Made by a program: the position numbers and the translations under genes
Shown: one piece after another, positions 1 through 64,000 of the stretch
How positions within the stretch are numbered: position 1 is the first letter of the stretch
Layout of the letters: every line of letters starts with the position of its first letter
The notes under the pieces: model-generated
What the model was told of the DNA's origin: nothing
The model's database searches: none
What the model saw: only the letters and a program-made list of their open reading frames with translations
Assembly: GCA_041651055.1 (NCBI GenBank)
Contig: JBAZJW010000002.1
Location: 26,980 to 90,979 of the forward strand
Direction of reading: 5' to 3'
Source of the DNA: Minisyncoccota bacterium
Lineage (GTDB): Bacteria > Patescibacteriota > Minisyncoccia > Phycocordibacterales > UBA5272
DNA: 64,000 bases

Positions 1-596
1 GAAGAAGGATTGAGGCTGGTCCAATTATACTAAAAGATCTTGAACTTATAAGAGAATATGGTATTACACTTCAACAGTATGATGGTGTGTTGTTATCGCA
101 AAACAATGTTTGTGCGATTTGCAGAAAACCAGAAACTGCTGTTGATTCTAGAACAGGAAAAGTGCGCTATTTATCTGTTGATCACAATCATAAATTCGGT
201 AAAAAAGATGCTGCTGGTCATAGAGGTTTGTTGTGCAAGAATTGTAATTTGGCTATAGGTAGGATTGATGACCTAGAAATAATTGACAGTGCTATTGTTT
301 ATTTGAGCGGTTACACAAAAGAACATAACTGTGTGTCTATGAAACAATTTAGAGATGTGCACACAAAACTTCAGAACAATAAATGTAAAATTTGTGGTAA
401 ACCAGAAAAATCAATCAATCCGTACACAAAGACGGCACACATTTTGTCGTTGGACCATGATCATAGTATGGAAAAGAAGGATCCCAGGAGCTGGCGTGGT
501 TTGATATGTATGAGATGTAATACTGTGATTGGTTTCTTTTATAATAAAATACTGTTGTTGTCAGTAAAAAGATACTTAGAAAAATATGGATTGTGA
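1..596 (+). CDS. Recombination endonuclease VII (T4 gp49-like), 5'-partial at the window edge; two tandem EndoVII/HNH-like repeats in one chain
   Basis: Frame is open to nt 3. Repeat 1: CAICRK...LSVDHNHKFGKKDAAGHRGLLCKNCNLAIG. Repeat 2: CKICGKP...LSLDHDHSMEKKDPRSWRGLICMRCNTVIG. Resembles T4 endo VII ...HLDHDH...GKVRGLLCNLCN. Confidence 0.75.
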   Translation, partial: RRIEAGPIILKDLELIREYGITLQQYDGVLLSQNNVCAICRKPETAVDSRTGKVRYLSVDHNHKFGKKDAAGHRGLLCKNCNLAIGRIDDLEIIDSAIVYLSGYTKEHNCVSMKQFRDVHTKLQNNKCKICGKPEKSINPYTKTAHILSLDHDHSMEKKDPRSWRGLICMRCNTVIGFFYNKILLLSVKRYLEKYGL

Positions 597-1002
597 AATG
601 GCTCGAATAATCATATGTGATGATAGTATTTCATTTTGTGAGATGATGAAAGATATGCTATTAAAATGTTCTAATAAGAGGTATGAATCTTCTTTTGAGT
701 TAAAAGTGGATGGAGCACACAGTGCTGTTGAGTTTTTTGATATGATAAAATCACGTAATTATGAATTGGTGATATTGGATATAATATTGGCTCGTGATGA
801 TGGCTGGGCAATTTTGTCGGAGATTCGCAAGGACAAATCTAAGTCTGATCTTCCAGTGATAGTGGTGTCTGCTGTAGATAGCGTAGATTTGAAGTATGAG
901 TCGATAAGAAAAGGTGCGGTAGATGGTTTTGCTAAGCCTCTTCGGGGGGAAGAGCTAAAGCGTTTTGTGGATGTGGTATTCAACTTGGTCGTGGACAGGT
1001 AA
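586..1002 (+). CDS. Stand-alone CheY-like receiver (REC) domain protein with no output domain
   Basis: ARIIICDD acidic pair, ELVILDIIL phospho-acceptor Asp, VIVVSAV, FAKP lysine: the canonical REC signature. Start may be ATG 598. Confidence 0.7.
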   Translation: MDCEMARIIICDDSISFCEMMKDMLLKCSNKRYESSFELKVDGAHSAVEFFDMIKSRNYELVILDIILARDDGWAILSEIRKDKSKSDLPVIVVSAVDSVDLKYESIRKGAVDGFAKPLRGEELKRFVDVVFNLVVDR

Positions 1003-1020
1003 CACAAAGGGGACGGGCTA

Positions 1021-1507
1021 CATGGAAACTCCACAAATAGTTACGTTGGCGGTTGCGGTATTTGCTGCTTTCATGACTCTTATTATAGGTGTGTGGTTGA
1101 AGAAACTGTTTTCATCGTTTGTTGACAGCATAAAGGAAAAGGTTGACAAGTCTGTAGATAAAGAATCGTTTGAAGCATTTAAGAAAGAAATACAAAATAA
1201 CGTGCAGGCAGTTTTAGGGAAAGTGGGTGGTATAGAGCGAGAATGTAAAGATATAGACCAAGTAAACCGAGGCCAAGAAAAAGACATCACCAGACTTCAA
1301 GAGTGCACGCGTGATCTAGACTCAATAAGAAAACAAATGCTTGTTATTGAATCGTTGAAGTCTGAATTTTTGGAGAAATTTACGCGTCGCGGGGACTTTA
1401 TACGTGAAATGCAGTTGTTGAATTCGCAGTTGGAAATCATACAGAAAAAGATTGATAAGCTAGATGAGCGCATAAACAGACGTGCGTTCAAAGTGGTAGA
1501 GGAGTGA
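1021..1507 (+). CDS. Membrane-anchored coiled-coil protein
   Basis: N-terminal transmembrane helix IVTLAVAVFAAFMTLIIGVWL followed by heptad-rich sequence; RBS aaagggga upstream of the ATG. Confidence 0.5.
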
Positions 1508-1513
1508 TAGGTA

Positions 1514-1711
1514 ATGGGCACTAACACTATCAAGGAAAGATTTGCACACGTAATAGACAAATTAACTGGTATGAATGGTGGTGGTAAGTTAGAATTGAAG
1601 AAGATGGTTGAAAGAGGTGAAATCGATGATGTGGAAGCTAGCATCATTGAAACATACGCGGTATGTGAAAAGATAAAGAGATCTATAGACAGACTATCAG
1701 AAGCCGTATAA
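1514..1711 (+). CDS. Hypothetical small protein
   Basis: ORF with RBS, packed tightly against the upstream gene. Confidence 0.4.
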   Translation: MGTNTIKERFAHVIDKLTGMNGGGKLELKKMVERGEIDDVEASIIETYAVCEKIKRSIDRLSEAV

Positions 1712-1741
1712 CTATTAATAACGAAACGAAAAGCAGGCTCG

Positions 1742-2302
1742 ATGATCACCAAATTCAATCAAAGTATAGGTGATGTGGTGTTGGTGGAGTCTTCGAAGTA
1801 CGAAGACGATCGTGGGTTTTTGTCAGAAGTATTTAACGAAATGGAGTATGAGAAGGCAATTGGTAAGTCTATTAGTATCAAACAGTTGAATACATCGTGT
1901 TCAAAGAAGGGTGTTATTAGAGGAATACACTATGCTGTTAATAACCCGCAGGGGAAATTGGTGCAGGTGTTGAGTGGTGCTGTGTACGATGTAGCCGTTG
2001 ATTTGAGAGCAAATTCTCCAACCTTCAGCAAATGGTGTGCTGCATTTTTGATGAATGACACTGATGCGTGTAGATTGCTGTGGATTCCACCTGGGTTTGG
2101 GCACGCTTTTATGGCCTTGGCAGATAATACCATCATTCAGTATTTGATGACTGAAGTGTATGAAAAAGATAATGACAGAACGATTTTATACAATGATCCT
2201 ACTATTAATATTAGGTGGCCAACATTTTTTGTTGATAAAGTGGTTGTGTCGGAAAAGGACAAAAACGGTAAAAGGCTGACAGAAGCAGAAGTGTATGGTT
2301 GA
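1742..2302 (+). CDS. rmlC: dTDP-4-dehydrorhamnose 3,5-epimerase (RmlC cupin)
   Basis: IRGIHYA, VQVLSGAVYDVAVDLR, WIPPGFGHAF: the RmlC signature blocks. Confidence 0.85.
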   Translation: MITKFNQSIGDVVLVESSKYEDDRGFLSEVFNEMEYEKAIGKSISIKQLNTSCSKKGVIRGIHYAVNNPQGKLVQVLSGAVYDVAVDLRANSPTFSKWCAAFLMNDTDACRLLWIPPGFGHAFMALADNTIIQYLMTEVYEKDNDRTILYNDPTINIRWPTFFVDKVVVSEKDKNGKRLTEAEVYG

Positions 2303-2489
2303 TTTAATAGGAAAATGGGTAAAATTGTACAACGGTATCATTATGAATGTAGTAAAAGAAATTGATGCTGATTACGTGTTGTGTGCGTTTATACCATGCT
2401 CCAAGAACTCGAAGAGGTATAAAATAAAGAAGTCAGATATTGTGGAAGTAACTGATAGGGAAACAAAACGTCCAGCAGGGTGTGTTTAA
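2295..2489 (+). CDS. Hypothetical small protein
   Basis: ORF overlapping the rmlC stop. Confidence 0.35.
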   Translation: MVDLIGKWVKLYNGIIMNVVKEIDADYVLCAFIPCSKNSKRYKIKKSDIVEVTDRETKRPAGCV

Positions 2490-2538
2490 TAGCTTGATTG
2501 TGTGGCTGATTTGTGGTATGATTGCGTTGGAGGTCATA

Positions 2539-2783
2539 TGACTGAAGCTGTGAAAATAGAGATGCCATCTAAGTTGCTGGTTCTGACTGATGAAGATGAT
2601 ATCAAGCTTGCTACAAAGATGTGGCAATTGTGGAGTGTGGTGCATGAAGCAGTTTGGGGTGATTTTTACATGACCAAAATCAAGCACGGTGAGTGTGATG
2701 AAAAAACCCGTGCCGCGTATGAAGAGTACAGAGATTTTATTTTTAGGTGTCTGGAAGAACACGGTATAGACATTAATGAATAA
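2539..2783 (+). CDS. Hypothetical protein
   Basis: ATG with ggagg RBS 4 nt upstream; the ORF ends just before the tRNA pair. Confidence 0.4.
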
Positions 2784-2784
2784 T

Positions 2785-2858
2785 ACCCCCGTTGTCTAAT
2801 AGGAGAAGACACCTGGCCTCTACCCAGGTAACTGCGGGTTCGAGTCCTGCCGGGGGTG
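2785..2858 (+). tRNA. tRNA-Arg (anticodon TCT)
   Basis: Manual cloverleaf. Acceptor ACCCCCG/CGGGGGT, D arm GTCT-AATAGGAGA-AGAC, anticodon arm CCTGG-CCTCTAC-CCAGG, T arm GCGGG-TTCGAGT-CCTGC. Position 33 is C, which is unusual. Confidence 0.75.
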
Positions 2859-2862
2859 TTGT

Positions 2863-2937
2863 GCACCGTTAGCTCAACTAGGTTAGAGCGCGTGGCTGTT
2901 AACCACGAGGTTGAACGTTCAATTCGTTCACGGTGCG
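2863..2937 (+). tRNA. tRNA-Asn (anticodon GTT)
   Basis: Manual cloverleaf. Acceptor GCACCGT/ACGGTGC, D arm GCTC...GAGC, anticodon arm CGTGG-CTGTTAA-CCACG, T arm GAACG-TTCAATT-CGTTC. Confidence 0.85.
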
Positions 2938-2987
2938 TGTGGTTGCAATGAAACTGGCGGGTGTACTTCTGAAAGGCGGTACAATAC

Positions 2988-3314
2988 GTGACCGATGTAC
3001 CAGTAGTAAACATAAAAGTGGATTTGCTTACATTGTTGTGTGCTGTTCAAGATTGTTGTCTGGGTGAGTACTCCAGGACAGGCGGTTTTTTGAAAATAAA
3101 CAAGGATAATGAACTGCTCGATGGATACCACAGGCTGGTGGAGTGTATGGTGCTGGGTGTAAAAGAATTGAGGTGTGAAGTAGGAAACGGTGATACTAAT
3201 CCTGCAAGGGAGGAATTTATTGCAAAGCCGAACGACAGGTTTTGTGGTTTGGAAAGATATTATGATGCAAGTGTGCTTGAAGATGTGTGTTGTGCGCTAG
3301 GAGGTGGCGTGTGA
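2988..3314 (+). CDS. Hypothetical protein, possibly a ParB/Srx-like fold (DGYHRLVECMVLG)
   Basis: ORF; weak motif resemblance only. Confidence 0.35.
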   Translation: MTDVPVVNIKVDLLTLLCAVQDCCLGEYSRTGGFLKINKDNELLDGYHRLVECMVLGVKELRCEVGNGDTNPAREEFIAKPNDRFCGLERYYDASVLEDVCCALGGGV

Positions 3315-3649
3315 TTAATGTTGCGAATGTAAGATACACCAAATACAGCAAAAATGATCCGACTGTGATATATGTAGGGCGAAAAATGAAAGATTTTGGT
3401 GGCTCTGTGTTGGGCAATCCATATAAAATAAACAAACAGGACAATGTTTTAGATACTGGAAGAGATAAAGTAATTCGTAAGTACAAAATGTGGTTGTTAG
3501 AGAGAATGAAAGACAAAGAGTCCGATCAGTTCAAGGAAATGATCAGACTAAAGAGACTGTCTGAGGCAGGGAATTTGACGTTGCTGTGTTGGTGTTGGCC
3601 TTTGCATTGTCATGGTGATGTAATAAAGGAGATACTTGAGAGTATGTAA
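3311..3649 (+). CDS. DUF4326-like protein
   Basis: VIYVGRK...GSVLGNPYKI ... LLCWCWPLHCHGDV matches the DUF4326 pattern (GNPF...C.C.P..CH). Confidence 0.5.
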   Translation: MINVANVRYTKYSKNDPTVIYVGRKMKDFGGSVLGNPYKINKQDNVLDTGRDKVIRKYKMWLLERMKDKESDQFKEMIRLKRLSEAGNLTLLCWCWPLHCHGDVIKEILESM

Positions 3650-3677
3650 TTTACTTCCTTTGCGAATGCAGTATAAT
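3650..3677 (+). promoter_or_regulatory. Sigma70-like promoter TTTACT-N16-TATAAT
   Basis: TTTACT 3650-3655, 16-nt spacer, TATAAT 3672-3677, upstream of the 3698 gene. Confidence 0.5.
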
Positions 3678-3697
3678 ATCAATTAGGAGGTACTTAC

Positions 3698-4198
3698 GTG
3701 ACAGACAAGAGTGTTGCTACACCGAGATCGATTCCGGAAAATTATTACAGCAACTACTTGGGTAGATATGTCTTGGAGTTGTGTGATCGGTACAACAAAA
3801 GTTTGACAGATGTTGCGCACAGGCTCCACTGCGGGAGACCTACGCTATATGCATTTGTGACTGGAAGACGTAAGTACATTGACAGCACCATTTTGGATCG
3901 ACTGGGAGCAGTATTCCCCAATGTTGATATGGATAACGTGCGCAGGCTTGAAAAGATGGATGAAGAGGAAAACGTGCGCCGAAGACCGGGCGTGAAGGTC
4001 ATCAAGAAATGGAACAAAACTGGTAGTGTGGTGACGCCAGAAAAGGTGATTGGCGCACCAGTTGGCGTGGACTCTGTATCTAGAATAAAATTGGCTCTGT
4101 GGGATACGCTGGACGGATCACTTACTCTGTCTACTGCTAGGTCTATTTTAGAAACCATGCTTGATGCGATGACGTCACCAACGTCGGAGAAAAAGTGA
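3698..4198 (+). CDS. Putative HTH DNA-binding protein
   Basis: GTG start after RBS aggagg; LTDVAHRLHCGRPTLYAFVTGRR is a helix-turn-helix-like segment. Confidence 0.45.
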   Translation: MTDKSVATPRSIPENYYSNYLGRYVLELCDRYNKSLTDVAHRLHCGRPTLYAFVTGRRKYIDSTILDRLGAVFPNVDMDNVRRLEKMDEEENVRRRPGVKVIKKWNKTGSVVTPEKVIGAPVGVDSVSRIKLALWDTLDGSLTLSTARSILETMLDAMTSPTSEKK

Positions 4199-4467
4199 TG
4201 GATGCAATCCTTGCAAAGTGCCCATTTTGTGGTCAGCAACAGACTTTTACCACAGACAAACTTTGTCAAATAGGGATTACTGCACGTGGCAGCAAGTCCA
4301 AAATGTACAGGGTCGGTGATGCTGTAAGACCTGGAGGCATGTGCAGATCAGATGCCAAACTTGTACTGGACAGTGAGTGTCCAGGGTGTCACGAAAAGCC
4401 TGTGTTGGCCTTGAAGGGGTACAAGATTGGTGGCATGTTACGTAGCGCGGACGAGAATCTAACATGA
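4195..4467 (+). CDS. Zinc-ribbon protein
   Basis: CPFCGQQ ... CPGCHEK cysteine pairs. Confidence 0.45.
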   Translation: MMDAILAKCPFCGQQQTFTTDKLCQIGITARGSKSKMYRVGDAVRPGGMCRSDAKLVLDSECPGCHEKPVLALKGYKIGGMLRSADENLT

Positions 4468-4964
4468 CATTGGTAGCCAAAGCCATAGAGTTTGCCAAGA
4501 TTGCCCACGGCGATCAAAAGTATGGTGATAAGCCATATTTTCAACATCTGCTTGAAGTGGGTATGGCAGTAACGCTGTCCAAGATGCACTATAAACATGT
4601 GGGTGATGATGAGGTAATATGTGCCGCGTTTTTGCATGATGTGCTTGAGGATACTGAAGTTACGCGCAAACAGTTGATTGAGGAGTTTGGAGTCAAAGTT
4701 GCAGATTTAGTTTTTGCAGTCACTGATGAGCCTGGCATCAGCCGGAAGGAAAAGAAGGCAAAAACTTTATTGAAAATTGCGGGGGCTGGTGATGCCGCCA
4801 CGCTAATCAAGCTGTGTGACAGGATCTGTAACATGCGTAACAGCGCCGGTACTAGTTTTATGGATATGTATAAGAAAGAGGCAGCAGAATTTAAAAGGGT
4901 GTTATATAGGAAAGGGCTGTTCGAGGAATTGTGGTCAGAATTCGATGCGCTGGTGAAATCATGA
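4464..4964 (+). CDS. HD-domain small alarmone hydrolase (SpoT/Mesh1-type (p)ppGpp hydrolase-like)
   Basis: HGDQKYGDKPYFQHLLEV ... AAFLHDVLEDTEVTRKQLIEEFGVKVADLV matches the RelA/SpoT HD hydrolase signature. Confidence 0.75.
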   Translation: MTLVAKAIEFAKIAHGDQKYGDKPYFQHLLEVGMAVTLSKMHYKHVGDDEVICAAFLHDVLEDTEVTRKQLIEEFGVKVADLVFAVTDEPGISRKEKKAKTLLKIAGAGDAATLIKLCDRICNMRNSAGTSFMDMYKKEAAEFKRVLYRKGLFEELWSEFDALVKS

Positions 4965-5074
4965 AGACGAAATATGCGCGATCATTTAGTGGGGCGCGGG
5001 TGGGCTTGTCTCGGCACGTCCAGGCACACCTCGGTACGGCTTGGGTAGCTAAATATCAAGAGGAGAACATTTGA
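4961..5074 (+). CDS. Candidate 37-aa micro-ORF (MKTKYARSFSGARVGLSRHVQAHLGTAWVAKYQEENI)
   Basis: ATGA overlap with the HD gene stop and TGATG overlap with the NADAR start suggest translational coupling; GC-rich; unverified. Confidence 0.25.
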   Translation: MKTKYARSFSGARVGLSRHVQAHLGTAWVAKYQEENI

Positions 5075-5781
5075 TGAAAGTGATTGATAGCTTCCGTGGT
5101 GAACATGCTTTTCTGTCTAATTTTTATGCATGTAACATATCTGTCGGTCTCAATTGTTTTAGCTCTTCGGAACAGATGTATCAGTATTATAAGACTACGG
5201 ACGCGAAATTCAGAAAATTGATTCTGTCTGATGGTGGCAACCCATCTGTAGCCAAGAGGCTTGGTTGTAAGGCTCCACTACATGAAGATTTTGAGAAGAA
5301 CAAGCTGAGTATTATGTATTTGGTGGTATTTGAGAAATTTATTCAAAATCTAGATTTGCGTGATAGACTTTTACAAACCGAGAACGCCAAATTGGTAGAG
5401 GGCAACAACTGGAAAGATGTGTTTTGGGGCGTGTGTGGAGGTAAGGGTGAGAATCACTTAGGAAAGATCCTGATGCAGGTGCGCCACCATTTTCAGTGTT
5501 GCCGTAATTCCAAAATTTACATGGAAACAGTAGATTTTGTTGGTGGTACGTTGGACGATGTTTATGAGAAAAAAAGTGAAAATGAGAGAAGGCAGCAAGA
5601 CGAGAAGGTCGTTAGGAATATTGCTAAATGCAAGAAGTGTGGTGACGTAATAGAATCTAAATATCGACATGATTTCGTTCAGTGTAAGTGTGGTGCTATT
5701 TTTGTTGATGGTGGACACGACTATTATAGGCGCGGTGGTAACTTAGAAGATTTTGATGAGATTGACCCCTCCGTTGATTAA
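5074..5781 (+). CDS. NADAR (YbiA/DUF1768) ADP-ribose-processing hydrolase with C-terminal zinc ribbon
   Basis: FRGEHAFLSNFY and VFWGVCGGKGENHLGKILMQVR NADAR blocks; C-terminal CKKCGDV...CKCG. Confidence 0.8.
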   Translation: MKVIDSFRGEHAFLSNFYACNISVGLNCFSSSEQMYQYYKTTDAKFRKLILSDGGNPSVAKRLGCKAPLHEDFEKNKLSIMYLVVFEKFIQNLDLRDRLLQTENAKLVEGNNWKDVFWGVCGGKGENHLGKILMQVRHHFQCCRNSKIYMETVDFVGGTLDDVYEKKSENERRQQDEKVVRNIAKCKKCGDVIESKYRHDFVQCKCGAIFVDGGHDYYRRGGNLEDFDEIDPSVD

Positions 5782-5827
5782 ATAATACGTTATAACCCAT
5801 AGTACAATAATGCAACTGGGAGGAAAT

Positions 5828-6406
5828 ATGCTATCCAGATTTGTAGCTGCATCAATAAAATGTTTGTCACAGGAAAAAGAGCAGGAATTTGATGTATCAA
5901 AGATGACTCTTGAAGAAATACAGGAATTAATTGATAAGGGGGTTGGTTTAGAGCCTTCAGGCAAAAATAAGTTATATGTTGAATACGAGCAGGCCGGTAG
6001 TCCCGATAAACTAAGAATACATATACCAGGCGGGTATTTTTGGGATGTAATACCACAGCCAGATGGAAGAATACAAATACAACCAATAGATGTTAAAATC
6101 ATTTATCCAACTGACAAAAGAAAGGTGTACAAGGATTGGGACGATGCTTTGAAAGCGCTCCCTAAAGGCTGGTTGGTGTACAAAGAAGAAAAAGAGGAAG
6201 TACCGCAACAAAAATCTGCGTGGCTTAGACTTGCAATAAAGGTAATATCACAGATGAAAAATATAAAAACCCGCAAGATGGTGTTGTGTCCAAACTGCAA
6301 GACTATTCAAAGAGACAATGCCCCATGCCCAAACTGTAAATATCCTATAGGAAGTGGCCTTCCTACCGACAAAGAACGAAAAGGATCGAAGAACAAGGGG
6401 GCATGA
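5828..6406 (+). CDS. Hypothetical protein with C-terminal zinc ribbon
   Basis: RBS ggagga; CPNCKT...CPNCKY. Confidence 0.5.
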   Translation: MLSRFVAASIKCLSQEKEQEFDVSKMTLEEIQELIDKGVGLEPSGKNKLYVEYEQAGSPDKLRIHIPGGYFWDVIPQPDGRIQIQPIDVKIIYPTDKRKVYKDWDDALKALPKGWLVYKEEKEEVPQQKSAWLRLAIKVISQMKNIKTRKMVLCPNCKTIQRDNAPCPNCKYPIGSGLPTDKERKGSKNKGA

Positions 6407-6778
6407 ATGCTGTTTATAACCAAGGCTATAGCATTTTTCAAGTCTGCCGGATTGTGGATTGTCAATAACTTCAAATTGTTCATGATCATAGCTGGACTAG
6501 TGATTGTTACTATTTTGGTATTGCTGTGGCGCAATAAAAGCAATAAGATTAAGCAATTGCAGGCAGAACTGTTTTTAGCGCAGTCTAAAATACAATTGGC
6601 CGATCTTGCCCGTAAGTATGCTGTGTCCATGGCGCAATTTATGAACTTGAGACAACAGGATGTTGTTTTAGACAAAAAACTGAATGAAATAGAGAAAGAT
6701 TTAGCAGAAAAGGTTGATCCTGACATGACGGCAGAAGAAGTAGCAGCCAAATTTAGAGAAATGGGAGTCAGACCATGA
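6407..6778 (+). CDS. Membrane protein with coiled coil
   Basis: Transmembrane helix MIIAGLVIVTILVLLW. Confidence 0.5.
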   Translation: MLFITKAIAFFKSAGLWIVNNFKLFMIIAGLVIVTILVLLWRNKSNKIKQLQAELFLAQSKIQLADLARKYAVSMAQFMNLRQQDVVLDKKLNEIEKDLAEKVDPDMTAEEVAAKFREMGVRP

Positions 6779-7173
6779 AGCGCACCTTTTTCGTGTTGGT
6801 GCTGTTGGTATCTGCGCCATCTTATGCACAAGACGACATTCGAGTACAACAAATAGACGGAAAGAGTTTTGTGTGTTTCACAGAAGATGATGCCAAAGTG
6901 TTGTTGCAATTACGGTTAGATTATCCTAAAATGAAAGAGAAAATACTTATCCTTGATGAACGAATAGAGTTAAAGAATAAAATGGTGATGTCACTTGAGG
7001 ATGCCAATGAGTACCTAAACCAACAAAATGGGTTGCTTTTGAAAACCAACGCTGGATTGGAAGAAAAATTAGATTCTATGGATTCGTGGTATCGGTCTCC
7101 CATATTATGGAGCGTCGTGGGCGTTGTTATAGGTGTTGGCATCACTGTGGGGGTAATGTATGCAGTTAAATAA
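6775..7173 (+). CDS. Secreted or membrane protein (signal peptide plus C-terminal transmembrane helix)
   Basis: N-terminus FFVLVLLVSAPSYA; C-terminus ILWSVVGVVIGVGITVGVMY. Confidence 0.5.
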   Translation: MKRTFFVLVLLVSAPSYAQDDIRVQQIDGKSFVCFTEDDAKVLLQLRLDYPKMKEKILILDERIELKNKMVMSLEDANEYLNQQNGLLLKTNAGLEEKLDSMDSWYRSPILWSVVGVVIGVGITVGVMYAVK

Positions 7174-7450
7174 GTACATCAAGTTGGCAGTTGGTGAATT
7201 AGAAGATAGAGTATCTGAGGATGTGGCCAGAGAGGTTGGTGAAGCGATAGGGATTGATTGGGACGAAGTTGAATTTACACCCAAAGACCTGGCTGCTGGT
7301 ATGATGGTAGAATTGGAGCATGGATCCAAAGATGCTAATACGGACGTGACTGGTGATGATTTGGAGATGACTGCTAAGATAGCTTGGGCTCATCTAAAAG
7401 AATCTCCTAAATACTATAAATTATTGGACAAGATGGAAAAAGATTTTTGA
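7160..7450 (+). CDS. Hypothetical acidic protein
   Basis: ORF. Confidence 0.45.
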   Translation: MQLNKYIKLAVGELEDRVSEDVAREVGEAIGIDWDEVEFTPKDLAAGMMVELEHGSKDANTDVTGDDLEMTAKIAWAHLKESPKYYKLLDKMEKDF

Positions 7451-7474
7451 CTCCTTCCTTTCTTGTAGTAGAAT
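7447..7474 (+). promoter_or_regulatory. Sigma70-like promoter TTGACT-N16-TAGAAT
   Basis: The -10 ends 6 nt before ATG 7481, so the transcript may be leaderless. Confidence 0.4.
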
Positions 7475-7480
7475 GGTTAC

Positions 7481-7933
7481 ATGGCTGTTATAGAAATAGA
7501 AACCGAGCCCGTTTCTGTCCCGGTGGATAAATACAGATTTGTGGTTTCTATTTTTGATACCATTAGAAGAATATACGAAATAACAATTCCTTCTTATCTA
7601 TACAAGAATATTGAAGAAAAAATAAAATCAAAACATTTTTACATGAAAGATTACAATACTATGAGACACAATCCTGAAGTATCCATAAAACTACTCAGAA
7701 CTGAACAAGAAGTAGATTGTGTAAATGAAGGTAAGCCTACCCATAAAAATGTTTCAAAATACGTAACCCGAATACCAGCCATAATGAAAATATCTGATGA
7801 ACTAGCAAAACGCGGTCAGAATTTTGATGAGATCATGGATGTGTTGGTAAGTACCTTTGACGATGAGTCTATGAGAGACAAGCACTCTCCAATACCAGAC
7901 ATAGTTAGAATTTCTATTTCTGAGGAATCGTGA
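7481..7933 (+). CDS. Hypothetical protein
   Basis: ORF. Confidence 0.5.
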   Translation: MAVIEIETEPVSVPVDKYRFVVSIFDTIRRIYEITIPSYLYKNIEEKIKSKHFYMKDYNTMRHNPEVSIKLLRTEQEVDCVNEGKPTHKNVSKYVTRIPAIMKISDELAKRGQNFDEIMDVLVSTFDDESMRDKHSPIPDIVRISISEES

Positions 7934-8586
7934 TGTGGGGGATAGTTGTAATAAGCAATGATGTGTTTTGTGTGAGGTCTGTTCCTGCCCAAGAATCAAT
8001 TATCAAAGCATTTATGAATATCAATAAACTGTGTGAAGCTGGTATCAGAGACATAGTAGTATCGGTGAATTCATCGTTTGTTGGGGACGTGGTTCAGTAT
8101 TTTGCCAACAGAAAAGACATAGATGCCAACTTGGTGTATGTGAGTTATGATGACAGCACAGACATGTTGTCTGGGGTACTTGCCTGTAAAAGTGTGGTTA
8201 AAGGGAATTTGTGTATTGTGGTAGCAAACAGGATCATAGATCATATTATACAAAACTATGTAAATAAATTTATGTCTATACACATTGAGAGTATGCCAAT
8301 ACTTGTAGAGTACAAGGCAGGAAGCCCAGCGGTGCTGGTTTCGGACGGTGGGAATACGGTTTCGTTTGAAGAAGACCCGTCAGAAGTGTGGGTGCAAGAA
8401 AAATGTAAGCATGTTGGATACTCGGTGAAAGGGGTGTCTAATGTTCACTTTTTCTCAGAGGTGGTATTTGATTACATAAGAACAGCCAGATCAAGAGGAT
8501 CTGTGTGTAAAACTATGTCTGATTTATACAACTATTTGCGACTAATCGGGATCTCTGGGGTTGCTTTTGTGAATAAGGAGGAATAA
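7930..8586 (+). CDS. Hypothetical protein
   Basis: ORF overlapping the upstream stop. Confidence 0.5.
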   Translation: MMWGIVVISNDVFCVRSVPAQESIIKAFMNINKLCEAGIRDIVVSVNSSFVGDVVQYFANRKDIDANLVYVSYDDSTDMLSGVLACKSVVKGNLCIVVANRIIDHIIQNYVNKFMSIHIESMPILVEYKAGSPAVLVSDGGNTVSFEEDPSEVWVQEKCKHVGYSVKGVSNVHFFSEVVFDYIRTARSRGSVCKTMSDLYNYLRLIGISGVAFVNKEE

Positions 8587-8994
8587 ATGTCTGCTAAATA
8601 TGAACATACAGAACAACTAGTGCAAGCACAAGCAGAGAAACTGAAGGAGTTTGATTCTACCATTAAATCTCTAAAAGATACTATTAGGGACAGGGACGAT
8701 GAAATATCTACAACATATAGAATTAATAAGGCTTTAGAAACAGAAAATGATAATCTTAGGGACCGGAATGAGGAATTAGAAAGCAAGATGCGCGAATTAA
8801 AAGGTGAGTTGAAGAGACAAGAAGTTGGGTCGTCGATTGATGAATATTCAATCATAGGCAGAGAGTTGGTAGAATTTTTGCTGAGCAGAAACAACGGACA
8901 GTGGTGGGTTAAGTCTCCAGTAGAAGTGGTTAGGTCCTTGATGGTGGAGTGGGACTCAGTTCGCGAAAACAATGATCCGTGTATGTTCACGTGA
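8587..8994 (+). CDS. Coiled-coil protein
   Basis: RBS aaggagg; heptad-rich. Confidence 0.5.
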   Translation: MSAKYEHTEQLVQAQAEKLKEFDSTIKSLKDTIRDRDDEISTTYRINKALETENDNLRDRNEELESKMRELKGELKRQEVGSSIDEYSIIGRELVEFLLSRNNGQWWVKSPVEVVRSLMVEWDSVRENNDPCMFT

Positions 8995-9002
8995 GGTGTA
9001 AA

Positions 9003-9470
9003 ATGGGTGTACATGTGCTTGAAACGCTGTTGAGAAAAAAGCCCAATTCTGTACAAAATGGGAATTCTGTACAAAATAAAAGACATGCACCGGCAGAGGC
9101 CATAGTCATACGCGACCGATCTAAGGAATTAAAAGTGGAACAAGCAAAAGTAGAGTCTCAAGAACAAGAGAAAAAAGAGCAACAATCGCCCTCTTTAGAT
9201 GTGGTTAGAAAGTCTATGGAAGAAATCAAAATGCTCACCTTTTCCTATGAGTCGCATGGTGACAAGAAAATTCGTAAGGTTGAACCTTACAAGCTTATGA
9301 GGAACAACAAAGGTGAGATCATTTTGTACGCATACTGTGTGGAATCGAATGGAATACGCGCTTTCAAAATAGACAAGATCGTGGAGTGTGCTGCTGTTGA
9401 AGAAACGTTTATGCCTAGGTGGCCGGTTGAAAATCAATTAGATCCAAAACCAGATCCAGACAAGAAATAA
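9003..9470 (+). CDS. WYL-domain protein
   Basis: KVEPYKLMRNNKGEIILYAYCVESNGIRAFKIDKIVE fits the WYL consensus (R.v.Py.l...g.wYl.ayc...R.Frld+I). Confidence 0.55.
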   Translation: MGVHVLETLLRKKPNSVQNGNSVQNKRHAPAEAIVIRDRSKELKVEQAKVESQEQEKKEQQSPSLDVVRKSMEEIKMLTFSYESHGDKKIRKVEPYKLMRNNKGEIILYAYCVESNGIRAFKIDKIVECAAVEETFMPRWPVENQLDPKPDPDKK

Positions 9471-9474
9471 TATA

Positions 9475-9502
9475 TTTACTGGTGTGTGCACTGACGTATA
9501 AT
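9475..9502 (+). promoter_or_regulatory. Sigma70-like promoter TTTACT-N16-TATAAT
   Basis: TTTACTGGTGT...TATAAT; near-identical -35 context to the promoter at 20726. Confidence 0.5.
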
Positions 9503-9521
9503 TGTGGCGGAGGTACTTTCC

Positions 9522-9887
9522 GTGTCGTATGAAGGTTATACCCAGGCGTTGTGTAAAAATGGGCACCTTCATGTTTATGAATGCTACGATGATCCCACTT
9601 CATGTCCGCAGTGGATGGAAGAGAAAGACTTTGTGCCTTGGAAATGTCCGGATTGTGGAGCACCGCTAGCTTGGTGGAACACGGTTGACCAGACCAATTG
9701 TTGTACCAGCAAGTGTGACTATGGTTTGACAGAGGCAGAGCAAGTGGTGTGCAGAGGTCATGGACACGGCTATGCAGATTTGGAAGTAATAGAGGAATAT
9801 GTTTGCGTTTGTGAAAAGTGCGGGAACAAACACCGTAGCGAAGTAACCCGCTATAAGATTCCGGAGAACAAAGGGCACAGGCAGTGA
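9522..9887 (+). CDS. Cys-rich protein (multiple CxxC)
   Basis: GTG start after ggcggagg; CPQW..CPDCG..CTSKC..CEKCG. Confidence 0.45.
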   Translation: MSYEGYTQALCKNGHLHVYECYDDPTSCPQWMEEKDFVPWKCPDCGAPLAWWNTVDQTNCCTSKCDYGLTEAEQVVCRGHGHGYADLEVIEEYVCVCEKCGNKHRSEVTRYKIPENKGHRQ

Positions 9888-10066
9888 CAGTCTCTGAACT
9901 CATAGCGAATCTGTGCCAATACGATTTAGACAAGGAAGTGCGTGTGTGCACTTTTTGGGTACAGGGATCACAACACTCAATGGGTGTGACTACGGACAAA
10001 GACGGTAACGTGGTGGTGTTTTCTCAAGAAAGAAGGAGCGAGGATGACCAAGGAAGAGCAGGCTAA
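9884..10066 (+). CDS. Hypothetical small protein
   Basis: GTGA overlap with the upstream stop. Confidence 0.3.
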   Translation: MTVSELIANLCQYDLDKEVRVCTFWVQGSQHSMGVTTDKDGNVVVFSQERRSEDDQGRAG

Positions 10067-10334
10067 GGTGATTGCCAACAAGCAATCTGGAGATCAATTT
10101 GATTCAGCTATGAAGCGCGCTGGCCTAGACAGCATGTTCCCTATTCAAAAGATGGTAGACGGTGAGTGGTGTAATGCTGATTGGTGCAATTTGAAATACG
10201 GGGACGTGTTCAGAGAAGTAGACGCTTTTGGGAATCCTAAGTCTGTGGTAATGGTGTCTATCAAGGACGCCGAAAGAGTTGAAGACAAGAACGGTGAAGT
10301 GCATTGGTGTGTGTCTAGCCGCCCCCGCAACTGA
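10044..10334 (+). CDS. Hypothetical protein
   Basis: RBS aaggagcgagg. Confidence 0.45.
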   Translation: MTKEEQAKVIANKQSGDQFDSAMKRAGLDSMFPIQKMVDGEWCNADWCNLKYGDVFREVDAFGNPKSVVMVSIKDAERVEDKNGEVHWCVSSRPRN

Positions 10335-10371
10335 GCTATTATCTTACATATACCTACACATTCAGAAACTA

Positions 10372-10399
10372 TTTACCTTTGCGGTAGTGGTGGTATAAT
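10372..10399 (+). promoter_or_regulatory. Sigma70-like promoter TTTACC-N16-TATAAT
   Basis: Motif match upstream of 10406. Confidence 0.45.
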
Positions 10400-10405
10400 G
10401 CTATT

Positions 10406-10732
10406 ATGAAGCGATACCTAGTATACCCAGAAGGTTATTCACCAGAAATCGCGTCTGGGCCACCTACTCCCTTTCTTCTGGAAATTGGATGTAATTGGAC
10501 TCCAGAGGACACAGAAAAGATGAAGGAATTGGAGAAGGGTGCAGAGATTCACGATCATGTGATCTATGGTAGAGCCTGTCTTGAAATTACCTGTGGTATG
10601 TGCCAGCAACACGGTTACAAGTCAAGCCTTTGTGAAATGGACGAAAACGGAGAACCAGACGTGCCTAACTGCGGGGTTTGTTATTGTGACGAACACGAAC
10701 CAGCTTGCGACAAGTTCAAGCTAAAGTACTAG
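10406..10732 (+). CDS. Cys-rich protein
   Basis: ORF; CGMCQQHG..CGVCYCDEHEPAC. Confidence 0.5.
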   Translation: MKRYLVYPEGYSPEIASGPPTPFLLEIGCNWTPEDTEKMKELEKGAEIHDHVIYGRACLEITCGMCQQHGYKSSLCEMDENGEPDVPNCGVCYCDEHEPACDKFKLKY

Positions 10733-10742
10733 GAGCTAAATC

Positions 10743-11468
10743 ATGTCTAATGCGTTTGAGAAGAAGGAAACCCACCCGTCTTACGGAACCGTGATGTTTG
10801 CTCGTCAAGAGATTGGTGGCACGAACAACCCACATAGGCTGTTTGGTTCTTCTCTAAGGAATCATGCCAGGACTGTTATTCTTCGTATTTGCAAGGCGGA
10901 CTTGTACCACGAATTGGGCAGGGACTGGGTTTTTGGACACGACGTTTTGGCGGAAGTTGAGTTGTCTGCGGCCCAATTCTCAGAACTGCTCACCACCATG
11001 AATGTAGGGTCTGGTGTTCCTTGCACCATCCGACACATGAACGGGATCGGTAAGCCGGAGGATCCCCCTTTCAATGAAGTGGAGATTGATAGGACCCACG
11101 ACCACTTTAAGGAATCTCTCAAGGAGACTGTTGCTTTTATCGAGGAGAGTCAGCGGCAAATGGCCGCTATCCTGGAGAAGCCATCAATTGGTAAGGCAGA
11201 CCGTCTGAAGCTTGCTGATGTCCTGGATAGAGTGCACATGAACATCACGAAGAACATGCCATTCTACTTGGACCAATTCAACCAGGCGGCGCAGCGCGTG
11301 GCGAATGCGGCTAAGGCCGAGGTTGATGCCTTTGTTACTGGAATGGCTATCAAGCTGGGCATCGCAGAGTTGAAGAAGCTTTCCATCGGTTTCGGTGAGG
11401 AGGATAAGAAGCAGTTGAATGCTCCAGATGGTGATGCATTTGGCCTCGAAGACGTAGGAGATAAGTAA
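10743..11468 (+). CDS. Hypothetical protein
   Basis: ORF. Confidence 0.5.
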   Translation: MSNAFEKKETHPSYGTVMFARQEIGGTNNPHRLFGSSLRNHARTVILRICKADLYHELGRDWVFGHDVLAEVELSAAQFSELLTTMNVGSGVPCTIRHMNGIGKPEDPPFNEVEIDRTHDHFKESLKETVAFIEESQRQMAAILEKPSIGKADRLKLADVLDRVHMNITKNMPFYLDQFNQAAQRVANAAKAEVDAFVTGMAIKLGIAELKKLSIGFGEEDKKQLNAPDGDAFGLEDVGDK

Positions 11469-11646
11469 GTGTTTAGGAATATTTGCACTGTAATTATGCT
11501 GGCCGCCATATATGCAAATGATGTAGGCAGCCCGTCTAAACCACACGGGCTTACGGGATTTGGGAAGGTACTAACGAATGGACTAAGTATCAGTGAGTTC
11601 GCTGCGCTGATAAATGCTTATGTGGGTAAGTAAAGGAGCATGTGCT

Positions 11647-11907
11647 GTGAGCCAGAAAGAACTTGAAACCAAATTGCAGGAATTGTGTCAGTACTACAGA
11701 AACCTTTCAGAAAACATGTTAAAGAATATTCATACAGTGTCTAACACGCATCTGGCAAAAGTGCTTTCCATGGTAGCTGTAAACATCGAAGATGTGCTGG
11801 AAGAAGTAAAAGAGAAGCAGTTGGATGCCACAGGTGAGGTGGTGTCTCAAGAGGAAATTAATGACATGACTGATGAAGAGTTGGCAGAATACATTAAGAA
11901 TGGATAA
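11647..11907 (+). CDS. Hypothetical protein
   Basis: GTG start after aaaggag RBS. Confidence 0.4.
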   Translation: MSQKELETKLQELCQYYRNLSENMLKNIHTVSNTHLAKVLSMVAVNIEDVLEEVKEKQLDATGEVVSQEEINDMTDEELAEYIKNG

Positions 11908-11909
11908 AT

Positions 11910-12248
11910 ATGATGAAACCCTTTTACTCACACTACGATTGGCTTGACGATAATTTCTACCAATTCTTGATTAATTTAGGAATAGGGCATATATGTGCTC
12001 TAGCTAACACGAGTTTAATTGTAGCGCACGGGGACAAATGTTATCAATATAGTAAACGGTTTGAGCAGGCAGGGCTCCCTCTTGAGTACGGTGTTGCTAT
12101 CTATCTGCTTACGCATATTAGTCCATGGAGCACGGAGTGCAGGGAAACGAAAAATGGTTGGGTTGATCCTTGTGAATGGGTGATCGCTAACAAGGACAGG
12201 TTTTTGAAACATTTGCCACCTGCAATGAAGAAGGAGCAGGATAGATGA
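11910..12248 (+). CDS. Hypothetical protein
   Basis: ORF. Confidence 0.45.
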   Translation: MMKPFYSHYDWLDDNFYQFLINLGIGHICALANTSLIVAHGDKCYQYSKRFEQAGLPLEYGVAIYLLTHISPWSTECRETKNGWVDPCEWVIANKDRFLKHLPPAMKKEQDR

Positions 12249-12616
12249 TTGACACTAGATTGGCGGCATTTCATGTAGATGAAAAAGACCGCATAGTGTT
12301 TTACGTTGAGGGGTGTTACCCCGAAGACGTGGGTGGGTATGAAAAGATCATGGAACTAACCACCAATGATGTGGTTCAACTCATCGGTGCTGGCATAACA
12401 GAAAATTCTCAAGACTGGATTAGTACGTATCACAATCTTGTAAAACTCTTCCCAAACAAAGGATATACAGCCATAAATGTTCACCTTGGAGAAGTTATAG
12501 CAATCTACAAAAGGGACTTTGACTGGTTTCTTATCAAGATGAAGAGTAAGATTGAAATTAAAGACTTAGAAAAAAGGGTTAGGAAGATTGATTCTAAGGA
12601 TCACCTTATTAAATAA
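12245..12616 (+). CDS. Hypothetical protein
   Basis: ORF overlapping the upstream stop. Confidence 0.45.
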   Translation: MIDTRLAAFHVDEKDRIVFYVEGCYPEDVGGYEKIMELTTNDVVQLIGAGITENSQDWISTYHNLVKLFPNKGYTAINVHLGEVIAIYKRDFDWFLIKMKSKIEIKDLEKRVRKIDSKDHLIK

Positions 12617-12627
12617 GGAGCAGGTTA

Positions 12628-13080
12628 ATGAACATGTTTAAGTTTCCTGTTCTAGGGGATCCTCCATTTACTTCACTGAGTAAGGATAAAGCAGTTGCTG
12701 AATTACATAATGCGGGAGTTGCACGAGAAAGGGTGGTAATTAGCTATAGTGAAGTATGTAAGGACAGCGAATTTACGCCATCGGGGTGTGCTTGTTGGAA
12801 AACTGTGTACTCTGTTAAAGCAAAGGTTAATGACTGGGAGTTTTATAGGGATTGGTGCTATTGGGTTGCGTCGGCAGAGAGGGGTGGCGGTCTTACTAAA
12901 AGTCAAGCAGAGGGCTTGAATAAGTTGTACCGTAAAGAGATTAGAGCATACGGGTTTGCTGGTGGTACAGACATAGGAGGCGCTGATCATACCATGGTTC
13001 ATCTGTATCATATTGATACTACGCGTGGGTTAAAGGTGTTTGTAGATATATTGCAAAATAGAAAACGTGTGAGGATCTGA
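12628..13080 (+). CDS. Hypothetical protein
   Basis: RBS aaggagcagg. Confidence 0.45.
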   Translation: MNMFKFPVLGDPPFTSLSKDKAVAELHNAGVARERVVISYSEVCKDSEFTPSGCACWKTVYSVKAKVNDWEFYRDWCYWVASAERGGGLTKSQAEGLNKLYRKEIRAYGFAGGTDIGGADHTMVHLYHIDTTRGLKVFVDILQNRKRVRI

Positions 13081-13081
13081 C

Positions 13082-13339
13082 GTGAAAGATCTTTTGCTAT
13101 GCAGATACCGCATAGATCACGGGTGTGGGTCAAGCTATGTGGTGGATGTTCCATTAGAAGAAGATGATGTAAAGTTCACGGATGACATAACATGCGCTAC
13201 GTTGTATGAAAGAAACGATATTCCGTTGTCTATGTGCGATGGAATTCTAGGCCCAGCAAAAGATACGTTTGTGACTTGTAGGGTCGTAAGAGAAAATGTA
13301 AAGTTGACTGTGGAGAACGAAGAAGAAATAATTGTATAA
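13082..13339 (+). CDS. Hypothetical protein
   Basis: GTG start adjacent to the upstream stop. Confidence 0.4.
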   Translation: MKDLLLCRYRIDHGCGSSYVVDVPLEEDDVKFTDDITCATLYERNDIPLSMCDGILGPAKDTFVTCRVVRENVKLTVENEEEIIV

Positions 13340-13346
13340 AGGGGCA

Positions 13347-13559
13347 ATGAATATGAAATTTGTAACGCAATGTGTACTAACAGTAGAAGATACTAATCTT
13401 ATGTGTAATGTTGTAACTTACACAGGTCATTGTAGCGCAGACAAACTTCATCAGACAATTTGTAACTACACGAAGCATGTACTTAGAGTAAATAAATCCT
13501 TTAACAGGTATACTCGTTTGTGTGCTGAACTGTTCTATACACTCAGAATGTGTATGTAG
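13347..13559 (+). CDS. Hypothetical Cys-containing small protein
   Basis: RBS aaagggg. Confidence 0.3.
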   Translation: MNMKFVTQCVLTVEDTNLMCNVVTYTGHCSADKLHQTICNYTKHVLRVNKSFNRYTRLCAELFYTLRMCM

Positions 13560-13577
13560 GATGTGGAGGAGTAAGTT

Positions 13578-13931
13578 ATGGAATACTCTCGCAGAACGTC
13601 TGGAACTCACATGGGCGCTGTTCGACGTTGGATTCAGACTCGGTTTCATAACGGAGATACTGTCCATTGGAGTAGTCAAGAAAAGCTGTTTGGGGTAAGT
13701 GATTCTATTACCCCAGCCATCTTAGAGGAGGCGGCCCAAGTGGTGCACGACGCGATGTTGAAGGAATTTGCCAAGTTCCTTCGACAGCATACCGGGGTGT
13801 GCTCCCCTTCGGACAAATTCGTTCCTAATACCGATAGACCGCTTATGTGTAATAAATGCGGTATGCACAAAGACGTTCATGATCTGGTAGATGTTTTGAA
13901 TGGTTTGGAAGGATCGGTTGACGTGCTGTAG
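13578..13931 (+). CDS. Hypothetical protein
   Basis: RBS ggaggag. Confidence 0.45.
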   Translation: MEYSRRTSGTHMGAVRRWIQTRFHNGDTVHWSSQEKLFGVSDSITPAILEEAAQVVHDAMLKEFAKFLRQHTGVCSPSDKFVPNTDRPLMCNKCGMHKDVHDLVDVLNGLEGSVDVL

Positions 13932-13941
13932 GAGGTAAGCA

Positions 13942-14163
13942 ATGTCTAACCATGCAATTAGTGGCTTAATTGAGGCACTCAACATCTTCAAAAAGTATGC
14001 AATCAATGAGCATGGTGAGGAGAAATCCTATGTAACTAGCGCCGAGCATGATGTGATCTATGTGAATGTAGATCCTGAGAATGTGCGTGATGAAGATAAG
14101 AAGAGGTTAGAGGAGTTAGGTTGGAATCCTGATGAAGGGGTGGGATTCAGATACTACACATGA
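13942..14163 (+). CDS. Small protein, paralog of the 53434 gene
   Basis: AEHDVIYVNVDPENVRDEDKKRLEELGWNP aligns with AEHDVIYALVDTKKISAQDLNKLKELGWCI. Confidence 0.45.
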   Translation: MSNHAISGLIEALNIFKKYAINEHGEEKSYVTSAEHDVIYVNVDPENVRDEDKKRLEELGWNPDEGVGFRYYT

Positions 14164-14175
14164 AGGGGGTTTGAC

Positions 14176-14319
14176 ATGGACAAGAATCCTGTGCGTAATT
14201 GGACCCCAAACCTTACAGCAGAGTTTGACTGCAACAGGCCGCTGCCAACCCTCACGCTACAGAGAATAGAAAAGTTTACTTACCAGTCAAGAGGCGTATG
14301 GCGTAGCTATGGAAAATAA
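14176..14319 (+). CDS. Candidate 47-aa small protein
   Basis: Strong RBS gaaggggg 5 nt upstream of the ATG. Confidence 0.3.
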   Translation: MDKNPVRNWTPNLTAEFDCNRPLPTLTLQRIEKFTYQSRGVWRSYGK

Positions 14320-14648
14320 TGAAAAAGGCAGAAACAGGATTGAGGAAAGAACGGTACTGAAGTCATTTAAAATTAGGACCAGCCACTCTCATAGTGCCAA
14401 ATGCCATTTGTTTTGTACATACTTTGAAATTGTTAAAATACCCGTTGAGGATAGTGTGTCTGTGGGCATGAGGTGCGCTTTATTTAACACCCCTTTGTTG
14501 TATGGTAATTTCACAGGTAAATTTGAGAACGAATTGGTGAGGATGTGTAGAAAAAAGGGGAAAGGCGTGCTACAACCATATAGATGCATTGAGTGCATTA
14601 CAGCCGAAAAAGTGTGTAATAGTGCATCAGCACTGAGGAACTTGTGAT

Positions 14649-14900
14649 ATGTGTCAGCCAAAGTGTGTGGTTGAAAAGGATGAGATCAAGTTTATTGATA
14701 TGACCCCGGATGATTTATTGCCAACCAGGATCTTAATAGCCTATCTCAGCAGCACTTATTCAACCTGGGAAACGGAAGGTCTAGATGACAGCCAAAAGAA
14801 GATGTATGACATATTGAATCAAGCACAACTGGAGAGACGAGACATACTGCGCAGCGCGATTGACCTGTTGCATACCTTCCCATTTGGTGTCAAGAAGTGA
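14649..14900 (+). CDS. Hypothetical protein
   Basis: ORF. Confidence 0.4.
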   Translation: MCQPKCVVEKDEIKFIDMTPDDLLPTRILIAYLSSTYSTWETEGLDDSQKKMYDILNQAQLERRDILRSAIDLLHTFPFGVKK

Positions 14901-15100
14901 CTATACTACAACTACAAGAGTTGCACGGTGCGTTACTTGAAGCGTGCATAACTATGAAGCGCGTGTTGTGTGGGGTGAAGTTCGAAGGTGTATTTCAAAA
15001 TGAAGTATCCAGACCATTGGCTGCAGTAAGTAAACAATTGTTTGTAGTCAAGAAGCTGATAGAGGAAGCAAATAATGTTGGTGGTAAACAGCAATTTTGA
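14897..15100 (+). CDS. Hypothetical protein
   Basis: GTG start overlapping the upstream stop. Confidence 0.35.
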   Translation: MTILQLQELHGALLEACITMKRVLCGVKFEGVFQNEVSRPLAAVSKQLFVVKKLIEEANNVGGKQQF

Positions 15101-15440
15101 AGAAGTAAAACTGTGTGACACGTTTGAGTTGCTGTCAAACGATTTGTGCAGAGTATTTGTTTCCGGGGACACAATTGTTGTTAGGAAGAGAGATGGCATA
15201 CATATGTTGGATATGTATGTGGGTGAAATCTTTGTGTGCGGTGTTCATATAAAGATGGTGTCAGGACCAATAGGCGAAACATATGTTGTTTTGTGGAAAG
15301 ATGAGTGGCCCGATGAAAGTTTGTTGGGGTGTGTGCTATATAATGATGGTGACAACTTAGATGATCGGTATAAGACAGTGTTGAGGTTGTTGTTTGATGA
15401 AGTGAAAGGTGAGTGTGGTGAGTGCAATGAAACTGCCTGA
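15075..15440 (+). CDS. Hypothetical protein
   Basis: ORF. Confidence 0.4.
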   Translation: MLVVNSNFEEVKLCDTFELLSNDLCRVFVSGDTIVVRKRDGIHMLDMYVGEIFVCGVHIKMVSGPIGETYVVLWKDEWPDESLLGCVLYNDGDNLDDRYKTVLRLLFDEVKGECGECNETA

Positions 15441-15846
15441 AATTCTAATAGTATCGGTGCTTGCAGCTCTTGTTGTATTTACTTGTGCGAACATACCTAA
15501 GTATGCGCCGCCCGAAATGCCGAAACCTTCCGAGTGTGAGTTAGTGATTGACAGGATCACTAATTCGTTGAATGAGGCCCGGGACGCACTGAAGACTAGC
15601 ATCAAAGGAAAGATAGTTCATTTCGAAAATAGACTGCTTTCGGTCATGTGCTTGGAGAAGGAGCATGTGGCGGTACATGTCATGCTCGATGCAGTTATCA
15701 AGCTGGAAGGTGACAAGGCACCACACGTGTGTATCTCTTCGCTGTTTATTATAGAAGGAGAATTTAGTAAAGATGGTGAATTGGACGCAAAATTGTTGGG
15801 CGTGTACCCCGGCGAAGAAACGATTTGTGAGTACCAGGAAGAGTAG
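15427..15846 (+). CDS. Signal-anchored or secreted protein
   Basis: MKLPEILIVSVLAALVVFTCANIP hydrophobic N-terminus. Confidence 0.45.
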   Translation: MKLPEILIVSVLAALVVFTCANIPKYAPPEMPKPSECELVIDRITNSLNEARDALKTSIKGKIVHFENRLLSVMCLEKEHVAVHVMLDAVIKLEGDKAPHVCISSLFIIEGEFSKDGELDAKLLGVYPGEETICEYQEE

Positions 15847-15848
15847 TC

Positions 15849-16466
15849 GTGCGGAAAAGCAAGGAATTTTATATTGCCAGGACCGCCTCTGTCCGTGAGT
15901 TGTATTTACTGGGGGTTGGCGTTCATCAGATAAAGAAATATCTGAATGTGCCTAATGGTACAAGTGTCAAGAATATGGTTAAGGATTTGGAATACGGATC
16001 AGATTTTGATTTGGACGCTGTTTGTTTATATATTCTTCATAGAGGTGATGTAGTAGAACTGTACTGTAATGAACACAAATCTATAGCGTTTATTGCAAAT
16101 AAGTATAGTGTAAAAGGTGCTGTCATAAAGCAGGTGCTCAAAACTGTGGGCGTTGTTATTGACAACCGCAGGCGCATGAGCGAACTAGAAGAAAAGACGC
16201 TGTGCGCAGTAAAATTACTTGGATGGACACCATTTGGTGGTATGTGGTTAATGGGCGCAAACAAAATTAACTGGATAATTCATGAGCACGAAGAAAGAGT
16301 GAGCCGCAAAAGAGTAGGTAAAATAGAACAAAAGAAAATCGAGCAACCAATTAGACCTGAGCTAAGTAAGATCAAGGATGCGGCGCACCAAAATGTGGGT
16401 GTGTTTTTGAATGCGCGAGAGTGTCAAAGGCTGTACCTGATAAACTTGGATTACAGCAAAATATGA
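15849..16466 (+). CDS. Hypothetical protein with HTH-like N-terminus
   Basis: ORF. Confidence 0.45.
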   Translation: MRKSKEFYIARTASVRELYLLGVGVHQIKKYLNVPNGTSVKNMVKDLEYGSDFDLDAVCLYILHRGDVVELYCNEHKSIAFIANKYSVKGAVIKQVLKTVGVVIDNRRRMSELEEKTLCAVKLLGWTPFGGMWLMGANKINWIIHEHEERVSRKRVGKIEQKKIEQPIRPELSKIKDAAHQNVGVFLNARECQRLYLINLDYSKI

Positions 16467-16494
16467 CCACACATGACCATACGTTGTGGGTATA

Positions 16495-16522
16495 TTTACT
16501 CCCTGACGATTGATGGTATAAT
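16495..16522 (+). promoter_or_regulatory. Sigma70-like promoter TTTACT-N16-TATAAT driving the ORF-free GC-rich interval
   Basis: TTTACT 16495-16500, 16-nt spacer, TATAAT 16517-16522. Confidence 0.55.
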
Positions 16523-16528
16523 ACATTT

Positions 16529-17950
16529 GAAGATAGCAGAGATCATTGGAAATCGGCGGCACTAGAAAAAGCCAAGAAATGGAGGTTAAATATGGACTGG
16601 TCGAGTACAAAGCCCTGACCAAGCTTTGACGTACGGCAGAGCGAGGAAGGGATCTTCAAGCTTGTGTGGTGTGCTGGTCTGGCCAGGCTAACACAGGTGC
16701 GAGGAAGAGTATTGGACCGTGAAAGTACGCCCCCAGGGATGGGACGCCACCCTGGAGTCACGGTTTCCTTGAAATCCAAAATCTAAGAAAGATGGTGCTC
16801 CAATGCGCTAGTTTGATTTGACACCAAACCGTTTGACATGTGAATGCTGAAAGACGAAAGTGTGATTGAGTATAACAAATTAATGGAGCGCAAATGCTGT
16901 GGCGGTATAAATCCGTAAGGCACCATGTTCTTTGAAAAGTAATGTTCTTCTAACCAGGTGCGTGTGGCGACCGAAGACTTTTGTTGTTTTCGGTTTTGTG
17001 CTAACAGGTATTTGGTTAGAGGAAAAGGAGGCTGGCTTACGTTGCCGGAAAACTGGCGGGCTAGCACGCTGTGTGGTGGTAGAAATCCACAAGCCTCCTT
17101 CGTTCTTTGAAAAGTAATGGCTGATGTGGTGGAAAACCGCCCCGCGATTGACTGTCGCACATCATTTGATCCTGGGAGGGCTTGATCACCCTCCCCGATA
17201 AAATGACTGGTGTGGGGTGCCTACGTGCTGGGCTCAAACCATCCAATAGTCAAGGAAAGCGAGCACGCGCATCAGCCAGTTCTTTGAAAAGCGGGTGTTG
17301 CGATCTTATGTTGATGTGCACAGAGACATAAGACAGGCGACTTGCTACTGCCACGGTGGGATGCAAGTGTGGTTCAATTCCACGAACGCCCATTCTGTTC
17401 TTTGAATTTTTGCGGTTTGGCTCGTGCTACCGTTCCGTGCAAACCGGTACTGTCTGGTAGAGTCAGGCCACGAGCCAATAATGTTCCCGAACTGCATACC
17501 GGCGGTCGTGCAGGCGGTTGGTGTGTGGTCGGGATCTGGGGGCCTGATTAGCCCCGCCTACTCCAGGGTGCCCTTAAGTGGACGCCTAAGTGGTGCCGCC
17601 GCAGTGCGACGCCCGGAGTAGTTGTCCCACTGCATTGGTAGATGCAGTGTGTTCGTGCCTGTGCTAAAGGACGAACATGGGGAGCCGCCGTCCCCTAGGA
17701 GCAAGGAGATGTCCTACCAGAGCATCGAACGGCACTTTTGGAATCGCTTAGGGCAGCATCCTTGGCACATGGGCCTAACGTCGGATGGCCAACTACGTGC
17801 ACGGGATGCTGCCCATTGTTGCAGGTGAAGCATGAAGATCTTGATCCTAGAAGACTCTGCGAACGCTGTTGGGTGGAACAACATCAAGGCGGCGTTGCCC
17901 AATGCTATCAAGGCACCCAATCTGTGGGAGTACTTTGATGAAGTGTTCAG
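16529..17950 (+). ncRNA. Candidate large structured non-coding RNA region (GC-rich, no ORF, internal repeats)
   Basis: About 1.4 kb with only short ORFs on either strand. GC is visibly higher than the flanks. Four copies of GTTCTTTGAA(AAG) at 16927, 17102, 17279 and 17397. Many GC hairpins, e.g. GGGAGGG-N9-CCCTCCC and a T-arm-like GTGGTTCAATTCCAC. A promoter sits immediately upstream. Confidence 0.4.
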
Positions 17951-17965
17951 GATGCTGAAACTGCC

Positions 17966-18271
17966 GTGATAACTTCACCAAATGGGTGGTTGTCACCTGA
18001 TGGTGTTTTTCATGAATGTGCACACGCAAGGCACGCTGATTGTGCCGGGAAAATAGCTAGAAGTCACTTACCAGAAAATGAGCCCATTTTTGACTCAGAA
18101 AAGATATTAGAAGAGTGGGGGTATATTAAGATACTTGACGGCGGGGCATGTGTGGCGTATGCTACTGGCGTGGTACACAAAAGGCCGACGCAAGCACAAA
18201 TCGATGCGGTGTTCGATTACCACCAGAAATGTAGGAAGGAACTTCCATATTGGATTGGAGAGCAGGAATGA
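17966..18271 (+). CDS. Hypothetical protein
   Basis: ORF; the start codon is uncertain (GTG). Confidence 0.4.
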   Translation: MITSPNGWLSPDGVFHECAHARHADCAGKIARSHLPENEPIFDSEKILEEWGYIKILDGGACVAYATGVVHKRPTQAQIDAVFDYHQKCRKELPYWIGEQE

Positions 18272-18687
18272 AAGTTACTCTTGAAATGGATGAAAACCAA
18301 GCACGTATCGTACTGCAGGCTTTGGACTGTTTGTCAAGATTGTACTCCGGGCAAGTAGATGTAGTCCTGCACACAGTGCTTGTACACAGCAAGCGGTGGA
18401 AGGAACTGTGTGAGGTGACTGGTGGGCATGGTTCTGCTATTGAGTCTATCAGACACCTAGCTTTGTTGATCGGTGAGTTGATGACTGGTTTGCCTAGTGG
18501 TACTTTCTGGAGTATTGGTAACAGACGAGACATGCATGAAAATGCCCAAACTGCTTGGGACATCAATGAAGTGTTGAGACATGCGCTGGCTTGGTTCAGG
18601 AATCCTAAAGGCGGAGCAACTGTTGACTTTGGCGAGCCAATGCATTGGAATCCAGATCAACCACTCCCCAAAGTAAAAATCGAATGA
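18268..18687 (+). CDS. Hypothetical protein (located just upstream of the large terminase; could be the small terminase subunit by position only)
   Basis: ATGA overlap with the upstream stop; RBS ggagagcagga. Confidence 0.45.
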   Translation: MKVTLEMDENQARIVLQALDCLSRLYSGQVDVVLHTVLVHSKRWKELCEVTGGHGSAIESIRHLALLIGELMTGLPSGTFWSIGNRRDMHENAQTAWDINEVLRHALAWFRNPKGGATVDFGEPMHWNPDQPLPKVKIE

Positions 18688-18785
18688 AGCTGTTGCTGTT
18701 GGCATTACTGCTGTTTGTGGTTCGTTTGCTAATCATTGACAATCATTAATCTACATCATAAATAAATAGAGTATAATGCAAGGTG

Positions 18786-20699
18786 ATGGGTGCTGCACTG
18801 AATATGAAAGATGGCCTGTTCCGTGACATAGATAATATCATAAATGGGGAAAGTATAAGTACTTTTACCAGTGTGGTGAATACTGGTTTAGTGACCCTCG
18901 AACGCCCACCAAATGAAGTAGTTTTTATAGAATCACCTAAATTTCTAAATGGCCCAAAGGAGCTGTGGCCAGAACAGTATAGGTTTACAAGAGACTTCTA
19001 CGAGCTTAGTTGTCCTGTCTGCAATGACTTGGACAAAATGTACCGTGGTGGTGAAATTAAAAGAGAAGACGATGTACTGTTTGAGTATAATGTGTGTCCA
19101 AAATGTGGTGCTAGAAAAGAAGATGTTGTAGAAGCACTCAATTTTTATTATAGCATTAACGGTGTGGTGGGGATGCGTTCCGGTAAGTCTACTGGCATGG
19201 GGTGTTTTTTGGCTGCATTTACTGCCGATATTTTGTGTGTACCTGATCTGCACAAAAAGCTGGGTATAGTTGAATCGGATGCTTTGGATGGCACGTTTGT
19301 GGCCGCTGCACAAAAGCAAGCTTCAGATACTATATGGAGCAAATTTAAGGGCATGTATGATAATAGTCCTTGGTTCCAGTACTACAAACATGCTTTGCTT
19401 GATATTGAGGTGAACGATAAGCGGTTTAGGCGCGGTGAGTTGTACTGGGAGACAGACAATCTCATACACTGGCAAGATAAACACATACGGCTTACTGCTG
19501 TGCCCACCAACTCAGCTACGCAGGCTGGACGCACGCGCATTTTTGCGGTGATAGACGAGCTGGCTAGGTTAGACTCAGGAGAAAGCAAGCGGTCTGCATC
19601 AGAAGTGTACCGCGTGCTTGAAAACTCATTGTACACTGTGCGTCAAGCTGTGTCTGAGTTGCGTGCAAAAGGCAATATAGAGATACCAGATGCTGTGATG
19701 GCTTCTATATCTTCCCCGTTGTTTCAAACCGACAAGTCTATGAGTCTGTTGGATGATGCTAAGATCGACAAGCGCATATATGCTTTCAAGAAGGCTACGT
19801 GGGAATTCAATCCACACTCCAAAAAAGAAGATTTTGCTTCATTATACGCACGCGATCCGATAGGCACAGAGCGCGATTTTGGTGCCAACCCGCCTGGAGC
19901 CGAAAACCCGTTTATTAAGGACCCAAACATAATCAAGGCATGCACGGATTACAAGCGCACCTCGTGTTTTACTCTTAGAGAAAATTACTTTGATCTCAAA
20001 GCAGGAACAGAAGGTAATGAAGCTACATTCCATTTTGTGAAGATGGATATTTTGAATATGTCTTATATGAATTTAGCTGAGTACGTGATACACTGTGACC
20101 CAGGCGAAACCGGAGACAGCTTTTCACTTACACTAGCACACAAACAAGACGGTGTTTGTTGTATAGACGGTTACATAGAAATACGCCCGGTTCCGGAGGG
20201 AAGTCAATTTAGTAAAGTACCTCGTTCCGTACACTTTCCCTCAGTGGTGAATTTGATATTGGCTTTGCACAAAAAGATAAAAATCAGATTGGTGACATAC
20301 GACAAATGGAATAGTACTGAACAAATACACCGCCTCATAGATGCAGGTATTATAGCCATAGGTAAAAACCTGACCAGGGATGATCATCTAAATTTCCTGG
20401 AAGGTTTGAATAGTGGTTGGGTTAGTATGCCTGCACCGGAAGTAGAGGTAGCCGATCCTTCAAATATGAGAAATGTGCCGTGTGCCCAGGCACTGTATGA
20501 ATTGAGTAAATTAAATGATAATGGAGCAAAAGTAGATCACCCACCGTATGGTCACAACGACATTATACAGGGCGGGGTTGGGGTATACCGATCTTTGATG
20601 CATCCAGACCTAATACCAATTGAAAAGAAAAAGACCAAACAAACGTGGCAAAACCGACAGAAAGTGCCGCCAGTTACTTTAACCAGACTTAGACGTTAG
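18786..20699 (+). CDS. terL: Terminase large subunit with an N-terminal zinc-ribbon insertion
   Basis: Walker A VGMRSGKSTG; C-terminal nuclease-type region; CPVCNDL...CPKCG ribbon; size about 637 aa. Confidence 0.85.
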   Translation: MGAALNMKDGLFRDIDNIINGESISTFTSVVNTGLVTLERPPNEVVFIESPKFLNGPKELWPEQYRFTRDFYELSCPVCNDLDKMYRGGEIKREDDVLFEYNVCPKCGARKEDVVEALNFYYSINGVVGMRSGKSTGMGCFLAAFTADILCVPDLHKKLGIVESDALDGTFVAAAQKQASDTIWSKFKGMYDNSPWFQYYKHALLDIEVNDKRFRRGELYWETDNLIHWQDKHIRLTAVPTNSATQAGRTRIFAVIDELARLDSGESKRSASEVYRVLENSLYTVRQAVSELRAKGNIEIPDAVMASISSPLFQTDKSMSLLDDAKIDKRIYAFKKATWEFNPHSKKEDFASLYARDPIGTERDFGANPPGAENPFIKDPNIIKACTDYKRTSCFTLRENYFDLKAGTEGNEATFHFVKMDILNMSYMNLAEYVIHCDPGETGDSFSLTLAHKQDGVCCIDGYIEIRPVPEGSQFSKVPRSVHFPSVVNLILALHKKIKIRLVTYDKWNSTEQIHRLIDAGIIAIGKNLTRDDHLNFLEGLNSGWVSMPAPEVEVADPSNMRNVPCAQALYELSKLNDNGAKVDHPPYGHNDIIQGGVGVYRSLMHPDLIPIEKKKTKQTWQNRQKVPPVTLTRLRR

Positions 20700-20725
20700 T
20701 GAATAACATCATTGGATTTGGGTGG

Positions 20726-20753
20726 TTTACTGGTGTATAACAGGTAGTATAAT
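20726..20753 (+). promoter_or_regulatory. Sigma70-like promoter TTTACT-N16-TATAAT
   Basis: TTTACTGGTGT...GTAGTATAAT. Confidence 0.5.
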
Positions 20754-20773
20754 ACTACAAAGGAGTAGGTATA

Positions 20774-21058
20774 ATGAAACGAAGAGCACAAGAAGTTGAG
20801 CCTGATTTTTCTGATAGAGAGTACTGGGTGGCGGCCGTAGAGAATTTGCAGGATGCCTATGAACATGTGCAGGAGGCCGTCAGAAAGTTTGACGAAGCCA
20901 ATGAAAACATGACTCACACTTCAGATCCTGAGGCCAATCCTGAATTTTATGCCCATGACATTAACGAAATCTTTTCCTATGACCGAGAGATACTATACAA
21001 GGCATTGACCATGCTGAGTGAGCTTCAGGGCAATATTGAGAAGATGTACATGGAGTAG
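20774..21058 (+). CDS. Hypothetical acidic protein
   Basis: RBS aaaggag. Confidence 0.45.
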   Translation: MKRRAQEVEPDFSDREYWVAAVENLQDAYEHVQEAVRKFDEANENMTHTSDPEANPEFYAHDINEIFSYDREILYKALTMLSELQGNIEKMYME

Positions 21059-22298
21059 GTTTTACTTGTCGTATCTAATCAGAAAAGCTATACTTTGTTT
21101 ACAGGCAAAGTATGTAACGCCTCGTCAAAGTGATATCGATAAATTTCGAGATGACTTTCTTGTGCTTATGAAAAATGTCAAGCTTTTGAGCCCAGACGAC
21201 AAAGAGACTGCTGAAGAGTTCAAGCAAATAGCCAATCGTTATACTGTGCAACTGCGTGGTTACTTGCAATCGCTGTTGAAGGCGATGGAAGAAAAGAAAA
21301 CCTCTTTTGATTTGAATCAAAAACACCCTAAATTCTATCCGTATGTTTCTCGTGTTTGGGCACAAGTGCCATTTTACGTGAAGCAGTCTAAAGTGGTGTG
21401 GAGTTTTTTGCATGAATTGCAAGATTTGTACTATGGAGACGCATTGTCATCTTGGGCTTCGCGTACCAAGCGCAAGGCGCGGGCCGCTTGGAAGTGGTTT
21501 GAAACTGTCCTTTCATTTATTGACGAAAGACGTACTTCTGGCGGCACAGAAGATGATTTGAAGATGCAAGTCTTAGAAGAGGAGCTGGTTAGTACAGCAG
21601 GTTTCGATGTGCAATTGGTTGGATATGAAGATACAGAGAGCCATCAGAAGTGGTTAGGTATACTGCGCTCGGCTTTGAGGGTGTTTAAAGAAAAAGCCAA
21701 CAAGGTGGTGCCGTGGATAGTAGAGTATGCTCTTCCTTTCCGAGTTGAGTTTTCATTTGAAAGAGGGTCTTCTGCAGGTGCCTACGGCTATTCAGGTACA
21801 TATGAATATGACCACATCAATGTTTACCCATGGTCTTTTGGTGACGTAAATAAGGTGGTGCACACTTTAGCGCATGAAATGGGCCACCACATGTTTAGGT
21901 CGATGTCTGCTGAACACGTAAAAGAGTTTACGGAATTGATGAAAGGTAACGAAGAGTGGGATCTCATGGAGCTGGTGCTGTTGTATGACGCAAACGCAGA
22001 AGAGTCAGAACTTGCTTTTGAACAGCGCATCAAGTCACAGTATCCGGACATCTATTACAAGTGGATGGCGGCTGCCAACAAATATGAAGGATACAACTTT
22101 CATTTCATCCAAAAAGTGGTGGAATACTTACAGGGTGGCGGAGATCCGAAGGTAAACATACCATCTAAGATAGTCACACCATATGGCACCAAAAATCCAG
22201 AAGAAGCTTTCTGTGAAACTGTAGGTATGTTGGTGGCTTATGGATCACGCACTGTAGATGAAGAAGTAAGAGAACTATTCAAAAAGCTGAAACTGTGA
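21018..22298 (+). CDS. Putative zinc metallopeptidase-like protein (HExxH)
   Basis: LAHEMGHHMF motif; the start is uncertain because it overlaps the upstream gene. Confidence 0.5.
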   Translation: MSFRAILRRCTWSRFYLSYLIRKAILCLQAKYVTPRQSDIDKFRDDFLVLMKNVKLLSPDDKETAEEFKQIANRYTVQLRGYLQSLLKAMEEKKTSFDLNQKHPKFYPYVSRVWAQVPFYVKQSKVVWSFLHELQDLYYGDALSSWASRTKRKARAAWKWFETVLSFIDERRTSGGTEDDLKMQVLEEELVSTAGFDVQLVGYEDTESHQKWLGILRSALRVFKEKANKVVPWIVEYALPFRVEFSFERGSSAGAYGYSGTYEYDHINVYPWSFGDVNKVVHTLAHEMGHHMFRSMSAEHVKEFTELMKGNEEWDLMELVLLYDANAEESELAFEQRIKSQYPDIYYKWMAAANKYEGYNFHFIQKVVEYLQGGGDPKVNIPSKIVTPYGTKNPEEAFCETVGMLVAYGSRTVDEEVRELFKKLKL

Positions 22299-22310
22299 AG
22301 GAGAAGGTTT

Positions 22311-22613
22311 ATGAACCCAATACAGTCCGCCATCAAGGCGCTGTCCGAAAGCAAACACATAGTACGTGGTATAGAAGTGGGTGATACATTAGTAGCAATC
22401 GATGATCATGTGGTGGGTGGTGGTCCTGGGCAGCCAGAGGTTTTTGTGTCTGCTGGTGAACATGTGCGTGTCAAAGAAATACACGATGCTTCAGTTACTG
22501 TAAAGTTGGTAGATCGCACAGAATTGGAAAAAGAGTGGGGCAAGTATGAAGTCAACCGCGTTGATTTAGATCTGTCTGATCTTGACCATTATGTGGATGC
22601 CAAGGTATACTAA
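22311..22613 (+). CDS. Leader-family protein (MNPIQSAIKALSES)
   Basis: RBS aaggag; carries the shared N-terminal motif. Confidence 0.5.
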   Translation: MNPIQSAIKALSESKHIVRGIEVGDTLVAIDDHVVGGGPGQPEVFVSAGEHVRVKEIHDASVTVKLVDRTELEKEWGKYEVNRVDLDLSDLDHYVDAKVY

Positions 22614-22625
22614 AAGGAGTAATTC

Positions 22626-22886
22626 GTGCCAGAGCTAGATACACCCTTTACCGATGATAACCTTTACTCCAGGTATAGGAGTGAAGTCATTAGGATTATC
22701 AAAAACAGTGTCTTTCCGGTGCTTGAACAGTATTTAGAAGAGTTAGCTGAGGATTTGGCTGAAGACGGTGCAACAGAAGATTCAGAGTATGTGGAAGAAC
22801 TGCTTACGAACAACAGGTATCAATTAACCAGGGAGTACAAGAAGATACTAAAAACGTTGTTAGACTTTCCTGGGTTTGGAGAATAA
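22626..22886 (+). CDS. Hypothetical acidic protein
   Basis: GTG start with RBS aaggag. Confidence 0.4.
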   Translation: MPELDTPFTDDNLYSRYRSEVIRIIKNSVFPVLEQYLEELAEDLAEDGATEDSEYVEELLTNNRYQLTREYKKILKTLLDFPGFGE

Positions 22887-22889
22887 CGG

Positions 22890-23600
22890 TTGAAACGTGT
22901 GGCACAGTCTCCTGCTCTTTTTGATGCAGACGCTCGCTTAGATCCTGCTGTGCGTGAAGTCCTGTTGCAAATAGCTCAAGACATCTTAGATGCTTTAAAT
23001 GAAGAGGGCGTGCACGTACCCCCGAAATTCCTGGTGCTTACCGGATCCATGACCGGTTTTGACTACAAAGAGACATCAGACATAGACTTGCATATAGGCT
23101 ACGATCCGTTAGATTTTGAAGATCCTCAAGCCGTAAAGCTGCTGTTCCGTTACTATCAGAAAAGTTTCAATGCAGAGCCGTATGATTTACGAGATCACCC
23201 CATTGAGTTGTATTTTCAAGACGTGAACGAAGAGCACGTGTCGCCTGGCGTATATGATTTGATCAAGGATGCCTGGGTTAAATGGCCGGAGTCTCCTTCG
23301 TATATTAATGAAGAGGCTGTAGAAGAGTTTTATAATGGCACCACATATCTCATAGACAACTTCATCGTCGTTTATGAGCAGCAAAAGGGCAGCATGACCA
23401 TGAATGATAGGAAGCGCTTTCTTTCAGACGTAAAGGCGTTGAAAGACTTTATACGGGAAAAACGGTCAGAAGGTCTTCACTCTCCTGCGGGCGTGTATTC
23501 AGTACAAAATCTTGGATTCAAGCAGCTCCGTGAGCACTTAGACTTAGATAACTTGAATGCACTGGTGCATCGAGTGCAAGACGATATCTATGAGGCATGA
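22890..23600 (+). CDS. Minimal nucleotidyltransferase (Pol-beta superfamily) domain protein
   Basis: LVLTGSMTGFDYKETSDIDLHIGYD matches the hG[GS]x9-13 Dh[DE]h NTase signature. Confidence 0.5.
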   Translation: MKRVAQSPALFDADARLDPAVREVLLQIAQDILDALNEEGVHVPPKFLVLTGSMTGFDYKETSDIDLHIGYDPLDFEDPQAVKLLFRYYQKSFNAEPYDLRDHPIELYFQDVNEEHVSPGVYDLIKDAWVKWPESPSYINEEAVEEFYNGTTYLIDNFIVVYEQQKGSMTMNDRKRFLSDVKALKDFIREKRSEGLHSPAGVYSVQNLGFKQLREHLDLDNLNALVHRVQDDIYEA

Positions 23601-24343
23601 TGTTTGTATCAGCCAAATTGCGTAATGAGTTGAGGTCCGTAAAGGACCTGCTTACCATGTCTAACGCTGACAAGGGTTTTGATCTGGCTGTGATGGATCC
23701 AAACATGTTTCTTACCTGGTACAGAAAAAATGTTGGTGAAGCAAACTTTGAGGATGAACAGCAGTTCATTGAAAGTTTGTATGCAACGGATAAATCGGTG
23801 TTAGGTAACTATTTCGATGATGGAGATGTGCGGTACAGTTTGCTTAATGATCCTGATGCACCACCTTTTTTGTTTATGGACTTTGAAGAAGCTGTCTTTA
23901 ATAAATGGATGATTCATTTTACGGATAGTGCGTATAATGTGGCTTTGAAAGGCTTTAAATACGGCACACCAAATTTGGAGAGTTTGCCCTATACGAGACA
24001 TACTCCACAGAAATATAAAACGGGTGGGTATAACTTTGCGTATGATTTGGATGATCTGCACTATGCTTTTACGGGTAAAGGTACTAAGTATGGAAAAGAA
24101 GCGGTAATGTTTCAAGCTACTGGTATAAAAGTATATCATCACGGTGATGAAGAGCCGCAGGTAATATTTTGGGGTGAAACCGCCAGGAATTTTGTACCAA
24201 TCCTTGTCAATGGTGATACAGACGATTGGGCTGTTGGAGAAGACAAAGAAGGTTTTCCGGTATACCATCACGAAAGTTTAGATAAGGTCGTGGATTGGGT
24301 GGTAGCCAATTTCAATCAATACAAGGGAGTCTTAATAGTATGA
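23597..24343 (+). CDS. Hypothetical protein
   Basis: ORF overlapping the upstream stop. Confidence 0.5.
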   Translation: MMFVSAKLRNELRSVKDLLTMSNADKGFDLAVMDPNMFLTWYRKNVGEANFEDEQQFIESLYATDKSVLGNYFDDGDVRYSLLNDPDAPPFLFMDFEEAVFNKWMIHFTDSAYNVALKGFKYGTPNLESLPYTRHTPQKYKTGGYNFAYDLDDLHYAFTGKGTKYGKEAVMFQATGIKVYHHGDEEPQVIFWGETARNFVPILVNGDTDDWAVGEDKEGFPVYHHESLDKVVDWVVANFNQYKGVLIV

Positions 24344-24600
24344 ATTCTGTACATCAAGCTATTCGAGTTTTGTCCCGTACTTTGTTTTGGGTAACTGATA
24401 AGTATGGATTTTTCACCACTGCAGTAGACAGCCTGGTAGCTGATCGAATCGTCAAGAGATTTGGACTTAATAAGGATCATGATTTTCACCACGCAGATCG
24501 TTACGAAGGTAAGGGCATGGAAGTCATGAAAGATAAAGGGAGTTGCCGCGTGACCGCCTACAATGAAAAAGCCAAGAGACTCATAGAGGATGTACTGTGA
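24340..24600 (+). CDS. Leader-family protein (MNSVHQAIRVLSRT)
   Basis: ATG overlaps the upstream stop; carries the shared N-terminal motif. Confidence 0.45.
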   Translation: MNSVHQAIRVLSRTLFWVTDKYGFFTTAVDSLVADRIVKRFGLNKDHDFHHADRYEGKGMEVMKDKGSCRVTAYNEKAKRLIEDVL

Positions 24601-24657
24601 TGTAGGTGTTGTGCCCACATCGGGTATAATAAACGTAAACGATAAGAGGAGATTGTA

Positions 24658-25497
24658 ATGTACCAAGTGAGATCAATGATTCAGGGCATCTTTTCCCTTT
24701 CGCTCGAACGTGGCGTGCTGAACATGCAACCGGGACATATGTATGACCTGGAATTATACTGTTCTAGGCAGTGGATAGCAGAAAACCACATATTGAATAA
24801 TTTACTCAATCGTGGTATAATAAAAGTGACTTATGATTCTCAAAAGGATCCACACCCTAAGCACAATCTCAAGAATGCGGGGAAGAAAGTACAACCCGTG
24901 TTTGTGAGAAAAGAACAGTTGGAACCAAAACCACAGCCAAAGAAAGTACCTGTGCCGCAGGGGCGCGGCAATGTGACTATCATTGAATACGTGGATGGGA
25001 AGCGTGTAGACAAGGTGGACCCAGGTGATGCGGAGTGTGATGCTGTGGTACCTGAGGATTGGAATACACCTCCTGGAGTGGTGAAGGCATCAGACCAGCC
25101 CGAGGTACCAGCAAAGCCAGAGGAAGTACCTCCGGAGGTCAAGGAAGTACCGAAGACTGATCCTGTACCAGAGGAAGTGAAGATAGGCACGCCTGCGTTC
25201 GAAGGTGCGTTGAAAGATTTGGCTGACGAGGTGATTAAGAAGCAAGCCAACAAAATCTTGAAGAAGAAGATGAAGGAAGAGGCTTGGGAAAAGTTAGAGG
25301 AAGCGCACAAGGCAATGGACGAAAAGAAAGTCGAAGAGCCGATAGTGACTAGTGGTCCTATAGATGAGACACCGGTATTGACTGAGAGTTACTTGAATGA
25401 ACTTTCCACCAAGGATCTCAAGAAACTGGCCAAAGAGCGTGGTATGAAGAGCAACTTGAAGAAGCAGGAATTGGTACAATCACTGATAGGAAAGTAG
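24658..25497 (+). CDS. Pro/Glu/Val-rich protein with C-terminal SAP-like DNA-binding motif
   Basis: RBS aagaggag; low-complexity PEVPAKPEEVPPEVKEVP region; C-terminal LSTKDLKKLAKERGMKSNLKKQELVQSLI. Confidence 0.5.
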   Translation: MYQVRSMIQGIFSLSLERGVLNMQPGHMYDLELYCSRQWIAENHILNNLLNRGIIKVTYDSQKDPHPKHNLKNAGKKVQPVFVRKEQLEPKPQPKKVPVPQGRGNVTIIEYVDGKRVDKVDPGDAECDAVVPEDWNTPPGVVKASDQPEVPAKPEEVPPEVKEVPKTDPVPEEVKIGTPAFEGALKDLADEVIKKQANKILKKKMKEEAWEKLEEAHKAMDEKKVEEPIVTSGPIDETPVLTESYLNELSTKDLKKLAKERGMKSNLKKQELVQSLIGK

Positions 25498-25504
25498 GTG
25501 TGAC

Positions 25505-25729
25505 ATGCCATTGGATCCTAAAACCAGGAAACTGTTGAGAAGCGTTGCTGAAGCGAGACGTGTGTTAGGTATCTTAGAAGAAGCTATCATGCACAATGAA
25601 ATTACTGCTGGTGTATTAAATCAGTACATGGATTTTGATGTGTTTGATAGAGAGGTTGATGGCATATTAGATGATGTTGCTGGGTGGATAAATGATGCAT
25701 TTGAAGATATGTCTAGATCGGAGGGCTAA
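25505..25729 (+). CDS. Hypothetical acidic protein
   Basis: ORF. Confidence 0.4.
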   Translation: MPLDPKTRKLLRSVAEARRVLGILEEAIMHNEITAGVLNQYMDFDVFDREVDGILDDVAGWINDAFEDMSRSEG

Positions 25730-25730
25730 T

Positions 25731-26051
25731 ATGAAGTCTATAGACAAAGCGGTGCAAGTCATTGGACAAGAGCGCAGACACAGCATGCCTGCTAATATAC
25801 CAAGTGGTTGGGACCAGGCTTGGCTGGCGGGGTTTTTGAAGGAAATAGAAGCGCACTATGATTCGGTGCAGGAGTTTCAAAGGAGCATAGATGCTGTGCT
25901 GCAAGAGTTAGACAGCAGTGATGAAAGACTTGGTGTTGGAGCGTATTTGAAAAGTCTTATGGCTGCAGCCAGCAAGTTTGAGGATGCATTGGAAACTGCA
26001 CACAATTTCTTGAACGTGGATCCAGAACACACTGGTATACCTATAGACTGA
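25731..26051 (+). CDS. Leader-family protein (MKSIDKAVQVIGQE)
   Basis: ATG immediately after the upstream stop. Confidence 0.45.
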   Translation: MKSIDKAVQVIGQERRHSMPANIPSGWDQAWLAGFLKEIEAHYDSVQEFQRSIDAVLQELDSSDERLGVGAYLKSLMAAASKFEDALETAHNFLNVDPEHTGIPID

Positions 26052-26059
26052 GGTGTGTT

Positions 26060-26308
26060 GTGGGTGCTTACCTTAACAAAGCAGTAAAGGTTTTGAGCGG
26101 TGTTCCTGCCATACTGTATTCTCACCCCGAGATTCGGGATTATTACAGAAAAAATGATGAAAAGGTGGTTACTGCTTGGGGAGCTTTATCTGGGCCTGCA
26201 CACGGCATGCGCATTTATGTACAAACAAGGAGCCCAGAACGCATAGATACCTGGAGTCATGAGAAAGGGTTTTGGCATATCGTAGACACACGTAAAGTGG
26301 ATGTGTAG
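26060..26308 (+). CDS. Leader-family protein (MGAYLNKAVKVLSGV)
   Basis: GTG start with RBS gaggtg. Confidence 0.45.
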   Translation: MGAYLNKAVKVLSGVPAILYSHPEIRDYYRKNDEKVVTAWGALSGPAHGMRIYVQTRSPERIDTWSHEKGFWHIVDTRKVDV

Positions 26309-26504
26309 TGTGGGTCTGCATCGAGAGTTTGTGGTATCTGAACCATGTGGGCCTGGTGGATATGACTGTGCGTGCTGTTACGATGGTAGGTCCGGTAAGC
26401 GTGGTGCCAAGAAACACAAGCGTTGTAACCATGCGCGTAAAAGTGGTTTGAGACAAAGAGCAAAGCAAGAAACTGCACGAGATACACTTTGAGATCGGAT
26501 CGAA

Positions 26505-27260
26505 ATGCTTTCTGAGTCACAAAAAGGTATCACCAAGGATGAGTTGATCCTCATCTATGAACTCATGTACAAGTGGGGTATGATACAATCTTATGAGCGT
26601 GAACATGGGTATTTACCAGATCATGTGCTGCGATATGCCACGAAGATAGAGTCTGATCTTAGGTTTCACATAAAGCAAGGATTAGAAGCACTCATAGAAG
26701 CATGCGAGGCGTGGATAGAATATCACACATTTGACCAAGATGGTTGGTATGTGGACATTTTAGAAATTGATTCATTGAAAGAACAGATCAAACACGCTAT
26801 GGCAACTTTGTTGATAGACAGGCACGATGTACTGAAGGTCATAAAAAAGCTGATACCTGTGTACTTAAATGGATATAATGAAAAAGACCTGTGGTCGATA
26901 GTGCATCAATTAGAAGATGAAATAAAAGCTATTCATAAAGAGTTTTTTTATGAACTTTCTGAAGATGAGTATAAACACTGGATGAATCACCCAGTAGTTA
27001 AATCGATAGTGCACATGAAAAATAGCTTACAAATACATACTGATGATTTAGGTGATTTAGTATCTGCTTTTAATAGAGGAGTGTCAACAGCACACCACCA
27101 CGGTCAATTAGGTGAGTATATTTTGAAAGACTCCGGTCCACAAATTTTTGATGATCTCTCTTCAGGCAAGTACACAGGACAGTGGGACAAAGACTTGGAA
27201 AAGATCTTAGGTAGGAAAGTGTCAACCTTAATCCTCGCTGCTATAAAGGAGCTGACCTGA
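26505..27260 (+). CDS. Hypothetical protein, paralog of the 30723 gene
   Basis: WIEYHTFDQDGW aligns with WVDFHTFEGSLEH; similar C-terminus ...LAAIKELT versus LAINVLGET. Confidence 0.5.
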   Translation: MLSESQKGITKDELILIYELMYKWGMIQSYEREHGYLPDHVLRYATKIESDLRFHIKQGLEALIEACEAWIEYHTFDQDGWYVDILEIDSLKEQIKHAMATLLIDRHDVLKVIKKLIPVYLNGYNEKDLWSIVHQLEDEIKAIHKEFFYELSEDEYKHWMNHPVVKSIVHMKNSLQIHTDDLGDLVSAFNRGVSTAHHHGQLGEYILKDSGPQIFDDLSSGKYTGQWDKDLEKILGRKVSTLILAAIKELT

Positions 27261-27262
27261 TC

Positions 27263-27496
27263 ATGGACATCGATGTCGTTTTGTTTGAAAATCTGGGTAA
27301 AAATGGAGATCTAGAGAGCCTGGAGATAAATTATTGCATTGGAAAGAGAGAGGCTACGCTATATTTAGACAAAGATGAAGTCGATGGTTTATATCGATTG
27401 CAGCAGTGTGATAAAATAGACGAGTTAGAAGATGTGCAAGTAAAAGATACTATTTATGAAGAAGTGTTGCACTACGTAGAAAACATGAAAGGGTAA
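27263..27496 (+). CDS. Hypothetical acidic protein
   Basis: ORF; its 3' end lies inside repeat A. Confidence 0.45.
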   Translation: MDIDVVLFENLGKNGDLESLEINYCIGKREATLYLDKDEVDGLYRLQQCDKIDELEDVQVKDTIYEEVLHYVENMKG

Positions 27497-27527
27497 AGAC
27501 ATGAACTGGTTGAAAAAAGCAGTGGGT
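27407..27527 (+). repeat. Direct repeat A, copy 1 (about 115 bp, near-identical to 28082-28195)
   Basis: gataaaatagacgagttagaagatgtgcaagtaaaagatactatttatgaagaagtgttg...catgaactggttgaaaaaagc. Confidence 0.8.
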
Positions 27528-28001
27528 GTATTGGGTGTGGATATGCACGATAAATTCAGACAGAACGTTGAAAGCGGTAAGTGGTTGATAATGAAAATAC
27601 CACTCTACGCTCGTCGTTTTCTGGATAACAAACTTGGTAAATTATTTCCATATTATGCTAGTGAACGTCCACAACTGCCTTCTGCTGGAAAACCAGTTAC
27701 ATCGTGGACCCTACCAAGTGGTTCTAGTGTTCCGTGTCTGGTATTTTTGCCAGGAGACGAAGACATAGCTATGCAATACTTAGATGAGGCCAAGAAATCC
27801 CGAACCCAAGAAACCGAAGAGGGTGCGATTGGGGCAGTTGATAGGGCAATTGCTGTATGGGAACAAAATGGTCCCTTTTTACTAAAAGAGATAACTAATG
27901 CTGGGGACACAAAAATAGTAGCACAGGAACTGCGCAAAGCGGGGTTTGAAATGCGTGCTCTTCCAATGTATGGCAGCCCTAGAGTGTGGTATAAAAGATG
28001 A
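27501..28001 (+). CDS. Leader-family protein (MNWLKKAVGVLGV)
   Basis: ORF carrying the shared N-terminal motif. Confidence 0.5.
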   Translation: MNWLKKAVGVLGVDMHDKFRQNVESGKWLIMKIPLYARRFLDNKLGKLFPYYASERPQLPSAGKPVTSWTLPSGSSVPCLVFLPGDEDIAMQYLDEAKKSRTQETEEGAIGAVDRAIAVWEQNGPFLLKEITNAGDTKIVAQELRKAGFEMRALPMYGSPRVWYKR

Positions 28002-28002
28002 T

Positions 28003-28092
28003 TATCAAGGCGCAAGAAGTCCTTCCAGTCAACGTGGCTATCACTGATACTACTCAGTTGCAAGACGTGTTTGAGAGCAGTGTGGTAAAATA
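28003..28092 (+). pseudogene. Truncated remnant of the N-terminus of the 28476 gene (MIIKAQEVLPVNVAITDTTQLQDVFESSVVK*)
   Basis: Contains repeat B copy 1; nucleotide-level match to 28486-28553. Confidence 0.5.
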
Positions 28093-28195
28093 GATGAGTT
28101 AGAAGATGTGCAAGTAAAAGATACTATTTATGAAGAAGTGTTGGCTTATACTGAAAACATGAAAGGTAAATTGACATGAACTGGTTGAAAAAAGC
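28082..28195 (+). repeat. Direct repeat A, copy 2
   Basis: Near-identical to 27407-27527. Confidence 0.8.
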
Positions 28196-28475
28196 CATTG
28201 AAGAAATGGACAAATATGCTGATTTGTTTGTGGTGTCATACGTTGTTAGAGATCCTGAGCGCGGAAATAGAAACAGTGGTGCTTACTTAGTGCGTGCCAA
28301 GTCTAAGCTGGACGCAATTCAAGTAGTAAAAAACATAGCAGAGGATTATTTTAGGGTTTCTGCCACACCGGCTGATAAATACTACCGAGATGATTATGAT
28401 AGCGTAGAAGAGGCTCTAGAGGGCAAGAAATTACCTGCAATGAATAAATACCTTCTCCTGTACAGTGGTACATAA
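28176..28475 (+). CDS. Leader-family protein (MNWLKKAIEEM), an alternative cassette
   Basis: Same first 7 codons as the 27501 gene, unrelated body. Confidence 0.5.
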   Translation: MNWLKKAIEEMDKYADLFVVSYVVRDPERGNRNSGAYLVRAKSKLDAIQVVKNIAEDYFRVSATPADKYYRDDYDSVEEALEGKKLPAMNKYLLLYSGT

Positions 28476-29949
28476 AATGAAGATTTCAGCGCAGGAAGTC
28501 CTTCCAGTCAATGTGGCTATCACTGATGTCACTCAGTTGCAAGACGTGTTTGAGCTGTCTTTAGATGAAGCCATGAATTTAGCTATGTCCAATACCCGCA
28601 ACGGTATCTTGAATACTGCGTGGTATGAAGGCATCTTGGCCAAGTTGGGTGAAATTGAACGCGATGCATTTACGCTAGGTTTGGCTTCGGCTGGTGTACA
28701 AGTCATCAACGAAGTAGAAGAGCTGCCCATACAAGCCAACGACGTAAAAGTGCAGGTCATAGACACTTCCACCAACAAAGTGATAGAAGAAACTACTGGT
28801 GACAACCAGGAAGAGCAAAAGTTCAAGGATTTGACAAATAAGTATCCTGACAAGAATAAGAATGTGGTGCAAGTCGTAGACAATACCACCAAAAAGGTGA
28901 TGAAGTCTAACGCCAGCCTTGGGTATAATGCCCTTCAAGAAAAAATACTTATAGCTACTGACAAGCTGTCTGTGCTGAAGCGGGCTGGTAAGTCCGTGTC
29001 TTTAGAAGAAGTAGATGTCATCCTGGGCGACCTACCTGGTTGGGCCGTGGAATGTGTACGTGATAGAGTAAAAGACGTAAAAAAAGACGTGCGCAAGAAC
29101 AAGAGACAGGTCCATAAGACTGACAGAGAAGAGTCTGATTACCAGAAAGATGTGAGGAAGATCATGCAAAAGCCGAACATAAAAGACGTAAAAGGTGGCA
29201 GAGATGACGGGTTGAGCGCCGGTACCCGCAATGCCTTGATGATCATTGAGAATGATAAGAAATTTTTGGACCTGGCACTTAGTATCATTGCAGATGGTGG
29301 TTGGGAAAGTGAATTGTTCAAGGCTTTTGATGATGTGGTGGGCGGCAATTTACCAGCGTATGCGCGCAGTAGTGTGGTGGACTGGAAATTCGTAGCAGAG
29401 TATCTAAGGAAAGAATGCTCCACATCTTTGTTTGAGGAGGATGCTTGTGATGTGAAGCGCATGGAACCAGGCAGGGACGAGTGGCACCACGGCGCTCTAG
29501 ACGTAGATGCTGATCATCTTGAGCAGGAAAAGCGCGAGCTAGAAGATATAGTGATGAAGCGTCAAGATGAACTACCTAATTGGAAGAAACTGCTTGATAA
29601 AATCAAGAGAGCACTGTCTATCTCTGAGGTACGTGAAGTGTGGGACGACGTAAAAGACACGGCTACTATAGCTGAAAGTGAGGCTTGTGACATGACTGCA
29701 AAGAGAGCGCAATTGGAAGAGGATCAAGAAGACTTTGATGAGGGTGAAGACTTGAAGGAGACTGACCCAGAGACTTGGATCGCTGAGAGTTACATCAATG
29801 GCAATTTGCAAGACATCAAGCATGAGTTGAAGAGCATGCAGCCTATGGAAGCCATTTCATTGGCCATAGCTGCCTATTACTACCTGTTGGACATGGATCG
29901 CAAAGAGGCCGGTGCCTACTTGCGCTGGCTCATGAGGACAGGCGCTTGA
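28476..29949 (+). CDS. Large acidic coiled-coil protein (candidate internal virion protein)
   Basis: ORF of about 490 aa; N-terminus MKISAQEVLPVNVAITD lies in repeat B copy 2. Confidence 0.55.
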
Positions 29950-30425
29950 TAGTACGTGCTTCACAAGTCTTGGGTGCTGGCAAGAGGTTTTTGCTATATG
30001 CACATCTTACTTTGACAGGCAGAGCACCCAAAGTGTTGAAGGTACTTAGTGAAGAGCAACGTGATGGATATGTAATCAGAAAAGAGATGTGGGACACAGC
30101 CGGTCTTGTGCCAGAGCCCATGGAGATGATTACGTGTTACACACCGTCTGGTGATTGGATAGGTGAGGAAAAGACAGCCAAATTTTTGGTAGAAGAGATG
30201 GGCATAGCTCCTGAACTGTCAGACCCAGATCATTCAGTGTGCAGCACAGGATTTTGTGCCAAAGAAAATAGATGGTACGGGTGGTCACACCGCGCCATCC
30301 ACGGATTTGGTGTAGGTGATAAGTTTGAAGAGTGGTACCCAGAAGGCGGAGTTGAAGGTAAAAAGATAGAAACACTAGAAGAGGCAAGGGCTGCTGCTAA
30401 AGCCTTTGCTGAATCAGTAAGCTGA
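29946..30425 (+). CDS. Hypothetical protein
   Basis: ORF. Confidence 0.5.
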   Translation: MIVRASQVLGAGKRFLLYAHLTLTGRAPKVLKVLSEEQRDGYVIRKEMWDTAGLVPEPMEMITCYTPSGDWIGEEKTAKFLVEEMGIAPELSDPDHSVCSTGFCAKENRWYGWSHRAIHGFGVGDKFEEWYPEGGVEGKKIETLEEARAAAKAFAESVS

Positions 30426-30433
30426 GGTGTTGT

Positions 30434-30718
30434 ATGAGTTCCTTTCACATTGAAAATCTGAAAGAAGATTTGCAGTATTTTACTAGGGAGTTCAAAAAAG
30501 TGATGTCACAGGTAGATGCTGCATCGCACACCTTAGATCAAGTGATGAGCGAAGTGAATAACAGCATCGGGCATGCAAATAGATATGAGACACAAACACG
30601 TAGCATGCAAGAGTCAAGGGAGATAGCCCACTTTTCTGAGAAGTTAGAGACTTTGGCCCTGCAAATGGACCGTGTAGCTAAATTACTTGACGATGCTGTA
30701 TTATCTACGGTAAAATGA
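30434..30718 (+). CDS. Hypothetical protein
   Basis: ORF. Confidence 0.45.
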   Translation: MSSFHIENLKEDLQYFTREFKKVMSQVDAASHTLDQVMSEVNNSIGHANRYETQTRSMQESREIAHFSEKLETLALQMDRVAKLLDDAVLSTVK

Positions 30719-30722
30719 TATG

Positions 30723-31514
30723 ATGGTATTGGGCGCATACGGTGATCCTATAAATCAACAACAGTTTGTTTCTTTGTGTGAGCGTGCAGACGAGTTGCAT
30801 GCTAAGCTGGGTTACGCTTATGTCATCAAAAGAAAGACTGGGTGGTTGTCAGATTCAGCTATGTCTTATGTTGGTAAGATGGAGCAAGAATTAGATTTAA
30901 CATTAAACCAGATCTTTGACTTGGTGAAGGAATCATTAGATATGTGGGTGGATTTTCATACATTTGAAGGATCGTTAGAACACATACTGGGTGGTGTCGC
31001 GTCTGGATTAGATGCTGAATACTGGTACAATCAATTTACTGAGTGGGTGGGGTCACAACCAGCACTGGACAGACTCATTTATTCAGCCACCAAGCACACA
31101 GAATCACATGCCACGTGGGCGTATGAATCTTTTGATCATGCCTTTAATAAAGATAAAAATACATTCATCAAGATTTGGAAGCGGGTATACCCGTATTTTA
31201 TGAAAAGCTACCCAAGCCTAAACAAAGCTTTGGTCAATACACAAAACGTGTTATCAGAAATGCAGTCTCCTCCCGCAGATTTGATGGATAAGGCTGCTTT
31301 ATACCAAAAGTTTATGAATCTGGTACATTCTACTGGCCCAATGTTAGAGCACATACTTGAGGATGATAGCATGGCCAGGAAAGTGATGGATGATTTAGCA
31401 CACAATCGTTATATAAACGATACTGAGTGGAAGAAGGAAGTAGAAAATAAGTTGGGGAGTAAAGTGGCTACTAGGTATCTGGTGTTGGCAATAAACGTGT
31501 TGGGTGAAACATGA
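30723..31514 (+). CDS. Hypothetical protein, paralog of the 26505 gene
   Basis: See the 26505 entry. Confidence 0.5.
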   Translation: MVLGAYGDPINQQQFVSLCERADELHAKLGYAYVIKRKTGWLSDSAMSYVGKMEQELDLTLNQIFDLVKESLDMWVDFHTFEGSLEHILGGVASGLDAEYWYNQFTEWVGSQPALDRLIYSATKHTESHATWAYESFDHAFNKDKNTFIKIWKRVYPYFMKSYPSLNKALVNTQNVLSEMQSPPADLMDKAALYQKFMNLVHSTGPMLEHILEDDSMARKVMDDLAHNRYINDTEWKKEVENKLGSKVATRYLVLAINVLGET

Positions 31515-31996
31515 AAAAGCCGATTGAAAAGGTAGATCCTGTGGAAAAACACTTCCTCAAACAGGCCGCTAAAGCCACAAAGCTGTCCACAGTACGGGCT
31601 TGTATTGAGGTGGGTGGGTGTCAAATACAAGCCTTTGTGGCCGAGACACAGCTACAAAAACAGGCCGGTCTAAGTGTATTGGCTGCACTAGGCAACTATG
31701 AAGGTATGTACTTTCCGTTCAAGGAAAGACAGTCAGTCACTTTTCACATGGGTGGTGTGAAGTTTCCCATAGACATCATATTTTTGACCAAAGATGATGA
31801 GCACAACTATATGAAGGTGGCTAGAATTATTAGTGATGTGGAACCAGACGATAAAGAGAGCTGGACAGAAGAGGCGGATGCCGTGTTAGAGGTGGGTGGC
31901 GGTCTGTGTGCATCGCACGGTATAGGCATCGGAGATGCATGTAAGATCAAGTACTCTGTGTCCGAAACATACGCTGGTAGCGTATCAACACTGTAG
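31511..31996 (+). CDS. Hypothetical protein
   Basis: ORF. Confidence 0.5.
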   Translation: MKKPIEKVDPVEKHFLKQAAKATKLSTVRACIEVGGCQIQAFVAETQLQKQAGLSVLAALGNYEGMYFPFKERQSVTFHMGGVKFPIDIIFLTKDDEHNYMKVARIISDVEPDDKESWTEEADAVLEVGGGLCASHGIGIGDACKIKYSVSETYAGSVSTL

Positions 31997-32117
31997 TTAT
32001 ACTACACTGTGCAAGATTGTAGTATAATCATACCTATAAAACTCGTTGGTTAATAGCCTCATCCTCCAACCCAGTACAATATAAGGCGCGTATAACCTTA
32101 CCAAGAGGTAGGATTCT

Positions 32118-33389
32118 ATGAAAGTACAAGCCCAAGAAGTCATAGACCAGCCGATGTTTCCGCTCGAAGAGGAGCACCCTCTTGAAGATGTGGAGGGCGT
32201 CTCTGTTGAGCCCAACGAAATCACTGAAGACAGTGCACTGACTATAGCCAAGACTTATTGGATGATGGGCTACAACTGGTTAGAGATAGAGATGCTGCTA
32301 AAGGATCGGCACTACCCAGAGTCTATGATATCCAAGGCCGTGAAAGCTGCACAAGCGTATGCCAAAGAGATGTTGTCCAACGGACCGTTTGCTGGTGCTG
32401 TTAATGGGCAATACGTCAAACTCAAGAATGGTATGTGGGGTGTGGCTGCGCAGCTTACACCCAAACAGGCTGTGTTGACTCTTGAAGATGGCACCAAGCT
32501 AAAGACCGAGATCGAGCACATAGACGTAGAAGCTACCAAACTGTTGGCTGAATCATTCAAGTTACGTAAGCAGGCCGAACTCATCCTTAATGCCATCCCC
32601 AAAGAGTACGTGATACCGGAGATGGAGGGGCAACCTGACATGGAGGTTGACCCAGACATACAAGAGTCTTACAAAAGTCTTGTTCAAGAGCGCGCCCCCG
32701 CTGGCTGGTCTGAGATCTCGCCTGAAATCGGTGAGGCTGAACCGGTACATGCTGTGTTGCATAATGTCATCAACAACCTGGAGGGACTGCGGGCGCTGAA
32801 AGATGAATTGCAAAAGAGCATCAAGAAAGTCAAGGACGAGCAGTTGATGCCGTTGCAGGAGCAGTTCAAGGCCCTGGCGGGCGACGAACAGCAAGAGTTG
32901 AGAAACGCTTTCATGATCGTGGAGCAAATGGAAGACGGTTTGAGTGAAATAGATAAGACGATCTTTAGGGACTATGAAGGTGAGTTGGTGGGCTTCCAGA
33001 ACAAGATAGTGGAAAATCCGATGCCGCCCACCGTGGCTGATGAGTTAGATGCCCTAAAGAAAATCATTGCAGAAAATCATAAAAAGATAGCTCCTGGAAT
33101 CTTTGCAGCTTTAGAGCAATTTATGGAGGCCAACACCAAGATTGAGCGCGAACTGCAAAAGACGTTTGCTAAGTACCCGTACCGCAAGCGTCCGAAGAAG
33201 GGGCAGTTGGTGGAGAAGGTAACTGGTTGGTTCAAGGGCTTGTGGAAGTCTTTGTCAAAGACCATCACTGGTCTTTACGAGACGGTACTCCCCGAGGCAG
33301 AAGAGGCCACGGAAGCCGTGCAAGAGATGAACAGGCAGCTCGATAGCTACCTGAAGACTGCTGCTGTCAAGAAAATCGTGAAAGGGTAA
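32118..33389 (+). CDS. Hypothetical helical or coiled-coil protein
   Basis: ORF of 423 aa. Confidence 0.5.
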   Translation: MKVQAQEVIDQPMFPLEEEHPLEDVEGVSVEPNEITEDSALTIAKTYWMMGYNWLEIEMLLKDRHYPESMISKAVKAAQAYAKEMLSNGPFAGAVNGQYVKLKNGMWGVAAQLTPKQAVLTLEDGTKLKTEIEHIDVEATKLLAESFKLRKQAELILNAIPKEYVIPEMEGQPDMEVDPDIQESYKSLVQERAPAGWSEISPEIGEAEPVHAVLHNVINNLEGLRALKDELQKSIKKVKDEQLMPLQEQFKALAGDEQQELRNAFMIVEQMEDGLSEIDKTIFRDYEGELVGFQNKIVENPMPPTVADELDALKKIIAENHKKIAPGIFAALEQFMEANTKIERELQKTFAKYPYRKRPKKGQLVEKVTGWFKGLWKSLSKTITGLYETVLPEAEEATEAVQEMNRQLDSYLKTAAVKKIVKG

Positions 33390-33393
33390 AGAC

Positions 33394-33930
33394 ATGAAGT
33401 CACTAGTAAAAGCAATAAGAGTGTTATCAGGGACACAAACACTAAAACAGTGGATTGGTAATACTACTTCTGAAAAATATAGTATCCCTGCTGGTGAAGC
33501 ACCGTCTTCCGCGCCCAAAGATCCGAAAGATGCTGCATATAAATTGATGACTAAAGATGAAATTTTAAAAACATTTGATGGAGATGCACAAGGCAACCTC
33601 GATTTGAATTACGATAGGTGGATCGCTGCAGATGATTCTGCTAATGCACCCAGTGTCATATACCAAACTCAGGGCAGAGATAAAACCGGTGCTTTGAACA
33701 AGCGTGCTAGTAGAGACAGCAAAGAGTGGGAGAAGTGGGAGTTTTTGAAAGAAGTGATGGGTGTTGAAGCCCTGTTATATGAAGTGTTGATAGGTATGAG
33801 CAACAAAGAAGCTGAGGATATGATTGAGTGGATAGCTCGTATGCATGACATCCACGATCCAATACTGGGTGATGAACCAGAAGAAGATGAGGCTGAGGAA
33901 GAGGAAGACACCGAAGACGAGGAAGAGTAA
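33394..33930 (+). CDS. Leader-family protein (MKSLVKAIRVLSGT) with poly-acidic C-terminus
   Basis: ORF; junction sequence gaaagggtaaagacATGAA shared with 27486. Confidence 0.5.
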   Translation: MKSLVKAIRVLSGTQTLKQWIGNTTSEKYSIPAGEAPSSAPKDPKDAAYKLMTKDEILKTFDGDAQGNLDLNYDRWIAADDSANAPSVIYQTQGRDKTGALNKRASRDSKEWEKWEFLKEVMGVEALLYEVLIGMSNKEAEDMIEWIARMHDIHDPILGDEPEEDEAEEEEDTEDEEE

Positions 33931-33931
33931 C

Positions 33932-34123
33932 ATGGATCGTGATGCGCTAAGACAGCACATCCTCAAGCATTGGGATGACTTGCAACACGCAGAGTTGAAT
34001 CTCAATACACCTGAGATTTTAGAGTGCATATTGACTCACGGCAGTGAGACATCTTTGAATCAATTAGAGTCTGAGGTGGAGTTTGCTTTGACTGAGTACA
34101 GTGACGTGATGAACGGAGCATGA
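33932..34123 (+). CDS. Hypothetical small protein (MDRDA...)
   Basis: ORF; N-terminus similar to the next gene (MDREA). Confidence 0.4.
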   Translation: MDRDALRQHILKHWDDLQHAELNLNTPEILECILTHGSETSLNQLESEVEFALTEYSDVMNGA

Positions 34124-34124
34124 C

Positions 34125-34424
34125 ATGGATAGGGAAGCTGCTGATGTAAGAAGAAAGCTCGAAACTTTGTTTGATAATTATGCAAACAAACTGCTTGATT
34201 ATAGGGATAAGGTAGAAGGAATTGAAAATAAAATAGATAATGATGCTGAAGATTTAGACGAAAAAATACTTGAATTAGAGGCTGCAATAGATTCAGATGA
34301 TGCAGACGCAAAAATTGTAATTAAAGAACTTCGAAAATTGGTGAAATTGTTTAGTAAGATGGAAGACGGTGTGTCTAATCTTGTGGTAAAAGTAGACAAT
34401 CTGTTTAGTGAGCTGGGGTGGTAG
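34125..34424 (+). CDS. Coiled-coil small protein
   Basis: ORF. Confidence 0.45.
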   Translation: MDREAADVRRKLETLFDNYANKLLDYRDKVEGIENKIDNDAEDLDEKILELEAAIDSDDADAKIVIKELRKLVKLFSKMEDGVSNLVVKVDNLFSELGW

Positions 34425-34695
34425 ATCCTTGAGTGCTCCTATAAAATACAAGATTTATACTTTAGACGAAGACGGTAAGTTGCGCTTTAAGAAAAAGGGT
34501 AACGGCTTGTTTTATGTGCCTGAGGTGAACAAGTCAGTGGTGGACATAGGAGATCATATCACACTTGATTTAGGTGATACACAGATATTTATAGAGTTAG
34601 CATCATTCAAGGCGGTGTGCGCTGCTTTTATGAACAAGAAAGAGACGAAGAAAAACATAGTACAATTGAAAGTCGTAAATGGAGGAAAGACATGA
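34408..34695 (+). CDS. Hypothetical protein
   Basis: ORF; the start is uncertain. Confidence 0.4.
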   Translation: MSWGGRSLSAPIKYKIYTLDEDGKLRFKKKGNGLFYVPEVNKSVVDIGDHITLDLGDTQIFIELASFKAVCAAFMNKKETKKNIVQLKVVNGGKT

Positions 34696-35330
34696 ATTTT
34701 ATAGCGAAAGCTGTTGATGTATTAGCTGGTTCGAAAGAGAAGCAATTGATCAACAAAATTGTCAAGAAAATTGATGGTGAATTTGCCAGGTATCTGTGGT
34801 CTGATTTGTGGACTCACTTTGATGAGGAACAAATAGAGGAGTATGCTGACAAATTTGGCATTAAATACACTGGTAACCCCTCTGAAACTATTGATATGAT
34901 TAGTGGTAAAACTTCTGACGATGAAATAAAACAAAACCTAAAGGAACTGTTGACTAACATCTATGATTTAGATATGTTGGTGGCACTGTGGGGAGATGTG
35001 GGTGGTGATGTGGAACAGTATGAATCACAAACTGTGATAAACTTAAAAAAGGAACTGGAAGACATTGGTGTTCCTGTTAAAAATGTCTATTTAAGTGATG
35101 ATGCAAGTGCAAGGTTTTCCAATTCTTTTTACATAATAATAGATACTGTAGCTGATACAGAAACTTTATCAAAAATAAAAGATTTTGTGCGCAACTTAGA
35201 TGGAAATGCAAAATTTAAGGAAATCGTGTACAACAATAAACCTGCTAAAGAGGGTGAATATTACCGTTTAGTGTGTGATATTAATAAGAGTGCAATGAAA
35301 AAATTGAAAATGCGAGGAGGTCTTCTATGA
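34692..35330 (+). CDS. Leader-family protein (MNFIAKAVDVLAGS)
   Basis: RBS ggagga. Confidence 0.5.
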   Translation: MNFIAKAVDVLAGSKEKQLINKIVKKIDGEFARYLWSDLWTHFDEEQIEEYADKFGIKYTGNPSETIDMISGKTSDDEIKQNLKELLTNIYDLDMLVALWGDVGGDVEQYESQTVINLKKELEDIGVPVKNVYLSDDASARFSNSFYIIIDTVADTETLSKIKDFVRNLDGNAKFKEIVYNNKPAKEGEYYRLVCDINKSAMKKLKMRGGLL

Positions 35331-35590
35331 AGCTGTATTACGATGTCATCTCGAAGATGTACTCTTTGGAGACTGAGCAGGGACCTGAATTCCTGGGTCC
35401 CTTTGCTCATACCCTGCTCAAGTTGAAGCAGGCTGGTTTGACTGAAGACCAGTCACGTGAAGCCGTGCTCAAAGCCATGTTTGGCTACGGTCGAGCGATT
35501 TGCTTAGACGCTGTTATAGCTGATAATTTAGTGGGTGGGTTGAAAGCCGTACATAATCATACGTACGGAAAGGACAAGGCTGATGAATAA
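35327..35590 (+). CDS. Hypothetical protein
   Basis: ORF; the C-terminal 20 codons are repeated at 36296-36356. Confidence 0.45.
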   Translation: MKLYYDVISKMYSLETEQGPEFLGPFAHTLLKLKQAGLTEDQSREAVLKAMFGYGRAICLDAVIADNLVGGLKAVHNHTYGKDKADE

Positions 35591-36278
35591 CTATCTGTTC
35601 CGTGCAATCGCTCAGTTGAAGGAGTATGTAAGTCCAAGTGTAAAGACACAAGTACCTTTTACTATATCAGAAGAACATCCGCTACCAGTACAAGTGTTAC
35701 CTAAGGATGAAGAATGCATACTAAAATTTATAAATAAAGAAGAGTGCGAAGGTGAGTATGTTACGTCAAGAAGAGACAGCATAGGAACACTAGAATTGTT
35801 GGTTGATGGGTGGCACGTAGCACAATGGTACCGTCGTAAGATACTTACTGTACCACCAGACACCGAATTAGAGGGTTATCAAAAGAAAGTGGTGGATTTT
35901 TTGAAGGAAGTAGGGGGACTACGTGTAAAGGACTGGAGAAGCGTTAAAGAAGAAAGCCCCGGCCAGCAAATACCATATTATATGGGCATGCAGTTTGATA
36001 GATCGCTAAATAAACGCAGTGCACAGAACATAATGAACAGCATACTGCGCAATTTGCCGGATGGGTTTATGGTGTATAAGGGCAGAGTCGATTACGGACC
36101 GTGGGATGGAAAAGTATATACTTTATACGATAAGATACTTGCTTCTGTTATTGGTGTACTTGTTCGTAAAGATAGTAAGCATAAAATAAAGGAATTTATG
36201 AATGCAGTTAACTCTATGGATGGTGTAACTGAAGCATACTTACTTAGAGACATAGATCACAACATGCTTGATGTGTGA
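35583..36278 (+). CDS. Leader-variant protein (MNNYLFRAIAQLKEY)
   Basis: ATGAATAA overlap with the upstream stop. Confidence 0.5.
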   Translation: MNNYLFRAIAQLKEYVSPSVKTQVPFTISEEHPLPVQVLPKDEECILKFINKEECEGEYVTSRRDSIGTLELLVDGWHVAQWYRRKILTVPPDTELEGYQKKVVDFLKEVGGLRVKDWRSVKEESPGQQIPYYMGMQFDRSLNKRSAQNIMNSILRNLPDGFMVYKGRVDYGPWDGKVYTLYDKILASVIGVLVRKDSKHKIKEFMNAVNSMDGVTEAYLLRDIDHNMLDV

Positions 36279-36295
36279 TTTATAATATGATAGCA

Positions 36296-36366
36296 GGTAA
36301 TTTAATTGGGTGTTTCAAAGCAGTACACAATGAGACGTATGGAAAGGAGGAGAGTGATGAATGAGG
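36296..36366 (+). repeat. Copy 2 of a ~65-bp junction repeat (copy 1 at 35527-35592)
   Basis: Encodes LIGCFKAVHNETYGKEESDE versus VGGLKAVHNHTYGKDKADE; both are followed by ATGAAT. Confidence 0.7.
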
Positions 36367-36659
36367 CACTTGCACTAATAAGAAAGGTAATGTCACGTTA
36401 CAGATCTTTCTTTGCGGGTGAACCCGAAAGGGAATTGGCTGCTCAGGCAAATGATTATTTGGAAATTATACGTGCTGATTTTGAAGATATGGGTAAAGAG
36501 CAATTAATAAACAAAATCATGGAATTGTATGCTATTTATGATCCTGATTTCATTAAACAGCAAGTAAGAGAAATGATTGCTGACGTAAAGGGAGATATAA
36601 AATACGATCAATATGAGGAAAATCAACGCAAAAAGAGAGACAGATTTCTGGCACCATGA
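36357..36659 (+). CDS. Hypothetical protein
   Basis: ATG after RBS aaaggaggag. Confidence 0.45.
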   Translation: MNEALALIRKVMSRYRSFFAGEPERELAAQANDYLEIIRADFEDMGKEQLINKIMELYAIYDPDFIKQQVREMIADVKGDIKYDQYEENQRKKRDRFLAP

Positions 36660-36862
36660 TTTTTCTTTCTTCCATATTGATTTCTAAGGACAAGCGAGTC
36701 ATCTTTGATGCTCCTTGCAATATAGCTGCTGGAGTGCTGTTCAACCCTGTTTGTGAGTACTCTGGTTTGAAAGACTGTGCTGAGTGTTGTGAAAAGATGA
36801 AGAAGGATTGGTTATTGCAGACGATAGTTTGTAGTAGGAAAGAGCTGTTTTATCAAGCATAA
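36656..36862 (+). CDS. Cys-rich small protein
   Basis: ORF. Confidence 0.35.
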   Translation: MIFLSSILISKDKRVIFDAPCNIAAGVLFNPVCEYSGLKDCAECCEKMKKDWLLQTIVCSRKELFYQA

Positions 36863-36873
36863 GGATAAAATAC

Positions 36874-38751
36874 GTGGCAGACAAGGATAAGAAAAAGCCC
36901 ACCAACAGCAGCGCTATCATAGTTAAGGCCAGTGATTTTAGGGACAACCCTGACGAAGGCAAGATTGAAGGCCAAAAGGATATGGTTTATGGTCGATACC
37001 GAAGCATAGCCAGTGTCAATCGCCGTGGATCTTATACTGGCGCTCCCACTTCTACCTCGCAGCAATCCACTGCGATGGTGCCTATTTACTACGATTACCG
37101 GTTTTCTACACCAGACAAGTACTACTTTCCCAAAGACCGGTTCAATGCCAACTCTACGTGGCGTGATATCTATCGACGCGACGCCACCATCGGTATCGCC
37201 ACTGACATGTATTCGGAGTTGCCGTGGTCCGACTTTGATATAGAAGCTGTAGACGACCCTAAGATACAGCAGTGTTATGAAGATATGTTTACCGATTTGG
37301 CTTTGGCCCCACAAATGCCTTTGTTTTCAAAGGACTTTCTAATACACGGAGAGTTCGTAGGGCACTCCCTGTTCAATGAAACTAAGGGGTACTGGGACCG
37401 GATCATCTCCCACAACCCAGATTATGTGAAAGTCATGGGTGTGGGTTTAGCTTCAGCACAGCCATTATGCTGGTTGCGTCCTACTCCTGACTTTGTGCGT
37501 CTTATGAACACTCCAGATCCTCGGGTACGCAAGTACTTGAATACTATCCCTGGTGAAGTGCTGCGCTCGTTTAAGATGGGCAAGGAAGTGTACCTTGAGC
37601 CCATGAATACTACGTACATGCCTCGCAAAAACACTTCACAAGAGGTGCGCGGTATATCTGTTTATACTCGTTTGTTCCGCATTAACATGTACGAAGATTT
37701 CGTGATGAATGCTTCACTGTCCATAGCCCAACGCAATGCGGCTCCATTGCGCTTGTTCAAGATGGGTGATGTCTCCAGACCTGATGGTTGGATGCCGGGT
37801 GCAGAAGACATACAAGCATTTACCAATTTGTTGGCTACATCGGAGACAGATCCGTTTGCGGCGCTAATCACTCACCCGTACATCACCGTAGACTATGTGG
37901 GTGTAAGCGATAAAGTACTGCTGATTTCCCGAGAGTGGGAGTTTATTGAGCGTGTGAAGCTGCTAGCATTTGGTGTGTCAAAAGCATTTCTGGTCGGGGA
38001 GACATCTTTTGCATCGAGCGTAGCAGGTTTGCAGACTTTGCTTGAGCGCCTGGCTAACTTTAGGCTGATGTTTGAAGTCAATCTGATGCGTGACAAACTG
38101 GCTAAGCCAGTAGCCGAGATGAACGATTTTTATGAGCATTCCCAGGCGGAGCTGGACCATAGAGTGCGGGTCAAGAACAAAGCTGAGCGCAGGTTGGTGC
38201 TACCCACTTTCAAGTGGAAGAAAAGCCTTGAACCGACTCAAGATCAATCCTTGATGAACACTTGGCGCGACTACAAAGAGCGTGGTTTGATCTCTGATAA
38301 GACTTATTTGGCTGGTGGTGGTGTAGATATAGAGATTGAAAGACGCAATCTCATTGAAGAGATAGAGTACAAAGAGAAGATGATCGAGGAAGGCAAGATT
38401 CAGCCTCCTGGCATGGAAGGTGAAGAGGGCATGGGTGGTGGTCTTGGCGGTGAAGAGCCGGGGTTGCCTCCGCCTCCGGGCGCACACAGGATGCGTGGCG
38501 TTCATCCAAACTTTCCACGTCGATTGCCGTCTATGAGGCACTGGGCGAAAAAGTTGATGGATGACTACACCCCAGGAGATGAGTTAGATTCAAGTAGGAT
38601 GAGTGTAGACCAAGCCATGGATAGATTTAGCAAGTTGAGTCCAAGGGCTAGGAAACAGTTGCTGCACGAGATCAAAAACAAGGTGCCGTCACAAGAGCCA
38701 TACATGCTGAATGGTGCCGTGCGGACGGCAAGGAAGAAGCCACATGAATAA
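36874..38751 (+). CDS. Large virion-type protein, possibly the portal (size and position only)
   Basis: GTG start with RBS; 625 aa; Gly-rich C-terminal segment; no diagnostic motif recognised. Confidence 0.45.
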   Translation: MADKDKKKPTNSSAIIVKASDFRDNPDEGKIEGQKDMVYGRYRSIASVNRRGSYTGAPTSTSQQSTAMVPIYYDYRFSTPDKYYFPKDRFNANSTWRDIYRRDATIGIATDMYSELPWSDFDIEAVDDPKIQQCYEDMFTDLALAPQMPLFSKDFLIHGEFVGHSLFNETKGYWDRIISHNPDYVKVMGVGLASAQPLCWLRPTPDFVRLMNTPDPRVRKYLNTIPGEVLRSFKMGKEVYLEPMNTTYMPRKNTSQEVRGISVYTRLFRINMYEDFVMNASLSIAQRNAAPLRLFKMGDVSRPDGWMPGAEDIQAFTNLLATSETDPFAALITHPYITVDYVGVSDKVLLISREWEFIERVKLLAFGVSKAFLVGETSFASSVAGLQTLLERLANFRLMFEVNLMRDKLAKPVAEMNDFYEHSQAELDHRVRVKNKAERRLVLPTFKWKKSLEPTQDQSLMNTWRDYKERGLISDKTYLAGGGVDIEIERRNLIEEIEYKEKMIEEGKIQPPGMEGEEGMGGGLGGEEPGLPPPPGAHRMRGVHPNFPRRLPSMRHWAKKLMDDYTPGDELDSSRMSVDQAMDRFSKLSPRARKQLLHEIKNKVPSQEPYMLNGAVRTARKKPHE

Positions 38752-39187
38752 ATACCTTCTACGTGCAATAGCACAGTTGAAAAAGTATTTGGAACCGGAG
38801 GTTAGAACACTTCGGACCAGCCCCGCAATTGAAAAAATAGAAAGTCCCAGAAAGACCATTGAGTATTTTACAGACAGCATCAGTTCTGGGGAAGGAAGCC
38901 TAGATATGGACTCTTCTGAATTTGAAGTGGTTTTTACCGGAGGGTGGTCAAAAGAAGACGATGAGATGATATCAAACATGATACAATCTTCTGGTATTGG
39001 TTGGGAAGAATATCACATAACAAACGCTAGTACGATCTATGTTAATAACAGAAAGAATGCTAACAAAATATTTGAACTAGTTTATGAACAATATAAGGAA
39101 CGGGGATATGACGAATTCATATTGCAAACTGCTTCAGGAGTACTTATTAAAACCAAAGATTCTATCGGACCAAGACAAATAGAGTAA
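38744..39187 (+). CDS. Leader-variant protein (MNKYLLRAIAQLKKY)
   Basis: ATGAATAA overlap with the upstream stop; leader paralogous to the 35583 gene. Confidence 0.5.
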   Translation: MNKYLLRAIAQLKKYLEPEVRTLRTSPAIEKIESPRKTIEYFTDSISSGEGSLDMDSSEFEVVFTGGWSKEDDEMISNMIQSSGIGWEEYHITNASTIYVNNRKNANKIFELVYEQYKERGYDEFILQTASGVLIKTKDSIGPRQIE

Positions 39188-39189
39188 AA

Positions 39190-40374
39190 ATGCTTTCTTA
39201 TGATCAACACTTGGTGGCTGAAGTAGAGCGTCTGGCGGGCGGTGCTCAAATACACGATGTAAGGGACGTGATAGCTACTTACAAAAATTGGTTTTCCGTC
39301 CTAGAACAGGTACCCGATCACGAAGAAGAGGCATTAAAGCGCATAAATGAGTATGAGGATTTATTGCGAGCGTACGTGCAAATGAGAAAATCAGGACAAT
39401 ATCCTAGCATTTACAAAATGAAGGAAAAGTTTCTATCAGAAGTGAAAGGTGCAATGAACATGAAAGGTGCAATAAATAAGGCGATTGAAGTATTGGCTGA
39501 GAAAACCAAAGTGTGGACGTGGGCCGATGATGATATGGAGTGGCGTAGTGTATCAATAAATGCATATGAAAACATACCAGCACGTGATGTACTGGCATTG
39601 GCTGACTCTGCTGGACAGGTAAATTACCCTAGCGTGTTTGTGAAAGAGAAAATAGTAAACGGCGCTCGCGTAATACGCTTTAAATTCGAGTATAATAATA
39701 TTGGATTTACGGTAATTGGTGTACCTACGAGGAGCGAAGCAGAGAAGGCAGTAAAAGGTGCTGGGTGGGGTTATTATTTAGAAGGTTATGAATCTGAACA
39801 GGAAGCCGAAGAAAACAGAGAACAAAGGAAAAAAGACATCAGTGAAAGTAAAATGCTTCGTACTCTTAGAACTACCAAAGACTGGGATTTTGTAGAGAGT
39901 TTGATTGACCAGTATGCAAACAGTTTCGAAGCGTATAGTAACCTATCTTTTAATGAAAACATACCACAGGAAATACTACTTGAATGGGTTGATAGTGTAG
40001 ATGATAGTAATCTTGGACCAGTATTGGGTATGCTCCCGTTTGATGAAGAAAGTTTTGAAGAACTAATAAATGAGTACAAAGATGATGGAAAAATATTAGC
40101 AAGAATCGCAAGCAATCCGTATTTACCAAGTTATGTGGCATTAGAATTATTCAATAAATACTTCAATAGCCGAGATGTGGTATATGCATTGTTGAATGAG
40201 GAGCCTGCATTTACTTTGGAACAATTTGAAAAGATAGTTAATAGATACAAGAATGACAAGTGGATGATGAATAGCGTGTATTTTACTTTAAAGGATCATT
40301 ACAAGAAATCTCCGGAAAGAGACGATATTATCGAAAGAACGGAAAAACTACTCAAAAAATGGTTCCGTATATGA
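39190..40374 (+). CDS. Hypothetical protein; contains an internal leader motif (MNMKGAINKAIEVLAE at codon ~85), so it may be two genes or start internally
   Basis: The segment after the motif is paralogous to the 40436 gene (KAIEVLA..T.VW.W...MEW). Confidence 0.45.
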   Translation: MLSYDQHLVAEVERLAGGAQIHDVRDVIATYKNWFSVLEQVPDHEEEALKRINEYEDLLRAYVQMRKSGQYPSIYKMKEKFLSEVKGAMNMKGAINKAIEVLAEKTKVWTWADDDMEWRSVSINAYENIPARDVLALADSAGQVNYPSVFVKEKIVNGARVIRFKFEYNNIGFTVIGVPTRSEAEKAVKGAGWGYYLEGYESEQEAEENREQRKKDISESKMLRTLRTTKDWDFVESLIDQYANSFEAYSNLSFNENIPQEILLEWVDSVDDSNLGPVLGMLPFDEESFEELINEYKDDGKILARIASNPYLPSYVALELFNKYFNSRDVVYALLNEEPAFTLEQFEKIVNRYKNDKWMMNSVYFTLKDHYKKSPERDDIIERTEKLLKKWFRI

Positions 40375-40435
40375 CCATCTACTGACGATTGAAAGGGTGC
40401 TTGCGTAGAGTGCATAGGAAGGGGTTGGCGGCAAA

Positions 40436-40837
40436 ATGAGTAACATTGCAAAAGCTATTGAAGTACTGGCTGGCGAGACCAGGGTGTGGAATTGGAATGA
40501 GATCGGGATGGAGTGGACATCAGCCTTGGTTGGTGTCTCTCCTACGGATTCTGGTGACAAGATTAGTATTATGTATGATGTAGCTATTGGTAATTTAGAC
40601 GAGAGTTTGATTGATTGGAGCAATAAAGATGGAATGTATGGTTTAGAGAACACAGACTTCTGGGGTTTGCCTGTTAAAGATGATAAGGTTGGCAATTTTA
40701 GGGTGTTACACACTCCATGTCAAGATGGTCATGTAGATCAAGCATTGTTGGTAGTGGGGCCTAAATCTGCCAAAGAAGCACAACAGGCTGCTATGAAGGC
40801 AGGGTACGGTGAATGGTTTGAAGATTTGCAAGAATAG
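40436..40837 (+). CDS. Leader-family protein (MSNIAKAIEVLAGE)
   Basis: ORF. Confidence 0.5.
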   Translation: MSNIAKAIEVLAGETRVWNWNEIGMEWTSALVGVSPTDSGDKISIMYDVAIGNLDESLIDWSNKDGMYGLENTDFWGLPVKDDKVGNFRVLHTPCQDGHVDQALLVVGPKSAKEAQQAAMKAGYGEWFEDLQE

Positions 40838-41333
40838 GCGTCCCTCTACTATTGAGGCAGAACGGTTGGCAGAAACATCTGATGACGGTGTGGCATACAT
40901 AGTAACCTACAACGATAACTATCCAAAGCGTGAATTGGACAGACGTGAAGTAAAACCAAGAAAGCAAATGCAGTCTTTAGAGGATGTGGGTAGGTCGTGG
41001 TTGCTGGATCCCGTGGTGCCTGAACACGGACAGTTTCCCAAAGAAAACAAGAGGAGGTCTTCAATGATAGTTAGAGCAAGGGACGTGTGGACTGATGAGG
41101 AAGTAGATATTTCTAGACTCATTAAGTTTGCACAAGCTTGGGAACAAATGGGCAGCACAGTATCTAGACAGTTGATAGCTATCATGGAGAGTCCTGAGGC
41201 TGAGGTAAATCCACGTGCTATCTCTGAAGCTAAAGACTTTATTGGTGGTTTTCACGAAGAGATAGATGCTGCAATCGCTGAGTTTGAAAATACCATGGAA
41301 CATGCCAGCAGGCCCGGTGATGATGAGGAATGA
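40809..41333 (+). CDS. Hypothetical protein
   Basis: ORF; start uncertain. Confidence 0.4.
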   Translation: MNGLKICKNRRPSTIEAERLAETSDDGVAYIVTYNDNYPKRELDRREVKPRKQMQSLEDVGRSWLLDPVVPEHGQFPKENKRRSSMIVRARDVWTDEEVDISRLIKFAQAWEQMGSTVSRQLIAIMESPEAEVNPRAISEAKDFIGGFHEEIDAAIAEFENTMEHASRPGDDEE

Positions 41334-41344
41334 GGGCAGATGCT

Positions 41345-41764
41345 ATGAAAAAGATGATAGTAAAAGCTATTGACATGCTATCTGTAAATGGTAGTTCTCA
41401 AGAAATAACTGAAGAAGACATAGCCAAGGTGGTTGGGTCCAAACCAGATCACTTTGAAACTGGGATGCATGATAATTCTGTGTATGCAGCTTATTTCAAC
41501 ACCTCTATGAAGCGTTCCCCTAAAGGAATTCATGCCGATGGTGAGTATGGTGAAATATTTATAGATAAAAATGCTCATGTTTATGTTGGTATCTTCAATC
41601 CAGAGTATGATGAGAGTGATGAATACGATGAAGACGAAGATCTTCCAGAACAGCAATTTAATTTTTTCCATGGTACATATCCTGGTACCACAGTACACAG
41701 TTTAGCTGAACTAGAAGAGGTTTGGAACAGCGACGATTGGCACCAGGGCGATCTCACATTGTGA
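41345..41764 (+). CDS. Leader-family protein (MKKMIVKAIDMLSV)
   Basis: ORF; an alternative start at 41330 is possible. Confidence 0.5.
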   Translation: MKKMIVKAIDMLSVNGSSQEITEEDIAKVVGSKPDHFETGMHDNSVYAAYFNTSMKRSPKGIHADGEYGEIFIDKNAHVYVGIFNPEYDESDEYDEDEDLPEQQFNFFHGTYPGTTVHSLAELEEVWNSDDWHQGDLTL

Positions 41765-42405
41765 TGTTAAATACCTGGCTTGAACAAATCGGCAGCGTGC
41801 ACGGTATACAAATAAAGTACAAGGATGAGTCCATATTTATGAAGTTTCTTGGGTTGATATTATTTTTTAATAAGAATTTTGCTAGCTGGTATACCACCAC
41901 TATCGGCAATACTATTTATTTTCCAACTCGTAAATGGGTGCAGGAGTGGGAAGATCGAGCGGTAAGAGTGTGCTGGCATGAATTGGTACATGTATTAGAT
42001 AGAAAGATGCTAAATGATAGATTTCCATTTTTCTATGAGCTGATTTATTTATTTCCGCAATGCTTGGCTGTACTGTCAGTATTTTCGCTGTTGTCATTTT
42101 TTTCGCTGTGGTTTTTATTTGCGTTGGTGTTTTTGATTTTTCTTGCTCCCATACCTTCCTGTGGTCGTGCCTGGTTAGAGACCAGGGCCTATGCCATGAA
42201 TATGTACATAAGCTATTTAAAGATGGGTGAAGGTTACAATGCTGAACAGCATGTGCAAGTGTTTGAGCCGGAATTTATGAGCGTGAACTATTATTACATG
42301 AGTGGTGACTGGAAGCAAACTAAGGAAAATTTGATAAACTGTTTACGAAAATTGCCGCAAACGCACGTTGCATTCAAAAAAGCACGAGACTGGTATTCCA
42401 AGTAA
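41764..42405 (+). CDS. Membrane protein with HExxH motif
   Basis: HELVHVLD motif; transmembrane helix FSLLSFFSLWFLFALVFLIFLAPI. Confidence 0.45.
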   Translation: MLNTWLEQIGSVHGIQIKYKDESIFMKFLGLILFFNKNFASWYTTTIGNTIYFPTRKWVQEWEDRAVRVCWHELVHVLDRKMLNDRFPFFYELIYLFPQCLAVLSVFSLLSFFSLWFLFALVFLIFLAPIPSCGRAWLETRAYAMNMYISYLKMGEGYNAEQHVQVFEPEFMSVNYYYMSGDWKQTKENLINCLRKLPQTHVAFKKARDWYSK

Positions 42406-42450
42406 TTTATCAGCTCAAGAAAAACAGTACAAGGGTGTAATGGAGGGGCC

Positions 42451-43383
42451 GTGGTAAATATAAAGAGAGAGTCGTATTCGAGTGTGCCTTTCTATTCCTT
42501 ATCGGCATCAAAAGTGGACTGTTTCATGGGGTGTCCTAGATTATTTTTATATAGATACCTGAGAAAGCCATTTGACATACAAGAAAACAAATATTTTGCT
42601 TTGGGAAACTTGGTACACAAGACACTCGAAGTCTTTCACCTAATAGCACAATTTGGTACGATGGTGGTGCCGACCACCACAGCCACAGGACAAAGAGCAC
42701 CTTTTGATCCTACTCAAGCTGCAGAGCTGATGAAGTACGCCTTTTATGTAGCCATGCAACAGGAGGGGTCTGAATACAAATTTAGATTAGGGATACTGTC
42801 CAAAGAAGACCTGCAAAGTGCTAAGAACATGCTCAAGAATTATTTAAAGACTGTGAATTGGAATGCAACTACTGTGGGTGTTGAAATAAAGTTTATAATT
42901 GACATAGAGGGCATCGAGGTACACGGAAAGATAGATAGAGTGGAACTAGATGGGAACGTGTTGAGAATAATAGATTACAAGACCAACAAAAGACCGTATT
43001 CAGAAAAAGAAGTTGAAGAGTCTGTGCAGCTAAGTACTTACAGTCGTTGGGTGGAACAGTCAAAAAATAAGATCATGGAGCATTTTGGTGTTGAGTCGAT
43101 AATACCAAAATATGAATATAACTTCCTGCTTTCTCAAAAGAAGCGAGAGTATACTGTCTCAGAGGCATCTTTACGTGCGGATGCAGAGAAGTACAAGAAG
43201 ACCATGAGTGCCGTGAGATCTGGAAAAGGATTTCATCAAAACTTCAGGTATAAGATGTGTGGTTTGTGTGACTATAAAGGGTACTGCCTAGAGGACAAGA
43301 AGAATGACATCACAGTGAATGATGATAGATGTGCGGAGTGTGACGGTGTTGGGTGCGCTGTTTGCCGAGGAGGGTCTAACTAA
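42451..43383 (+). CDS. PD-(D/E)xK nuclease of the Cas4/RecB family with Fe-S cysteines
   Basis: N-terminal CPRLFLYRYL; GKIDRVELDGNVLRIIDYKT; C-terminal CGLCDYKGYC. Confidence 0.6.
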   Translation: MVNIKRESYSSVPFYSLSASKVDCFMGCPRLFLYRYLRKPFDIQENKYFALGNLVHKTLEVFHLIAQFGTMVVPTTTATGQRAPFDPTQAAELMKYAFYVAMQQEGSEYKFRLGILSKEDLQSAKNMLKNYLKTVNWNATTVGVEIKFIIDIEGIEVHGKIDRVELDGNVLRIIDYKTNKRPYSEKEVEESVQLSTYSRWVEQSKNKIMEHFGVESIIPKYEYNFLLSQKKREYTVSEASLRADAEKYKKTMSAVRSGKGFHQNFRYKMCGLCDYKGYCLEDKKNDITVNDDRCAECDGVGCAVCRGGSN

Positions 43384-43613
43384 TGTACCATTATGATATA
43401 CGCAGGAGAAGCAACGCAGCACTTGCCCTTCTCAAGGAATTGGCTGTAACACACGGACCATTGTTCATAACGCATGACTTGAAAAAGACTGAAATGGATG
43501 ACCTAACCAATTATCCATTCGTTGTATGTGCGGATGAGCACAAAATTGAAGTAATAAAGGACAGGCTTGGAGGTTTGTGCGGGGCTTGTATCTGCGTAGA
43601 CTACGAGACGTGA
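43383..43613 (+). CDS. Hypothetical small protein
   Basis: ORF. Confidence 0.4.
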   Translation: MYHYDIRRRSNAALALLKELAVTHGPLFITHDLKKTEMDDLTNYPFVVCADEHKIEVIKDRLGGLCGACICVDYET

Positions 43614-43627
43614 GGTGGAGGTGCGCC

Positions 43628-43831
43628 GTGGACAATAACAAACTTTTCGCGAATCTGTTGCGTCGTATTAATCGTAGGTGGTGGGTGCAATATTATGAAA
43701 CACCGGTGTTTGAATCAATCAGAGACGAGGATTATACGATGTATGGCATCGCGTATTACAGATGGCTGCGACGACTTGAACTACGGAAGATAATTGATTC
43801 TTCGAAAGTTTTTAATGCAACCATAGAATGA
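43628..43831 (+). CDS. Hypothetical basic small protein
   Basis: GTG start after gaggtggagg. Confidence 0.35.
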   Translation: MDNNKLFANLLRRINRRWWVQYYETPVFESIRDEDYTMYGIAYYRWLRRLELRKIIDSSKVFNATIE

Positions 43832-43846
43832 GTAAGGTGGTGTGGT

Positions 43847-44029
43847 ATGCATGAAAGCATGCGCAAAATGTTTGTTTATGCGATGCGCGTACTAAAATTA
43901 AGCAAGTTCTTTATTGGTCTTTCTGACAAAGAAAAGCGCACTGTCATAAAGAGGCTTAGATTCCCTTTTGTGTATGGAATCCTTTCGTCAGACATTGAAG
44001 AGGTACTTGAAAATGTCAAGAAAAATTGA
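43847..44029 (+). CDS. Hypothetical small protein
   Basis: RBS aaggtggtg. Confidence 0.35.
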   Translation: MHESMRKMFVYAMRVLKLSKFFIGLSDKEKRTVIKRLRFPFVYGILSSDIEEVLENVKKN

Positions 44030-44429
44030 TCTTTGTGATGGTAAGTACACTATCATCATTCCTGATAACTGGGGCAAAGAAAAATTCGAATGCCTGCGAT
44101 ACGGCGAAAGTTGGCGTGATTTGACCGGCGACAAGATGGTTGCAGCTTTATGTGAGGAAATCATAGAACTTCAAGAGAGCATTAAAAGTGGATGTAAAAC
44201 GCACGTGATAGAGATTGAGGCGTGTAATACTGCGCTGAAATACGAGAGCGAGAAGTGGGCGGAATGGGAGGCTAAAGCCAGGCTGCTTGCTATGCAGGCA
44301 GCAGAACTGGCTTATGACGCCTACGGTGCTGATGCCAATCCGGAATACTGGTTGGATTGGGTAGAAATGGTTATTAATGCGTGTGACTCCATAAATAAAT
44401 TCTTGGTGTGGGCTGTAGCAAAGGAGTGA
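44016..44429 (+). CDS. Hypothetical protein
   Basis: ORF. Confidence 0.4.
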   Translation, partial: SRKIDLCDGKYTIIIPDNWGKEKFECLRYGESWRDLTGDKMVAALCEEIIELQESIKSGCKTHVIEIEACNTALKYESEKWAEWEAKARLLAMQAAELAYDAYGADANPEYWLDWVEMVINACDSINKFLVWAVAKE

Positions 44430-44433
44430 GGTA

Positions 44434-44694
44434 ATGACTGCAGGCGAAAGACTGATTTGGGCTGCTTGGTTTGTAAAAGTGTTGGATTTTAATACCAATA
44501 ACACAGAAATACTAAAAGATTCGAAAAAATGGGAAGAGTTTGAAAGTGCTCGTATGCATCAAGCGGCAGAATCTGCAACAGGTATTGTTAATAGATTGCG
44601 TGAACAAGCAGATAGCATAGAAGATGGTTTTGGTTTAAATTCTCCGGTTACGAGAATGGTGCATGACATGCTTGGTTTTTATAAACCTGTGTGA
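44434..44694 (+). CDS. Hypothetical protein
   Basis: RBS gagtgagg. Confidence 0.4.
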   Translation: MTAGERLIWAAWFVKVLDFNTNNTEILKDSKKWEEFESARMHQAAESATGIVNRLREQADSIEDGFGLNSPVTRMVHDMLGFYKPV

Positions 44695-44754
44695 AGAAAT
44701 TATAGAACTTCAAGAAAAGCTTGAAGTATATAAGGAAGCGAAGGAGACGAACAA

Positions 44755-45279
44755 GTGACTAATACGATAAAGCTGGGTGTTGATGGTGATGCTGCATACG
44801 CTCTTTATGGGGGAGACTTGGGCAGCGGTCAAGCACATTTTGTTGACATCGCAGGTGAATACAAGGATGATCCAAATAAGGTGTACGTAAGCTGTCTGGC
44901 TGCGTTTTATTCGTTGAGGGAAGACCTGCATCAACAAGGCATAGAAATTGGAGCACTGAATTATGAGTGGGCAGATGAGGCAAAAGCATTGATGTTTGGA
45001 CCACCTAGTCAGTTCAACTTCATAGAAATAGGCAAGATTCGTAAAATAAATCAGGGAAAACTATGCAATCTTCAAAAACCCCAATCTTACGTAAAGATAA
45101 ACAGTGTGGAGATTTGCAAAGGTGAGAGCATGACGGCGTATCTGGTTGTGGAAGACAACATCAGGATTCAAGTGGAGTTGCATGTAGATCGTGCTGGAAC
45201 TCCCAGAGTACTTGTTAGTAAGAAGGATGCTTTGATAGTTAATTGCTTCGAAAATGTATACGGAGAAGAAGATGAGTAG
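44755..45279 (+). CDS. Hypothetical protein
   Basis: GTG start with RBS aaggag. Confidence 0.45.
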   Translation: MTNTIKLGVDGDAAYALYGGDLGSGQAHFVDIAGEYKDDPNKVYVSCLAAFYSLREDLHQQGIEIGALNYEWADEAKALMFGPPSQFNFIEIGKIRKINQGKLCNLQKPQSYVKINSVEICKGESMTAYLVVEDNIRIQVELHVDRAGTPRVLVSKKDALIVNCFENVYGEEDE

Positions 45280-45763
45280 AACAAAACTTGCAGTACGTAC
45301 ACTTGCCCCAACTGCCACTCTTATTGTGTTGTTTGTTTCTCTGTGTATTATTAAAGGGTGCTGCGGTAATGACACCGAAGTTGATGTTGATAACACAGAA
45401 CTACTGTCAGTGATCAATGTAGACGATACTTGTTGGATTTGCAAAACAGCAGCGTGTGTGAACATTGATCGGGTACAATTATGGTACTGCAATGACCCAG
45501 ACGTAGTTTTTTCGTTCATTAACGGGTACCGCATGATGATGTATTCTGTTGGGTGCGAACAATTTAAGGAGGCCATGATGAAATGCGGAAAGAAGCATGT
45601 ACAAGCAGAAAAAGTAACAATAGACGATACGGACTCTCTGTACCATCTTTGTGATTTACGTTTAGCCGCCTGCGAAGCATCTGGTGAGAAAGAAGCCTGT
45701 GATCGTGCCGAAGACTGCGTACAGGCACGGTATCGCGCTGAGTTGGCGAATTCAATGAGATAA
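45272..45763 (+). CDS. Secreted Cys-rich protein (signal peptide, possible lipobox)
   Basis: MSRTKLAVRTLAPTATLIVLFVSLCIIKGC followed by many Cys. Confidence 0.45.
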   Translation: MSRTKLAVRTLAPTATLIVLFVSLCIIKGCCGNDTEVDVDNTELLSVINVDDTCWICKTAACVNIDRVQLWYCNDPDVVFSFINGYRMMMYSVGCEQFKEAMMKCGKKHVQAEKVTIDDTDSLYHLCDLRLAACEASGEKEACDRAEDCVQARYRAELANSMR

Positions 45764-45768
45764 ATAGT

Positions 45769-45969
45769 ATGAAAACGAAGAAGACAGTGGATCTAGAAGC
45801 CGTGCGTACTGCTGTAGCTGACTATATGAGGAGCGAAGGCTGTTCGTGTTGTCAGAATCGGGAAATGCATAAATTACACGAAGAAGTATTAGCCAAATTG
45901 CTGCATGTTAGAAAGTACAAGGACGGATCCGGGTACGACTTCGGAAAATACGAATCAAAGAAGGAATAA
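45769..45969 (+). CDS. Hypothetical small protein
   Basis: ORF. Confidence 0.4.
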   Translation: MKTKKTVDLEAVRTAVADYMRSEGCSCCQNREMHKLHEEVLAKLLHVRKYKDGSGYDFGKYESKKE

Positions 45970-45973
45970 AATC

Positions 45974-46366
45974 ATGACTTCTGCGCTCAAAGGTGTGGAG
46001 TGGTTTGCAGAGGAAAATGCCAGGCTTAATGCCCGTATAGCAATATTAGAAGCTCGCATAGAAATGATTGAACTTGAGCGTGATAATGCATGGGCTGAGG
46101 TGGCCGAGTTAGAGTCAAAGAACGCTGTGTTGGTAGAGCAGGCCATGCACATCAAGTGCCCGTGGCATGAGAAGTTTATAGCCGCAGAGGAGAAGGCCGA
46201 GAGGTGGAAGCGGGCGGCTGCGTTGCTTGCTCCCCGCAATCAGCAAGACGCTAGTGAGACGGTGGAAGATACTGTGGCGTGGGCGTACTCGGAAGCCGCG
46301 CCCAAAGAGCCTGGTGCTGTGTGTCCAGAGTGTGGTGGTAGCGGCAAAGTAAGGACCCGAGGATAG
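45974..46366 (+). CDS. Coiled-coil protein with C-terminal CPECGGSGKV zinc knuckle
   Basis: ORF; C-terminal motif shared with the 48987 gene. Confidence 0.45.
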   Translation: MTSALKGVEWFAEENARLNARIAILEARIEMIELERDNAWAEVAELESKNAVLVEQAMHIKCPWHEKFIAAEEKAERWKRAAALLAPRNQQDASETVEDTVAWAYSEAAPKEPGAVCPECGGSGKVRTRG

Positions 46367-46440
46367 GTATTGGATTGGATCTGCACCATGCCCTACCTGC
46401 AGCCAAAAGCGTTCGGTGTCTCAGGAAAAGGAGGAATGAG

Positions 46441-46605
46441 ATGGTATCAAATAAACGTGTAGTGCGCGCAGACCAGTCTCCGATGAACCCGAAGCGATGG
46501 TGCTTGACGTTGGAGTGCGGACACGAGGTGTGGGTTACTGCCAAGCGACGTCCGAAACGTGCAATGATCATCTGTGTGGAGTGCGGAAGAAGTAAAAATG
46601 TTTGA
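46441..46605 (+). CDS. Small zinc-ribbon protein, paralog of the 53770 gene
   Basis: RBS aaaggagg; PMNPKRWCLTLECGHEVWVTAKRRP; about 80% nucleotide identity to the second copy over ~75 bp. Confidence 0.45.
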   Translation: MVSNKRVVRADQSPMNPKRWCLTLECGHEVWVTAKRRPKRAMIICVECGRSKNV

Positions 46606-47572
46606 TAAGAAAGTACTGCTGATTGGTGCCGGTGGTTTGCTGGGGCAAGCCATCGTTGCAGAATATAACAAGTTGTTTGTTCGTAAACTGCTAAGCTTTT
46701 TTCTAATACACAGAAACAAAAAACAGTTAGATATCACCAACAGGATCCGAATAGAAGAAGCAATCAGTGTTTACAGCCCAAACATCATTATCAACGCCTC
46801 TGGATACACCAACGTAGATGGTGCTGAAAAAGAACCAGAACTGTGTAACAAAATAAATGGTATAGGGGTGCGGAATCTAGCAGAAGCAGCAAACCACTTA
46901 GGTATCAAAGTCATTCATATTTCTTCTGATTATGTATTTTCCGGGTCCGCAAGAAAGCCGTATGCTATCGACGCACAATTTGCCCCTATAAATACCTACG
47001 GAAACAGTAAGGCGGTTGGTGAGATCAATATAAGGAGCACTTTAGATCCAGCATTCTACAAAATAATTCGTACAAGCAGCTTATTTGGTCCGTACAAGGA
47101 GAATTTTCTATACAGGCTAATTCGCAGGATCGTAATTTCTTCTGATTTAACCGCGCCTATTATCATGACCGACAAGATGCGCACAGCTATAACCAACGCA
47201 AACGAGCTAGCAAGGTTTATATTGAATCTGTGCGAGCACGACCACTTGTATAAAGCGTTTGACAATACCATTCATTTTACAAATACAGGTAGTATGACTA
47301 GGTATGAATTAGCCAAGAAAGTGATACATGGGCTGGGTGTGGATGAACATGTACTCAGAAAGGGTGATTTTGTAGCAAAAGAGTCAGCAGCGAAAAGGCC
47401 AACATACTCCGTATTGGATCTTAGTAAAACGGTTGACAGGTATACAGTAAATTCCTGTGAACATGTTCTAGATGAGTACATAAAGACATTTGCTTTATAC
47501 GATATATTGAAAGCGTGTAATGTACCAGTAAAACAAGTTTCGACGTGGGTGAAGAGGAGACAGGAATTATGA
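46598..47572 (+). CDS. rmlD: dTDP-4-dehydrorhamnose reductase (RmlD)
   Basis: VLLIGAGGLLGQAI Rossmann fold, LDITN, IHISSDYVF, YGNSKAVGE (YxxxK catalytic motif). Confidence 0.8.
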   Translation: MFDKKVLLIGAGGLLGQAIVAEYNKLFVRKLLSFFLIHRNKKQLDITNRIRIEEAISVYSPNIIINASGYTNVDGAEKEPELCNKINGIGVRNLAEAANHLGIKVIHISSDYVFSGSARKPYAIDAQFAPINTYGNSKAVGEINIRSTLDPAFYKIIRTSSLFGPYKENFLYRLIRRIVISSDLTAPIIMTDKMRTAITNANELARFILNLCEHDHLYKAFDNTIHFTNTGSMTRYELAKKVIHGLGVDEHVLRKGDFVAKESAAKRPTYSVLDLSKTVDRYTVNSCEHVLDEYIKTFALYDILKACNVPVKQVSTWVKRRQEL

Positions 47573-47796
47573 AATACAAAGTGCAGGTTGATTTGACATT
47601 AGATTGTGGGTCAAAACACTGCAGAAACTGCAGATTTCTGGTTACCACAGAAACCATACGCTATACACATGTTTATGTTGAAGAATTTAGCCACACAATA
47701 CGCTGTACTTTGTTCGACAAAATTGTGGAATTTAGAGGGTTGAATGCAATGCGTTTGGATGAGTGCTTGCGATTTCTTAAAAAACTAGGTAAATAA
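47569..47796 (+). CDS. Hypothetical Cys-containing protein
   Basis: ORF overlapping the rmlD stop. Confidence 0.4.
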   Translation: MKYKVQVDLTLDCGSKHCRNCRFLVTTETIRYTHVYVEEFSHTIRCTLFDKIVEFRGLNAMRLDECLRFLKKLGK

Positions 47797-47816
47797 CTGC
47801 AGGTGGTTTAGGATCG

Positions 47817-48053
47817 ATGTTGGAACACGACCTACAGTTAGGCGAGTTGATAACTTGGGGTGATATCGTCTACGAGGTATTTAGCCTGTTCATGTGTACC
47901 GATGGCCCATTCTTGGCTAGGTTGCGTCGGCTAGATACGATGCAGATTACTCAAGGAGTTGTGCTTGTTGGTACGCTGGTTGGAAATAAGAAGGGGTACA
48001 CCAGGAAAAAGCAATCTATTGAATTGTTTGGAGATGAGTTTGCTGGGTGCTAA
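47817..48053 (+). CDS. Hypothetical protein
   Basis: ORF. Confidence 0.4.
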   Translation: MLEHDLQLGELITWGDIVYEVFSLFMCTDGPFLARLRRLDTMQITQGVVLVGTLVGNKKGYTRKKQSIELFGDEFAGC

Positions 48054-48454
48054 ATACACAGGAGACCGTGCGTAGAAAAATACACGCTATTGGAGTGAGA
48101 TGTACCATGAAAGACTTACAATGTCAAATGTACCATGATGGAGTACAATGTACAGGCACTCTCGTATACCTAGATAGATACAGTACCTGTCTTGGTACCG
48201 TAGAGGGACTAAACGGAAATCAAATAGCAGAGATATTTAGGTGTAGTGTATGCAAGGAATTGATCGTAAGACCGTACAGGTGGCATGTGGCTGGTGAACA
48301 GGACAAGCATGAGCTTAGAGATTTTATAAGTGGTAAGAATGGAATGAACTATTCAGTGTTGTTGACAGAAGATGAGTTGCTTTTGCTAGATGGTCATGCA
48401 TCTGAACGAGTACAAAAGATGATTGAATTCATAAAAGCGTGCACGGAGTATTAA
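48047..48454 (+). CDS. Hypothetical Cys-containing protein
   Basis: ORF. Confidence 0.45.
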   Translation: MLNTQETVRRKIHAIGVRCTMKDLQCQMYHDGVQCTGTLVYLDRYSTCLGTVEGLNGNQIAEIFRCSVCKELIVRPYRWHVAGEQDKHELRDFISGKNGMNYSVLLTEDELLLLDGHASERVQKMIEFIKACTEY

Positions 48455-48697
48455 ATGATAGTTGGTAATAAAAAGTATTTTCTTGAGTGTCTTAAATGCC
48501 ATACTAATTTTGAATGTAATGAGGAAAATTACAAAAAGTATACTGACGGATCTGGATTCAGCATTTTTTGCCCAGTGTGTAAACGTATGTATGCAGGAGG
48601 ATTGGTGGGTGTTTTAAATCTGGTTGGTGTGAAAATCAAAAAACACCATGAAACTAAACCCAGAAGTATACATATGTCTAAGTGGCTGCTGCTGTAA
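48455..48697 (+). CDS. Zinc-ribbon small protein
   Basis: CLKCH...CPVCKR. Confidence 0.4.
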   Translation: MIVGNKKYFLECLKCHTNFECNEENYKKYTDGSGFSIFCPVCKRMYAGGLVGVLNLVGVKIKKHHETKPRSIHMSKWLLL

Positions 48698-48709
48698 GGA
48701 GGTGCAATA

Positions 48710-48985
48710 ATGGCACTGATAGTTATTGGATCAATCTTCGGGGTCCTTACCGCTACTACAATATTTCTTATCATTCGAGGATTGAAATATACTGACGAAA
48801 CAAAGGTGGCTGCACATATTGTTCCTGCTTTGTTTACTGGATTGGCTGCCCTTACCGTACTGGTTTGGTTTTTTATAGAATTGAACAGTTGTCTAGCTTG
48901 TATATACGGACACTGGGAAGAACGAAATATAAGATGGGGTTACTACTCTGGCTGTCAAGTTGTAAATGTGCGGGTAGAAAAATAG
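48710..48985 (+). CDS. Membrane protein
   Basis: Two hydrophobic helices. Confidence 0.4.
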   Translation: MALIVIGSIFGVLTATTIFLIIRGLKYTDETKVAAHIVPALFTGLAALTVLVWFFIELNSCLACIYGHWEERNIRWGYYSGCQVVNVRVEK

Positions 48986-48986
48986 A

Positions 48987-49412
48987 ATGAAAACCCACAA
49001 ATGGGCAGAAATAAAGACCAGAAAGTTCTCTAAGAAAAAGATTTATGATCTAGACAAGCGGATAAATAAGATAAATCAGAAGTTATATGAAACGGAAATG
49101 AAAGAAGCAAAACAGTGTGCAGCAGATGGTTGCAGGAAAAAGTCCAGCGCAAGTGTGGCCGAGATTGTCATTAACCACAACTGGGTACGTATTGCTGGAT
49201 TGTGTTCAGAACATTTCGCGCAGAGACTAAGAGAGCTGGCCGATAAAGCAGAGAGACTGGTGAAATGCCCGTATTGTGATGGTACCAAATGGACTACTGC
49301 TACTGATGGCATTCATGCTATGTCTTTCAAGTGTGTTTGTCCAGAGTGTGTCGGATACGGAAAAGTTACAAGAGGTAGAGCACATGATATCAGAAAAGGC
49401 ATGAGCAAATGA
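48987..49412 (+). CDS. Zinc-binding protein with CPECVGYGKV knuckle
   Basis: ORF; paralogous C-terminus to the 45974 gene. Confidence 0.45.
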   Translation: MKTHKWAEIKTRKFSKKKIYDLDKRINKINQKLYETEMKEAKQCAADGCRKKSSASVAEIVINHNWVRIAGLCSEHFAQRLRELADKAERLVKCPYCDGTKWTTATDGIHAMSFKCVCPECVGYGKVTRGRAHDIRKGMSK

Positions 49413-49798
49413 AATGTTCAGCCACATTGCGTTTGGGTGACGATTATGGGGACAACACTAGTACCTTCCGATGCCAATTAGAGGAAGGACACCAAGGACC
49501 GCACCAAGAAGTATTTAAACATACTGGTGTTAGCGGTAAGGAAGGAAAGGTGGTAGTGACTTGGGAAGAAGACGAGGGTGAAGAATTTTATTTCAAGGAT
49601 CGTTTTTTCTCTGATGAACTAAAAAGAACGTGTAAGAGACTGGACGGTCTTACTACAGAGGAACAAGACACTGCAGCTATGCGTTTGTTTGAAGATGAAG
49701 AGTTTACCAAAGAGGAAATAGCCAAGTGCGCTTCTTGTGAACTATTTTCAAGATGCCAAGATAGGATAGAACCGGAGAAAGTAGAAGATGGACTCTAG
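49409..49798 (+). CDS. Hypothetical protein
   Basis: ORF. Confidence 0.45.
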   Translation: MKCSATLRLGDDYGDNTSTFRCQLEEGHQGPHQEVFKHTGVSGKEGKVVVTWEEDEGEEFYFKDRFFSDELKRTCKRLDGLTTEEQDTAAMRLFEDEEFTKEEIAKCASCELFSRCQDRIEPEKVEDGL

Positions 49799-49997
49799 TA
49801 CATTTCGTCCTTGCAAAATGTGTATGGAACACACCTGTAAATGGTGGAGAATTACACCGGAATCTGACAACCTAACTACGTACATGTATCCTGCCAGGTT
49901 CTATGTAGCTGATAGTAATGGTAAACTTAAGGAGATCGTTTCTCCTGGGTACTGTACCAGGAAAGGGTCACCACTTTGTTTTGAGAAGGGTGCATGA
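49788..49997 (+). CDS. Hypothetical small Cys protein
   Basis: ORF. Confidence 0.35.
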   Translation: MDSSTFRPCKMCMEHTCKWWRITPESDNLTTYMYPARFYVADSNGKLKEIVSPGYCTRKGSPLCFEKGA

Positions 49998-50269
49998 TCA
50001 TGTACAGGGTGTCTGAATGCCCAGAAGACGAAGTAAGATTGCAAAGCGGTGCTATAGTACATCCGCTAGTCACATTCACTACAGATTCGGGACATCCAGC
50101 AGCACATATCATTCAAGACAGCGGATGTTATGTACTGTTGTTGGACCGTGATGACTATTGTATACTTACACCGTGGTGGTTTCCCGAGGCTGTGGCTGCA
50201 GTAAGAATGCTTCCGATGCCCACAAAGGACAACACGTTTTATGATTATGTGGAGAGGGACCATGAGTGA
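49994..50269 (+). CDS. Hypothetical protein
   Basis: ORF. Confidence 0.4.
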   Translation: MIMYRVSECPEDEVRLQSGAIVHPLVTFTTDSGHPAAHIIQDSGCYVLLLDRDDYCILTPWWFPEAVAAVRMLPMPTKDNTFYDYVERDHE

Positions 50270-51257
50270 TGATCTTGAAGAGTTTGGTACCGAAGTGGGT
50301 GATGATTCTAAGCCTGATAGTGAGAAAGAGCTTAGACCAAAGCTTACTAAGGCGGAACCAGGAGATGCGATGGTTCCGGACGCATCTTCAGGCGAATTTA
50401 GATACGAACAATGGTCGATAGGTGGGAATGGTTGCTTTTTTGGTGCAGGAACAACCGTAGAAATACTACCGCCAGGAATGTATAAAGCATGTATGAGTGA
50501 ATCTGGGCCGTACGTAGAAAGGATGGACATAAAGATAGATGATCTTATGGAGGCACCAGATGGGTTGTCAAAACAAGTTTTTGATGAGATACAACTATTT
50601 TGGACCAAGGAAGAGGTGTTCAGGCATTATGGTTTCTTGCACAGACGTGGGTATCTTTTGTTTGGACCAGCCGGGAGTGGTAAAACTGCTTTAGTGCAGC
50701 TTATTTGTCATAGAGTGGTCAGTGAGGGAGACATAGTTTTGATGTGTGAAAATCCTGGTCCTTTACAACGAGTACTCAAGATGCTAAGAAGTATAGAATC
50801 AAACAGGCGTGTAGTGTGTGTCTTTGAAGATATAGATGCCATTGTTAGTAATTATGGAGATTCGAAGATATTGTCCATACTTGACGGAGAGGATCAAATC
50901 AATAGGGTATTGAATATTGCTACCACCAATTATCCAGAAAGACTAGATAGGCGCATCGTGGCTCGTCCAAGGCGGTTTGATAGAGTGATGAAGATTGGTG
51001 CCCCGTCTGCACAAACCAGGTATTTATACTTGAAGAAGAAGTTGAGTATAGGAAAAGATGAATTAGACACTTGGGTTGAAAAAACAGAGGGACTGTCTTT
51101 TGCATCTATGGCAGAGCTAGTAATCAGTGTAAAGTGCCTGGATCATGACTTTGATAGTACCGTGGAGCTGTTGCGTAAGATGGCAAAGGGTAAGTCTTCG
51201 AGTGAAGACTACGCAAATAACCACATAGGTATTTGCCCTAGCGTGGCGCAGAAATAA
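50262..51257 (+). CDS. AAA+ ATPase (classic clade)
   Basis: Walker A LLFGPAGSGKTAL, Walker B VVCVFEDIDA, sensor-1 ATTN, arginine finger ARPRRFDRV. Confidence 0.7.
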   Translation: MSDDLEEFGTEVGDDSKPDSEKELRPKLTKAEPGDAMVPDASSGEFRYEQWSIGGNGCFFGAGTTVEILPPGMYKACMSESGPYVERMDIKIDDLMEAPDGLSKQVFDEIQLFWTKEEVFRHYGFLHRRGYLLFGPAGSGKTALVQLICHRVVSEGDIVLMCENPGPLQRVLKMLRSIESNRRVVCVFEDIDAIVSNYGDSKILSILDGEDQINRVLNIATTNYPERLDRRIVARPRRFDRVMKIGAPSAQTRYLYLKKKLSIGKDELDTWVEKTEGLSFASMAELVISVKCLDHDFDSTVELLRKMAKGKSSSEDYANNHIGICPSVAQK

Positions 51258-51258
51258 A

Positions 51259-51486
51259 TTGAGCAACAAAAAGAAAAAGACGATTATAATGGTGGCTGCG
51301 TCTAAGGATGCAGATCTTCCAGCTAATTTGGTATTGAAAAAGGTTTGTGATGAATTTGGCGGTAAAAGTGGAGGAAGAGCCGATTTTGCTCAGGGTGGTG
51401 GTGTGGACCCCGAAAAGTTCAATGTGGAGCGGATTTATGAGATCATAGAAGAGATACTTAGAAATAAACACAAAGGAGACAAATAA
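51259..51486 (+). CDS. Small protein resembling the C-terminal end of alanyl-tRNA synthetase / AlaX
   Basis: GGKSGGRADFAQGGG is reminiscent of the AlaRS C-terminal GGKGGGRPDMAQAGG block. Confidence 0.35.
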   Translation: MSNKKKKTIIMVAASKDADLPANLVLKKVCDEFGGKSGGRADFAQGGGVDPEKFNVERIYEIIEEILRNKHKGDK

Positions 51487-51803
51487 TGGCCGGTAGAAGG
51501 ATGGATTGTGGACACAACGAGGATGCCGTTATTTGGGACGTCGCTTTGAAGAAGACCGTGTGCAGTTCTTGCAATGCAGAAGCGGTAAATGCCTCGTTCC
51601 TTGCACGCCTATTGGATTCACAACAAAATGAAGCAGCATTTAAAACGATACACGAAACGTTCAAGGAGAGGCCGTCAGAGGAGTATATGCGTGAAGCCAT
51701 GAAAACTTATAAGAACATGCACTCAAGCGATCCTGATCATATGCAGGGGTTCATTAAGTTGATGGAAATGGCCCTGCAAGTATATAATACCAAAGGAGAG
51801 TGA
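51486..51803 (+). CDS. Hypothetical protein
   Basis: ORF. Confidence 0.4.
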   Translation: MAGRRMDCGHNEDAVIWDVALKKTVCSSCNAEAVNASFLARLLDSQQNEAAFKTIHETFKERPSEEYMREAMKTYKNMHSSDPDHMQGFIKLMEMALQVYNTKGE

Positions 51804-51806
51804 CAA

Positions 51807-52004
51807 ATGTTTATAAAAACTGGTGATGCTATGGAAGTGCAGAAGGTGTTATGCGAGTGTGGGGGAGAAATTGACGAGAGCACCAAGAAGTGTAAAAAGT
51901 GTGGTAAGGACTATAACGAAAAGAAGGCAGATTTGGTTAAGCATTCCGATGAGCATGGGTATCCCGCGTCATGTGGGTGTACTACATCATGGGGAGGTGC
52001 ATAG
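51807..52004 (+). CDS. Zinc-ribbon small protein
   Basis: CECGG...CKKCGK. Confidence 0.35.
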   Translation: MFIKTGDAMEVQKVLCECGGEIDESTKKCKKCGKDYNEKKADLVKHSDEHGYPASCGCTTSWGGA

Positions 52005-52054
52005 ATAAAATACTGTAAGAGTGGTGGTGTTAGGAACAAACTCGAAAAAGGAGA

Positions 52055-52309
52055 ATGAACGTGGCAGAAGAAGTGAAGGAAACTGTGACCGAGACTGCAG
52101 AGACCTGTTGCAAGAAGGTGCTAACCCTCAAGTCTGAGGCTTTGCACGGTATGGCGAAGTTGATGGATGCCATCTATGCAGATGACGAACCGGCCGCTAA
52201 GGGCACCAAGGCTGCGCTGCGCCGAATCCGTGTGTCTATCATGGAGATGGTGCACCTGGCCAAGACAGCCCGCAAGGACGTCCTGGAGCTGATGAAGTCG
52301 GGCAAGTGA
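52055..52309 (+). CDS. Hypothetical GC-rich small protein
   Basis: RBS aaaaggaga. Confidence 0.45.
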   Translation: MNVAEEVKETVTETAETCCKKVLTLKSEALHGMAKLMDAIYADDEPAAKGTKAALRRIRVSIMEMVHLAKTARKDVLELMKSGK

Positions 52310-52319
52310 TGTCGCCGCA

Positions 52320-52361
52320 ATGTGCCCGGTGTTGGTAATAGTGCTGGCACCGGGCACATTC
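52320..52361 (+). other. Perfect 13-bp inverted repeat (AATGTGCCCGGTG-N16-CACCGGGCACATT) with no downstream U-tract
   Basis: Read directly from the sequence. Confidence 0.6.
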
Positions 52362-52412
52362 GTGTAAGGAAGGTAGCAAACATGCTACATATTTATTTAA
52401 AGAAGGAAGAAA

Positions 52413-52601
52413 ATGAGTACGCAGTTTCAAAAAGATAAGTGGGTTCTGTGGGAAGCAATAAATAAATATGCACAGTCCAGTGGTAATGACAAGTACCTGG
52501 CGGAAGAAATAGAAAGACTTATAAAATCTTTGGCAGAAAATTTGTATACGCACACTGCGGAGAAGTTCTACGAATTTTATGGTATGCCCGTAGGTGGATG
52601 A
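52413..52601 (+). CDS. Hypothetical small protein
   Basis: ORF. Confidence 0.35.
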   Translation: MSTQFQKDKWVLWEAINKYAQSSGNDKYLAEEIERLIKSLAENLYTHTAEKFYEFYGMPVGG

Positions 52602-52942
52602 CGTATCCCCACCAGGAAGATCGTATGATTCAATCATCGTTAAAATATGAAGCTCATGGATGTTCTACGTCCATGCCAGATGGGCACAATAATGACAGTA
52701 ACGTTACTTACACAGCAGTGTACGTTAACAATGAACCAGATGACTGCGCAAAAGAAGATGAATTCGAAGGGATGTTGTTTAGTGCGTGGGAGTCAAACTA
52801 TTGGTGGCGCGATTGTGCCAAGGATGATTGTTTTTCTGTAGAAATGCCTGTACTACCCTTAATTGAAAAGAAAGTGTGGACCTTCAATCATAGCGGAGTT
52901 AGACCGTGGACAGGAAAAAACTTTCACAAAAGCGTACATTGA
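52598..52942 (+). CDS. Hypothetical protein
   Basis: ORF. Confidence 0.4.
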   Translation: MTYPHQEDRMIQSSLKYEAHGCSTSMPDGHNNDSNVTYTAVYVNNEPDDCAKEDEFEGMLFSAWESNYWWRDCAKDDCFSVEMPVLPLIEKKVWTFNHSGVRPWTGKNFHKSVH

Positions 52943-52966
52943 CCAGCGGCTTTTTCGCAGTATAAT
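52939..52966 (+). promoter_or_regulatory. Sigma70-like promoter TTGACC-N16-TATAAT
   Basis: The -10 ends 6 nt before ATG 52973, so the transcript may be leaderless. Confidence 0.5.
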
Positions 52967-52972
52967 ACACAC

Positions 52973-53428
52973 ATGAACATACTCTTCTTAGACTTTGACG
53001 GCGTGTTTATCTGCTGTGCCGGTCCCTCTGCACGATTGCCTTATCCTCCTGCTGTAGATGCACTGAACGATTTAATCAAGCGTACCAATTCTCAAGTGGT
53101 GGTGTCTTCTGCATGGCGCATTGGCTGGACCATTGAGAAGCTGCAGCAGACCTTAGATGAGTTTGGTGTGTGGTGTAAGGTAATCGGAAAAACATGCAAT
53201 ACTACATACGATCATGATAGCAATAAACAAAGCACTAGGGGCGAGGAGATTGCTGAGTGGTTGGGTGAGTGCGGCTTTGGGCACCGTGTGACAGATTTTG
53301 TCGTTGTCGATGACGAGACTTGTGACATGACCAACTTACCACAAGACAAGATCTTATATGTTGAAGACGGTTGGTTTAACAAAGGGCTGACTCAAGAGAT
53401 GGTGGACAAGTTTCTAGAAAGGAAGTAA
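52973..53428 (+). CDS. HAD-superfamily phosphatase
   Basis: Motif I FLDFDGV, motif II VVVSSAW, motif IV DFVVVDDE. Confidence 0.6.
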   Translation: MNILFLDFDGVFICCAGPSARLPYPPAVDALNDLIKRTNSQVVVSSAWRIGWTIEKLQQTLDEFGVWCKVIGKTCNTTYDHDSNKQSTRGEEIAEWLGECGFGHRVTDFVVVDDETCDMTNLPQDKILYVEDGWFNKGLTQEMVDKFLERK

Positions 53429-53433
53429 AGGAA

Positions 53434-53640
53434 ATGCATAAAAGATATCATGATTATATTGAAGCGCTGTCAATCTTCATGAAGTATGATCCGGACGGTA
53501 CATGCGTATTGTGCGCCGAACACGATGTTATATATGCACTTGTAGATACTAAAAAAATCTCTGCACAAGATCTCAATAAGCTGAAGGAACTTGGATGGTG
53601 TATAACTAATGATGGTAAAAGTTTTTATACGTACACATAA
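53434..53640 (+). CDS. Small protein, paralog of the 13942 gene
   Basis: See the 13942 entry. Confidence 0.45.
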   Translation: MHKRYHDYIEALSIFMKYDPDGTCVLCAEHDVIYALVDTKKISAQDLNKLKELGWCITNDGKSFYTYT

Positions 53641-53769
53641 CAAGGAGATCTTTCCATAAAAACTAAAGCGTGCTTTGTAAGACACCTCGTGTCCAGAGTA
53701 CATGGAAGGATCGCGTTTTGAACTCATGCGCTGGGCAGCAGGCAGTGGATGGATGCGTGGGAGAGCAAA

Positions 53770-53964
53770 ATGAAAGAGATTAACAAGCAGGTAATGCGAG
53801 TAGACTGCTCTCCGCTGAACCCGAAGCAGTGGTGCCTGACGCTGGAGTGTGGGCATGAGATGTGGGTGACCAGCAAGCGGCGTCCGACTAGAAGGAAAGT
53901 TGTTTGCGTCGAGTGCAAAATGCAGTACGGGAACATTGCGCCCAAGGAGGAGGTGGAGGGATGA
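53770..53964 (+). CDS. Small zinc-ribbon protein, paralog of the 46441 gene
   Basis: PLNPKQWCLTLECGHEMWVTSKRRP. Confidence 0.45.
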   Translation: MKEINKQVMRVDCSPLNPKQWCLTLECGHEMWVTSKRRPTRRKVVCVECKMQYGNIAPKEEVEG

Positions 53965-54164
53965 GCGATACCGTTGACGAAGGAACGATCCAGGATCTCC
54001 AGTGCTACATCATTACCCTGGAGTCCGAGTTACGTAGCATCAAGAAAGCGGCTGAGTTATTTTATGCAAGCCACACCCACGGAAACGTAATCTGTGCTGT
54101 GTGCGAGGCAGTAAAGCAGGTAATGGCATTGCTCCAGATGGTAAAAAGTTGTAATACACCATGA
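53961..54164 (+). CDS. Hypothetical small protein
   Basis: RBS ggaggtggaggg. Confidence 0.4.
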   Translation: MSDTVDEGTIQDLQCYIITLESELRSIKKAAELFYASHTHGNVICAVCEAVKQVMALLQMVKSCNTP

Positions 54165-54177
54165 AAGTGAGTGACTT

Positions 54178-54414
54178 GTGAGAACTAAGACTAAGAAGAA
54201 CACTGTTGAAGCCAGGCTTGATCGTCTAGAACAAATCGCACAGTTGGTGCTCAAACATATCAGCGCAGCGGGTGACAGAAACCGAATTTACGCCAACAAG
54301 AAGATGGCAATGCAGGCTGATGCTGAGGCAGATCGCTTGTGGTGCATGCAGGCACAGGAAAATCAAACGGTGGCGATCAAATTTCTACAAGAAATGGAGA
54401 GGAACAAGTCATGA
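54178..54414 (+). CDS. Hypothetical protein
   Basis: GTG start. Confidence 0.4.
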   Translation: MRTKTKKNTVEARLDRLEQIAQLVLKHISAAGDRNRIYANKKMAMQADAEADRLWCMQAQENQTVAIKFLQEMERNKS

Positions 54415-54518
54415 GAGCCCGTGCGATGCGTTATCAGAAGGCCCAAGAGAAGAGACAGGCGCGTAATAAGAAGAAGCGCGCTGCTACCAGACGTTTCCAA
54501 AATGCTAAGGCGCACTGA
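54411..54518 (+). CDS. Candidate 35-aa highly basic micro-protein (MRARAMRYQKAQEKRQARNKKKRAATRRFQNAKAH)
   Basis: ATGA overlap with the upstream stop (translational coupling). Confidence 0.3.
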   Translation: MRARAMRYQKAQEKRQARNKKKRAATRRFQNAKAH

Positions 54519-54624
54519 GTAGTTGATTTGTCTCTTTATTTTCCTTTTCACTAAACACACCTTAAATTCCTTATCTTAGAAAGTAATATACTTGTCCTTG
54601 GTGTAATAACCAAGGAGCGAGTAA

Positions 54625-55485
54625 ATGTTTTTTAAAACTGCCTCTATTCCCATCATAGCCTTATTCGAAACCAACGGCAAATTCCACAAACTGGCATCAC
54701 AGAACGATGACTTGCCTGGGCATGCCCTTGATAAAATTAAGGGCAAGTTGAACATGTTTGATAAGGACATGCTCAAAGCTATAGCTAAAGTATATAATAT
54801 CTCCGACAAAATTTCTGATTATGTATTTCCTGTTCCGCGTGCTGTAACTGCTAATATACCCAACGGCAACCGAGATAGATTTACTGATGGTGAGTTATTG
54901 CGTTTTGCTGAACTACATAAGTGTCGGGTTTATGAGACTTTCCGCAATGATCCTATCCACATTGAGCACAATGCTGCTGACCCGCGCACTGCTCGTGGGT
55001 TTATACCTGATGCAGCCTACAATAAGTATAACCACAAAGATCAACATGTGTTGACCATCGCTGCTATAGACACTAAGAAAGACATACCTTTTGCACAGGG
55101 CATAATCAGTGGTGAGATAAACAAGTTTTCGATGGGCTGTATATGTGATTCAGTGAAATGCGGAAAGTGTGGGAAGGTGGCCAGTTCTGAGGAAGATCTG
55201 TGTGACTGTTTGAAGCATGATAAGATGTCTACTTACAGTGACTGTTTGGGTGTGGAGTTCAAAGAGTTGTCTGGTGTGGATAACCCAGCCGATGAGACTG
55301 CCACCACTCAATATATGTTGATGGCAGCCAGTCTAAGAAAGATGGGCGTACAGGCAAAGGAACAAGCAAAGATTGTAAACCAGATTTTGAATCGTGGCGA
55401 ACAAGTACAGTTAGCTAGGTACATCAAAGCAAACATAAATACTTTGCCTGAATCATTCTTGAAACTAGTTCAAACTATAATGTAG
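54625..55485 (+). CDS. Candidate prohead protease (assigned by synteny only)
   Basis: RBS aaggagcgag; lies immediately upstream of the scaffold-like and capsid-like genes. Confidence 0.4.
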   Translation: MFFKTASIPIIALFETNGKFHKLASQNDDLPGHALDKIKGKLNMFDKDMLKAIAKVYNISDKISDYVFPVPRAVTANIPNGNRDRFTDGELLRFAELHKCRVYETFRNDPIHIEHNAADPRTARGFIPDAAYNKYNHKDQHVLTIAAIDTKKDIPFAQGIISGEINKFSMGCICDSVKCGKCGKVASSEEDLCDCLKHDKMSTYSDCLGVEFKELSGVDNPADETATTQYMLMAASLRKMGVQAKEQAKIVNQILNRGEQVQLARYIKANINTLPESFLKLVQTIM

Positions 55486-55555
55486 GTTATACAAACAAAA
55501 ATTAATAACACATACGGCATAATATAGTATGCTGTAGAAACAGGAGAGCAAAAAC

Positions 55556-56959
55556 ATGGCAGGTTTGAGAACGAAGACTTTGGAAAAGGTGAACGGTTTT
55601 TTGAAGAAGGCTCAAAAGGAAGAAGAGCCAAAAGACGAAACTGAGGAAGCTCCTGAGCCTGAAGGTGGCGAAGAGGTCGAGGAAGAGTCTGAAGGTGAAG
55701 AAGCGGGTGACGAAGAGGTGCCCGCTGAAGGCGAAGAGGCTACCGAGGAAGAAGAGGCTGAGGAGCCAGAAGAGAAGACCGTTGAAGAGAAGGTCGATGA
55801 TTTAACCGATAAGGTTGACAGTTTGGCTGATGCAGTCAACCAGTTGCTTGGACTTGAAGAGAAAGAGCATGAGTTAGAGGAAACGGAACAGGGTGTTGAA
55901 GACGATTTTTCAGAGTACGTGGAAATGGTTGATGATGAAAACGCTGAAGAGCTGTCCGAGGAAGAGTTTGGAATGTCCCCGGATCAGTTTGTAACCTCTT
56001 CTGATAAGGGGAAGGAGCGAGGAATGACCCTAAGACAGAAGCGGCTAGCCCGCATGAAGATCTACAAGAAGTCCACTACTCTTGCCGATGAATTTGCTCT
56101 GGACAAGAGTTTGAAGAATAAGAAGGACCTGACTGGTACGCCAGTGGTTAATTACACTGACAAGTTGGTGAAGGTCCCTCCGACTCCGGACATGCTGAAA
56201 GTAGCAGAGCTTTCTCTGGAGTCTGATGATGCCAACACCAAGTGGACCGTGATGGATAAGCGCGGTCGTGCTCTGTACACCATTGCTCGTGGCACCATTA
56301 ACCCGAAAGAGTTTAGTGACGCTGAGTTTGCGCGTGGCGTAATTCGCGACATGCACAAGATGGGTGTGAAAGAGGCACTGAAAAAGTACGGCGCTAAGCC
56401 CTGGGAAGATGAAGAAGACAAGAAGGACGAAGATAAGAAAGATGAGAAGGAAGCTAAGGCCAGTCTGAAGCAGATCGCTTCTGATTATCACCGCAAGTTT
56501 GCCCGTGCCATGCGGCTGGTGATTGCAGCCATGAACAAGAACATGATTAGGCCCATTCCGCTGAAGGGTGCCTTGATTGAGATCATGGCTAAGATGGGTG
56601 TTGAGCAGCCAATTACCATCATTGAAGCTGCATTCAAGTCCGCTGCTGATAAACACTTTGAAGTGGCGCTGGCTAATGCCGAGAAGCTTATGGACATGTC
56701 TGATGAGGCGTTTGTGGAATACGAGGCGCTGGTGCATGGTGGTGATGTGGCTCCAGTAGCCAGCCCTGAGCAAGAGGCTGAGATCGTAGCTACTGCCAAT
56801 CTGTCAGAAAAGGCGCTAGACCTGCGTAGGCAGGCTGCAAAAGGGTCTGTTGATGTTTCTTCTGCTTCAGAGGAAGACGTTGACAGCTTTGACCAAAGAC
56901 TGGCAGCGGTCGTGCCCAAGCCGCTGACTTGGAAACTGGCTCTTAGAGCCAGGAAGTAA
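55556..56959 (+). CDS. Acidic coiled-coil scaffold-like protein
   Basis: N-terminal poly-Glu/Asp region; helical; sits between the protease-like and capsid-like genes. Confidence 0.55.
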   Translation: MAGLRTKTLEKVNGFLKKAQKEEEPKDETEEAPEPEGGEEVEEESEGEEAGDEEVPAEGEEATEEEEAEEPEEKTVEEKVDDLTDKVDSLADAVNQLLGLEEKEHELEETEQGVEDDFSEYVEMVDDENAEELSEEEFGMSPDQFVTSSDKGKERGMTLRQKRLARMKIYKKSTTLADEFALDKSLKNKKDLTGTPVVNYTDKLVKVPPTPDMLKVAELSLESDDANTKWTVMDKRGRALYTIARGTINPKEFSDAEFARGVIRDMHKMGVKEALKKYGAKPWEDEEDKKDEDKKDEKEAKASLKQIASDYHRKFARAMRLVIAAMNKNMIRPIPLKGALIEIMAKMGVEQPITIIEAAFKSAADKHFEVALANAEKLMDMSDEAFVEYEALVHGGDVAPVASPEQEAEIVATANLSEKALDLRRQAAKGSVDVSSASEEDVDSFDQRLAAVVPKPLTWKLALRARK

Positions 56960-56994
56960 CGGGCAACTAGGTAATCCTAGAAAGGGGTGTCGAG

Positions 56995-57690
56995 ATGATC
57001 GACCGCGAAAGAATGAAACAGTACATGCCGTCCCGGGTGTTCTACGATGTAGACCCCAACGCCGAGATCTATGCCGGGATGGTCGCATTCCTGGCTGTGG
57101 ATGGCAATGGTGTAACCGTTGCTACCACTGCGCCGTCAGGTACCCGGCCCATTGGTACCTTCGAAAAGGACCAGGGACTGGCCTATGAGCGTTCATCTGT
57201 AGAGCAGCACACCTTCGATGCCAACAACCAGATCCTTGTCAAGCACCCGTTTGTAACTGCTGGTAAGGCGGAAGGCAAGTTGCAGAGTCTGGCTGGTGTT
57301 GTGTACACCGAGAATGTGGACTACACTGTCAACCTGACAAACGGCGTCATTACCCGTGTGGTTGGTGGTGCCATTGCTGCTGGCGAAACTGTAGACGTGT
57401 GGTATCGGTACACAGTCAAGGCCGGTGACACGATGTGGAATGGCGGAACCAACCTGGACCGCGTTCCGGACGACACTCTTGGCAGTGGTCAGATCACTGT
57501 CATCGAGGATTGGGCTCACATTTGGACCGACCAGTTCGTGGTAACTGATCAGTTCGCCGTTGGTGACGAGCTTCGGCCTGCGGCTGACAGTCGTTGGACC
57601 AATCAGGTAAACGGCCATCCGGTGTGCGGTATGTGCATCCACGTGCCTTCACCCGATAACCCCCTGTTGGGTGTGCGTCAGCAGATCTAA
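56995..57690 (+). CDS. Beta-rich protein, candidate capsid decoration protein
   Basis: ORF with high GC; Gly/Thr/Val-rich. Confidence 0.45.
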   Translation: MIDRERMKQYMPSRVFYDVDPNAEIYAGMVAFLAVDGNGVTVATTAPSGTRPIGTFEKDQGLAYERSSVEQHTFDANNQILVKHPFVTAGKAEGKLQSLAGVVYTENVDYTVNLTNGVITRVVGGAIAAGETVDVWYRYTVKAGDTMWNGGTNLDRVPDDTLGSGQITVIEDWAHIWTDQFVVTDQFAVGDELRPAADSRWTNQVNGHPVCGMCIHVPSPDNPLLGVRQQI

Positions 57691-57730
57691 GGGGTAGGGG
57701 ACTAAGGTAATAGAGAAAGGGAGAGATGTC

Positions 57731-58864
57731 ATGAAATTCAACCCGTACTTGGACAAGATGCAGGGCAAGGTCACCATTGACCGAAAAACTGGTGAACCCT
57801 TCAACCCGCTGAACTTCTCTGCAAAGAAGGATGACAGCGGCAAGCGCAAGGTGTCTGCTAGTGAGCGCCTGTTCAACAAGGACAACGAGCTGAACGCTTC
57901 CAGCAAGAAAGACGCGCTGCAGAAGATCGCTGCCCTGTTCGAGATGGTGCAGGACGGCGAGTTCGAAGTCGCCACTCAGCCTGAGGGCTTCAAGGTTGAT
58001 GCTGCCGAGCAGGATGCCCTGCTCAAGCAGGCTTATGCCGACCCGTCTGGTGAGGGGTTTGCTAAGCTTGGTCAGCAGATGTTGACCGTGGTGCGCGAGG
58101 TCATCGACTACGAAGGCGTAACCCGCAAGCTGTGGATGGATCGGCCGGTGAAGGCTGGCGAGACCATTCGGTACGACAAAGACGTGCATGTGGTGGCCTA
58201 CGTCATCGGTGAAGATGGCGAGACTCCGCAGAGCGTGGTTGGTGGTAAGTACTTCTTCCCGCCCGAGTTCGAAGTGTCCGCTAACGTGTCCATCGAGCTG
58301 AAGGACCAGTACCGGTCGCAGTACAACATCCTTGAGCGTGCACAGGACAAGGCTCGCCAGGCCATTGAGTACCGCGAAGACCTGGCTGGTATTCGCCTGC
58401 TTCGTCGTGCATCCAACGTGGTTAACACCACCGTTGCGTTTGCTTCGATGAACCTGGGCGCGTTCGAGTCCCTGCGCTACCAGATCGAGCAGCACCGCCT
58501 CATGACTGCCGCTTTCCTGATTCACCGTCAGGAAGTGTCCGACATCGTGAACGTGCTGACCGCACAGGTTGACCCAGTGACTCAGCGTGAGATCATCATG
58601 GCTGGGTACATCGGTCACATCCTGAATACCGCAGTCATCACCACTGCTGGTACTAACAACATGTACGAGATCCTGCAGCCTGGTGAAGTGTTTGCAGTGA
58701 CTCTGCCTGAGTACCTGGGCGGCATCTCGCAACGCAGTGATCTCATGAGCGAGCCTTACACCGAGGCAGTGAACGGCAAGCCCCGGCGCGGGTTCTACTG
58801 GTGGGAGATGCTCTGCCTGGCACTGATCAACGCCAAGGGCGTTGCCTACGGTCAGAAGATCTAA
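57731..58864 (+). CDS. Candidate major capsid protein
   Basis: 377 aa, high GC; position after the scaffold; followed by a strong terminator. Confidence 0.5.
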   Translation: MKFNPYLDKMQGKVTIDRKTGEPFNPLNFSAKKDDSGKRKVSASERLFNKDNELNASSKKDALQKIAALFEMVQDGEFEVATQPEGFKVDAAEQDALLKQAYADPSGEGFAKLGQQMLTVVREVIDYEGVTRKLWMDRPVKAGETIRYDKDVHVVAYVIGEDGETPQSVVGGKYFFPPEFEVSANVSIELKDQYRSQYNILERAQDKARQAIEYREDLAGIRLLRRASNVVNTTVAFASMNLGAFESLRYQIEQHRLMTAAFLIHRQEVSDIVNVLTAQVDPVTQREIIMAGYIGHILNTAVITTAGTNNMYEILQPGEVFAVTLPEYLGGISQRSDLMSEPYTEAVNGKPRRGFYWWEMLCLALINAKGVAYGQKI

Positions 58865-58897
58865 CCACGAAACGAAAGGGTTGAAAGGAGAGAAATC

Positions 58898-59356
58898 ATG
58901 AATCTGAAACTAGCACGGCGTTACCTGGATTTTGCCGCCACTGAGATGGATCAGAAGGGTCACAAGGACCTGGCCGATCGCATCGACAAGCACGTCGAGC
59001 GGCTGGCTTCTGCCGATCAGCGGATGGTGGACCTGATCGTGCGCGATCTCAAGAAAATCGCTCGCGAGTCCAATCGGCGTGATCGTGGTGTGGATGAAGA
59101 CGCCAGTGAGCGCACTGATGAGCGGCCTAGCCGACTGTCCGCTCTGCGGCGTCGGCTGGCACTCCGCAAACGTCTAGCTGCTCGTCGTGAGCCGCTGTCT
59201 GAGCGCCGGTTGGCTTCCCTTCGCAGTCGCCGCAAGGCGCGGATGGAAGAGTATGGCGACGACGGCGACGAGGATCGCAGCACCGCGAGTGATCGGCTGC
59301 GCCGGTCACGGTTGGCTCGCCGAATCCGCGCTCGCCGGGAACGTGACCTAGAATAA
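58898..59356 (+). CDS. Arg-rich highly basic protein with acidic patch
   Basis: RBS aaaggagag; RRRLALRKRLAARREP...RRSRLARRIRARRERD. Confidence 0.5.
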   Translation: MNLKLARRYLDFAATEMDQKGHKDLADRIDKHVERLASADQRMVDLIVRDLKKIARESNRRDRGVDEDASERTDERPSRLSALRRRLALRKRLAARREPLSERRLASLRSRRKARMEEYGDDGDEDRSTASDRLRRSRLARRIRARRERDLE

Positions 59357-59376
59357 GCAGGTGTGGGATGGGATTG

Positions 59377-59420
59377 CCCCACGGAGTGACTTCGTGTAAT
59401 AGCACTCCGTGGGGCATTTT
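59377..59420 (+). terminator. Rho-independent terminator
   Basis: 12-bp stem CCCCACGGAGTG/CACTCCGTGGGG followed by CATTTTCAT. Confidence 0.65.
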
Positions 59421-59438
59421 CATAAAAGGTGTTGAAAT

Positions 59439-59675
59439 ATGCACATAACAAGTAGTTCGGCAGAGTTTATGACACTGCTTGAAGATTTAGCACGACAGGT
59501 GAGAGATGCGCTTAGTCAGGCGCGTTTTGCTCAACGAGAAATGGAAGATGACATAATGGCGGCCGAAGACAACGGCGATACTGTAGCAGTAGATGAGTTG
59601 CGATTAGTACACGATGATTTCACTACATTTATTAAAGGTTTGAGGAAAGCAGTAGAAATGTATGACTCCAAGTGA
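59439..59675 (+). CDS. Hypothetical protein
   Basis: RBS aaaggtg. Confidence 0.4.
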   Translation: MHITSSSAEFMTLLEDLARQVRDALSQARFAQREMEDDIMAAEDNGDTVAVDELRLVHDDFTTFIKGLRKAVEMYDSK

Positions 59676-60507
59676 GACAGCCACCAAAGTTAATAAAGTC
59701 ATCCAATTACACAAGGATGACTTCATTTACGAAAAGGTGTATTTTAATCCTATGTTCACTGCTGATTTGTACCGATTGGTACCAGAGTTAGAAGAGGAAG
59801 GCGTGATATCCCGTTTATATGAATCTGAAAATGAAGATGGTGTTACGTATAAAGGTGCCTTGAAGTATGGTACCAGTTTGCTGCATCTGGGTAAGATTAG
59901 GCTGGATGGGGAAGACATCATAGTCGATGAGAAGTTGACTCCTATAAAAGCATTGGTAAAATGGATAGAATCGGTGTTGGAGGAGACTGAGGTAAAAGAT
60001 ATGATAGTAAAAGCGATAAATATTGTGTCTGTTGATAGACAAGAAAAATACTTAGATAGAGCTAAGACAATGATGCAGCAAATGAATGATATCATCAATT
60101 CTGGGAAATTGGGTGTAAAAGAATACGCAAAGCTAGAATCATTGAGTGCTAGGTTGTGGCACTCATTTGAAGACCTAAGACAGAACCTAGAATTGGTGGG
60201 TGGTCAAACAGTAATTCTATCCGTGAAAGTTAAAAGATCTGACTTATACGAAGTGGACGAATATCTTTCCAAAAATTATAGAAAATACCTTGTTTCAGCA
60301 GACACCACCTCAGTAAATCAAACATTTATATTTATGGTACCACACACTGAGGCAGACAAACTCATAGATTCGGGGTACTTTGAAGACATGGTTGAAGAAA
60401 TTTCCGAATTGCATTCTGTAGAAGCTATAGATTATGATTTTACAGATGAACCTAGATCTGAAAAGAACACCTTAAGAACAAACTGGGTAAAGGATTATGA
60501 TATTTAG
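59662..60507 (+). CDS. Hypothetical protein
   Basis: ORF of 281 aa. Confidence 0.5.
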   Translation: MTPSETATKVNKVIQLHKDDFIYEKVYFNPMFTADLYRLVPELEEEGVISRLYESENEDGVTYKGALKYGTSLLHLGKIRLDGEDIIVDEKLTPIKALVKWIESVLEETEVKDMIVKAINIVSVDRQEKYLDRAKTMMQQMNDIINSGKLGVKEYAKLESLSARLWHSFEDLRQNLELVGGQTVILSVKVKRSDLYEVDEYLSKNYRKYLVSADTTSVNQTFIFMVPHTEADKLIDSGYFEDMVEEISELHSVEAIDYDFTDEPRSEKNTLRTNWVKDYDI

Positions 60508-60583
60508 TAATACTTTACAATTGAACGTGACTTTTTAAAAATAGAAAATGATGATGAATTCTAAAACGTGAAAGGTGAAAGCC

Positions 60584-60988
60584 ATGATAGTGAAAGCGAT
60601 AGAAGTACTGAGCATATGTAAAACTGCAAAGAAATTTACAGTTTATGTTTTTCATACTCGTGGTGATATCTATCCAGAACATGAAGAAGAAGTACAAGCC
60701 ACAAATCTTGAAAGTGCATGTAAACAGGTTTCTGATAAATTTGGTTATAAATGGATAGGAAAATCAAAAGGTAATTATGGATTTTTTGCCGTAGATGTTG
60801 ATTATTTCAATGAATGGCACGGTAAATATCACGATACACGCAAAAATAAAAAAGAAGATTTAGAAAAGGAACTAAATGAATCTATAGAAACAATAAAATC
60901 CGGCAGAGACGATGAATTTCGTGGTTTGATGTGTCTTTGTGATGATTACAATGCCTATGGTGCCAATGAAGAAGACGACGATGACTAA
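60584..60988 (+). CDS. Leader-family protein (MIVKAIEVLSIC) with acidic C-terminus
   Basis: RBS aaaggtga; flanked by 15-bp direct repeats. Confidence 0.5.
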   Translation: MIVKAIEVLSICKTAKKFTVYVFHTRGDIYPEHEEEVQATNLESACKQVSDKFGYKWIGKSKGNYGFFAVDVDYFNEWHGKYHDTRKNKKEDLEKELNESIETIKSGRDDEFRGLMCLCDDYNAYGANEEDDDD

Positions 60989-61023
60989 ATAGTTTTTAGT
61001 GATACTTTACAATTGACTCGAAA

Positions 61024-62262
61024 ATGGTAACATTGTTGGCAGTGTTTTTGTCTCATAAAATACGTCTTTATCCAAATGACAAACAGGTGTCTTACCTGAA
61101 ACGTGCTTGTGGTATCAAGCGTTTTGCTTATAATTGGGCGTTAGCTGAGTCTAGAAAACTATATGAGCAAGGCATAAAAACTTCCGGTTACGATCTCAGT
61201 AAACGATTTAACGCAATAAAACGGGAACAGTTTCCTTTCGTACTAGAAGTATCAAAATGGGTGTCTCAAAAAGCCATTTATGATCTTGAAGACGCTTACA
61301 AAAATTGGTGGAGTAAACGTGCGCGTGCCCCCAAATTCAAGAAAAAAGGTAAGTGCAAAGATAGTTTTTATCTGGCCAATGATGCAACAAAAACTGTTGA
61401 GCACAGAATTTATATTTCTAAGTGTGGGTGGGTGCGCATGTCTCAGTCTTTGCGTTTTCCTGGTCACGTGATGTCTGTAGTAATTTCAAGTGAATATGCT
61501 AAGTGGCATGCTTCTATCCAAGTGGAATTGGACGGCACCTGGTCTTGTCCTCATACTTGCAAAACCCAAGCAGTGTGTGGATTGGACATGGGTGTACGTG
61601 ACTTAGTGGTATTAGATGATGGCACTAAGTACTTAGCCCCTAGGAGTCTGCGTAAGTCCGAGAAAAAGTTGAAGAGACTGAATCGTGTAGTCTCAAGGAG
61701 GGTAAAAGGATCAAACCGTAGGAAGAAAGCTGTGCATATACTAAGTAGAGTCCATGAGAAAGTGACTAACATACGCAAGGACTGTATACATAAGATCACT
61801 GCTAAACTAGTAGAAGACTACCGTATCATAGGTATGGAAGATTTGAACGTCAAGGGTATGATCAAAAATCATCACTTGGCCAAGTCTGTGTCTGATGCTG
61901 CGTTTGGTACAGTCAAAAGCCAATTGGAGTACAAGACTGAGCTGTCAGGATCAGTATTAGTCAAAGCAGATCGCTTTTACCCATCGAGTAAGATGTGTTC
62001 AAACTGTGGACATGTCTTAGACACTTTGCCGTTGCGTATACGTGTTTGGACTTGTCCTGGGTGCGGTGCAGTACATGATCGTGATGTCAATGCTGCTAAA
62101 AATTTACTAAATGTCGCCTTAAGGTATAAGGAGACTGTAAACGCTCGTGGAGTAGAAAGCTCTGGTACTGGTGATTTTACTAGTACGAAACTGTCTACTG
62201 TGAAGCGAGTACCCGGCAGCCGCAGACCAACGGTGGTTTCGGTTCAAGTCCGGGGTTCCTAA
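61024..62262 (+). CDS. tnpB: IS200/IS605-family TnpB (OrfB) RNA-guided nuclease
   Basis: RuvC-I GLDMGVRDLVV, RuvC-II IGMEDLNVKGM, zinc finger CSNCGH...CPGCGAVHDRDVNAAKNL; intact. Confidence 0.85.
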   Translation: MVTLLAVFLSHKIRLYPNDKQVSYLKRACGIKRFAYNWALAESRKLYEQGIKTSGYDLSKRFNAIKREQFPFVLEVSKWVSQKAIYDLEDAYKNWWSKRARAPKFKKKGKCKDSFYLANDATKTVEHRIYISKCGWVRMSQSLRFPGHVMSVVISSEYAKWHASIQVELDGTWSCPHTCKTQAVCGLDMGVRDLVVLDDGTKYLAPRSLRKSEKKLKRLNRVVSRRVKGSNRRKKAVHILSRVHEKVTNIRKDCIHKITAKLVEDYRIIGMEDLNVKGMIKNHHLAKSVSDAAFGTVKSQLEYKTELSGSVLVKADRFYPSSKMCSNCGHVLDTLPLRIRVWTCPGCGAVHDRDVNAAKNLLNVALRYKETVNARGVESSGTGDFTSTKLSTVKRVPGSRRPTVVSVQVRGS

Positions 62263-62273
62263 AGGAGAGAAAG

Positions 62274-62897
62274 ATGAAGCAAGTAACCATGCCCAAGCGC
62301 CTAACCCTCAAGTACCTACTCGATAACAAGTTGCCGGTATGGGTACAGAACATGACCGGTCGTGGGTGGATCCCTTCTGGTGGTCGTAAGGCCGTGCCGT
62401 GCCTTATTACCATTCAGATTGGGACTGGTGACACCCGAGACAAGATGTGGATTCCGCCTGGTGCTGATCCTGTGTGCTTGACCGACCAAGCCGACATGGA
62501 CACACTTCGCACCAGCCGCGATCTCTTCAAGGCTATTGACAAGGGTGCGCTGGTGTTGCTGAATCCAGAAGAGGCTGACAAGTACTACGATGAAAATGAC
62601 ACCCGCCGCGAAGCTTTGAACCGCAAGCTGCATGCACTTCAGACCGAGGAAAAGTTGGATGGTGTGGCGGTCAGTGACGTGGGGTCCATCATTGAAGACG
62701 TGTCTATCGATGACTCTTTGTTGAACATGTGCCTGGGTCTGAAGCACGGCACTGTCAAGGAGTCTGATGCCCTTGAAATGGTGATGGAGCGTTCACCTTC
62801 TTACTCTCTGAACGACCTGAATTATTTGTCAGCGAATGGAAAGTTTGATTCGATCAAGAAGGTGGCGCAGCACGAGATAGACAAGCGTGACAAGTAA
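62274..62897 (+). CDS. Hypothetical protein (GC-rich)
   Basis: RBS aaaggagag. Confidence 0.45.
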   Translation: MKQVTMPKRLTLKYLLDNKLPVWVQNMTGRGWIPSGGRKAVPCLITIQIGTGDTRDKMWIPPGADPVCLTDQADMDTLRTSRDLFKAIDKGALVLLNPEEADKYYDENDTRREALNRKLHALQTEEKLDGVAVSDVGSIIEDVSIDDSLLNMCLGLKHGTVKESDALEMVMERSPSYSLNDLNYLSANGKFDSIKKVAQHEIDKRDK

Positions 62898-62899
62898 TA

Positions 62900-63208
62900 C
62901 TACTTTTTGGTGCAGCACCCGTCATCGAAGTAAAACCCGTCATCAGCTAAGAACTTCGCATCCTCTGCCGTATCCAGCAACGTTTCGAGGTATCTGCACA
63001 ACTGCCTAGAAGTTTTTGCTTCTCCCACGTTCTTGGAGGCTAATACCAGCATTTTCGTCAGCTTCTCGACAGTGGACAAGGTTTCTTGCCGGTCTGCGAG
63101 GGCATTGTGAAATACTACCTCAAACTGCTCGGCGGCATTTTTGGCAGCCGATGCTTTGGAGAATTCTACCTGCGCTGTGTGCATCATATCTGACAGTTTC
63201 TTTAGCAT
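62900..63208 (-). CDS. Hypothetical protein
   Basis: Minus-strand ORF in the GC-rich island. Confidence 0.45.
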   Translation of the reverse strand: MLKKLSDMMHTAQVEFSKASAAKNAAEQFEVVFHNALADRQETLSTVEKLTKMLVLASKNVGEAKTSRQLCRYLETLLDTAEDAKFLADDGFYFDDGCCTKK

Positions 63209-63225
63209 AGTGTGTCTCTTTTTGT

Positions 63226-63477
63226 CTAGGCCAAGCCATCTCTGCCGAGCCTGATATCTTCAATCTTCATCAAAGCTTCCAGGTGTGTGTTCAGAGCGCG
63301 CTTGGCGGCTGCTACGGATTCGAACTCACCCAACCAACACCCGTCTGATCCCTGTGCCACACACGGTTCATGTCCTGCTTCGATGGCTGTCTTGTACAGT
63401 ATCAGGATCAGACACTCTTGAAAACTCCCGTGCTTTCCGATCCACCTGCTGCCAAATTTGGTCCACTGATAGCCCAT
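63226..63477 (-). CDS. Hypothetical protein
   Basis: Minus-strand ORF. Confidence 0.45.
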   Translation of the reverse strand: MGYQWTKFGSRWIGKHGSFQECLILILYKTAIEAGHEPCVAQGSDGCWLGEFESVAAAKRALNTHLEALMKIEDIRLGRDGLA

Positions 63478-63501
63478 ACTAATGCTCCTTTGTTAGGACG
63501 T

Positions 63502-63612
63502 TTAGCAGCAGCACCGCACCACAGCAACGGTGATCGCCGCTACGATGATTGCGTCCGCGATCTTGGCCCACCAAGGCATGATGGCCCACGTCATCTTGAT
63601 CCTCTTCCACAT
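63502..63612 (-). CDS. 36-aa hydrophobic peptide (MWKRIKMTWAIMPWWAKIADAIIVAAITVAVVRCCC)
   Basis: GGAGG RBS 5 nt upstream; it is the first gene after the minus-strand promoter. Confidence 0.4.
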   Translation of the reverse strand: MWKRIKMTWAIMPWWAKIADAIIVAAITVAVVRCCC

Positions 63613-63630
63613 TGAACGCCTCCTACGAAT

Positions 63631-63659
63631 ATTATACCACGTTTATTATACTCAGTCAA
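63631..63659 (-). promoter_or_regulatory. Consensus sigma70 promoter on the minus strand (TTGACT-N17-TATAAT)
   Basis: Reverse complement of 63631-63659 reads TTGACTgagtataataaacgtggTATAAT. Confidence 0.6.
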
Positions 63660-63683
63660 TGTACGCGCATGTATGATATGTGA

Positions 63684-63860
63684 CTACCAGTAGTCTGCCA
63701 GGTTACTCCAAGAAACGCGCACAGTGTCTTGCTCATAAGCACCGTTCACTAGTTTGCGCAGGAACTTGAGGAACACCTCTTCCGTGGGGGCGGTGAGTAC
63801 CACCACTTCATTGACCTTGCCGTCCCTGTCCAGTACCATAATCGTGCACGTGGTCTTCAT
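63684..63860 (-). CDS. 58-aa hypothetical protein
   Basis: Minus-strand ORF with GGAG RBS. Confidence 0.4.
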   Translation of the reverse strand: MKTTCTIMVLDRDGKVNEVVVLTAPTEEVFLKFLRKLVNGAYEQDTVRVSWSNLADYW

Positions 63861-64000
63861 TTGGAGATCTCCTTTTCGTTATCCATCAAAAATAAAGACG
63901 CATGAGAGGTGTTGTTCCTGACATCTAAATTTATGCTTATTTGTGTCTGATGAATTTTAATTGAACGTGTGTGTTGTATAGTATCATAATCGCAGGATCA

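Follow-up and report, generated by a model that had tools for sequence, protein, structure and literature searches.

Background

In bacterial signalling the universal phospho-switch is the receiver domain, and surveys of viromes list 'two-component' genes in phages as well. The literature searched contained no stand-alone receiver of a phage whose function has been worked out. The locus described here, lying at the beginning of a stretch of 64,000 nucleotides (hereafter the window), carries a gene for a stand-alone receiver, named REC in this work, and raises the question of what use a phage makes of a receiver domain on its own. The initial annotation had regarded REC as a phage-encoded orphan receiver that could act as a phosphate sink or decoy for a host two-component system. 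Should REC prove to be no more than a sink, the catalogue of host-takeover genes would grow only modestly. If REC and its partner genes link a decision of the phage to host kinase activity or to acetyl phosphate, they would be a clear case of a virus that reads host signalling by way of the host's phosphorylation chemistry.

Phage setting of the locus

The contig in which the window lies is 183,779 bp long, and the window itself is phage DNA. It contains genes for the large terminase, the portal and the major head protein (Table 1), which bears out the description of REC as phage-encoded, and its long ORFs all lie on one strand, with Shine-Dalgarno-like motifs enriched upstream of the genes. 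Scans for promoters and terminators, as a guide to expression timing, gave counts at or below shuffle expectation. The label 'Candidatus Paceibacterota' given by NCBI probably reflects an artefact of binning. Membership in a defence or anti-defence family was discarded, as PADLOC gave no match.

Table 1. Positions of the receiver gene, its neighbours and phage marker genes in the window
Feature	Position	Strand	Evidence
REC gene, single-domain response-regulator receiver, 134 aa	598..1002	+	Pfam, AlphaFold, Foldseek, homologue alignment
REC codons D8-D9	619-624		
REC codon D61	778-780		
REC codon S91	868-870		
REC codons K113-P114	934-939		
Gene X, 161 aa, one N-terminal TM helix then long helices (coiled coil)	1022..1507	+	Synteny, alignments, AlphaFold
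Gene Y, 65 aa, no hydrophobic segment	1514..1711	+	Always next after X in the same loci
RmlC-like cupin (dTDP-4-dehydrorhamnose 3,5-epimerase family)	1742..2302	+	Pfam dTDP_sugar_isom, PHROG 8784
Small conserved gene V, 64 aa	2295..2489	+	Downstream of REC-X-Y in 9/10 loci
Large terminase	18783-20699		
Portal	36874-38751		
Major head protein	57731-58864		

REC had also been placed next to genes for a ppGpp hydrolase and a NADAR protein. Both genes are present, the former as a ppGpp-hydrolase-like HD_4 gene, but they lie 3.5-4 kb and at least seven genes away from REC, and both are absent among the called genes in the fetched flanks (1-10 kb per side) of related loci. Together with DUF4326 and WYL genes they are found 2.3-8.5 kb from REC in the window, and in two related loci a YAcAr gene (L001) and a WYL gene (L012) lie within 3 kb of it. 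Such surroundings bring to mind the cRec proteins, divergent receiver-fold phosphoesterases proposed for jumbo phages, which open cyclic phosphates (2'-3' RNA ends, 1''-2'' cyclic ADP-ribose). Their domains have been reported for as many as 18% of jumbo phages, in association with genes for NAD/ADPr metabolism and RNA repair (PMC7824862, PMC9503650). REC resembles them in having a receiver-type fold, in belonging to a large phage whose genome is rich in NAD/ADPr-related genes, and in that no histidine kinase was found. However, among the loci compared, NADAR lies 4 kb from REC in the genome of the window only. The conserved neighbours of REC are the genes X and Y, the cupin gene and gene V, with no link to NAD/ADPr or RNA-ligase genes and no Nudix fusion.

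A complete receiver domain

The ORF reported at 586-1002 on the + strand is present, but the ATG at 586 that had been taken as its start lies four codons too early. The in-frame ATG at 598 is almost certainly the true start of REC, since a methionine stands at the aligned position in 78 of the 83 homologues, nearly all of which read M-A-R there, public gene calls give a protein of 134 aa, and this codon lies one base past the stop codon of the upstream gene (594-596). A public protein, P0001, is 100% identical to REC.

The search against Pfam that had been suggested as a check gave a significant match to Response_reg (PF00072; E 8e-16; 58.6 bits, gathering cut-off 30.2), spanning profile positions 1-108 of 111. 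All the active-site positions are as initially named, that is, the acidic pair DD, the Asp in LVILDI, the Ser in VVSAV and the Lys in FAKP. In an alignment with Escherichia coli CheY and Bacillus subtilis Spo0F, residues D8, D9, D61, S91 and K113 of REC correspond to D12, D13, D57, T87 and K109 of CheY. Pseudo-receivers lose one or more of the catalytic residues (PMC12632262), whereas REC retains all five and is thus not a pseudo-receiver.

The AlphaFold model of REC (pLDDT 92.1, pTM 0.88) is a doubly wound (beta-alpha)5 fold with its elements in the order b1 a1 b2 a2 b3 a3 b4 a4 b5 a5, and residues 2-132 of the 134 make up the receiver. With a single Pfam domain and a model that ends two residues past helix alpha5, the protein has no output domain, as had been noted. 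A Foldseek search of the PDB with this model returned 558 matches with E <= 0.001. The best of them are all receivers, those of Francisella 1452, PmrA, VicR, DrrD and RR468 (E 6e-10 to 1e-8; TM 0.75-0.85). Viral structures named cRec in BFVD matched far less well (E 8e-4, 0.057 and 0.079; TM 0.61, 0.44 and 0.39) than classical receivers did (E 1e-8 to 1e-10; TM 0.7-0.85).

REC is therefore a genuine receiver of the bacterial type with a complete predicted Asp-phosphorylation site. It corresponds to no NCBIfam equivalog (CheY, EpsW, Spo0A, PhoB, PmrA and others), the best scores being 44-49 bits against cut-offs of 189-800; the EpsW model gave 39 bits (cut-off 200), and the CheY model, for the 60% homologue, 41 (cut-off 189). 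Since it consists of a receiver domain alone, with a full active site, its output must go through protein-protein contacts.

Conservation and distribution of the REC family

REC falls into a distinct family comprising 83 sequence clusters. A search with the family profile retrieved about 85 clusters at 130-213 bits, followed by a gap down to scores of 91 bits or less. The 83 homologues are 127-156 aa long and share a mean identity of only about 48%. Loss of the phospho-acceptor in orthologs had been named as an observation that would speak against a receiver; D61 is kept in 83/83 homologues, as is K113, and D9 is found in 81, P114 in 80 and A92 in 79 of them. Position 8 is Asp in 65 members and Glu in 16, and position 91 is Ser in 78 and Thr in 5. 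Selection thus acts on the active site. The conserved S/T and Lys are a further point against a cRec-type enzyme.

Outside the active site, the family has its own conserved residues: Y29, S31 and W33 in the lengthened alpha1-beta2 region, where a Y-x-S-x-W insertion precedes beta2, Y100 in alpha4, and W70. Helix alpha1, itself lengthened, varies more than any other element, its columns having a mean entropy of 2.4 bits versus 0.5-0.9 in the core strands. The positions that tune reaction rates in receivers are mostly hydrophobic: D+2 is Leu in 62 members and Met in 12 (Ile in the window), T+2 is Ile in 48 and Val in 34, and K+2 is Leu in 44 and Ile in 33. At K-3 the REC of the window has Gly, versus Trp in 67 of its 83 relatives, so it may switch by another mechanism than most family members do. 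Its subclade also has a KPLRGEEL..F segment, of which the three residues GEE are absent from the main clade.

Members of the family were found only on metagenomic contigs. Those with enough sequence to be judged are phage-like, and three of them are IMG/VR viral genomes. No member was present in 50,697 deposited phage records; against deposited phage genomes megablast gave no match, and tblastn gave generic receivers only, at 38% identity or less and mostly in unannotated records. A BLAST search with REC had no match in the phages reported to carry cRec. Among the matches listed from 185,579 species-representative genomes there was likewise no member, and the matches listed from scans of cellular genomes and a larger metagenome sample comprised generic receivers and one true member (L097). 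The best cellular matches of REC, among those listed, are about 36-40% identical over part of its length. This lack of a close cellular relative means that the family was not copied recently from a host regulator. It is a well-delimited family of receivers, seen here only on phage or metagenome contigs, with a predicted active site that is intact and conserved.

The REC-X-Y cassette

In all 12 family loci with enough flanking sequence, REC is followed contiguously by the same two genes, X and Y, with gaps of 0-19 nt or short overlaps within the cassette. The genes upstream of REC vary among loci (EndoVII, a 71-aa gene, VWA, HNH, a 137-aa gene). The receiver of L004, which falls outside the family (78 bits), is without X and Y. 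The constancy of X and Y suggests that they are dedicated partners of REC. As these loci come from mutually related phages, the gene order may in part be inherited synteny, and the functional link between REC and X/Y that we infer here is to be read with this in mind.

Gene X of the window and its copy in L001 are 39% identical (E 2e-32), and the homologues share a C-terminal motif, EKFxRRGDFIRE..NSQLE.I..KID.LDE. The AlphaFold model is all-helical (H3-43, H47-122, H125-160; pLDDT 80.6, pTM 0.33), and a fold search with it gave no match. In 8/8 aligned homologues an acidic N-tail precedes the TM helix and K/R residues follow directly after it, from which an N-out/C-in topology is predicted; the long helical part of X is accordingly predicted to face the cytoplasm.

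Gene Y homologues are 62-69 aa long and carry the motif NG[TS]G..EL...GE[IL]..[ED][ED]A. They had no usable PHROG match (one weak match in 1/8 members), and matches in the PDB were at chance level. With neither His nor Cys conserved, Y is not an Hpt protein or a lipoprotein. The alignment of X homologues also contains no conserved His, and a role of X or Y as a His-phosphotransfer protein was therefore rejected.

A cupin gene follows further downstream, with a strong Pfam match to dTDP_sugar_isom (E 2.6e-55; 187 bits). In 7/10 loci compared, Y is followed by a cupin, either of this type or shorter, which is thus a frequent, but not universal, fourth gene. Gene V has no Pfam match.

The small size and membrane helix of X invite comparison with phage lysis proteins. 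The releasin of phage Mu, gp25 (DUF2730), is likewise small, with a TM helix at its N-terminus, an N-out/C-in topology and a cytoplasmic part that is helical (PMC9239132). Gene X resembles it in architecture and predicted topology only: a few X homologues match DUF2730 weakly, most do not, and with an hhalign probability of 8.4% against gp25 an assignment of X as a Mu-type releasin was discarded. Weak matches to the PHROG annotation 'Rz-like spanin' occur in 4/8 members (best E 8.5e-6), but the predicted topology of X is opposite to that of an Rz-type i-spanin (N-in/C-out, type II). Taking X as the i-spanin and Y as the o-spanin fails on this topology and on Y, which has no signal peptide or conserved Cys. 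No lipoprotein partner of X was found embedded in it or adjacent to it, and it contains no embedded + strand ORF of at least 40 aa. Nor does the context in the window point to a lysis cassette, as no endolysin or holin was recognised beside REC-X-Y. In L007, and in this locus only, a weak Amidase_3 match lies four genes from the cassette.

Search for a kinase partner

The search for a histidine kinase or Hpt protein covered the 64-kb window, 9.5 kb upstream of it (by Pfam marks) and about 125 kb of related-locus flanks. We used 123 multidomain kinase and regulator sequences as queries, 98 of them with an H-box, and in the window and the related loci they matched only the REC ORF. No ORF for a histidine kinase, HATPase or Hpt protein was detected in the approximately 200 kb examined, in line with the original view of REC as an orphan. 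A two-component pair with a cognate HisKA, HATPase or Hpt protein was not found in this stretch, and a phage-encoded kinase partner in the window or flanks was dismissed; the other roughly 110 kb of the source contig could hold a kinase gene.

Possible roles of REC

The reading that we favour, with confidence just short of even, is that REC is a single-domain regulator, predicted to be competent for phosphorylation, which the phage lineage keeps for its own use and which acts via X and/or Y. As REC always adjoins the same two phage genes, it is probably a signalling switch owned by the phage rather than a decoy only. A host histidine kinase, an Hpt protein or a small-molecule donor such as acetyl phosphate would phosphorylate D61 during infection, and REC charged by such a donor would report the physiological or envelope state of the host. 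Phosphorylated REC might then bind X and/or Y differently at the inner face of the membrane, and this change could switch some process of the phage. Candidates are the timing of an event at the membrane or envelope and regulation of the sugar-nucleotide enzyme often encoded after the cassette; since X and Y are without informative homologues, the choice of process is a guess. A more specific version, possible but rather doubtful, makes REC-X-Y a phage-confined, kinase-less module that is charged by a host kinase or acetyl phosphate, so reads the envelope or metabolic state of the host, and through X and Y sets when or how far a membrane or surface event controlled by the phage takes place.

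The main competitor is the phosphate sink or decoy of the initial annotation, in which free REC would compete with a host response regulator for the phosphoryl groups of one or more host histidine kinases and blunt a two-component response of the host, for instance one to envelope stress or one that controls a defence regulon. CheY proteins of the sink type are an established precedent. In favour of a sink, the active site is both intact and conserved, the protein lacks an output domain, and the search nearby revealed no phage kinase. Helix alpha1 is a main kinase-specificity surface in known regulators, so its variability in the REC family would fit the tracking of different host kinases, but it is equally expected if no kinase constrains this helix. 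Mimicry of a particular host regulator is not apparent, the cellular receivers among the matches listed being at most about 40% identical to REC. The residues at the rate-tuning positions also lean away from a sink. Hydrophilic residues at D+2 and T+2 are predicted to speed dephosphorylation (PMC8510515), whereas those of the REC family are hydrophobic and, combined with Leu or Ile at K+2, suggest a protein that is easily phosphorylated and has a long-lived phospho-state. Such a state would seem to suit a switch better than a drain. A sink that hydrolyses slowly can act only stoichiometrically. The distance of the HD_4 and NADAR genes from REC, and their absence among the called genes in the fetched flanks of related loci, likewise lean away from a pure sink. 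Such a sink, moreover, leaves the constant partners X and Y unexplained, and we consider it unlikely.

Two further possibilities appear improbable. REC could be a dominant-negative protein derived from the OmpR/PhoB family by loss of the DNA-binding domain (it has no winged-helix Trans_reg_C domain), which heterodimerises through alpha4-beta5-alpha5 with a host regulator and poisons its DNA binding. Its best matches are indeed OmpR/PhoB receivers (6ont, PmrA, VicR/YycF and DrrD; phmmer E 3.5e-9 to 1e-7; Foldseek E about 1e-9 to 1e-10), with the CopR, PmrA and RprY models among those of NCBIfam, and the KPLRGEEL..F segment of its subclade resembles the KPF...EL..R segment of that family. However, the identity to these regulators is only 20-37%, the main clade lacks the GEE segment, and the linkage to X and Y would have no explanation. 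Alternatively, REC could serve as an adaptor independent of phosphorylation, its fold binding X/Y or a host protein and its acidic pocket holding a metal or ligand. That no kinase was found would agree with this, and Y29, S31, W33, Y100 and W70 could form a binding surface; against such an adaptor, which seems to us of similarly low probability, stand the five catalytic residues, kept where pseudo-receivers lose theirs, and the invariance of D61 and K113 in 83 sequences.

A cRec-type enzyme that opens cyclic phosphates in concert with the nearby NADAR, DUF4326 and WYL genes is very improbable in view of the HMM match, the conserved S/T and Lys, the structure and the gene neighbourhood.

What is gained is a delimited REC family, two candidate partners in X and Y, and grounds to doubt both the simple decoy and the cRec readings.

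Comparison with known systems

Among viral proteins, REC resembles the stand-alone CheY-like receivers of the Alteromonas phages V22 (gp30) and A5 (gp11), which are listed as class II auxiliary genes (PMC7289586, PMC10579305). Of the viral structures, V22 gp30 gives the second-best match to REC (E 3.4e-8, TMq 0.72). It lies among membrane proteins and beside gp29, a small coiled-coil protein with an acidic N-tail and a single TM helix. The likeness of X to gp29 is one of architecture only, and homology was rejected at an hhalign probability of 17%. V22 gp30 itself falls outside the REC family, being 20% identical and scoring 44 bits with the family HMM versus more than 180 for members; it has a C-terminal extension (149 aa), and V22 has no homologue of Y.

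Among bacterial proteins, REC is like the single-domain regulators CheY, Spo0F, DivK, CpdR, MrrA and EpsW, which consist of a receiver only, of approximately 120-135 aa, with the full DD/D/(S/T)/K set. EpsW acts on a membrane-bound enzyme of a sugar pathway (PMC12802240), and the context of REC, with a membrane protein and an RmlC-like protein encoded nearby, resembles that of EpsW. REC differs from the bacterial single-domain regulators in being encoded by a phage, with no kinase found nearby, in its lengthened alpha1 and the conserved Y-x-S-x-W insertion before beta2, and in having conserved neighbours of its own, X and Y. If the more specific version of the favoured reading is true, REC-X-Y would amount to a branch that belongs to the virus and taps into the two-component signalling of bacteria.

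Identification of the receiver

An ORF scan of the window placed the receiver-coding frame on the + strand at 586-1002. The encoded protein, here called REC, matches the Pfam family Response_reg (PF00072) over nearly the full model with an E-value of 8e-16 and 58.6 bits, the gathering cut-off being 30.2 bits. In an alignment with CheY and Spo0F, the canonical sites are occupied by D8-D9 (CDD), D61 (LVILDI), S91-A92 (VVSAV) and K113-P114 (FAKP), so that the receiver domain described in the initial annotation is confirmed down to its named residues, as is the frame itself. Its start at 586, however, appears to lie four codons early and needs correcting to ATG 598, because M occupies the aligned position in 78 of 83 homologues (M-A-R in nearly all), public gene calls give a product of 134 aa, and the stop codon of the upstream gene lies at 594-596, one base before this ATG.

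The AlphaFold model, built on an alignment of 95 sequences (mean pLDDT 92.1, pTM 0.88), predicts the topology b1-a1-b2-a2-b3-a3-b4-a4-b5-a5. The chain stops two residues past alpha5 and therefore carries no output domain, as had been proposed. The top PDB matches found with Foldseek are all receiver domains (Francisella 1452, PmrA, VicR, DrrD and RR468; E 6e-10 to 1e-8, TM 0.75-0.85), and a PDB sequence search agreed. REC is a classical, catalytically complete receiver without an effector domain.

A delimited receiver family

An exhaustive HMMER search yielded 28,299 receivers matching REC at E <= 0.001, among which a handful of stand-alone proteins of ~131-134 aa stood out, with 39-42% identity. 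Their profile retrieved about 85 clusters (defined at 90% identity) at 130-213 bits, with a clear score gap to the next, generic receivers at <=91 bits. The phospho-chemistry residues are retained across 83 members: the phospho-acceptor D61, whose conservation had been named as a check, and K113 are present in 83/83, D9 in 81, P114 in 80 and A92 in 79, with S in 78 and T in 5 at position 91, and D in 65 and E in 16 at position 8. The family is further marked by a lengthened alpha1 (residues 11-28), a conserved Y29-x-S31-x-W33-x-L35 before beta2, W70, R77, Y100 (in alpha4), F123, F128, L130, and a Trp at K-3 that is Gly in the window's subclade. Variability is highest in helix alpha1 and lowest in the core strands and alpha3. 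The metagenome contigs that carry members reach 199 kb, and some are IMG/VR viral genomes. None was found in the deposited phage genomes searched, and among the matches listed from species-representative bacterial and archaeal genomes there were only generic receivers, with <=40% identity to REC. This delimited family, seen here on phage and metagenome contigs only, is one addition made by the analysis.

Genomic setting

Genes for the terminase, portal and major head protein identify the window as phage DNA; its long ORFs all lie on the same strand, and GC skew is strong. The source contig (183,779 bp; ENA ERZ27247363:k141_3129229) is labelled at NCBI as a 'Candidatus Paceibacterota' MAG yet encodes these phage proteins; the label is most likely a binning artefact, phage DNA having probably been sorted into a CPR genome bin. 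Among deposited genomes the uncultured 197-kb 'Virus Rctr197k' comes closest (TerL 31%, MCP 39%), followed at greater distance by jumbo myoviruses, PaBG and Lu11 among them (PMC7412058), and no nucleotide-level match to the window was found among 50,697 phage records. GC content is 53% at 56001-60000 and 40-46% in the remainder, and of the predicted starts 34-49% have a Shine-Dalgarno-like motif in front of them (background 6-14%).

REC is preceded by an HTH+Endonuclease VII gene and, further 5' in this order, by a 69-aa gene, DUF7768, a 104-aa gene and ThyX; ThyX, DUF7768 and a CYTH-domain gene lie on the same contig upstream of the window. The Endonuclease VII gene has the appearance of an insertion of the homing-endonuclease type confined to this genome, since two related loci (L001, L012) carry a ~70-aa gene directly 5' of REC in its place. 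On the 3' side follow X, Y, an RmlC-like epimerase, a 64-aa gene (V) and two tRNAs, and further on DUF4326, an HTH protein, HD_4 (a RelA/SpoT-type hydrolase domain), NADAR fused to DUF7695, DUF5661 and WYL.

Features of the window and their coordinates
Feature	Position	Remarks
HTH+Endonuclease VII gene	1-596 (3' part)	360 aa; 8493-9575 in L182, a segment of the source contig; two Endonuclease VII matches
REC	598-1002 (+)	134 aa
X	1022-1507 (+)	161 aa
Y	1514-1711 (+)	65 aa
RmlC-like cupin/epimerase	1742-2302 (+)	
V	2295-2489 (+)	64 aa; no family match
tRNA-Arg(tct)	2784-2859	just 3' of REC block
tRNA-Asn(gtt)	2862-2938	adjoins tRNA-Arg
DUF4326	3287-3649	counter-defence-style
HD_4	4464-4964	counter-defence-style
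NADAR+DUF7695	5071-5781	counter-defence-style
DUF5661	7160-7450	counter-defence-style
WYL	8979-9470	counter-defence-style
Large terminase	18783-20699	
Portal	36874-38751	
Major head protein	57731-58864	
Transposase-like ORF	61024-62262	412 aa; PHROG 506, E 7e-115; just after capsid genes

An invariant REC-X-Y cassette

Twelve loci had enough flank for comparison (the window, L001, L003, L005, L007, L008, L010, L012, L014, L097, L179 and L181), the last two being reached from the X side, with the REC of L181 an ORF cut by the contig end and assumed. In all 12 the order is REC, X (111-162 aa), Y (62-69 aa), with gaps of 0-19 nt or overlaps of a few bases, while the genes 5' of REC vary. Neither X nor Y accompanies the receiver of L004, which lies outside the family (78 bits on the family HMM). 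Mean pairwise identity over 11 loci is 48% for REC, 36% for X and 34% for Y. The RmlC-like cupin follows Y in 7/10 loci, and V (64-85 aa) lies 3' of the cassette in 9/10; a Zn_ribbon_8-like gene of 71-74 aa separates the two in several loci. A bpMoxR AAA+ ATPase and VWA-protein pair, DUF6744 and an NAD-dependent DNA ligase lie near the REC block in L005/L006, L010/L011 and L003, in an order relative to REC that varies between lineages.

In 8/8 homologues X has an acidic N-tail, one TM helix and then K/R, which predicts an N-out/C-in topology; its long helices finish with the motif EKFxRRGDFIRE..NSQLE.I..KID.LDE. The AlphaFold model of X is all-helical and matches nothing in the PDB; its scores (pLDDT 80.6, pTM 0.33) are in keeping with an extended, probably oligomerising protein. 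Y is soluble, carries the motif NG[TS]G..EL...GE[IL]..[ED][ED]A and gave no informative database match.

Search for a cognate kinase

When 123 multidomain kinase/regulator proteins taken from the HMMER search described above (H-box in 98, G1 box in 99) were compared with the six-frame ORFs of the window, the REC ORF was the only match, and REC ORFs were likewise the only matches across all related loci (~125 kb non-redundant). No kinase-type Pfam mark was found in the 9.5 kb 5' of the window; coverage of the source contig was thus the window plus this segment, ~110 kb lying outside. Aligned X and Y homologues contain no conserved His. REC is therefore correctly described as an orphan phage receiver whose active site is intact. 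It has no nearby kinase, and its gene is coupled physically to the phage genes X and Y.

Possible function of REC

We propose that D61 would be phosphorylated by a host kinase/Hpt or a small-molecule donor, and that REC would exert its effect through binding to X and/or Y on the cytoplasmic side of the membrane. The rate-tuning residues of the family are L/M/I at D+2, I/V at T+2, A at T+1, P at K+1 and L/I at K+2. Dephosphorylation is enhanced by hydrophilic residues at D+2/T+2, and with I/L/V at K+2 both phosphorylation and active conformations are favoured (PMC8510515); read in this way, the residues of the family look suited to easy phosphorylation and a phospho-state that is fairly stable. 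This would fit a switch more than a catalytic drain of phosphate. The phosphate sink or decoy for a host two-component system that was initially proposed is possible, though in our judgement not the most likely reading: it leaves X and Y unexplained, and REC lacks host-like mimicry. A dominant-negative partner of an OmpR-type regulator is suggested by the best-match family of REC, its sole support. A pseudo-receiver scaffold is disfavoured by the conservation of all catalytic residues in the family (PMC12632262). A cRec phosphoesterase, an idea put forward for jumbo phages by Iyer et al. (PMC7824862, PMC9503650) and considered here because of the nearby DUF4326, NADAR and WYL genes, was rejected, since REC counts as a classical receiver on both its HMM match and its residues, matches classical receivers far better than the cRec proteins of a viral structure library (E 8e-4 to 0.08, TM 0.39-0.61), and has conserved neighbours other than NAD/ADPr or RNA-repair genes.

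As to what a REC switch might control, the frequent RmlC-like gene and other sugar genes of relatives give a loose hint of the cell surface. Relatives carry a UDP-glucose dehydrogenase, an RmlD-like epimerase and a fucosyltransferase. In bacteria the single-domain regulator EpsW targets a sugar-pathway enzyme of the membrane (PMC12802240), and by analogy one may speculate that REC controls a sugar or cell-surface step. The finding would gain in interest should REC-X-Y turn out to be a phage-owned signalling switch.

Comparison with known systems

Two-component genes are listed among phage auxiliary genes in virome surveys (PMC9636769), and the kind of gene is therefore already known. Stand-alone CheY-like genes of the Alteromonas phages V22, A5 and P24 have been noted and assigned to class II auxiliary genes in papers that did no functional work on them (PMC7289586, PMC10579305). 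V22 gp30 matches REC in structure, yet falls outside the family, with 44 bits on its HMM. It lies between small membrane proteins in a lysis-type-looking cluster (MN877442, 2960-5039) comprising gp28, an adjoining papain-like amidase, gp29 (N-out TM and coiled coil), the spanin-like gp31 (TM, basic N-tail, coiled coil) and gp32, which has two hydrophobic segments; such a cluster is not discussed in the papers that call this module host-recognition genes. gp29 shares the architecture of X, but homology is not supported. X likewise resembles the Mu releasin (DUF2730; PMC9239132) in architecture only, and releasin and spanin readings of X/Y were rejected; these exclusions, with that of cRec, are a further gain of the analysis. 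REC adds to the known class of receivers and single-domain regulators an invariant REC-X-Y cassette, a gene context not described before.

Follow-up and report, generated by a model that had tools for sequence, protein, structure and literature searches.

The window, the whole stretch of 64,000 nucleotides analysed in the present study, carries a chain of overlapping genes that ends with a Mesh1-like small alarmone hydrolase (SAH), a 37-codon micro-ORF and a NADAR-family protein fused to a C-terminal zinc module, DUF7695. The source is a tailed phage, with terminase, portal and major head protein genes within the window, which itself sits on a 183,779-bp (~184-kb) metagenomic contig, and the locus falls within the region of auxiliary, non-structural genes in this large uncultured phage (roughly 184 kb). 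We favour, with moderate confidence, a reading of the locus as a coupled phage unit with two type IV antitoxin-like erasers, whose substrates and role in counter-defence are predicted.

Five ORFs spanning 3698-5781 on the forward strand are chained by stop/start overlaps of 1 or 4 nt, in the order helix-turn-helix (HTH) protein, TGATG, zinc-ribbon protein, ATGA, HD protein, ATGA, micro-ORF, TGATG, NADAR protein (Table 1), and are probably translated as a single coupled unit. The last three lie on the strand and at the coordinates given in the preliminary description, including the overlaps at both ends of the micro-ORF (ATGA at 4961-4964 and TGATG at 5072-5076). These three had been described as one tight operon; the overlaps support that view for a longer chain, beginning at 3698, whereas the pairing of HD and NADAR genes fails as a conserved linkage, as detailed below. 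The HTH gene has a strong Shine-Dalgarno sequence of its own (AGGAGG, -11.6 kcal/mol). The promoter match in front of it is weak evidence, because such sites are as numerous in the region as expected from shuffled sequence, and a search of 2400-7600 gave no terminator-like site. Zinc-ribbon and Lar-like Pfam matches of the 89-aa Cys-rich protein were all sub-threshold. The DUF4326 gene directly upstream of the chain is a possible functional neighbour, because fusions of this domain with NADAR, Macro and SLOG domains have been reported repeatedly in large DNA viruses (PMC9503650, PMC7824862); comparative genomics predicts that DUF4326 processes ribose-linked terminal phosphates, and fusions with NADAR are frequent. 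Positions 3000-7000, compared by megablast with 50,697 phage records, gave no close relatives of the locus, and a single-sequence scan of IMG/VR with the NADAR protein gave no match.

Table 1 Features of the locus, with positions counted from the first nucleotide of the window
Feature	Position	Strand	Basis or remark
DUF4326 protein	3311-3649	+	Pfam DUF4326 4.1e-17; directly upstream of the chain (~50 nt)
Sigma-70-like promoter match TTTACT-16-TATAAT	3650-3677	+	10/12 matches; within the 48-nt gap before the first chain gene
166-aa protein with weak helix-turn-helix match, first chain gene	3698-4198	+	HTH_31 0.0028 (below cut-off); PHROG 8 0.0067
89-aa Cys-rich (CxxC...CxxC) protein	4198-4467	+	TGATG overlap with HTH stop; ATGA overlap with HD start
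Small alarmone hydrolase, Mesh1-like, single-domain RelA/SpoT-type HD (predicted)	4464-4964	+	Pfam HD_4, PHROG 990, TIGR00691, PDB relatives
37-codon micro-ORF (MKTKYARSFSGARVGLSRHVQAHLGTAWVAKYQEENI), GC-rich	4961-5074	+	Overlap coupling at both ends; candidate gene
Shine-Dalgarno AGGAG of the NADAR gene	5061-5065	+	8 nt upstream of the ATG, within the micro-ORF
235-aa fusion: YbiA-family NADAR, roughly 35-aa low-confidence linker, DUF7695 Cys4 module	5074-5781	+	Pfam, TIGR02464, structure model
NADAR catalytic domain, residues 10-140	5101-5493	+	E33, K40, E109, D115, W118
DUF7695 module, residues 178-228	5605-5757	+	Pfam PF24749 1.7e-23, 82.5 bits, cut-off 25

The HD protein (166 aa) bears HGDQKYGDKPYFQHLLEV and LHDVLEDT, the SpoT hydrolase signature that had been recognised in it earlier, and matches Pfam HD_4 (1.8e-15, 57.4 bits, cut-off 27.2) and PHROG 990 'metal-dependent phosphohydrolase' (3.6e-37). 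HMM support is strong for this protein (HD_4) and for the NADAR protein alike, with scores far beyond chance. It is a single domain without synthetase, TGS or ACT parts, and long RSH models are matched over the hydrolase part only, with TIGR00691 (spoT_relA, 2.8e-20) covered at positions 1-120 of 687. Matches in the PDB are to the hydrolase domains of Mesh1, MESH1, Rel and SpoT (8e-13 to 1e-7), the best solved relatives being the Mesh1/MESH1 structures 3nqw, 3nr1 and 5vxa (8e-13 for Mesh1). The HD, ED and D...N motifs align with those of Mesh1, and H28, H58, D59, E62, D63, D119 and N123 are invariant across 22 homologues, none of them being mutated. We take these residues to be the H...HD...D metal ligands, the catalytic E-D pair and the Asn of the Mesh1 and Rel structures. 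An Arg-to-Tyr/Lys change at the substrate-binding 'Q-x-R' (K19/Y20) was dropped from consideration, because two PDB alignments put that position differently. As judged from its sequence, the HD protein is a Mesh1-like SAH of the RSH superfamily, with predicted enzyme activity.

Degradation of (p)ppGpp or related alarmones had been proposed for this protein, and (p)ppGpp is merely one of its candidate substrates. Mesh1-type SAHs also act on (pp)pApp, NADPH and 3'-pyrophosphorylated tRNA, the last of these being restored by the MESH1 and ATfaRel SAHs, and each of the five toxSAS toxins tested is neutralised by the phage SAHs from PVP-SE1 and SSU5 (PMC7229694). The HD protein shares 33.5% identity with a SAH from Seunavirus, the genus of PVP-SE1, and 53% with its nearest database relatives. 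In common with characterised SAHs, it is a single-domain RelA/SpoT-type HD hydrolase within a size range of about 165-180 aa, has the H...HD...ED...D...N active-site pattern, and is the product of an orphan gene on a phage genome of lytic type. It differs from them in that identity is only about 30-35%, and in the coupling of its gene to a downstream micro-ORF and NADAR gene, no such coupling being known for characterised SAHs.

The fusion of a NADAR-family protein to a C-terminal Cys4 ribbon, as set out in the preliminary description, is borne out by matches to Pfam NADAR (2.6e-24, 86.7 bits, cut-off 35.1) and DUF7695 (1.7e-23). The protein belongs to the YbiA family of the NADAR superfamily, its activity being predicted from sequence. 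It passes the cut-off of TIGR02464 'riboflavin biosynthesis intermediates N-glycosidase' (77.7 against 73.7 bits), and its best solved match is YbiA (2b3w), both by profile (2.1e-15) and by Foldseek with an AlphaFold model (7.6e-11, target-normalised TM-score 0.79; 8bau, 1.1e-7) that has pLDDT >90 over residues 1-110 and 130-145. The five residues listed for the catalytic domain in Table 1 are invariant across 33 homologues; E33 and K40 are the counterparts of E88/K95 in E. coli C7 NADAR and of E36/K43 in T4, while E109 (LVE) and D115 are the YbiA residues in pairwise alignment, both being candidates for the 'last-strand' acidic residue of the published work. The consensus Trp73 is Phe in this protein. 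The domain begins at about residue 4 with no N-terminal DNA-binding extension, and, at 235 aa with DUF7695 added at the C-terminus, the protein departs from the 'naked' YbiA form, in which the domain stands alone with about 150-160 aa; among 80 viral NADARs, stop-to-stop ORFs have a median length of 152 codons.

Among characterised NADARs, the phage proteins AdfN-T4, AdfN-Bas32 (from T5-like Markadamsvirinae phages) and AdfN-Bas60 take ADP-ribose (ADPr) off DNA and allow phage plating on DarTG1 hosts again (PMC11825919). The present protein resembles these AdfN proteins (T4 gp30.3, AdfN-Bas32 and AdfN-Bas60) as an orphan phage NADAR with catalytic Glu and Lys seven apart, and its NADAR domain has 42% identity (4e-29) with the NADAR of the T5-like Markadamsvirinae phage Lindwurm, a protein that is not necessarily AdfN-Bas32; it differs in its C-terminal DUF7695 zinc module, which is absent from all 80 of the closest viral NADAR loci. 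With E. coli YbiA it shares the residues at both 'last-strand' candidates (LVE, D-x-x-W) and the lack of an N-terminal extension, and with the YbiA/TIGR02464 family the profile and structure matches given above, whereas it departs from that family in being viral, DUF7695-fused and without an ART (YarT) or riboflavin gene nearby, and in having Phe for Trp73. The likeness to DarG1 (DarT1-associated, BC4488-family) lies in the NADAR fold, the catalytic Glu and Lys and the presumed removal of ADP-ribose from guanine N2; the differences are the lack of an adjacent DarT1 and of the basic N-terminal beta-beta-alpha extension, and residues of YbiA type rather than BC4488 type.

ADPr-G, in DNA as well as in RNA, and ADPr-C are hydrolysed by YbiA-type NADARs, and the ART toxin YarT has a YbiA as its antitoxin. 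In one study, E. coli YbiA and T4 gp30.3 cleared ADPr-guanine in vitro but did not rescue DarT1 toxicity. The higher activity of the DarT1-linked NADAR has been credited to its nucleic-acid-binding extension, and comparative genomics predicts that most phage NADARs target soluble ADPr derivatives, not DNA. DarTG, to which the preliminary description had pointed, is a candidate target only, because the present protein is of the YbiA family, has neither a DarT neighbour nor an N-terminal extension, and has relatives that gave no DarT1 rescue in that study. Searches with Pfam and PADLOC found no ART or DarT among the eight neighbouring proteins, and no toxSAS partner is encoded nearby. The missing ART or toxSAS neighbour is consistent with an orphan counter-defence gene, yet it names no target. 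The sole PADLOC match was that of the NADAR domain to a candidate-system model (PDC-M42C, 1.1e-13), the other seven proteins having none, and NCBIfam DS32_2 scored below its cut-off (52 against 240 bits). As neither a PADLOC system nor an ART was matched, the cassette was rejected as a phage-borne defence system.

The zinc module has its cysteines arranged as C186-x2-C189...C204-x-C206, together with invariant E-S, H-D, D-G-G and Y, and holds all 13 invariant columns of the DUF7695 alignment (13/13, A3). Its model is a six-strand all-beta fold (pLDDT 81.5), for which neither Foldseek (best E 0.8) nor profile searches found a solved relative in the PDB, and its BFVD matches are solely DUF7695 or unnamed viral proteins. 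We found no literature on DUF7695. The four Cys and the E-S, H-D, D-G-G and Y motifs are shared with the phage and giant-virus proteins of DUF7695 (PF24749), and identity of the module with that of MazG-like fusion proteins reaches 80%. In other proteins the module either forms the whole chain (56-139 aa) or is fused with MazG-like, metallophosphoesterase, WYL, DUF2726, DUF4406 or helicase fragments; a NADAR partner was found in the present protein alone. DUF7695 may tether the NADAR domain to a nucleic-acid or protein target. Adding a binding module to a naked YbiA core is a reasonable idea, because the activity of the DarT1-linked NADAR is credited to its binding extension; a nucleic-acid tether is not an obvious fit, because the MazG-like, metallophosphoesterase and DUF4406 partners of DUF7695 act on free nucleotides.

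The micro-ORF between the two enzyme genes is GC-rich, as first noted, with 53% GC over its 37 codons (58% in a 100-nt segment) against 44% for genes. Its likelihood of being a genuine gene falls slightly short of even; by a narrow lean, we prefer to regard 4965-5073 as a non-coding spacer that holds the NADAR ribosome-binding site and is open by chance. The deviating GC content agrees with a spacer, as do a codon score at only the 9th percentile of real-gene pieces and composition-matched shuffles, 17% of which remain open when the right frame is given, so that the configuration is only moderately unlikely by chance. No credible homologue was found among 1.84e9 representative proteins, the only non-self match (P0208) being a tandem-repeat artefact; Pfam, PHROGs, NCBIfam and PADLOC gave no family, and no relative shares the junction. 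In addition, the NADAR gene needs no coupling, because its own Shine-Dalgarno sequence is strong (-9.1 kcal/mol, better than 78% of the gene starts in the window). Against a mere spacer, the overlap signals at both ends are the same as those of the neighbouring real genes, a GGTGA Shine-Dalgarno sequence is properly spaced (4 nt upstream, -7.4 kcal/mol, above the median gene and above 87% of internal ATGs), and the codon score is positive in frame (+0.09) and negative in both other frames (-0.50 and -0.33). The source assembly calls the micro-ORF as a 47-aa gene from GTG 4931.

Other origins of this segment were considered and rejected. No RNA element accounts for it, with no Rfam match at E<=1, an unremarkable fold (z-score -0.6), no tRNA and no repeat in the window, which is itself a point against a plain spacer. 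Transferred or mobile sequence was suggested by exact 17-/18-mers in five high-GC viral contigs; these are chance seeds, because none extends past 19-24 nt. Nor does the micro-ORF extend the NADAR protein at its N-terminus by frameshifting, the NADAR frame being closed by TAA at 5050-5052 with no slippery heptamer, and similarity to the C-terminal extension of longer HD homologues, of which it might have been a remnant, was undetected.

In the counter-defence reading, the HD and NADAR proteins would each be a stand-alone 'eraser', the sort of enzyme that works as a type IV antitoxin. The Mesh1-like SAH would strip 3'-pyrophosphate at an Mn2+-binding H...HD...D centre and so reverse the marks of host RelA/SpoT-family synthetases or toxSAS, namely (p)ppGpp, (pp)pApp and modified tRNA CCA ends. 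The YbiA-family NADAR, as an N-glycohydrolase, would cleave ADP-ribose off guanine (possibly cytosine) in phage DNA or RNA, where it may be set by host ADP-ribosyltransferases (DarT1, YarT or pierisin-like). Its 'naked' core would have gained the C-terminal DUF7695 in place of an N-terminal DNA-binding extension, with the module serving as tether. The interpretation is plausible and not new, because both families have published phage counter-defence roles.

Metabolic or signal clean-up, which we consider rather unlikely, would have the NADAR act on soluble N-ribosides (riboflavin-pathway intermediates, free ADPr derivatives or cADPr-like immune signals) and the HD protein lower host (p)ppGpp or dephosphorylate NADPH, keeping the cell metabolically active and countering no specific toxin. 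The TIGR02464 score, the YbiA structure match and the DUF4326 gene 50 nt upstream fit this explanation, as do the NADPH phosphatase activity of MESH1 and the nucleotide hydrolases that partner DUF7695 in other proteins; however, all NADARs tested to date, YbiA included, take ADPr off guanine in DNA and RNA, and three unrelated phage NADARs conferred DarTG1 counter-defence in vivo. A preprint (bioRxiv 10.64898/2026.01.27.700999) reports that the stringent response hinders infection by phages, which would also suit a lowering of (p)ppGpp, whereas riboflavin genes (RibA/RibD or other) and NAD-salvage genes are absent from the annotated neighbours within about 5 kb.

A conserved HD-NADAR pair can be rejected as a general rule. 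NADAR genes lay within 4 kb of the viral HD gene at 0 of 11 loci, and an HD gene within 3 kb of the viral NADAR gene at 1 of 80, with the two 2.6 kb apart. The isolated second case is Burkholderia phage BcepSaruman, in which gp437 and gp436 make up an independent pair of NADAR and HD genes whose stop and start overlap, in reverse order, the HD protein being homologous to the present one (2e-15). In the three relatives closest to the HD protein (49-53% identity), the neighbours are Thg1 and a metallophosphoesterase, or unknowns, and several large phages have both genes far apart. That HD and NADAR genes are hardly ever adjacent in other phages is an observation against the counter-defence reading. 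It is improbable that DUF7695 is a portable zinc targeting or regulatory module on viral 'eraser' enzymes (NADAR, MazG-like pyrophosphatase, metallophosphoesterase and DUF4406) and, at the same time, that the HD protein, micro-protein and NADAR::DUF7695 form one coupled repair unit restoring toxin-modified tRNA or DNA by removal of pyrophosphate and ADP-ribose. Very improbable is an obligate multi-step pathway in which the HD protein, micro-ORF product and NADAR::DUF7695 (perhaps with DUF4326) act on one composite substrate, such as an ADP-ribose-derived nucleotide with an extra ribose-linked phosphate or pyrophosphate, in amounts set by coupling: overlap along the entire chain, the BcepSaruman pair and the predicted role and NADAR fusions of DUF4326 speak for it, but the linkage counts, the other neighbours of the closest HD relatives and the separation of both genes in several large phages speak against it, and 4-nt overlaps are commonplace in the genome (16 of 123 junctions).

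Taken as a coupled unit of two putative counter-defence erasers, the locus is mostly ordinary, with mild architectural novelty, and mainly confirms published biology. The only unusual points are the fusion of NADAR to an uncharacterised viral zinc module and the unconserved 37-codon ORF between the HD and NADAR genes. DUF7695 is the part worth following up, being distributed widely across phages and giant viruses, strongly conserved and repeatedly joined to nucleotide-processing enzymes, and a NADAR with measurable activity would be a convenient handle on what the module contributes. Together, the two enzymes would let the phage undo the marks that abortive-infection toxins leave on nucleotides, tRNA or DNA, and the coupled cassette would be a further example in the growing list of orphan 'antitoxin-like' counter-defence genes.

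The preliminary description of this region had placed an alarmone hydrolase, a micro-ORF and a NADAR-zinc-ribbon fusion in one tight operon, and its account of the ORFs was accurate in coordinates, junctions and families. Stop and start codons overlap on both sides of the micro-ORF as claimed, with ATGA at 4961-4964 and TGATG at 5072-5076. The three ORFs are coupled but do not form the whole chain, since the same junction types continue upstream (TGATG between the first ORF and the Cys-rich ORF, ATGA between the latter and the HD start), extending it to five ORFs. The first of these has a strong ribosome-binding site (AGGAGG, -11.6 kcal/mol), while the site at the HD start is weak (-4.2 kcal/mol). 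A promoter-like match lies at 3650-3677, although such sites are no commoner in the region than in shuffled sequence, and no terminator-like sites were found in 2400-7600. A further forward-strand ORF, at 5810-6406, has an ATG at 5810 without a ribosome-binding site (+0.6 kcal/mol) and another at 5828 with a strong GGGAGG site (-10.2 kcal/mol), the start chosen in the source assembly; its product matches no family and carries CxxC...CxxC towards the C-terminus.

Features of the window around the overlap chain and elsewhere
Feature	Position	Strand	Remarks
Stand-alone receiver-domain protein	598-1002	+	Response_reg, 7.3e-16; non-structural region
RmlC-like dTDP-4-dehydrorhamnose 3,5-epimerase	1742-2302	+	2.6e-55; phage-encoded
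tRNA-Arg(TCT)	2784-2859	+	ARAGORN and Rfam agree
tRNA-Asn(GTT)	2862-2938	+	ARAGORN and Rfam agree
DUF4326 protein	3311-3649	+	4.1e-17; directly upstream of overlap chain
First ORF of overlap chain	3698-4198	+	166 aa
Cys-rich ORF	4198-4467	+	89 aa; between first ORF and HD gene
HD protein ORF	4464-4964	+	166 aa
Micro-ORF	4961-5074	+	37 aa
NADAR fusion ORF	5074-5781	+	235 aa
WYL-domain protein	9003-9470	+	1.5e-10; non-structural region
Transposase-like ORF	61024-62262	+	PHROG 506, 7.1e-115

Since genes for a terminase large subunit, a portal protein and a major head protein lie in the window, the contig is most likely a large tailed phage genome binned with a bacterial MAG. The NADAR and HD proteins are identical to records from one 183,779-bp metagenomic contig (ENA ERZ27247363 k141_3129229), which NCBI labels as a Candidatus Paceibacterota MAG; no DNA-level similarity was found among 50,697 phage records. 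The transposase-like ORF follows the major head protein gene after approximately 2 kb and possibly represents an insertion element within the structural module. Both phage tRNA genes lie approximately 1.5 kb upstream of the alarmone hydrolase gene. In comparative analyses, DUF4326 is reported as a recurrent fusion partner of NADAR, Macro and SLOG domains, with a predicted role in ribose-linked phosphate processing (PMC9503650, PMC7824862). With its DUF4326, stand-alone receiver and WYL proteins and two tRNA genes, the region resembles the 'counter-nucleotide and NAD-centred' gene sets of large phages.

The HD protein belongs to the family originally named (Pfam HD_4, 57.4 bits versus a cut-off of 27.2), matches PHROG 990 and covers only the hydrolase part of long RelA/SpoT models. 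Its best solved relatives are Drosophila Mesh1 (8e-13) and human MESH1, together with the hydrolase domains of long Rel/SpoT proteins and small alarmone hydrolases (SAHs) of bacteria, and residues H28, H58, D59, E62, D63, D119 and N123 are unchanged across 22 aligned homologues. Based on these matches, model coverage, relatives and invariant residues, it is a predicted single-domain SAH. SAH genes are common in phages, with 310 matching records. Phages PVP-SE1 and SSU5 encode stand-alone SAHs that neutralise every toxic alarmone synthetase (toxSAS) tested, and the study's authors proposed that such enzymes let phages bypass alarmone-based abortive infection (PMC7229694). MESH1 and ATfaRel also strip toxSAS-added pyrophosphate from tRNA CCA ends, and MESH1 is additionally an NADPH phosphatase. 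In a comparative analysis of jumbo phages, 'HD-alarmone PDEases' appear among the predicted counter-nucleotide enzymes. Alarmones, pyrophosphorylated tRNA and NADPH are all candidate substrates of the HD protein.

The NADAR claim was likewise upheld for residues 10-140 of the fusion protein, which score 86.7 bits against Pfam NADAR (cut-off 35.1), pass NCBIfam TIGR02464 (77.7 versus 73.7) and are modelled confidently; among solved structures E. coli YbiA matches best, ahead of the Phytophthora NADAR. The catalytic residues E33 and K40 are invariant across 33 homologues, as are E109, D115 and W118, and are seven residues apart, like the mutated pairs E88/K95 of E. coli C7 NADAR and E36/K43 of T4 AdfN (a phage orphan NADAR anti-DarTG1 factor). 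It shares the residues of YbiA at both candidate positions of the family-distinguishing acidic residue and, unlike DarT1-linked NADARs, has no N-terminal extension, and is thus, judged by these features, a YbiA-family NADAR.

NADAR genes abound in phages (591 matching records). Every NADAR tested, including YbiA, removes ADP-ribose from guanine in DNA and RNA, YbiA-type enzymes act on ADP-ribosyl-cytidine as well, and a myxobacterial YbiA is the antitoxin to the ADP-ribosyltransferase (ART) toxin YarT. Three unrelated AdfN proteins restored phage growth on DarTG1 hosts (PMC11825919), and our NADAR domain shares 42% identity with its counterpart in a T5-like phage; AdfN-Bas32 comes from this phage group. 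In one study, however, E. coli YbiA and T4 gp30.3 were active in vitro but did not rescue DarT1 toxicity, so activity against any particular toxin cannot be assumed. No ART gene was found among the proteins neighbouring the fusion.

Residues 178-228 match Pfam DUF7695 (82.5 bits versus a cut-off of 25), a Cys4 module of roughly 50 aa (window 5605-5757; proteins P0052-P0120; loci L100 and L102). Its four invariant cysteines in a 38-member alignment correspond to residues 186, 189, 204 and 206, and E-S, H-D, D-G-G and Y are also invariant. Modelled alone, it forms a six-strand beta structure (pLDDT 81.5) with no significant match to solved structures by fold or profile; its matches in a library of viral models are all DUF7695 or unnamed proteins from phages and giant viruses, and we found no mention of it in the literature. 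The module is promiscuous. It exists in stand-alone forms of 56-139 aa; in lambdoid-type phages it sits on the N-terminal side of a MazG-like domain; elsewhere it adjoins MazG, metallophosphoesterase, WYL, DUF2726, DUF4406 and helicase fragments; and it occurs with Schlafen-like and MNT/HEPN genes in one bacterial defence-island-like locus. Several 'fusions' from gut metagenomes share the linker CTKGRxIMPxIIRNAIRCKKCG and seem to stem from read-through of differing upstream genes into one small DUF7695 gene.

The NADAR-DUF7695 fusion looks real as assembled, because the frame is unbroken and no start codon occurs at the module boundary. Among 136 homologues from a search of 5.8 billion proteins, the combination was found in the query's own protein only, and DUF7695 was neither fused nor present within 3 kb at any of the 80 best viral NADAR loci. 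Its identity to the modules of MazG-like fusions reaches 80%, whereas no other protein exceeds 51% identity to the NADAR domain, which suggests either that domains were shuffled or that the module is very strongly constrained.

That the micro-ORF is a real gene is a near-even proposition leaning slightly towards no, and its translation into a functional peptide is held just as tentatively. Both junctions belong to the type that links neighbouring real genes, there is an adequate Shine-Dalgarno sequence (GGTGA, average at -7.4 kcal/mol), the codon score is +0.09 in frame versus -0.50 and -0.33 in the other frames, and the source assembly's gene caller reports 47 aa from GTG 4931. Nevertheless, this score ranks at the 9th percentile among pieces of real genes, the composition is atypical, the frame stays open in 17% of shuffles, and the NADAR gene has its own strong ribosome-binding site (AGGAG at 5061-5065, -9.1 kcal/mol). 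There was no match in any family library, and scanning 1.84 billion representative proteins with HMMER returned only the micro-ORF itself and a tandem-repeat artefact. The HD-NADAR junction is absent in the nearest HD (53% identity) and NADAR (51%) relatives. The spacer does not recur in the window, and as an RNA element it was rejected, matching no known RNA and folding no better than shuffles.

A NADAR gene occurs within 4 kb at none of 11 viral HD loci, and an HD gene within 3 kb at one of 80 viral NADAR loci. Other genes flank the three closest HD relatives; in the closest, P0122 (53% identity; locus L094 1250-3161, contig SRR22452305_836545), Thg1-like and metallophosphoesterase genes follow directly, which gives that neighbourhood a tRNA-repair flavour. 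Burkholderia phage BcepSaruman has an independent overlapping NADAR-HD pair, gp437-gp436 (locus L013 2836-3965), in the opposite order to the window; the related BcepSauron carries the NADAR too. Given these counts and neighbours, and with four-base overlaps a regular feature of the genome (16 of 123 junctions), we attribute the adjacency to clustering of auxiliary or counter-defence genes and not to an obligate two-enzyme system.

Profile matches and invariant residues thus bear out the interpretation at family level, the HD protein as an SAH and the second enzyme as a NADAR. Novelty is modest and lies in the fusion of NADAR to DUF7695 and in an orphan coupled micro-ORF of uncertain reality. 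The counter-defence roles proposed for the two enzymes are plausible and match published phage SAH and NADAR precedents, hence they are not new.

Follow-up and report, generated by a model that had tools for sequence, protein, structure and literature searches.

The 1499-nt interval that sits 0.8 kb upstream of the terminase gene (TerL) in this phage is, on balance, best read as a ~1.3-kb polycistronic operon of structured stable RNAs, which the host NusB/NusE factors would keep processive. The region is non-coding and modular, has excess structure, is headed by a promoter of the phage's own family and carries a repeat with the boxA sequence. In other phages, this box is found ahead of stable RNAs. 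All positions below refer to the window, i.e., the whole 64-kb stretch of DNA that was analyzed. The original prediction of a promoter-driven, structured, ORF-free interval was confirmed overall. Its assignment to a 'phage of low-GC Firmicutes' is unsupported; the phage is uncultivated and comes from a metagenomic contig of 183.8 kb, placed in the NCBI bin Candidatus Paceibacterota.

The interval (16467-17965, GC 0.514) is the longest part of the window to be free of + strand ORFs of 90 aa or more, and the gene caller of the source contig likewise left it without genes. The GC content lies above the background as was claimed (0.51 versus about 0.42), with values of 0.46, 0.52 and 0.57 in successive 500-nt windows and ~0.40-0.45 in the flanks. 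The claim that the interval lacks ORFs stands for the longest + strand gap, but not for a 125-aa ORF on the − strand (16783-17160, without a homologue) nor for a 45-aa ORF, orf45, which has its own ribosome-binding site (Table 1). This orf45 is probably a real uncalled gene and, if so, the non-coding part stops near 17830. Each of the six frames contains 11-33 stops of all three kinds, which rules out stop-codon recoding as an explanation for the interval. The ten longest ORFs gave no match to Pfam or PHROGs at E<=0.1 and the DNA gave none in the phage or plasmid collections; together with the stops in all frames, this speaks against a protein-coding gene or pseudogene. A hidden gene across 17406-17826, with a single in-frame TAG, was also considered and rejected, as its composition is un-protein-like and it matches no family. 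Log-odds of codon usage told coding and non-coding sequence apart poorly.

The promoter that had been proposed at 16495 is present, with an extended TG. It belongs to a class, tTTTACt-N15-GTATAAT, of which the phage has six copies (3650, 9475, 10372, 16495, 18750 and 20726), all on the + strand, all intergenic and all with invariant T.TAC and GTATAAT. Five of the six have the start codon of an ORF within about 30 nt; the copy at 16495 is the sole exception. The TATAAAT loop of module A and the TAGAAAT loop of module B2 (see below) were considered as further promoters and rejected, as they have no usable -35 and their flanking stems vary in a compensatory way.

In bacteria, boxA is a signal against the premature stop of ribosomal RNA transcription. 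The repeat in the interval, GTTCTTTGAA, is found exactly at 16927, 17102, 17279 and 17397, always on the + strand and nowhere else in the 64 kb. These positions agree with the original prediction, as does the identity of the first two copies over 18 nt (GTTCTTTGAAAAGTAATG). The ~176-nt period that had been proposed does not hold throughout, since the spacings are 175, 177 and 118 nt. The 10-nt core is the same in every copy (100% conserved), while in their flanks copies 3 and 4 have nothing in common with copies 1 and 2; the core 8-mers are seen four times where shuffles give an expectation of 0.01-0.03. The repeat matches at 12/12 nt the box in the 16S-23S spacer of the Priestia and Listeria rrn operons, with copy 4 deviating in its 3' part. 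Counted from the start of 16S, the matched box is at +1668 in Priestia and at +1623 in Listeria and thus in the spacer, and close variants are also found just downstream of the rrn promoters. Nut-like elements of rrn operons are known from the leader and the spacer (PMC8632103). The boxA consensus GYTCTTTAANA (PMC5725501) is matched at 10/11 positions; this consensus is gammaproteobacterial. Judged by its sequence, the four-fold repeat (as RNA, the 13-nt box is GUUCUUUGAAAAG) is an rrn-type boxA antitermination box and not a structural unit, which changes the reading of the whole locus.

The predicted context of the boxes is also of the rrn type. All four copies have the same + strand orientation, downstream of the 16495 promoter on the presumed transcript, and fall in linkers of <=20 nt in a fold where their unpaired state was imposed. 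The copies boxA-2 and boxA-3 form an inverted repeat of 22 nt that is 82% complementary, so the two could instead extend the stem of module C. The hexamer GTGTGG occurs six times in the region versus 1.4 expected, at variable distance from the boxes, and no clear boxB or boxC was found beside the four boxes. A literature text search for the motif returned primer sequences only. The first boxA lies about 400 nt past the putative start, farther than in rrn leaders, and the RNA is rich in G and poor in C and hence no obvious Rho substrate; both observations count against a Nus-dependent operon.

Prediction of the RNA secondary structure shows a folding z-score that is negative in all eight overlapping 300-nt windows of the interval (-2.1 to -4.8), compared with a mean of -0.05 (sd 1.41) in 23 control windows elsewhere in the phage. 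The other ORF-free gaps of the window showed no consistent excess structure. With boxA held unpaired as a constraint, the partition function divides the RNA into seven or eight domains that close independently; the probabilities of the closing helices are 0.72-0.98. These domains are L, A, B1, B2, C, D and E (with a terminal hairpin, E8), and each box falls in the linker just upstream of the closing helix of the next domain. Helices end 0-5 nt ahead of a box, where the observed helix was reached by 92, 34 and 2 of 1000 shuffles, and start 2-10 nt past a box, where it was reached by 0, 2, 74 and 10 of 300 shuffles.

Table 1. Predicted features of the interval, in window coordinates.
Feature	Position	Strand	Details
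Promoter, TTTACT-N16-(TG)TATAAT, extended TG	16495..16522	+	promoter scan
Domain L, closed multibranch, about 254 nt	16531..16784	+	helices 16548-16555/16761-16768 (0.98) and 16599-16608/16709-16718 (1.00)
Micro-ORF inside domain L, 8 codons	16583-16609		GGAGG ribosome-binding site
Module A	16792..16926	+	closed by ATGGTGCT/GGCACCAT, helix probability 0.91
boxA-1, GTTCTTTGAAAAG	16927..16939	+	exact repeat; rrn spacer box identity
Hairpin B1, long imperfect, about 30 bp	16945..17024	+	MFE -42.9 kcal/mol, z = -8.5
Module B2	17025..17100	+	closed by AAGGAGGC/GCCUCCUU, helix probability 0.88, z = -2.2
boxA-2, GTTCTTTGAAAAG	17102..17114	+	exact repeat; rrn spacer box identity
Module C, 161-nt multibranch	17118..17278	+	closed by UGGCUGAUGU/GCAUCAGCCA, helix probability 0.97
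boxA-3, GTTCTTTGAAAAG	17279..17291	+	exact repeat; rrn spacer box identity
Module D, 100-nt cloverleaf	17293..17392	+	MFE = centroid, -39.0 kcal/mol, z = -3.6
boxA-4, GTTCTTTGAAT	17397..17407	+	core kept; A-rich 3' part replaced by TTTTT; departs at consensus position 11
Domain E, eight stable hairpins, GC 0.57	17412..17814	+	z = -3.6 (17407-17830); helix probabilities 0.7-1.0
orf45, 45-aa ORF	17832-17969	+	GGTG ribosome-binding site; stop overlaps GTG start of next gene

Domain L has a 300-nt z-score of -4.2 at 16530. Module A ends in a T-arm-like hairpin, GCGG-UAUAAAU-CCGU, beside its 3' closing strand, and the last 48 nt at its 3' side have a paralogue in the end of module B2 (83% identity, with compensatory changes in the hairpin stem). 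Hairpin B1, which begins 6 nt past boxA-1 (0/300 shuffles), has a stability that none of 200 shuffles matched and is a possible RNase III substrate. Module B2 carries the terminal T-arm-like hairpin GUGG-UAGAAAU-CCAC, and its helix abutting boxA-2 was matched by 34/1000 shuffles. Module C begins 4 nt past boxA-2 and ends at the base before boxA-3, with a helix that shuffles reached in 2/1000 and 2/300 cases; it holds the GGGAGGG/CCCTCCC hairpin that had been noticed at 17174 (17174-17195, pair probability 1.00). Modules A and C each beat shuffles weakly (z = -1.4 for both), and the closing helix of module D, taken singly, is not significant (74/300 shuffles). The T-arm-like element that had been reported at 17369 is found inside module D as the hairpin GTGG/CCAC (17369-17383, pair probability 0.99). 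A weak 5-bp helix, 17412-17416/17743-17747, may close domain E in the model.

Comparison with known RNA classes gave no assignment. Rfam 15 found no family at the gathering threshold in the interval, and at E<=10 only mir-124, DUF805b and an FMN fragment appeared, at chance level (E = 2.4-8.8, far under their gathering scores). The GOLLD/ROOL type that had been put forward was not borne out, as the covariance models of GOLLD, ROOL, OLE, raiA and HEARO gave no score in the interval at E<=10. The GOLLD model (RF02032) covers the conserved 3' domain and has a gathering score of 150 bits, and true GOLLD RNAs from two other viral contigs reached 315 bits (L031) and 321 bits (L098) with the same tool. 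In Acinetobacter phages GOLLD is placed inside a tRNA array; here the nearest tRNAs are 13.5 kb upstream (2784-2938), so that the tRNA adjacency typical of GOLLD is absent. ARAGORN found no tRNA in the interval by default or with introns, and the relaxed search that had been recommended for tRNAs, run here with ARAGORN at lowered thresholds, yielded noise on both strands. RF00005 at E<=10 on 381 nt gave nothing, and neither ARAGORN by default nor RF00023 detected a tmRNA. There was no Intron_gpI or group-II match in the interval, and the flanking ORFs end and start normally.

Module D has the features of a tRNA-like minihelix: a 7-bp acceptor-like stem (GGGUGUU/AACGCCC) continuous with the 5-bp T-stem of a canonical T-arm (UGUGG-UUCAAUU-CCACG), a 7-nt loop of the UUCRANY type, a discriminator A and two long arms. 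It lacks an anticodon loop, a D-arm and an encoded CCA; the CCA is likewise not encoded in the two tRNAs of the window. Modules A and B2 share these features in part, with 4-bp hairpins and 7-nt U..RA loops located 1-2 nt from the closing strand. The alternative that had been offered, a tandem array of smaller structured or tRNA-like RNAs, fits best with the independently closed domains and the cloverleaf of module D.

Looking at other viral contigs, the same boxA is found 3-5 nt upstream of tmRNA (L007, L038), upstream of and between tRNAs (L008, L043, L049, L051, L098, L107) and, at a distance of about 415-465 nt, ahead of the conserved 3' domain of GOLLD (L031, L098). It also punctuates unclassified closed modules (L015/L030/L047/L052, L037, L119), one of which shows five compensatory pairs. 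The jumbo-phage arrays of L008 and L043 have a regular layout, in which a structured RNA is followed after 1-5 nt by boxA and after a further 3-8 nt by the next structured RNA. The GOLLD and tRNA arrays of Acinetobacter phages contain no boxA, which rules out the box as a universal companion of GOLLD and indicates that its association with stable RNAs depends on lineage. In the literature that was searched, we found no paper that links boxA with GOLLD or with stable-RNA arrays of phages.

One possible option is that the interval encodes one large ornate RNA of a new class, 1.0-1.3 kb long, comparable to GOLLD/ROOL and possibly self-assembling, in which boxA would serve transcription and folding only. 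A phage-borne interval of this size, GC-enriched and densely structured, agrees with it, as does the box ahead of the true GOLLD RNAs in L031 and L098, and a perfect 11-nt long-range complement joins 16748-16758 with 17560-17570. However, such a complement has a chance expectation of about 0.3 and both of its arms are also part of local hairpins, the pair probabilities favour local domain closure with few long-range helices, and boxes in single-stranded linkers are the pattern seen between the separate genes of tRNA arrays. With the large-RNA models silent as well, we regard a single ornate RNA as unlikely. A function of the DNA itself, as a pac/cos packaging region or a replication origin with the repeats as protein-binding sites and the hairpins incidental, seems very improbable. 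The terminase gene is near, the motif copies share one orientation and their core contains a small palindrome (TTC-TTT-GAA). Yet, the motif is the rrn boxA, which recurs in sense directly upstream of tmRNA, tRNA and GOLLD in unrelated phages, the 118-177-nt spacings are unlike iterons, the excess RNA folding energy extends across the whole 1.3 kb, and relatives whose TerL is 50-59% identical lack any such region ahead of the terminase gene.

Relatives of TerL reach at most 59% identity. In the four loci with a TerL 50-59% identical, there is neither a gap nor a boxA near the terminase gene, and the small flanking proteins have no counterpart. Distant-mode blastn found no homologue of the interval in the phage or plasmid collections, nor did blastn and nhmmer in the viral loci compared here. 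The 18-mer GTTCTTTGAAAAGTAATG gave one match in IMG/VR (L002, 21-26 nt, E = 1e-3), judged to be chance, and 18 matches in species-representative genomes versus about 17 expected; these 18 fall in coding sequence or in unrelated sequence, and no rrn context there indicates a host. A pattern of T-hairpin plus boxA found nothing in IMG/VR and one chance match in the JGI metagenomes, in AT-rich and otherwise dissimilar sequence. The lack of homologues would suit a decaying, functionless remnant, whether a tRNA or stable-RNA array that degenerated or GC-rich DNA gained by horizontal transfer. The same can be said of the T-arm and acceptor-like pieces without an intact tRNA, of a GC content unlike the flanks, and of the upstream gene, which weakly matches an HNH homing-endonuclease PHROG (E = 1e-3), as such genes often adjoin mobile insertions. 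A remnant is nevertheless hard to reconcile with four perfectly kept boxA cores within diverged flanks, an intact promoter of the phage's own class, a z-score that is negative throughout and paralogous hairpins that differ in a compensatory manner, and we give it little credence.

Another hypothesis is that the RNA is a long structured 5' leader of the orf45, 101-aa and 145-aa genes, perhaps of the terminase operon, with boxA for a nut-like loading of Nus factors that would carry the polymerase as far as, or on into, the packaging genes. The genes are all co-oriented and no intrinsic terminator was found between the RNA domains and orf45 or the next genes, the only downstream terminator-like site (17983) being inside the next gene. 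The C-terminal part of the 145-aa protein matches a PHROG that carries a transcriptional-regulator annotation (E = 4.6e-8), which would fit a leader. The 101-aa protein has no relative among 5.8 billion proteins and is an ORFan. The nut sites of phage lambda do use boxA (PMC8632103). Still, so much GC-rich, domain-closed structure (1.3 kb) far exceeds the needs of a nut site, a copy of the phage promoter class at 18750 belongs to TerL itself, and elsewhere the same box goes with stable RNA genes and not with leaders of protein genes. We hold a leader to be unlikely; it is compatible with a stable-RNA operon.

For the stable-RNA operon we infer the following course of transcription, Nus factor binding, processing and action of the released RNAs. 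Transcription would run rightward from the phage promoter at 16495, and each emerging boxA would be bound by the host NusB-NusE(S10) to form an antitermination complex of the rrn type. On a long RNA unprotected by ribosomes, this complex would shield the polymerase from Rho, and it may keep the 5' strand of the next closing helix by the RNA exit channel until the helix forms. Such holding of a 5' strand for helix closure was already proposed for the leader-trailer helix of rRNA. The domains would then probably be separated by cutting: RNase P may cut at A, B2 and D, where a T-arm-like hairpin lies beside the closing stem, and RNase III may cleave B1, the long hairpin. Each boxA would be lost by such cuts once used, which would explain why a fresh box stands ahead of every module. 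For the released RNAs, mimicry of tRNA or a decoy role against host defences that target tRNA is our leading guess, and an unsupported one. Tentatively, the interval could be the first instance of a novel type of stable-RNA operon in phages, rrn-like and Nus-antiterminated with one boxA per module, whose non-decoding minihelix RNAs, freed by RNase P and RNase III, would act against tRNA-directed host defences or capture tRNA-handling enzymes, while boxA would stand ahead of stable RNAs in many phages, be they tRNA arrays, tmRNA, GOLLD or several unclassified structured RNAs.

The finding of boxA between the modules of a 1.3-kb phage RNA suggests a testable mechanism, i.e., Nus-dependent protection from Rho and assisted domain closure. 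The 10-13-nt motif could also be a cheap marker for finding non-coding RNA genes in phages. If boxA does stand ahead of stable RNAs in many phages, Rho and the Nus factors would be a general constraint on the expression of phage non-coding RNA, and if the modules, which are orphans, are real and processed, they would add a class of tRNA-minihelix-bearing RNA to jumbo phages.

Among known systems, the rrn leader and spacer, where boxA works with NusB-NusE, share with the interval a 12-nt identical box, a long untranslated structured transcript and the repetition of the box, which in both lies just 5' of the strands of long-range closing helices, as ahead of the 16S leader-trailer helix. An rrn operon has two copies 1.6 kb apart whereas the interval has four within 480 nt, and here the element is phage-encoded, the cargo is not rRNA, a clear boxB/boxC is missing and the first box is far from the putative start. 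CRISPR arrays, another untranslated and repetitive non-rRNA transcript, are shielded from Rho by a host boxA (PMC7665894); there a single boxA is located in the leader, while in the interval a box stands ahead of almost every module. Phage lambda likewise encodes a boxA in its nut sites and recruits host Nus factors, as we propose here. The interval differs in that no boxB hairpin stands at a set distance and no N-like protein can be recognised, and its box is of the rrn type and not the weaker lambda variant.

GOLLD (RF02032) and ROOL resemble the interval in being phage-borne, large, GC-enriched, ORF-free and rich in helices, and the two GOLLD loci from IMG/VR have the same boxA upstream. 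The interval has no covariance-model score and no adjacent tRNAs, and is closed locally by module rather than as one large fold. To our knowledge GOLLD and ROOL have no known function, and their expression has hardly been studied. Mitochondrial t-elements, mascRNA and the bacterial YrlA Y-RNA-like RNAs are tRNA-like processing elements. The likeness to them lies in a non-decoding mimic of acceptor and T-arm that could recruit RNase P or RNase Z; the interval has no sequence or model match to these RNAs and the Pfam summary of the window lists no Ro60/Rsr or RtcB gene. Compared with the tRNAs of phage arrays, the modules lack an anticodon arm and a D-arm, escape ARAGORN and RF00005 and are longer (76-161 nt). 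At the same time, module D combines a canonical T-arm with an acceptor minihelix and a discriminator base, and the interval shares with the tRNA and tmRNA arrays the layout of L008 and L043, which is also seen ahead of tmRNA in L007 and L038.

The longest stretch of the window without a plus-strand ORF of at least 90 amino acids lies at 16467–17965 (1499 nt, GC 0.514), and this interval was also left empty by the contig's own gene caller. Stop codons of all three kinds occur in all six of its frames (11–33 per frame), and for the ten longest ORFs inside it neither Pfam nor PHROG gives a match at E ≤ 0.1. Along the interval GC rises from 0.46 to 0.57, as against about 0.40–0.45 in the surroundings. 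The original prediction of a GC-rich, ORF-free interval was right, and the feature is real and uncommon; its statement that no ORF exceeds about 70 codons needs correction for the minus strand, which carries one 125-aa ORF without homologues.

The source contig (183,779 bp, metagenomic; ENA ERZ27247363, k141_3129229) is a phage, and NCBI lists its proteins under a Candidatus Paceibacterota MAG. The large terminase TerL is encoded at 18783–20699, and the plus strand carries nearly all genes. By terminase comparison the nearest cultured relatives are jumbo phages (≤31% identity) and the top metagenomic relative shows 59% identity; the interval region is absent from the loci of the terminase relatives, and no homologue of the interval RNA was found in any collection searched as DNA. 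The genes adjoining the interval are ORFans. The upstream one (205 aa, 15849–16466) weakly matches an HNH homing-endonuclease PHROG (E = 1e-3) and has helix-turn-helix-like segments apparent by eye; it may be a homing-endonuclease-like protein beside the insertion. At the other end, an uncalled 45-aa ORF is probably a real small gene, so that the untranslated part ends near 17830.

The promoter that had been proposed at 16495 does more than fit the consensus: it belongs to a six-copy class. TTTACT-N16-TATAAT is found at every site except 18750, which has a variant, and reads TTTACC at 10372. Each of the six lies in an intergenic plus-strand position, and T.TAC and GTATAAT are invariant. An ORF start codon follows within about 30 nt in five of the six; downstream of 16495 there is 1.3 kb without a gene.

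Features of the interval and of the phage loci compared with it (L-numbered loci are from IMG/VR and other phage records; unprefixed positions are those of the window)
Feature	Location	Strand	Remarks
Promoter class tTTTACt-N15-GTATAAT	3650, 9475, 10372, 16495, 18750, 20726	+	six copies, phage-specific
boxA-1 to boxA-4 (GTTCTTTGAA)	16927, 17102, 17279, 17397	+	exact copies, none elsewhere in 64 kb
Domain L	16531–16784	+	closed domain, partition function
Module A	16792–16926	+	closed domain, partition function
Hairpin B1	16945–17024	+	z = -8.5
Module B2	17025–17100	+	closed domain, partition function
Module C	17118–17278	+	closed domain, partition function
Module D	17293–17392	+	closed domain, partition function
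Domain E	17412–17747	+	plus terminal hairpin 17751–17814
Uncalled 45-aa ORF	17832–17969	+	GGTG ribosome-binding site; stop overlaps GTG start of next gene
tmRNA with boxA	L007:2191–2605	+	box 3–5 nt upstream of tmRNA 5' end
tmRNA with boxA	L038:1505–1870	-	box 3–5 nt upstream of tmRNA 5' end
Three-module boxA array	L015:6697–7136(-), L030:1179–1613(-), L047:448–884(-), L052		ORF-free, AT-rich IMG/VR phages
boxA-punctuated closed modules	L119:195–700(+), L037:10728–11500(+), L090/L092		no Rfam family

All four predicted repeat copies were confirmed, as was the 18-nt identity of the first two. The suggested spacing of about 176 nt fits the first two distances (175 and 177 nt) but not the third (118 nt). 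The core 8-mers are present four times compared with 0.01–0.03 in shuffles. The repeat, which we took to be the Firmicute rrn boxA, was tested on the Priestia and Listeria rrn operons carried on plasmid records. TTGTTCTTTGAAAACTAGATAA occurs there at distances of 1668 and 1623 nt from the 16S start, in the 16S–23S spacer, and the close variants GAACTTTGAAAA and GACCTTTGAAAA lie just 3' of the rrn promoters; the same two positions, promoter-proximal and spacer, are the described sites of rrn nut-like elements (PMC8632103). The repeat also agrees at 10 of 11 positions with GYTCTTTAANA, a consensus that is gammaproteobacterial (PMC5725501). Only a 10-nt core is common to all four copies, and the sequence flanking copies 3 and 4 has nothing in common with that around copies 1 and 2; divergence around a conserved core argues for selection on the core and not for recent duplication. 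Judged from sequence, the four-fold repeat is boxA, which is the key addition to the original prediction. The first boxA lies 400 nt from the putative start, and boxA-2 and boxA-3 are able to pair with each other. A further motif within 16664–17528, GTGTGG (n = 6, 1.4 expected; GTGTGGT n = 4, 0.27 expected), resembles boxC, with no fixed distance to the boxes.

Folding gave z = -2.1 to -4.8 in eight overlapping 300-nt windows across the region, compared with a mean of -0.05 (sd 1.41) in 23 control windows over the rest of the phage, and the remaining ORF-free gaps are not consistently structured. A DNA-level pac or ori element, or a decaying remnant, is disfavoured by these uniformly negative scores, by cores conserved in diverged flanks, by what the motif is and where it occurs, and by the intact phage-type promoter. 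Folding energy alone barely picks the strand, since the values are close (z = -4.0 on plus and -2.5 on minus for 16792–17392; -3.6 and -3.4 for 17407–17830); the plus strand is indicated by the promoter, the repeat orientation and a canonical T-arm.

In the partition function of 16529–17835, with the four boxes constrained unpaired, the closing helices have probabilities of 0.72–0.98, and every box falls inside a linker no longer than 20 nt. The upstream helix stops 0–5 nt before the box (matched by 92, 34 and 2 of 1000 shuffles for boxes 1–3) and the following helix starts 2–10 nt past it (0, 2, 74 and 10 of 300); for some modules the gain in stability over shuffles is marginal. Module D folds as a cloverleaf (MFE = centroid) with a 7-bp acceptor-like stem, discriminator A and the canonical T-arm UGUGG-UUCAAUU-CCACG, and has neither anticodon arm nor D-arm in the predicted fold. 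Modules A and B2 each finish in a 4-bp hairpin with a 7-nt loop; the two hairpins are paralogous, their stems show compensatory changes (GCGG/CCGU and GUGG/CCAC), and in each module the closing strands complement their own partner. Both hairpins named beforehand were found. Domain L also contains an 8-codon micro-ORF (16583–16609, MDWSSTKP), preceded at 7 nt by a strong GGAGG ribosome-binding site; the ORF may encode a leader peptide or have arisen by chance.

The assignment to a GOLLD/ROOL-type family was wrong. At gathering threshold Rfam 15 finds nothing in the whole window besides two tRNAs at 2784–2938, and at E ≤ 10 there is no meaningful match in 16300–18200 or 17020–17400, while true GOLLD RNAs score 315 and 321 bits (L031, L098) in the same search. 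The region therefore lies outside GOLLD, ROOL, OLE, HEARO and raiA, and group I/II introns, tmRNA, RNase P RNA and tRNA were likewise rejected. ARAGORN detects no tRNA in it, whether run with its defaults or allowing introns, and relaxing the thresholds yields noise on either strand. The RNA modules fall in no described family.

Scanning IMG/VR for two GTTCTTTGAA copies gave 46 loci at 150–180 nt spacing and 51 at 95–125 nt, about 40% of them ORF-free. Within the ORF-free hits the motif occupies recognisable positions. In jumbo-phage tRNA arrays (L008, L043, L049, L051, L098, L107) it lies just 3' of promoters and between tRNAs. Both tmRNA loci have a second boxA another 150–180 nt upstream, before an unannotated stretch, and in the two GOLLD loci the motif is about 415–465 nt upstream of the conserved 3' domain. 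It also lies between ORF-free structured modules without Rfam match (L015/L030/L047/L052, L037, L119), and the order of box and then 5' strand of the closing helix recurs in L015, L030, L037 and L119. The third module of the L015/L030/L047/L052 array (about 330 nt) is closed by a helix, about 20 bp long, that begins 4 nt past the box. There are only two sequence types of this module, with five compensatory pairs between them, and nothing in Rfam matches it at E ≤ 0.5; it is a candidate new phage RNA family. In L119 the closing helices of the modules are TGGAATGGTGG/CCACCATTCCA and TTGGAATCAAGG/CCTTGATTCCA, with a terminator-like hairpin at the end of the array. Five very AT-rich large-phage contigs of 158–448 kb (L081, L094, L097, L105, L123) share an identical, twice repeated unit of a Bacteroidetes-type promoter and then boxA. 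The boxA–RNA association depends on lineage, because the GOLLD and tRNA arrays of Acinetobacter phages have no boxA. In the cultured Acinetobacter phage Bestia (L075, 26115–26904 of the record) and in L076, likewise from a cultured Acinetobacter phage, a ~790-nt unannotated gap inside the tRNA array is 65–67% identical to GOLLD, and in phage Ab15 the GOLLD-matching stretch is annotated as a hypothetical protein.

Elsewhere in the window, a TnpB (61024–62259; OrfB_IS605 with Cas12f1-like TNB and HTH domains) is followed by an ORF-free stretch at 62898–64000 (GC about 0.48–0.50, no Rfam match at gathering threshold). A protein with the 'Swiss Army Knife' RNA-repair type of HAD domain (52973–53425, E = 5e-20) precedes the second-longest ORF-free gap (53429–54624, 1196 nt), which has just one structured 300-nt window (z = -3.1 at 53629). 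Among the 90 ORFs, Pfam finds Tad6 (Thoeris inhibitor), NADAR, dTDP-rhamnose enzymes (RmlD, epimerase), endonuclease VII (87–593), a PD-(D/E)XK nuclease and a response-regulator receiver domain; ORFs in a GC-rich block at 56.5–59.5 kb (0.52–0.59) have no Pfam match.

The best-supported reading is that the region is an rrn-like operon of stable RNAs; the locus appears to combine a phage stable-RNA gene cluster with rrn-type antitermination. Of the four alternatives, two, a single large RNA belonging to a new class and a long nut-like leader of the downstream genes, are compatible with the boxA finding, and they differ chiefly over the separation of the domains. In the rrn-like operon, RNase P at the acceptor-like stems and RNase III at the long hairpin would discard the used box, which would account for a fresh box ahead of each module. 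The released RNAs might act by tRNA mimicry, a guess prompted by the T-arm modules, the RNA-repair-type HAD domain and the anti-defence genes of the window. Being G-rich, the RNA would be a poor Rho target. A box standing immediately before each closing helix would hold the 5' strand of that helix close to the exit channel until the partner strand has been synthesised. By analogy, each boxA would recruit host NusB–NusE into a Rho-resistant, RNA-chaperoning elongation complex of the kind that forms on rRNA (PMC8632103; PMC10250234) and on CRISPR arrays (PMC7665894).
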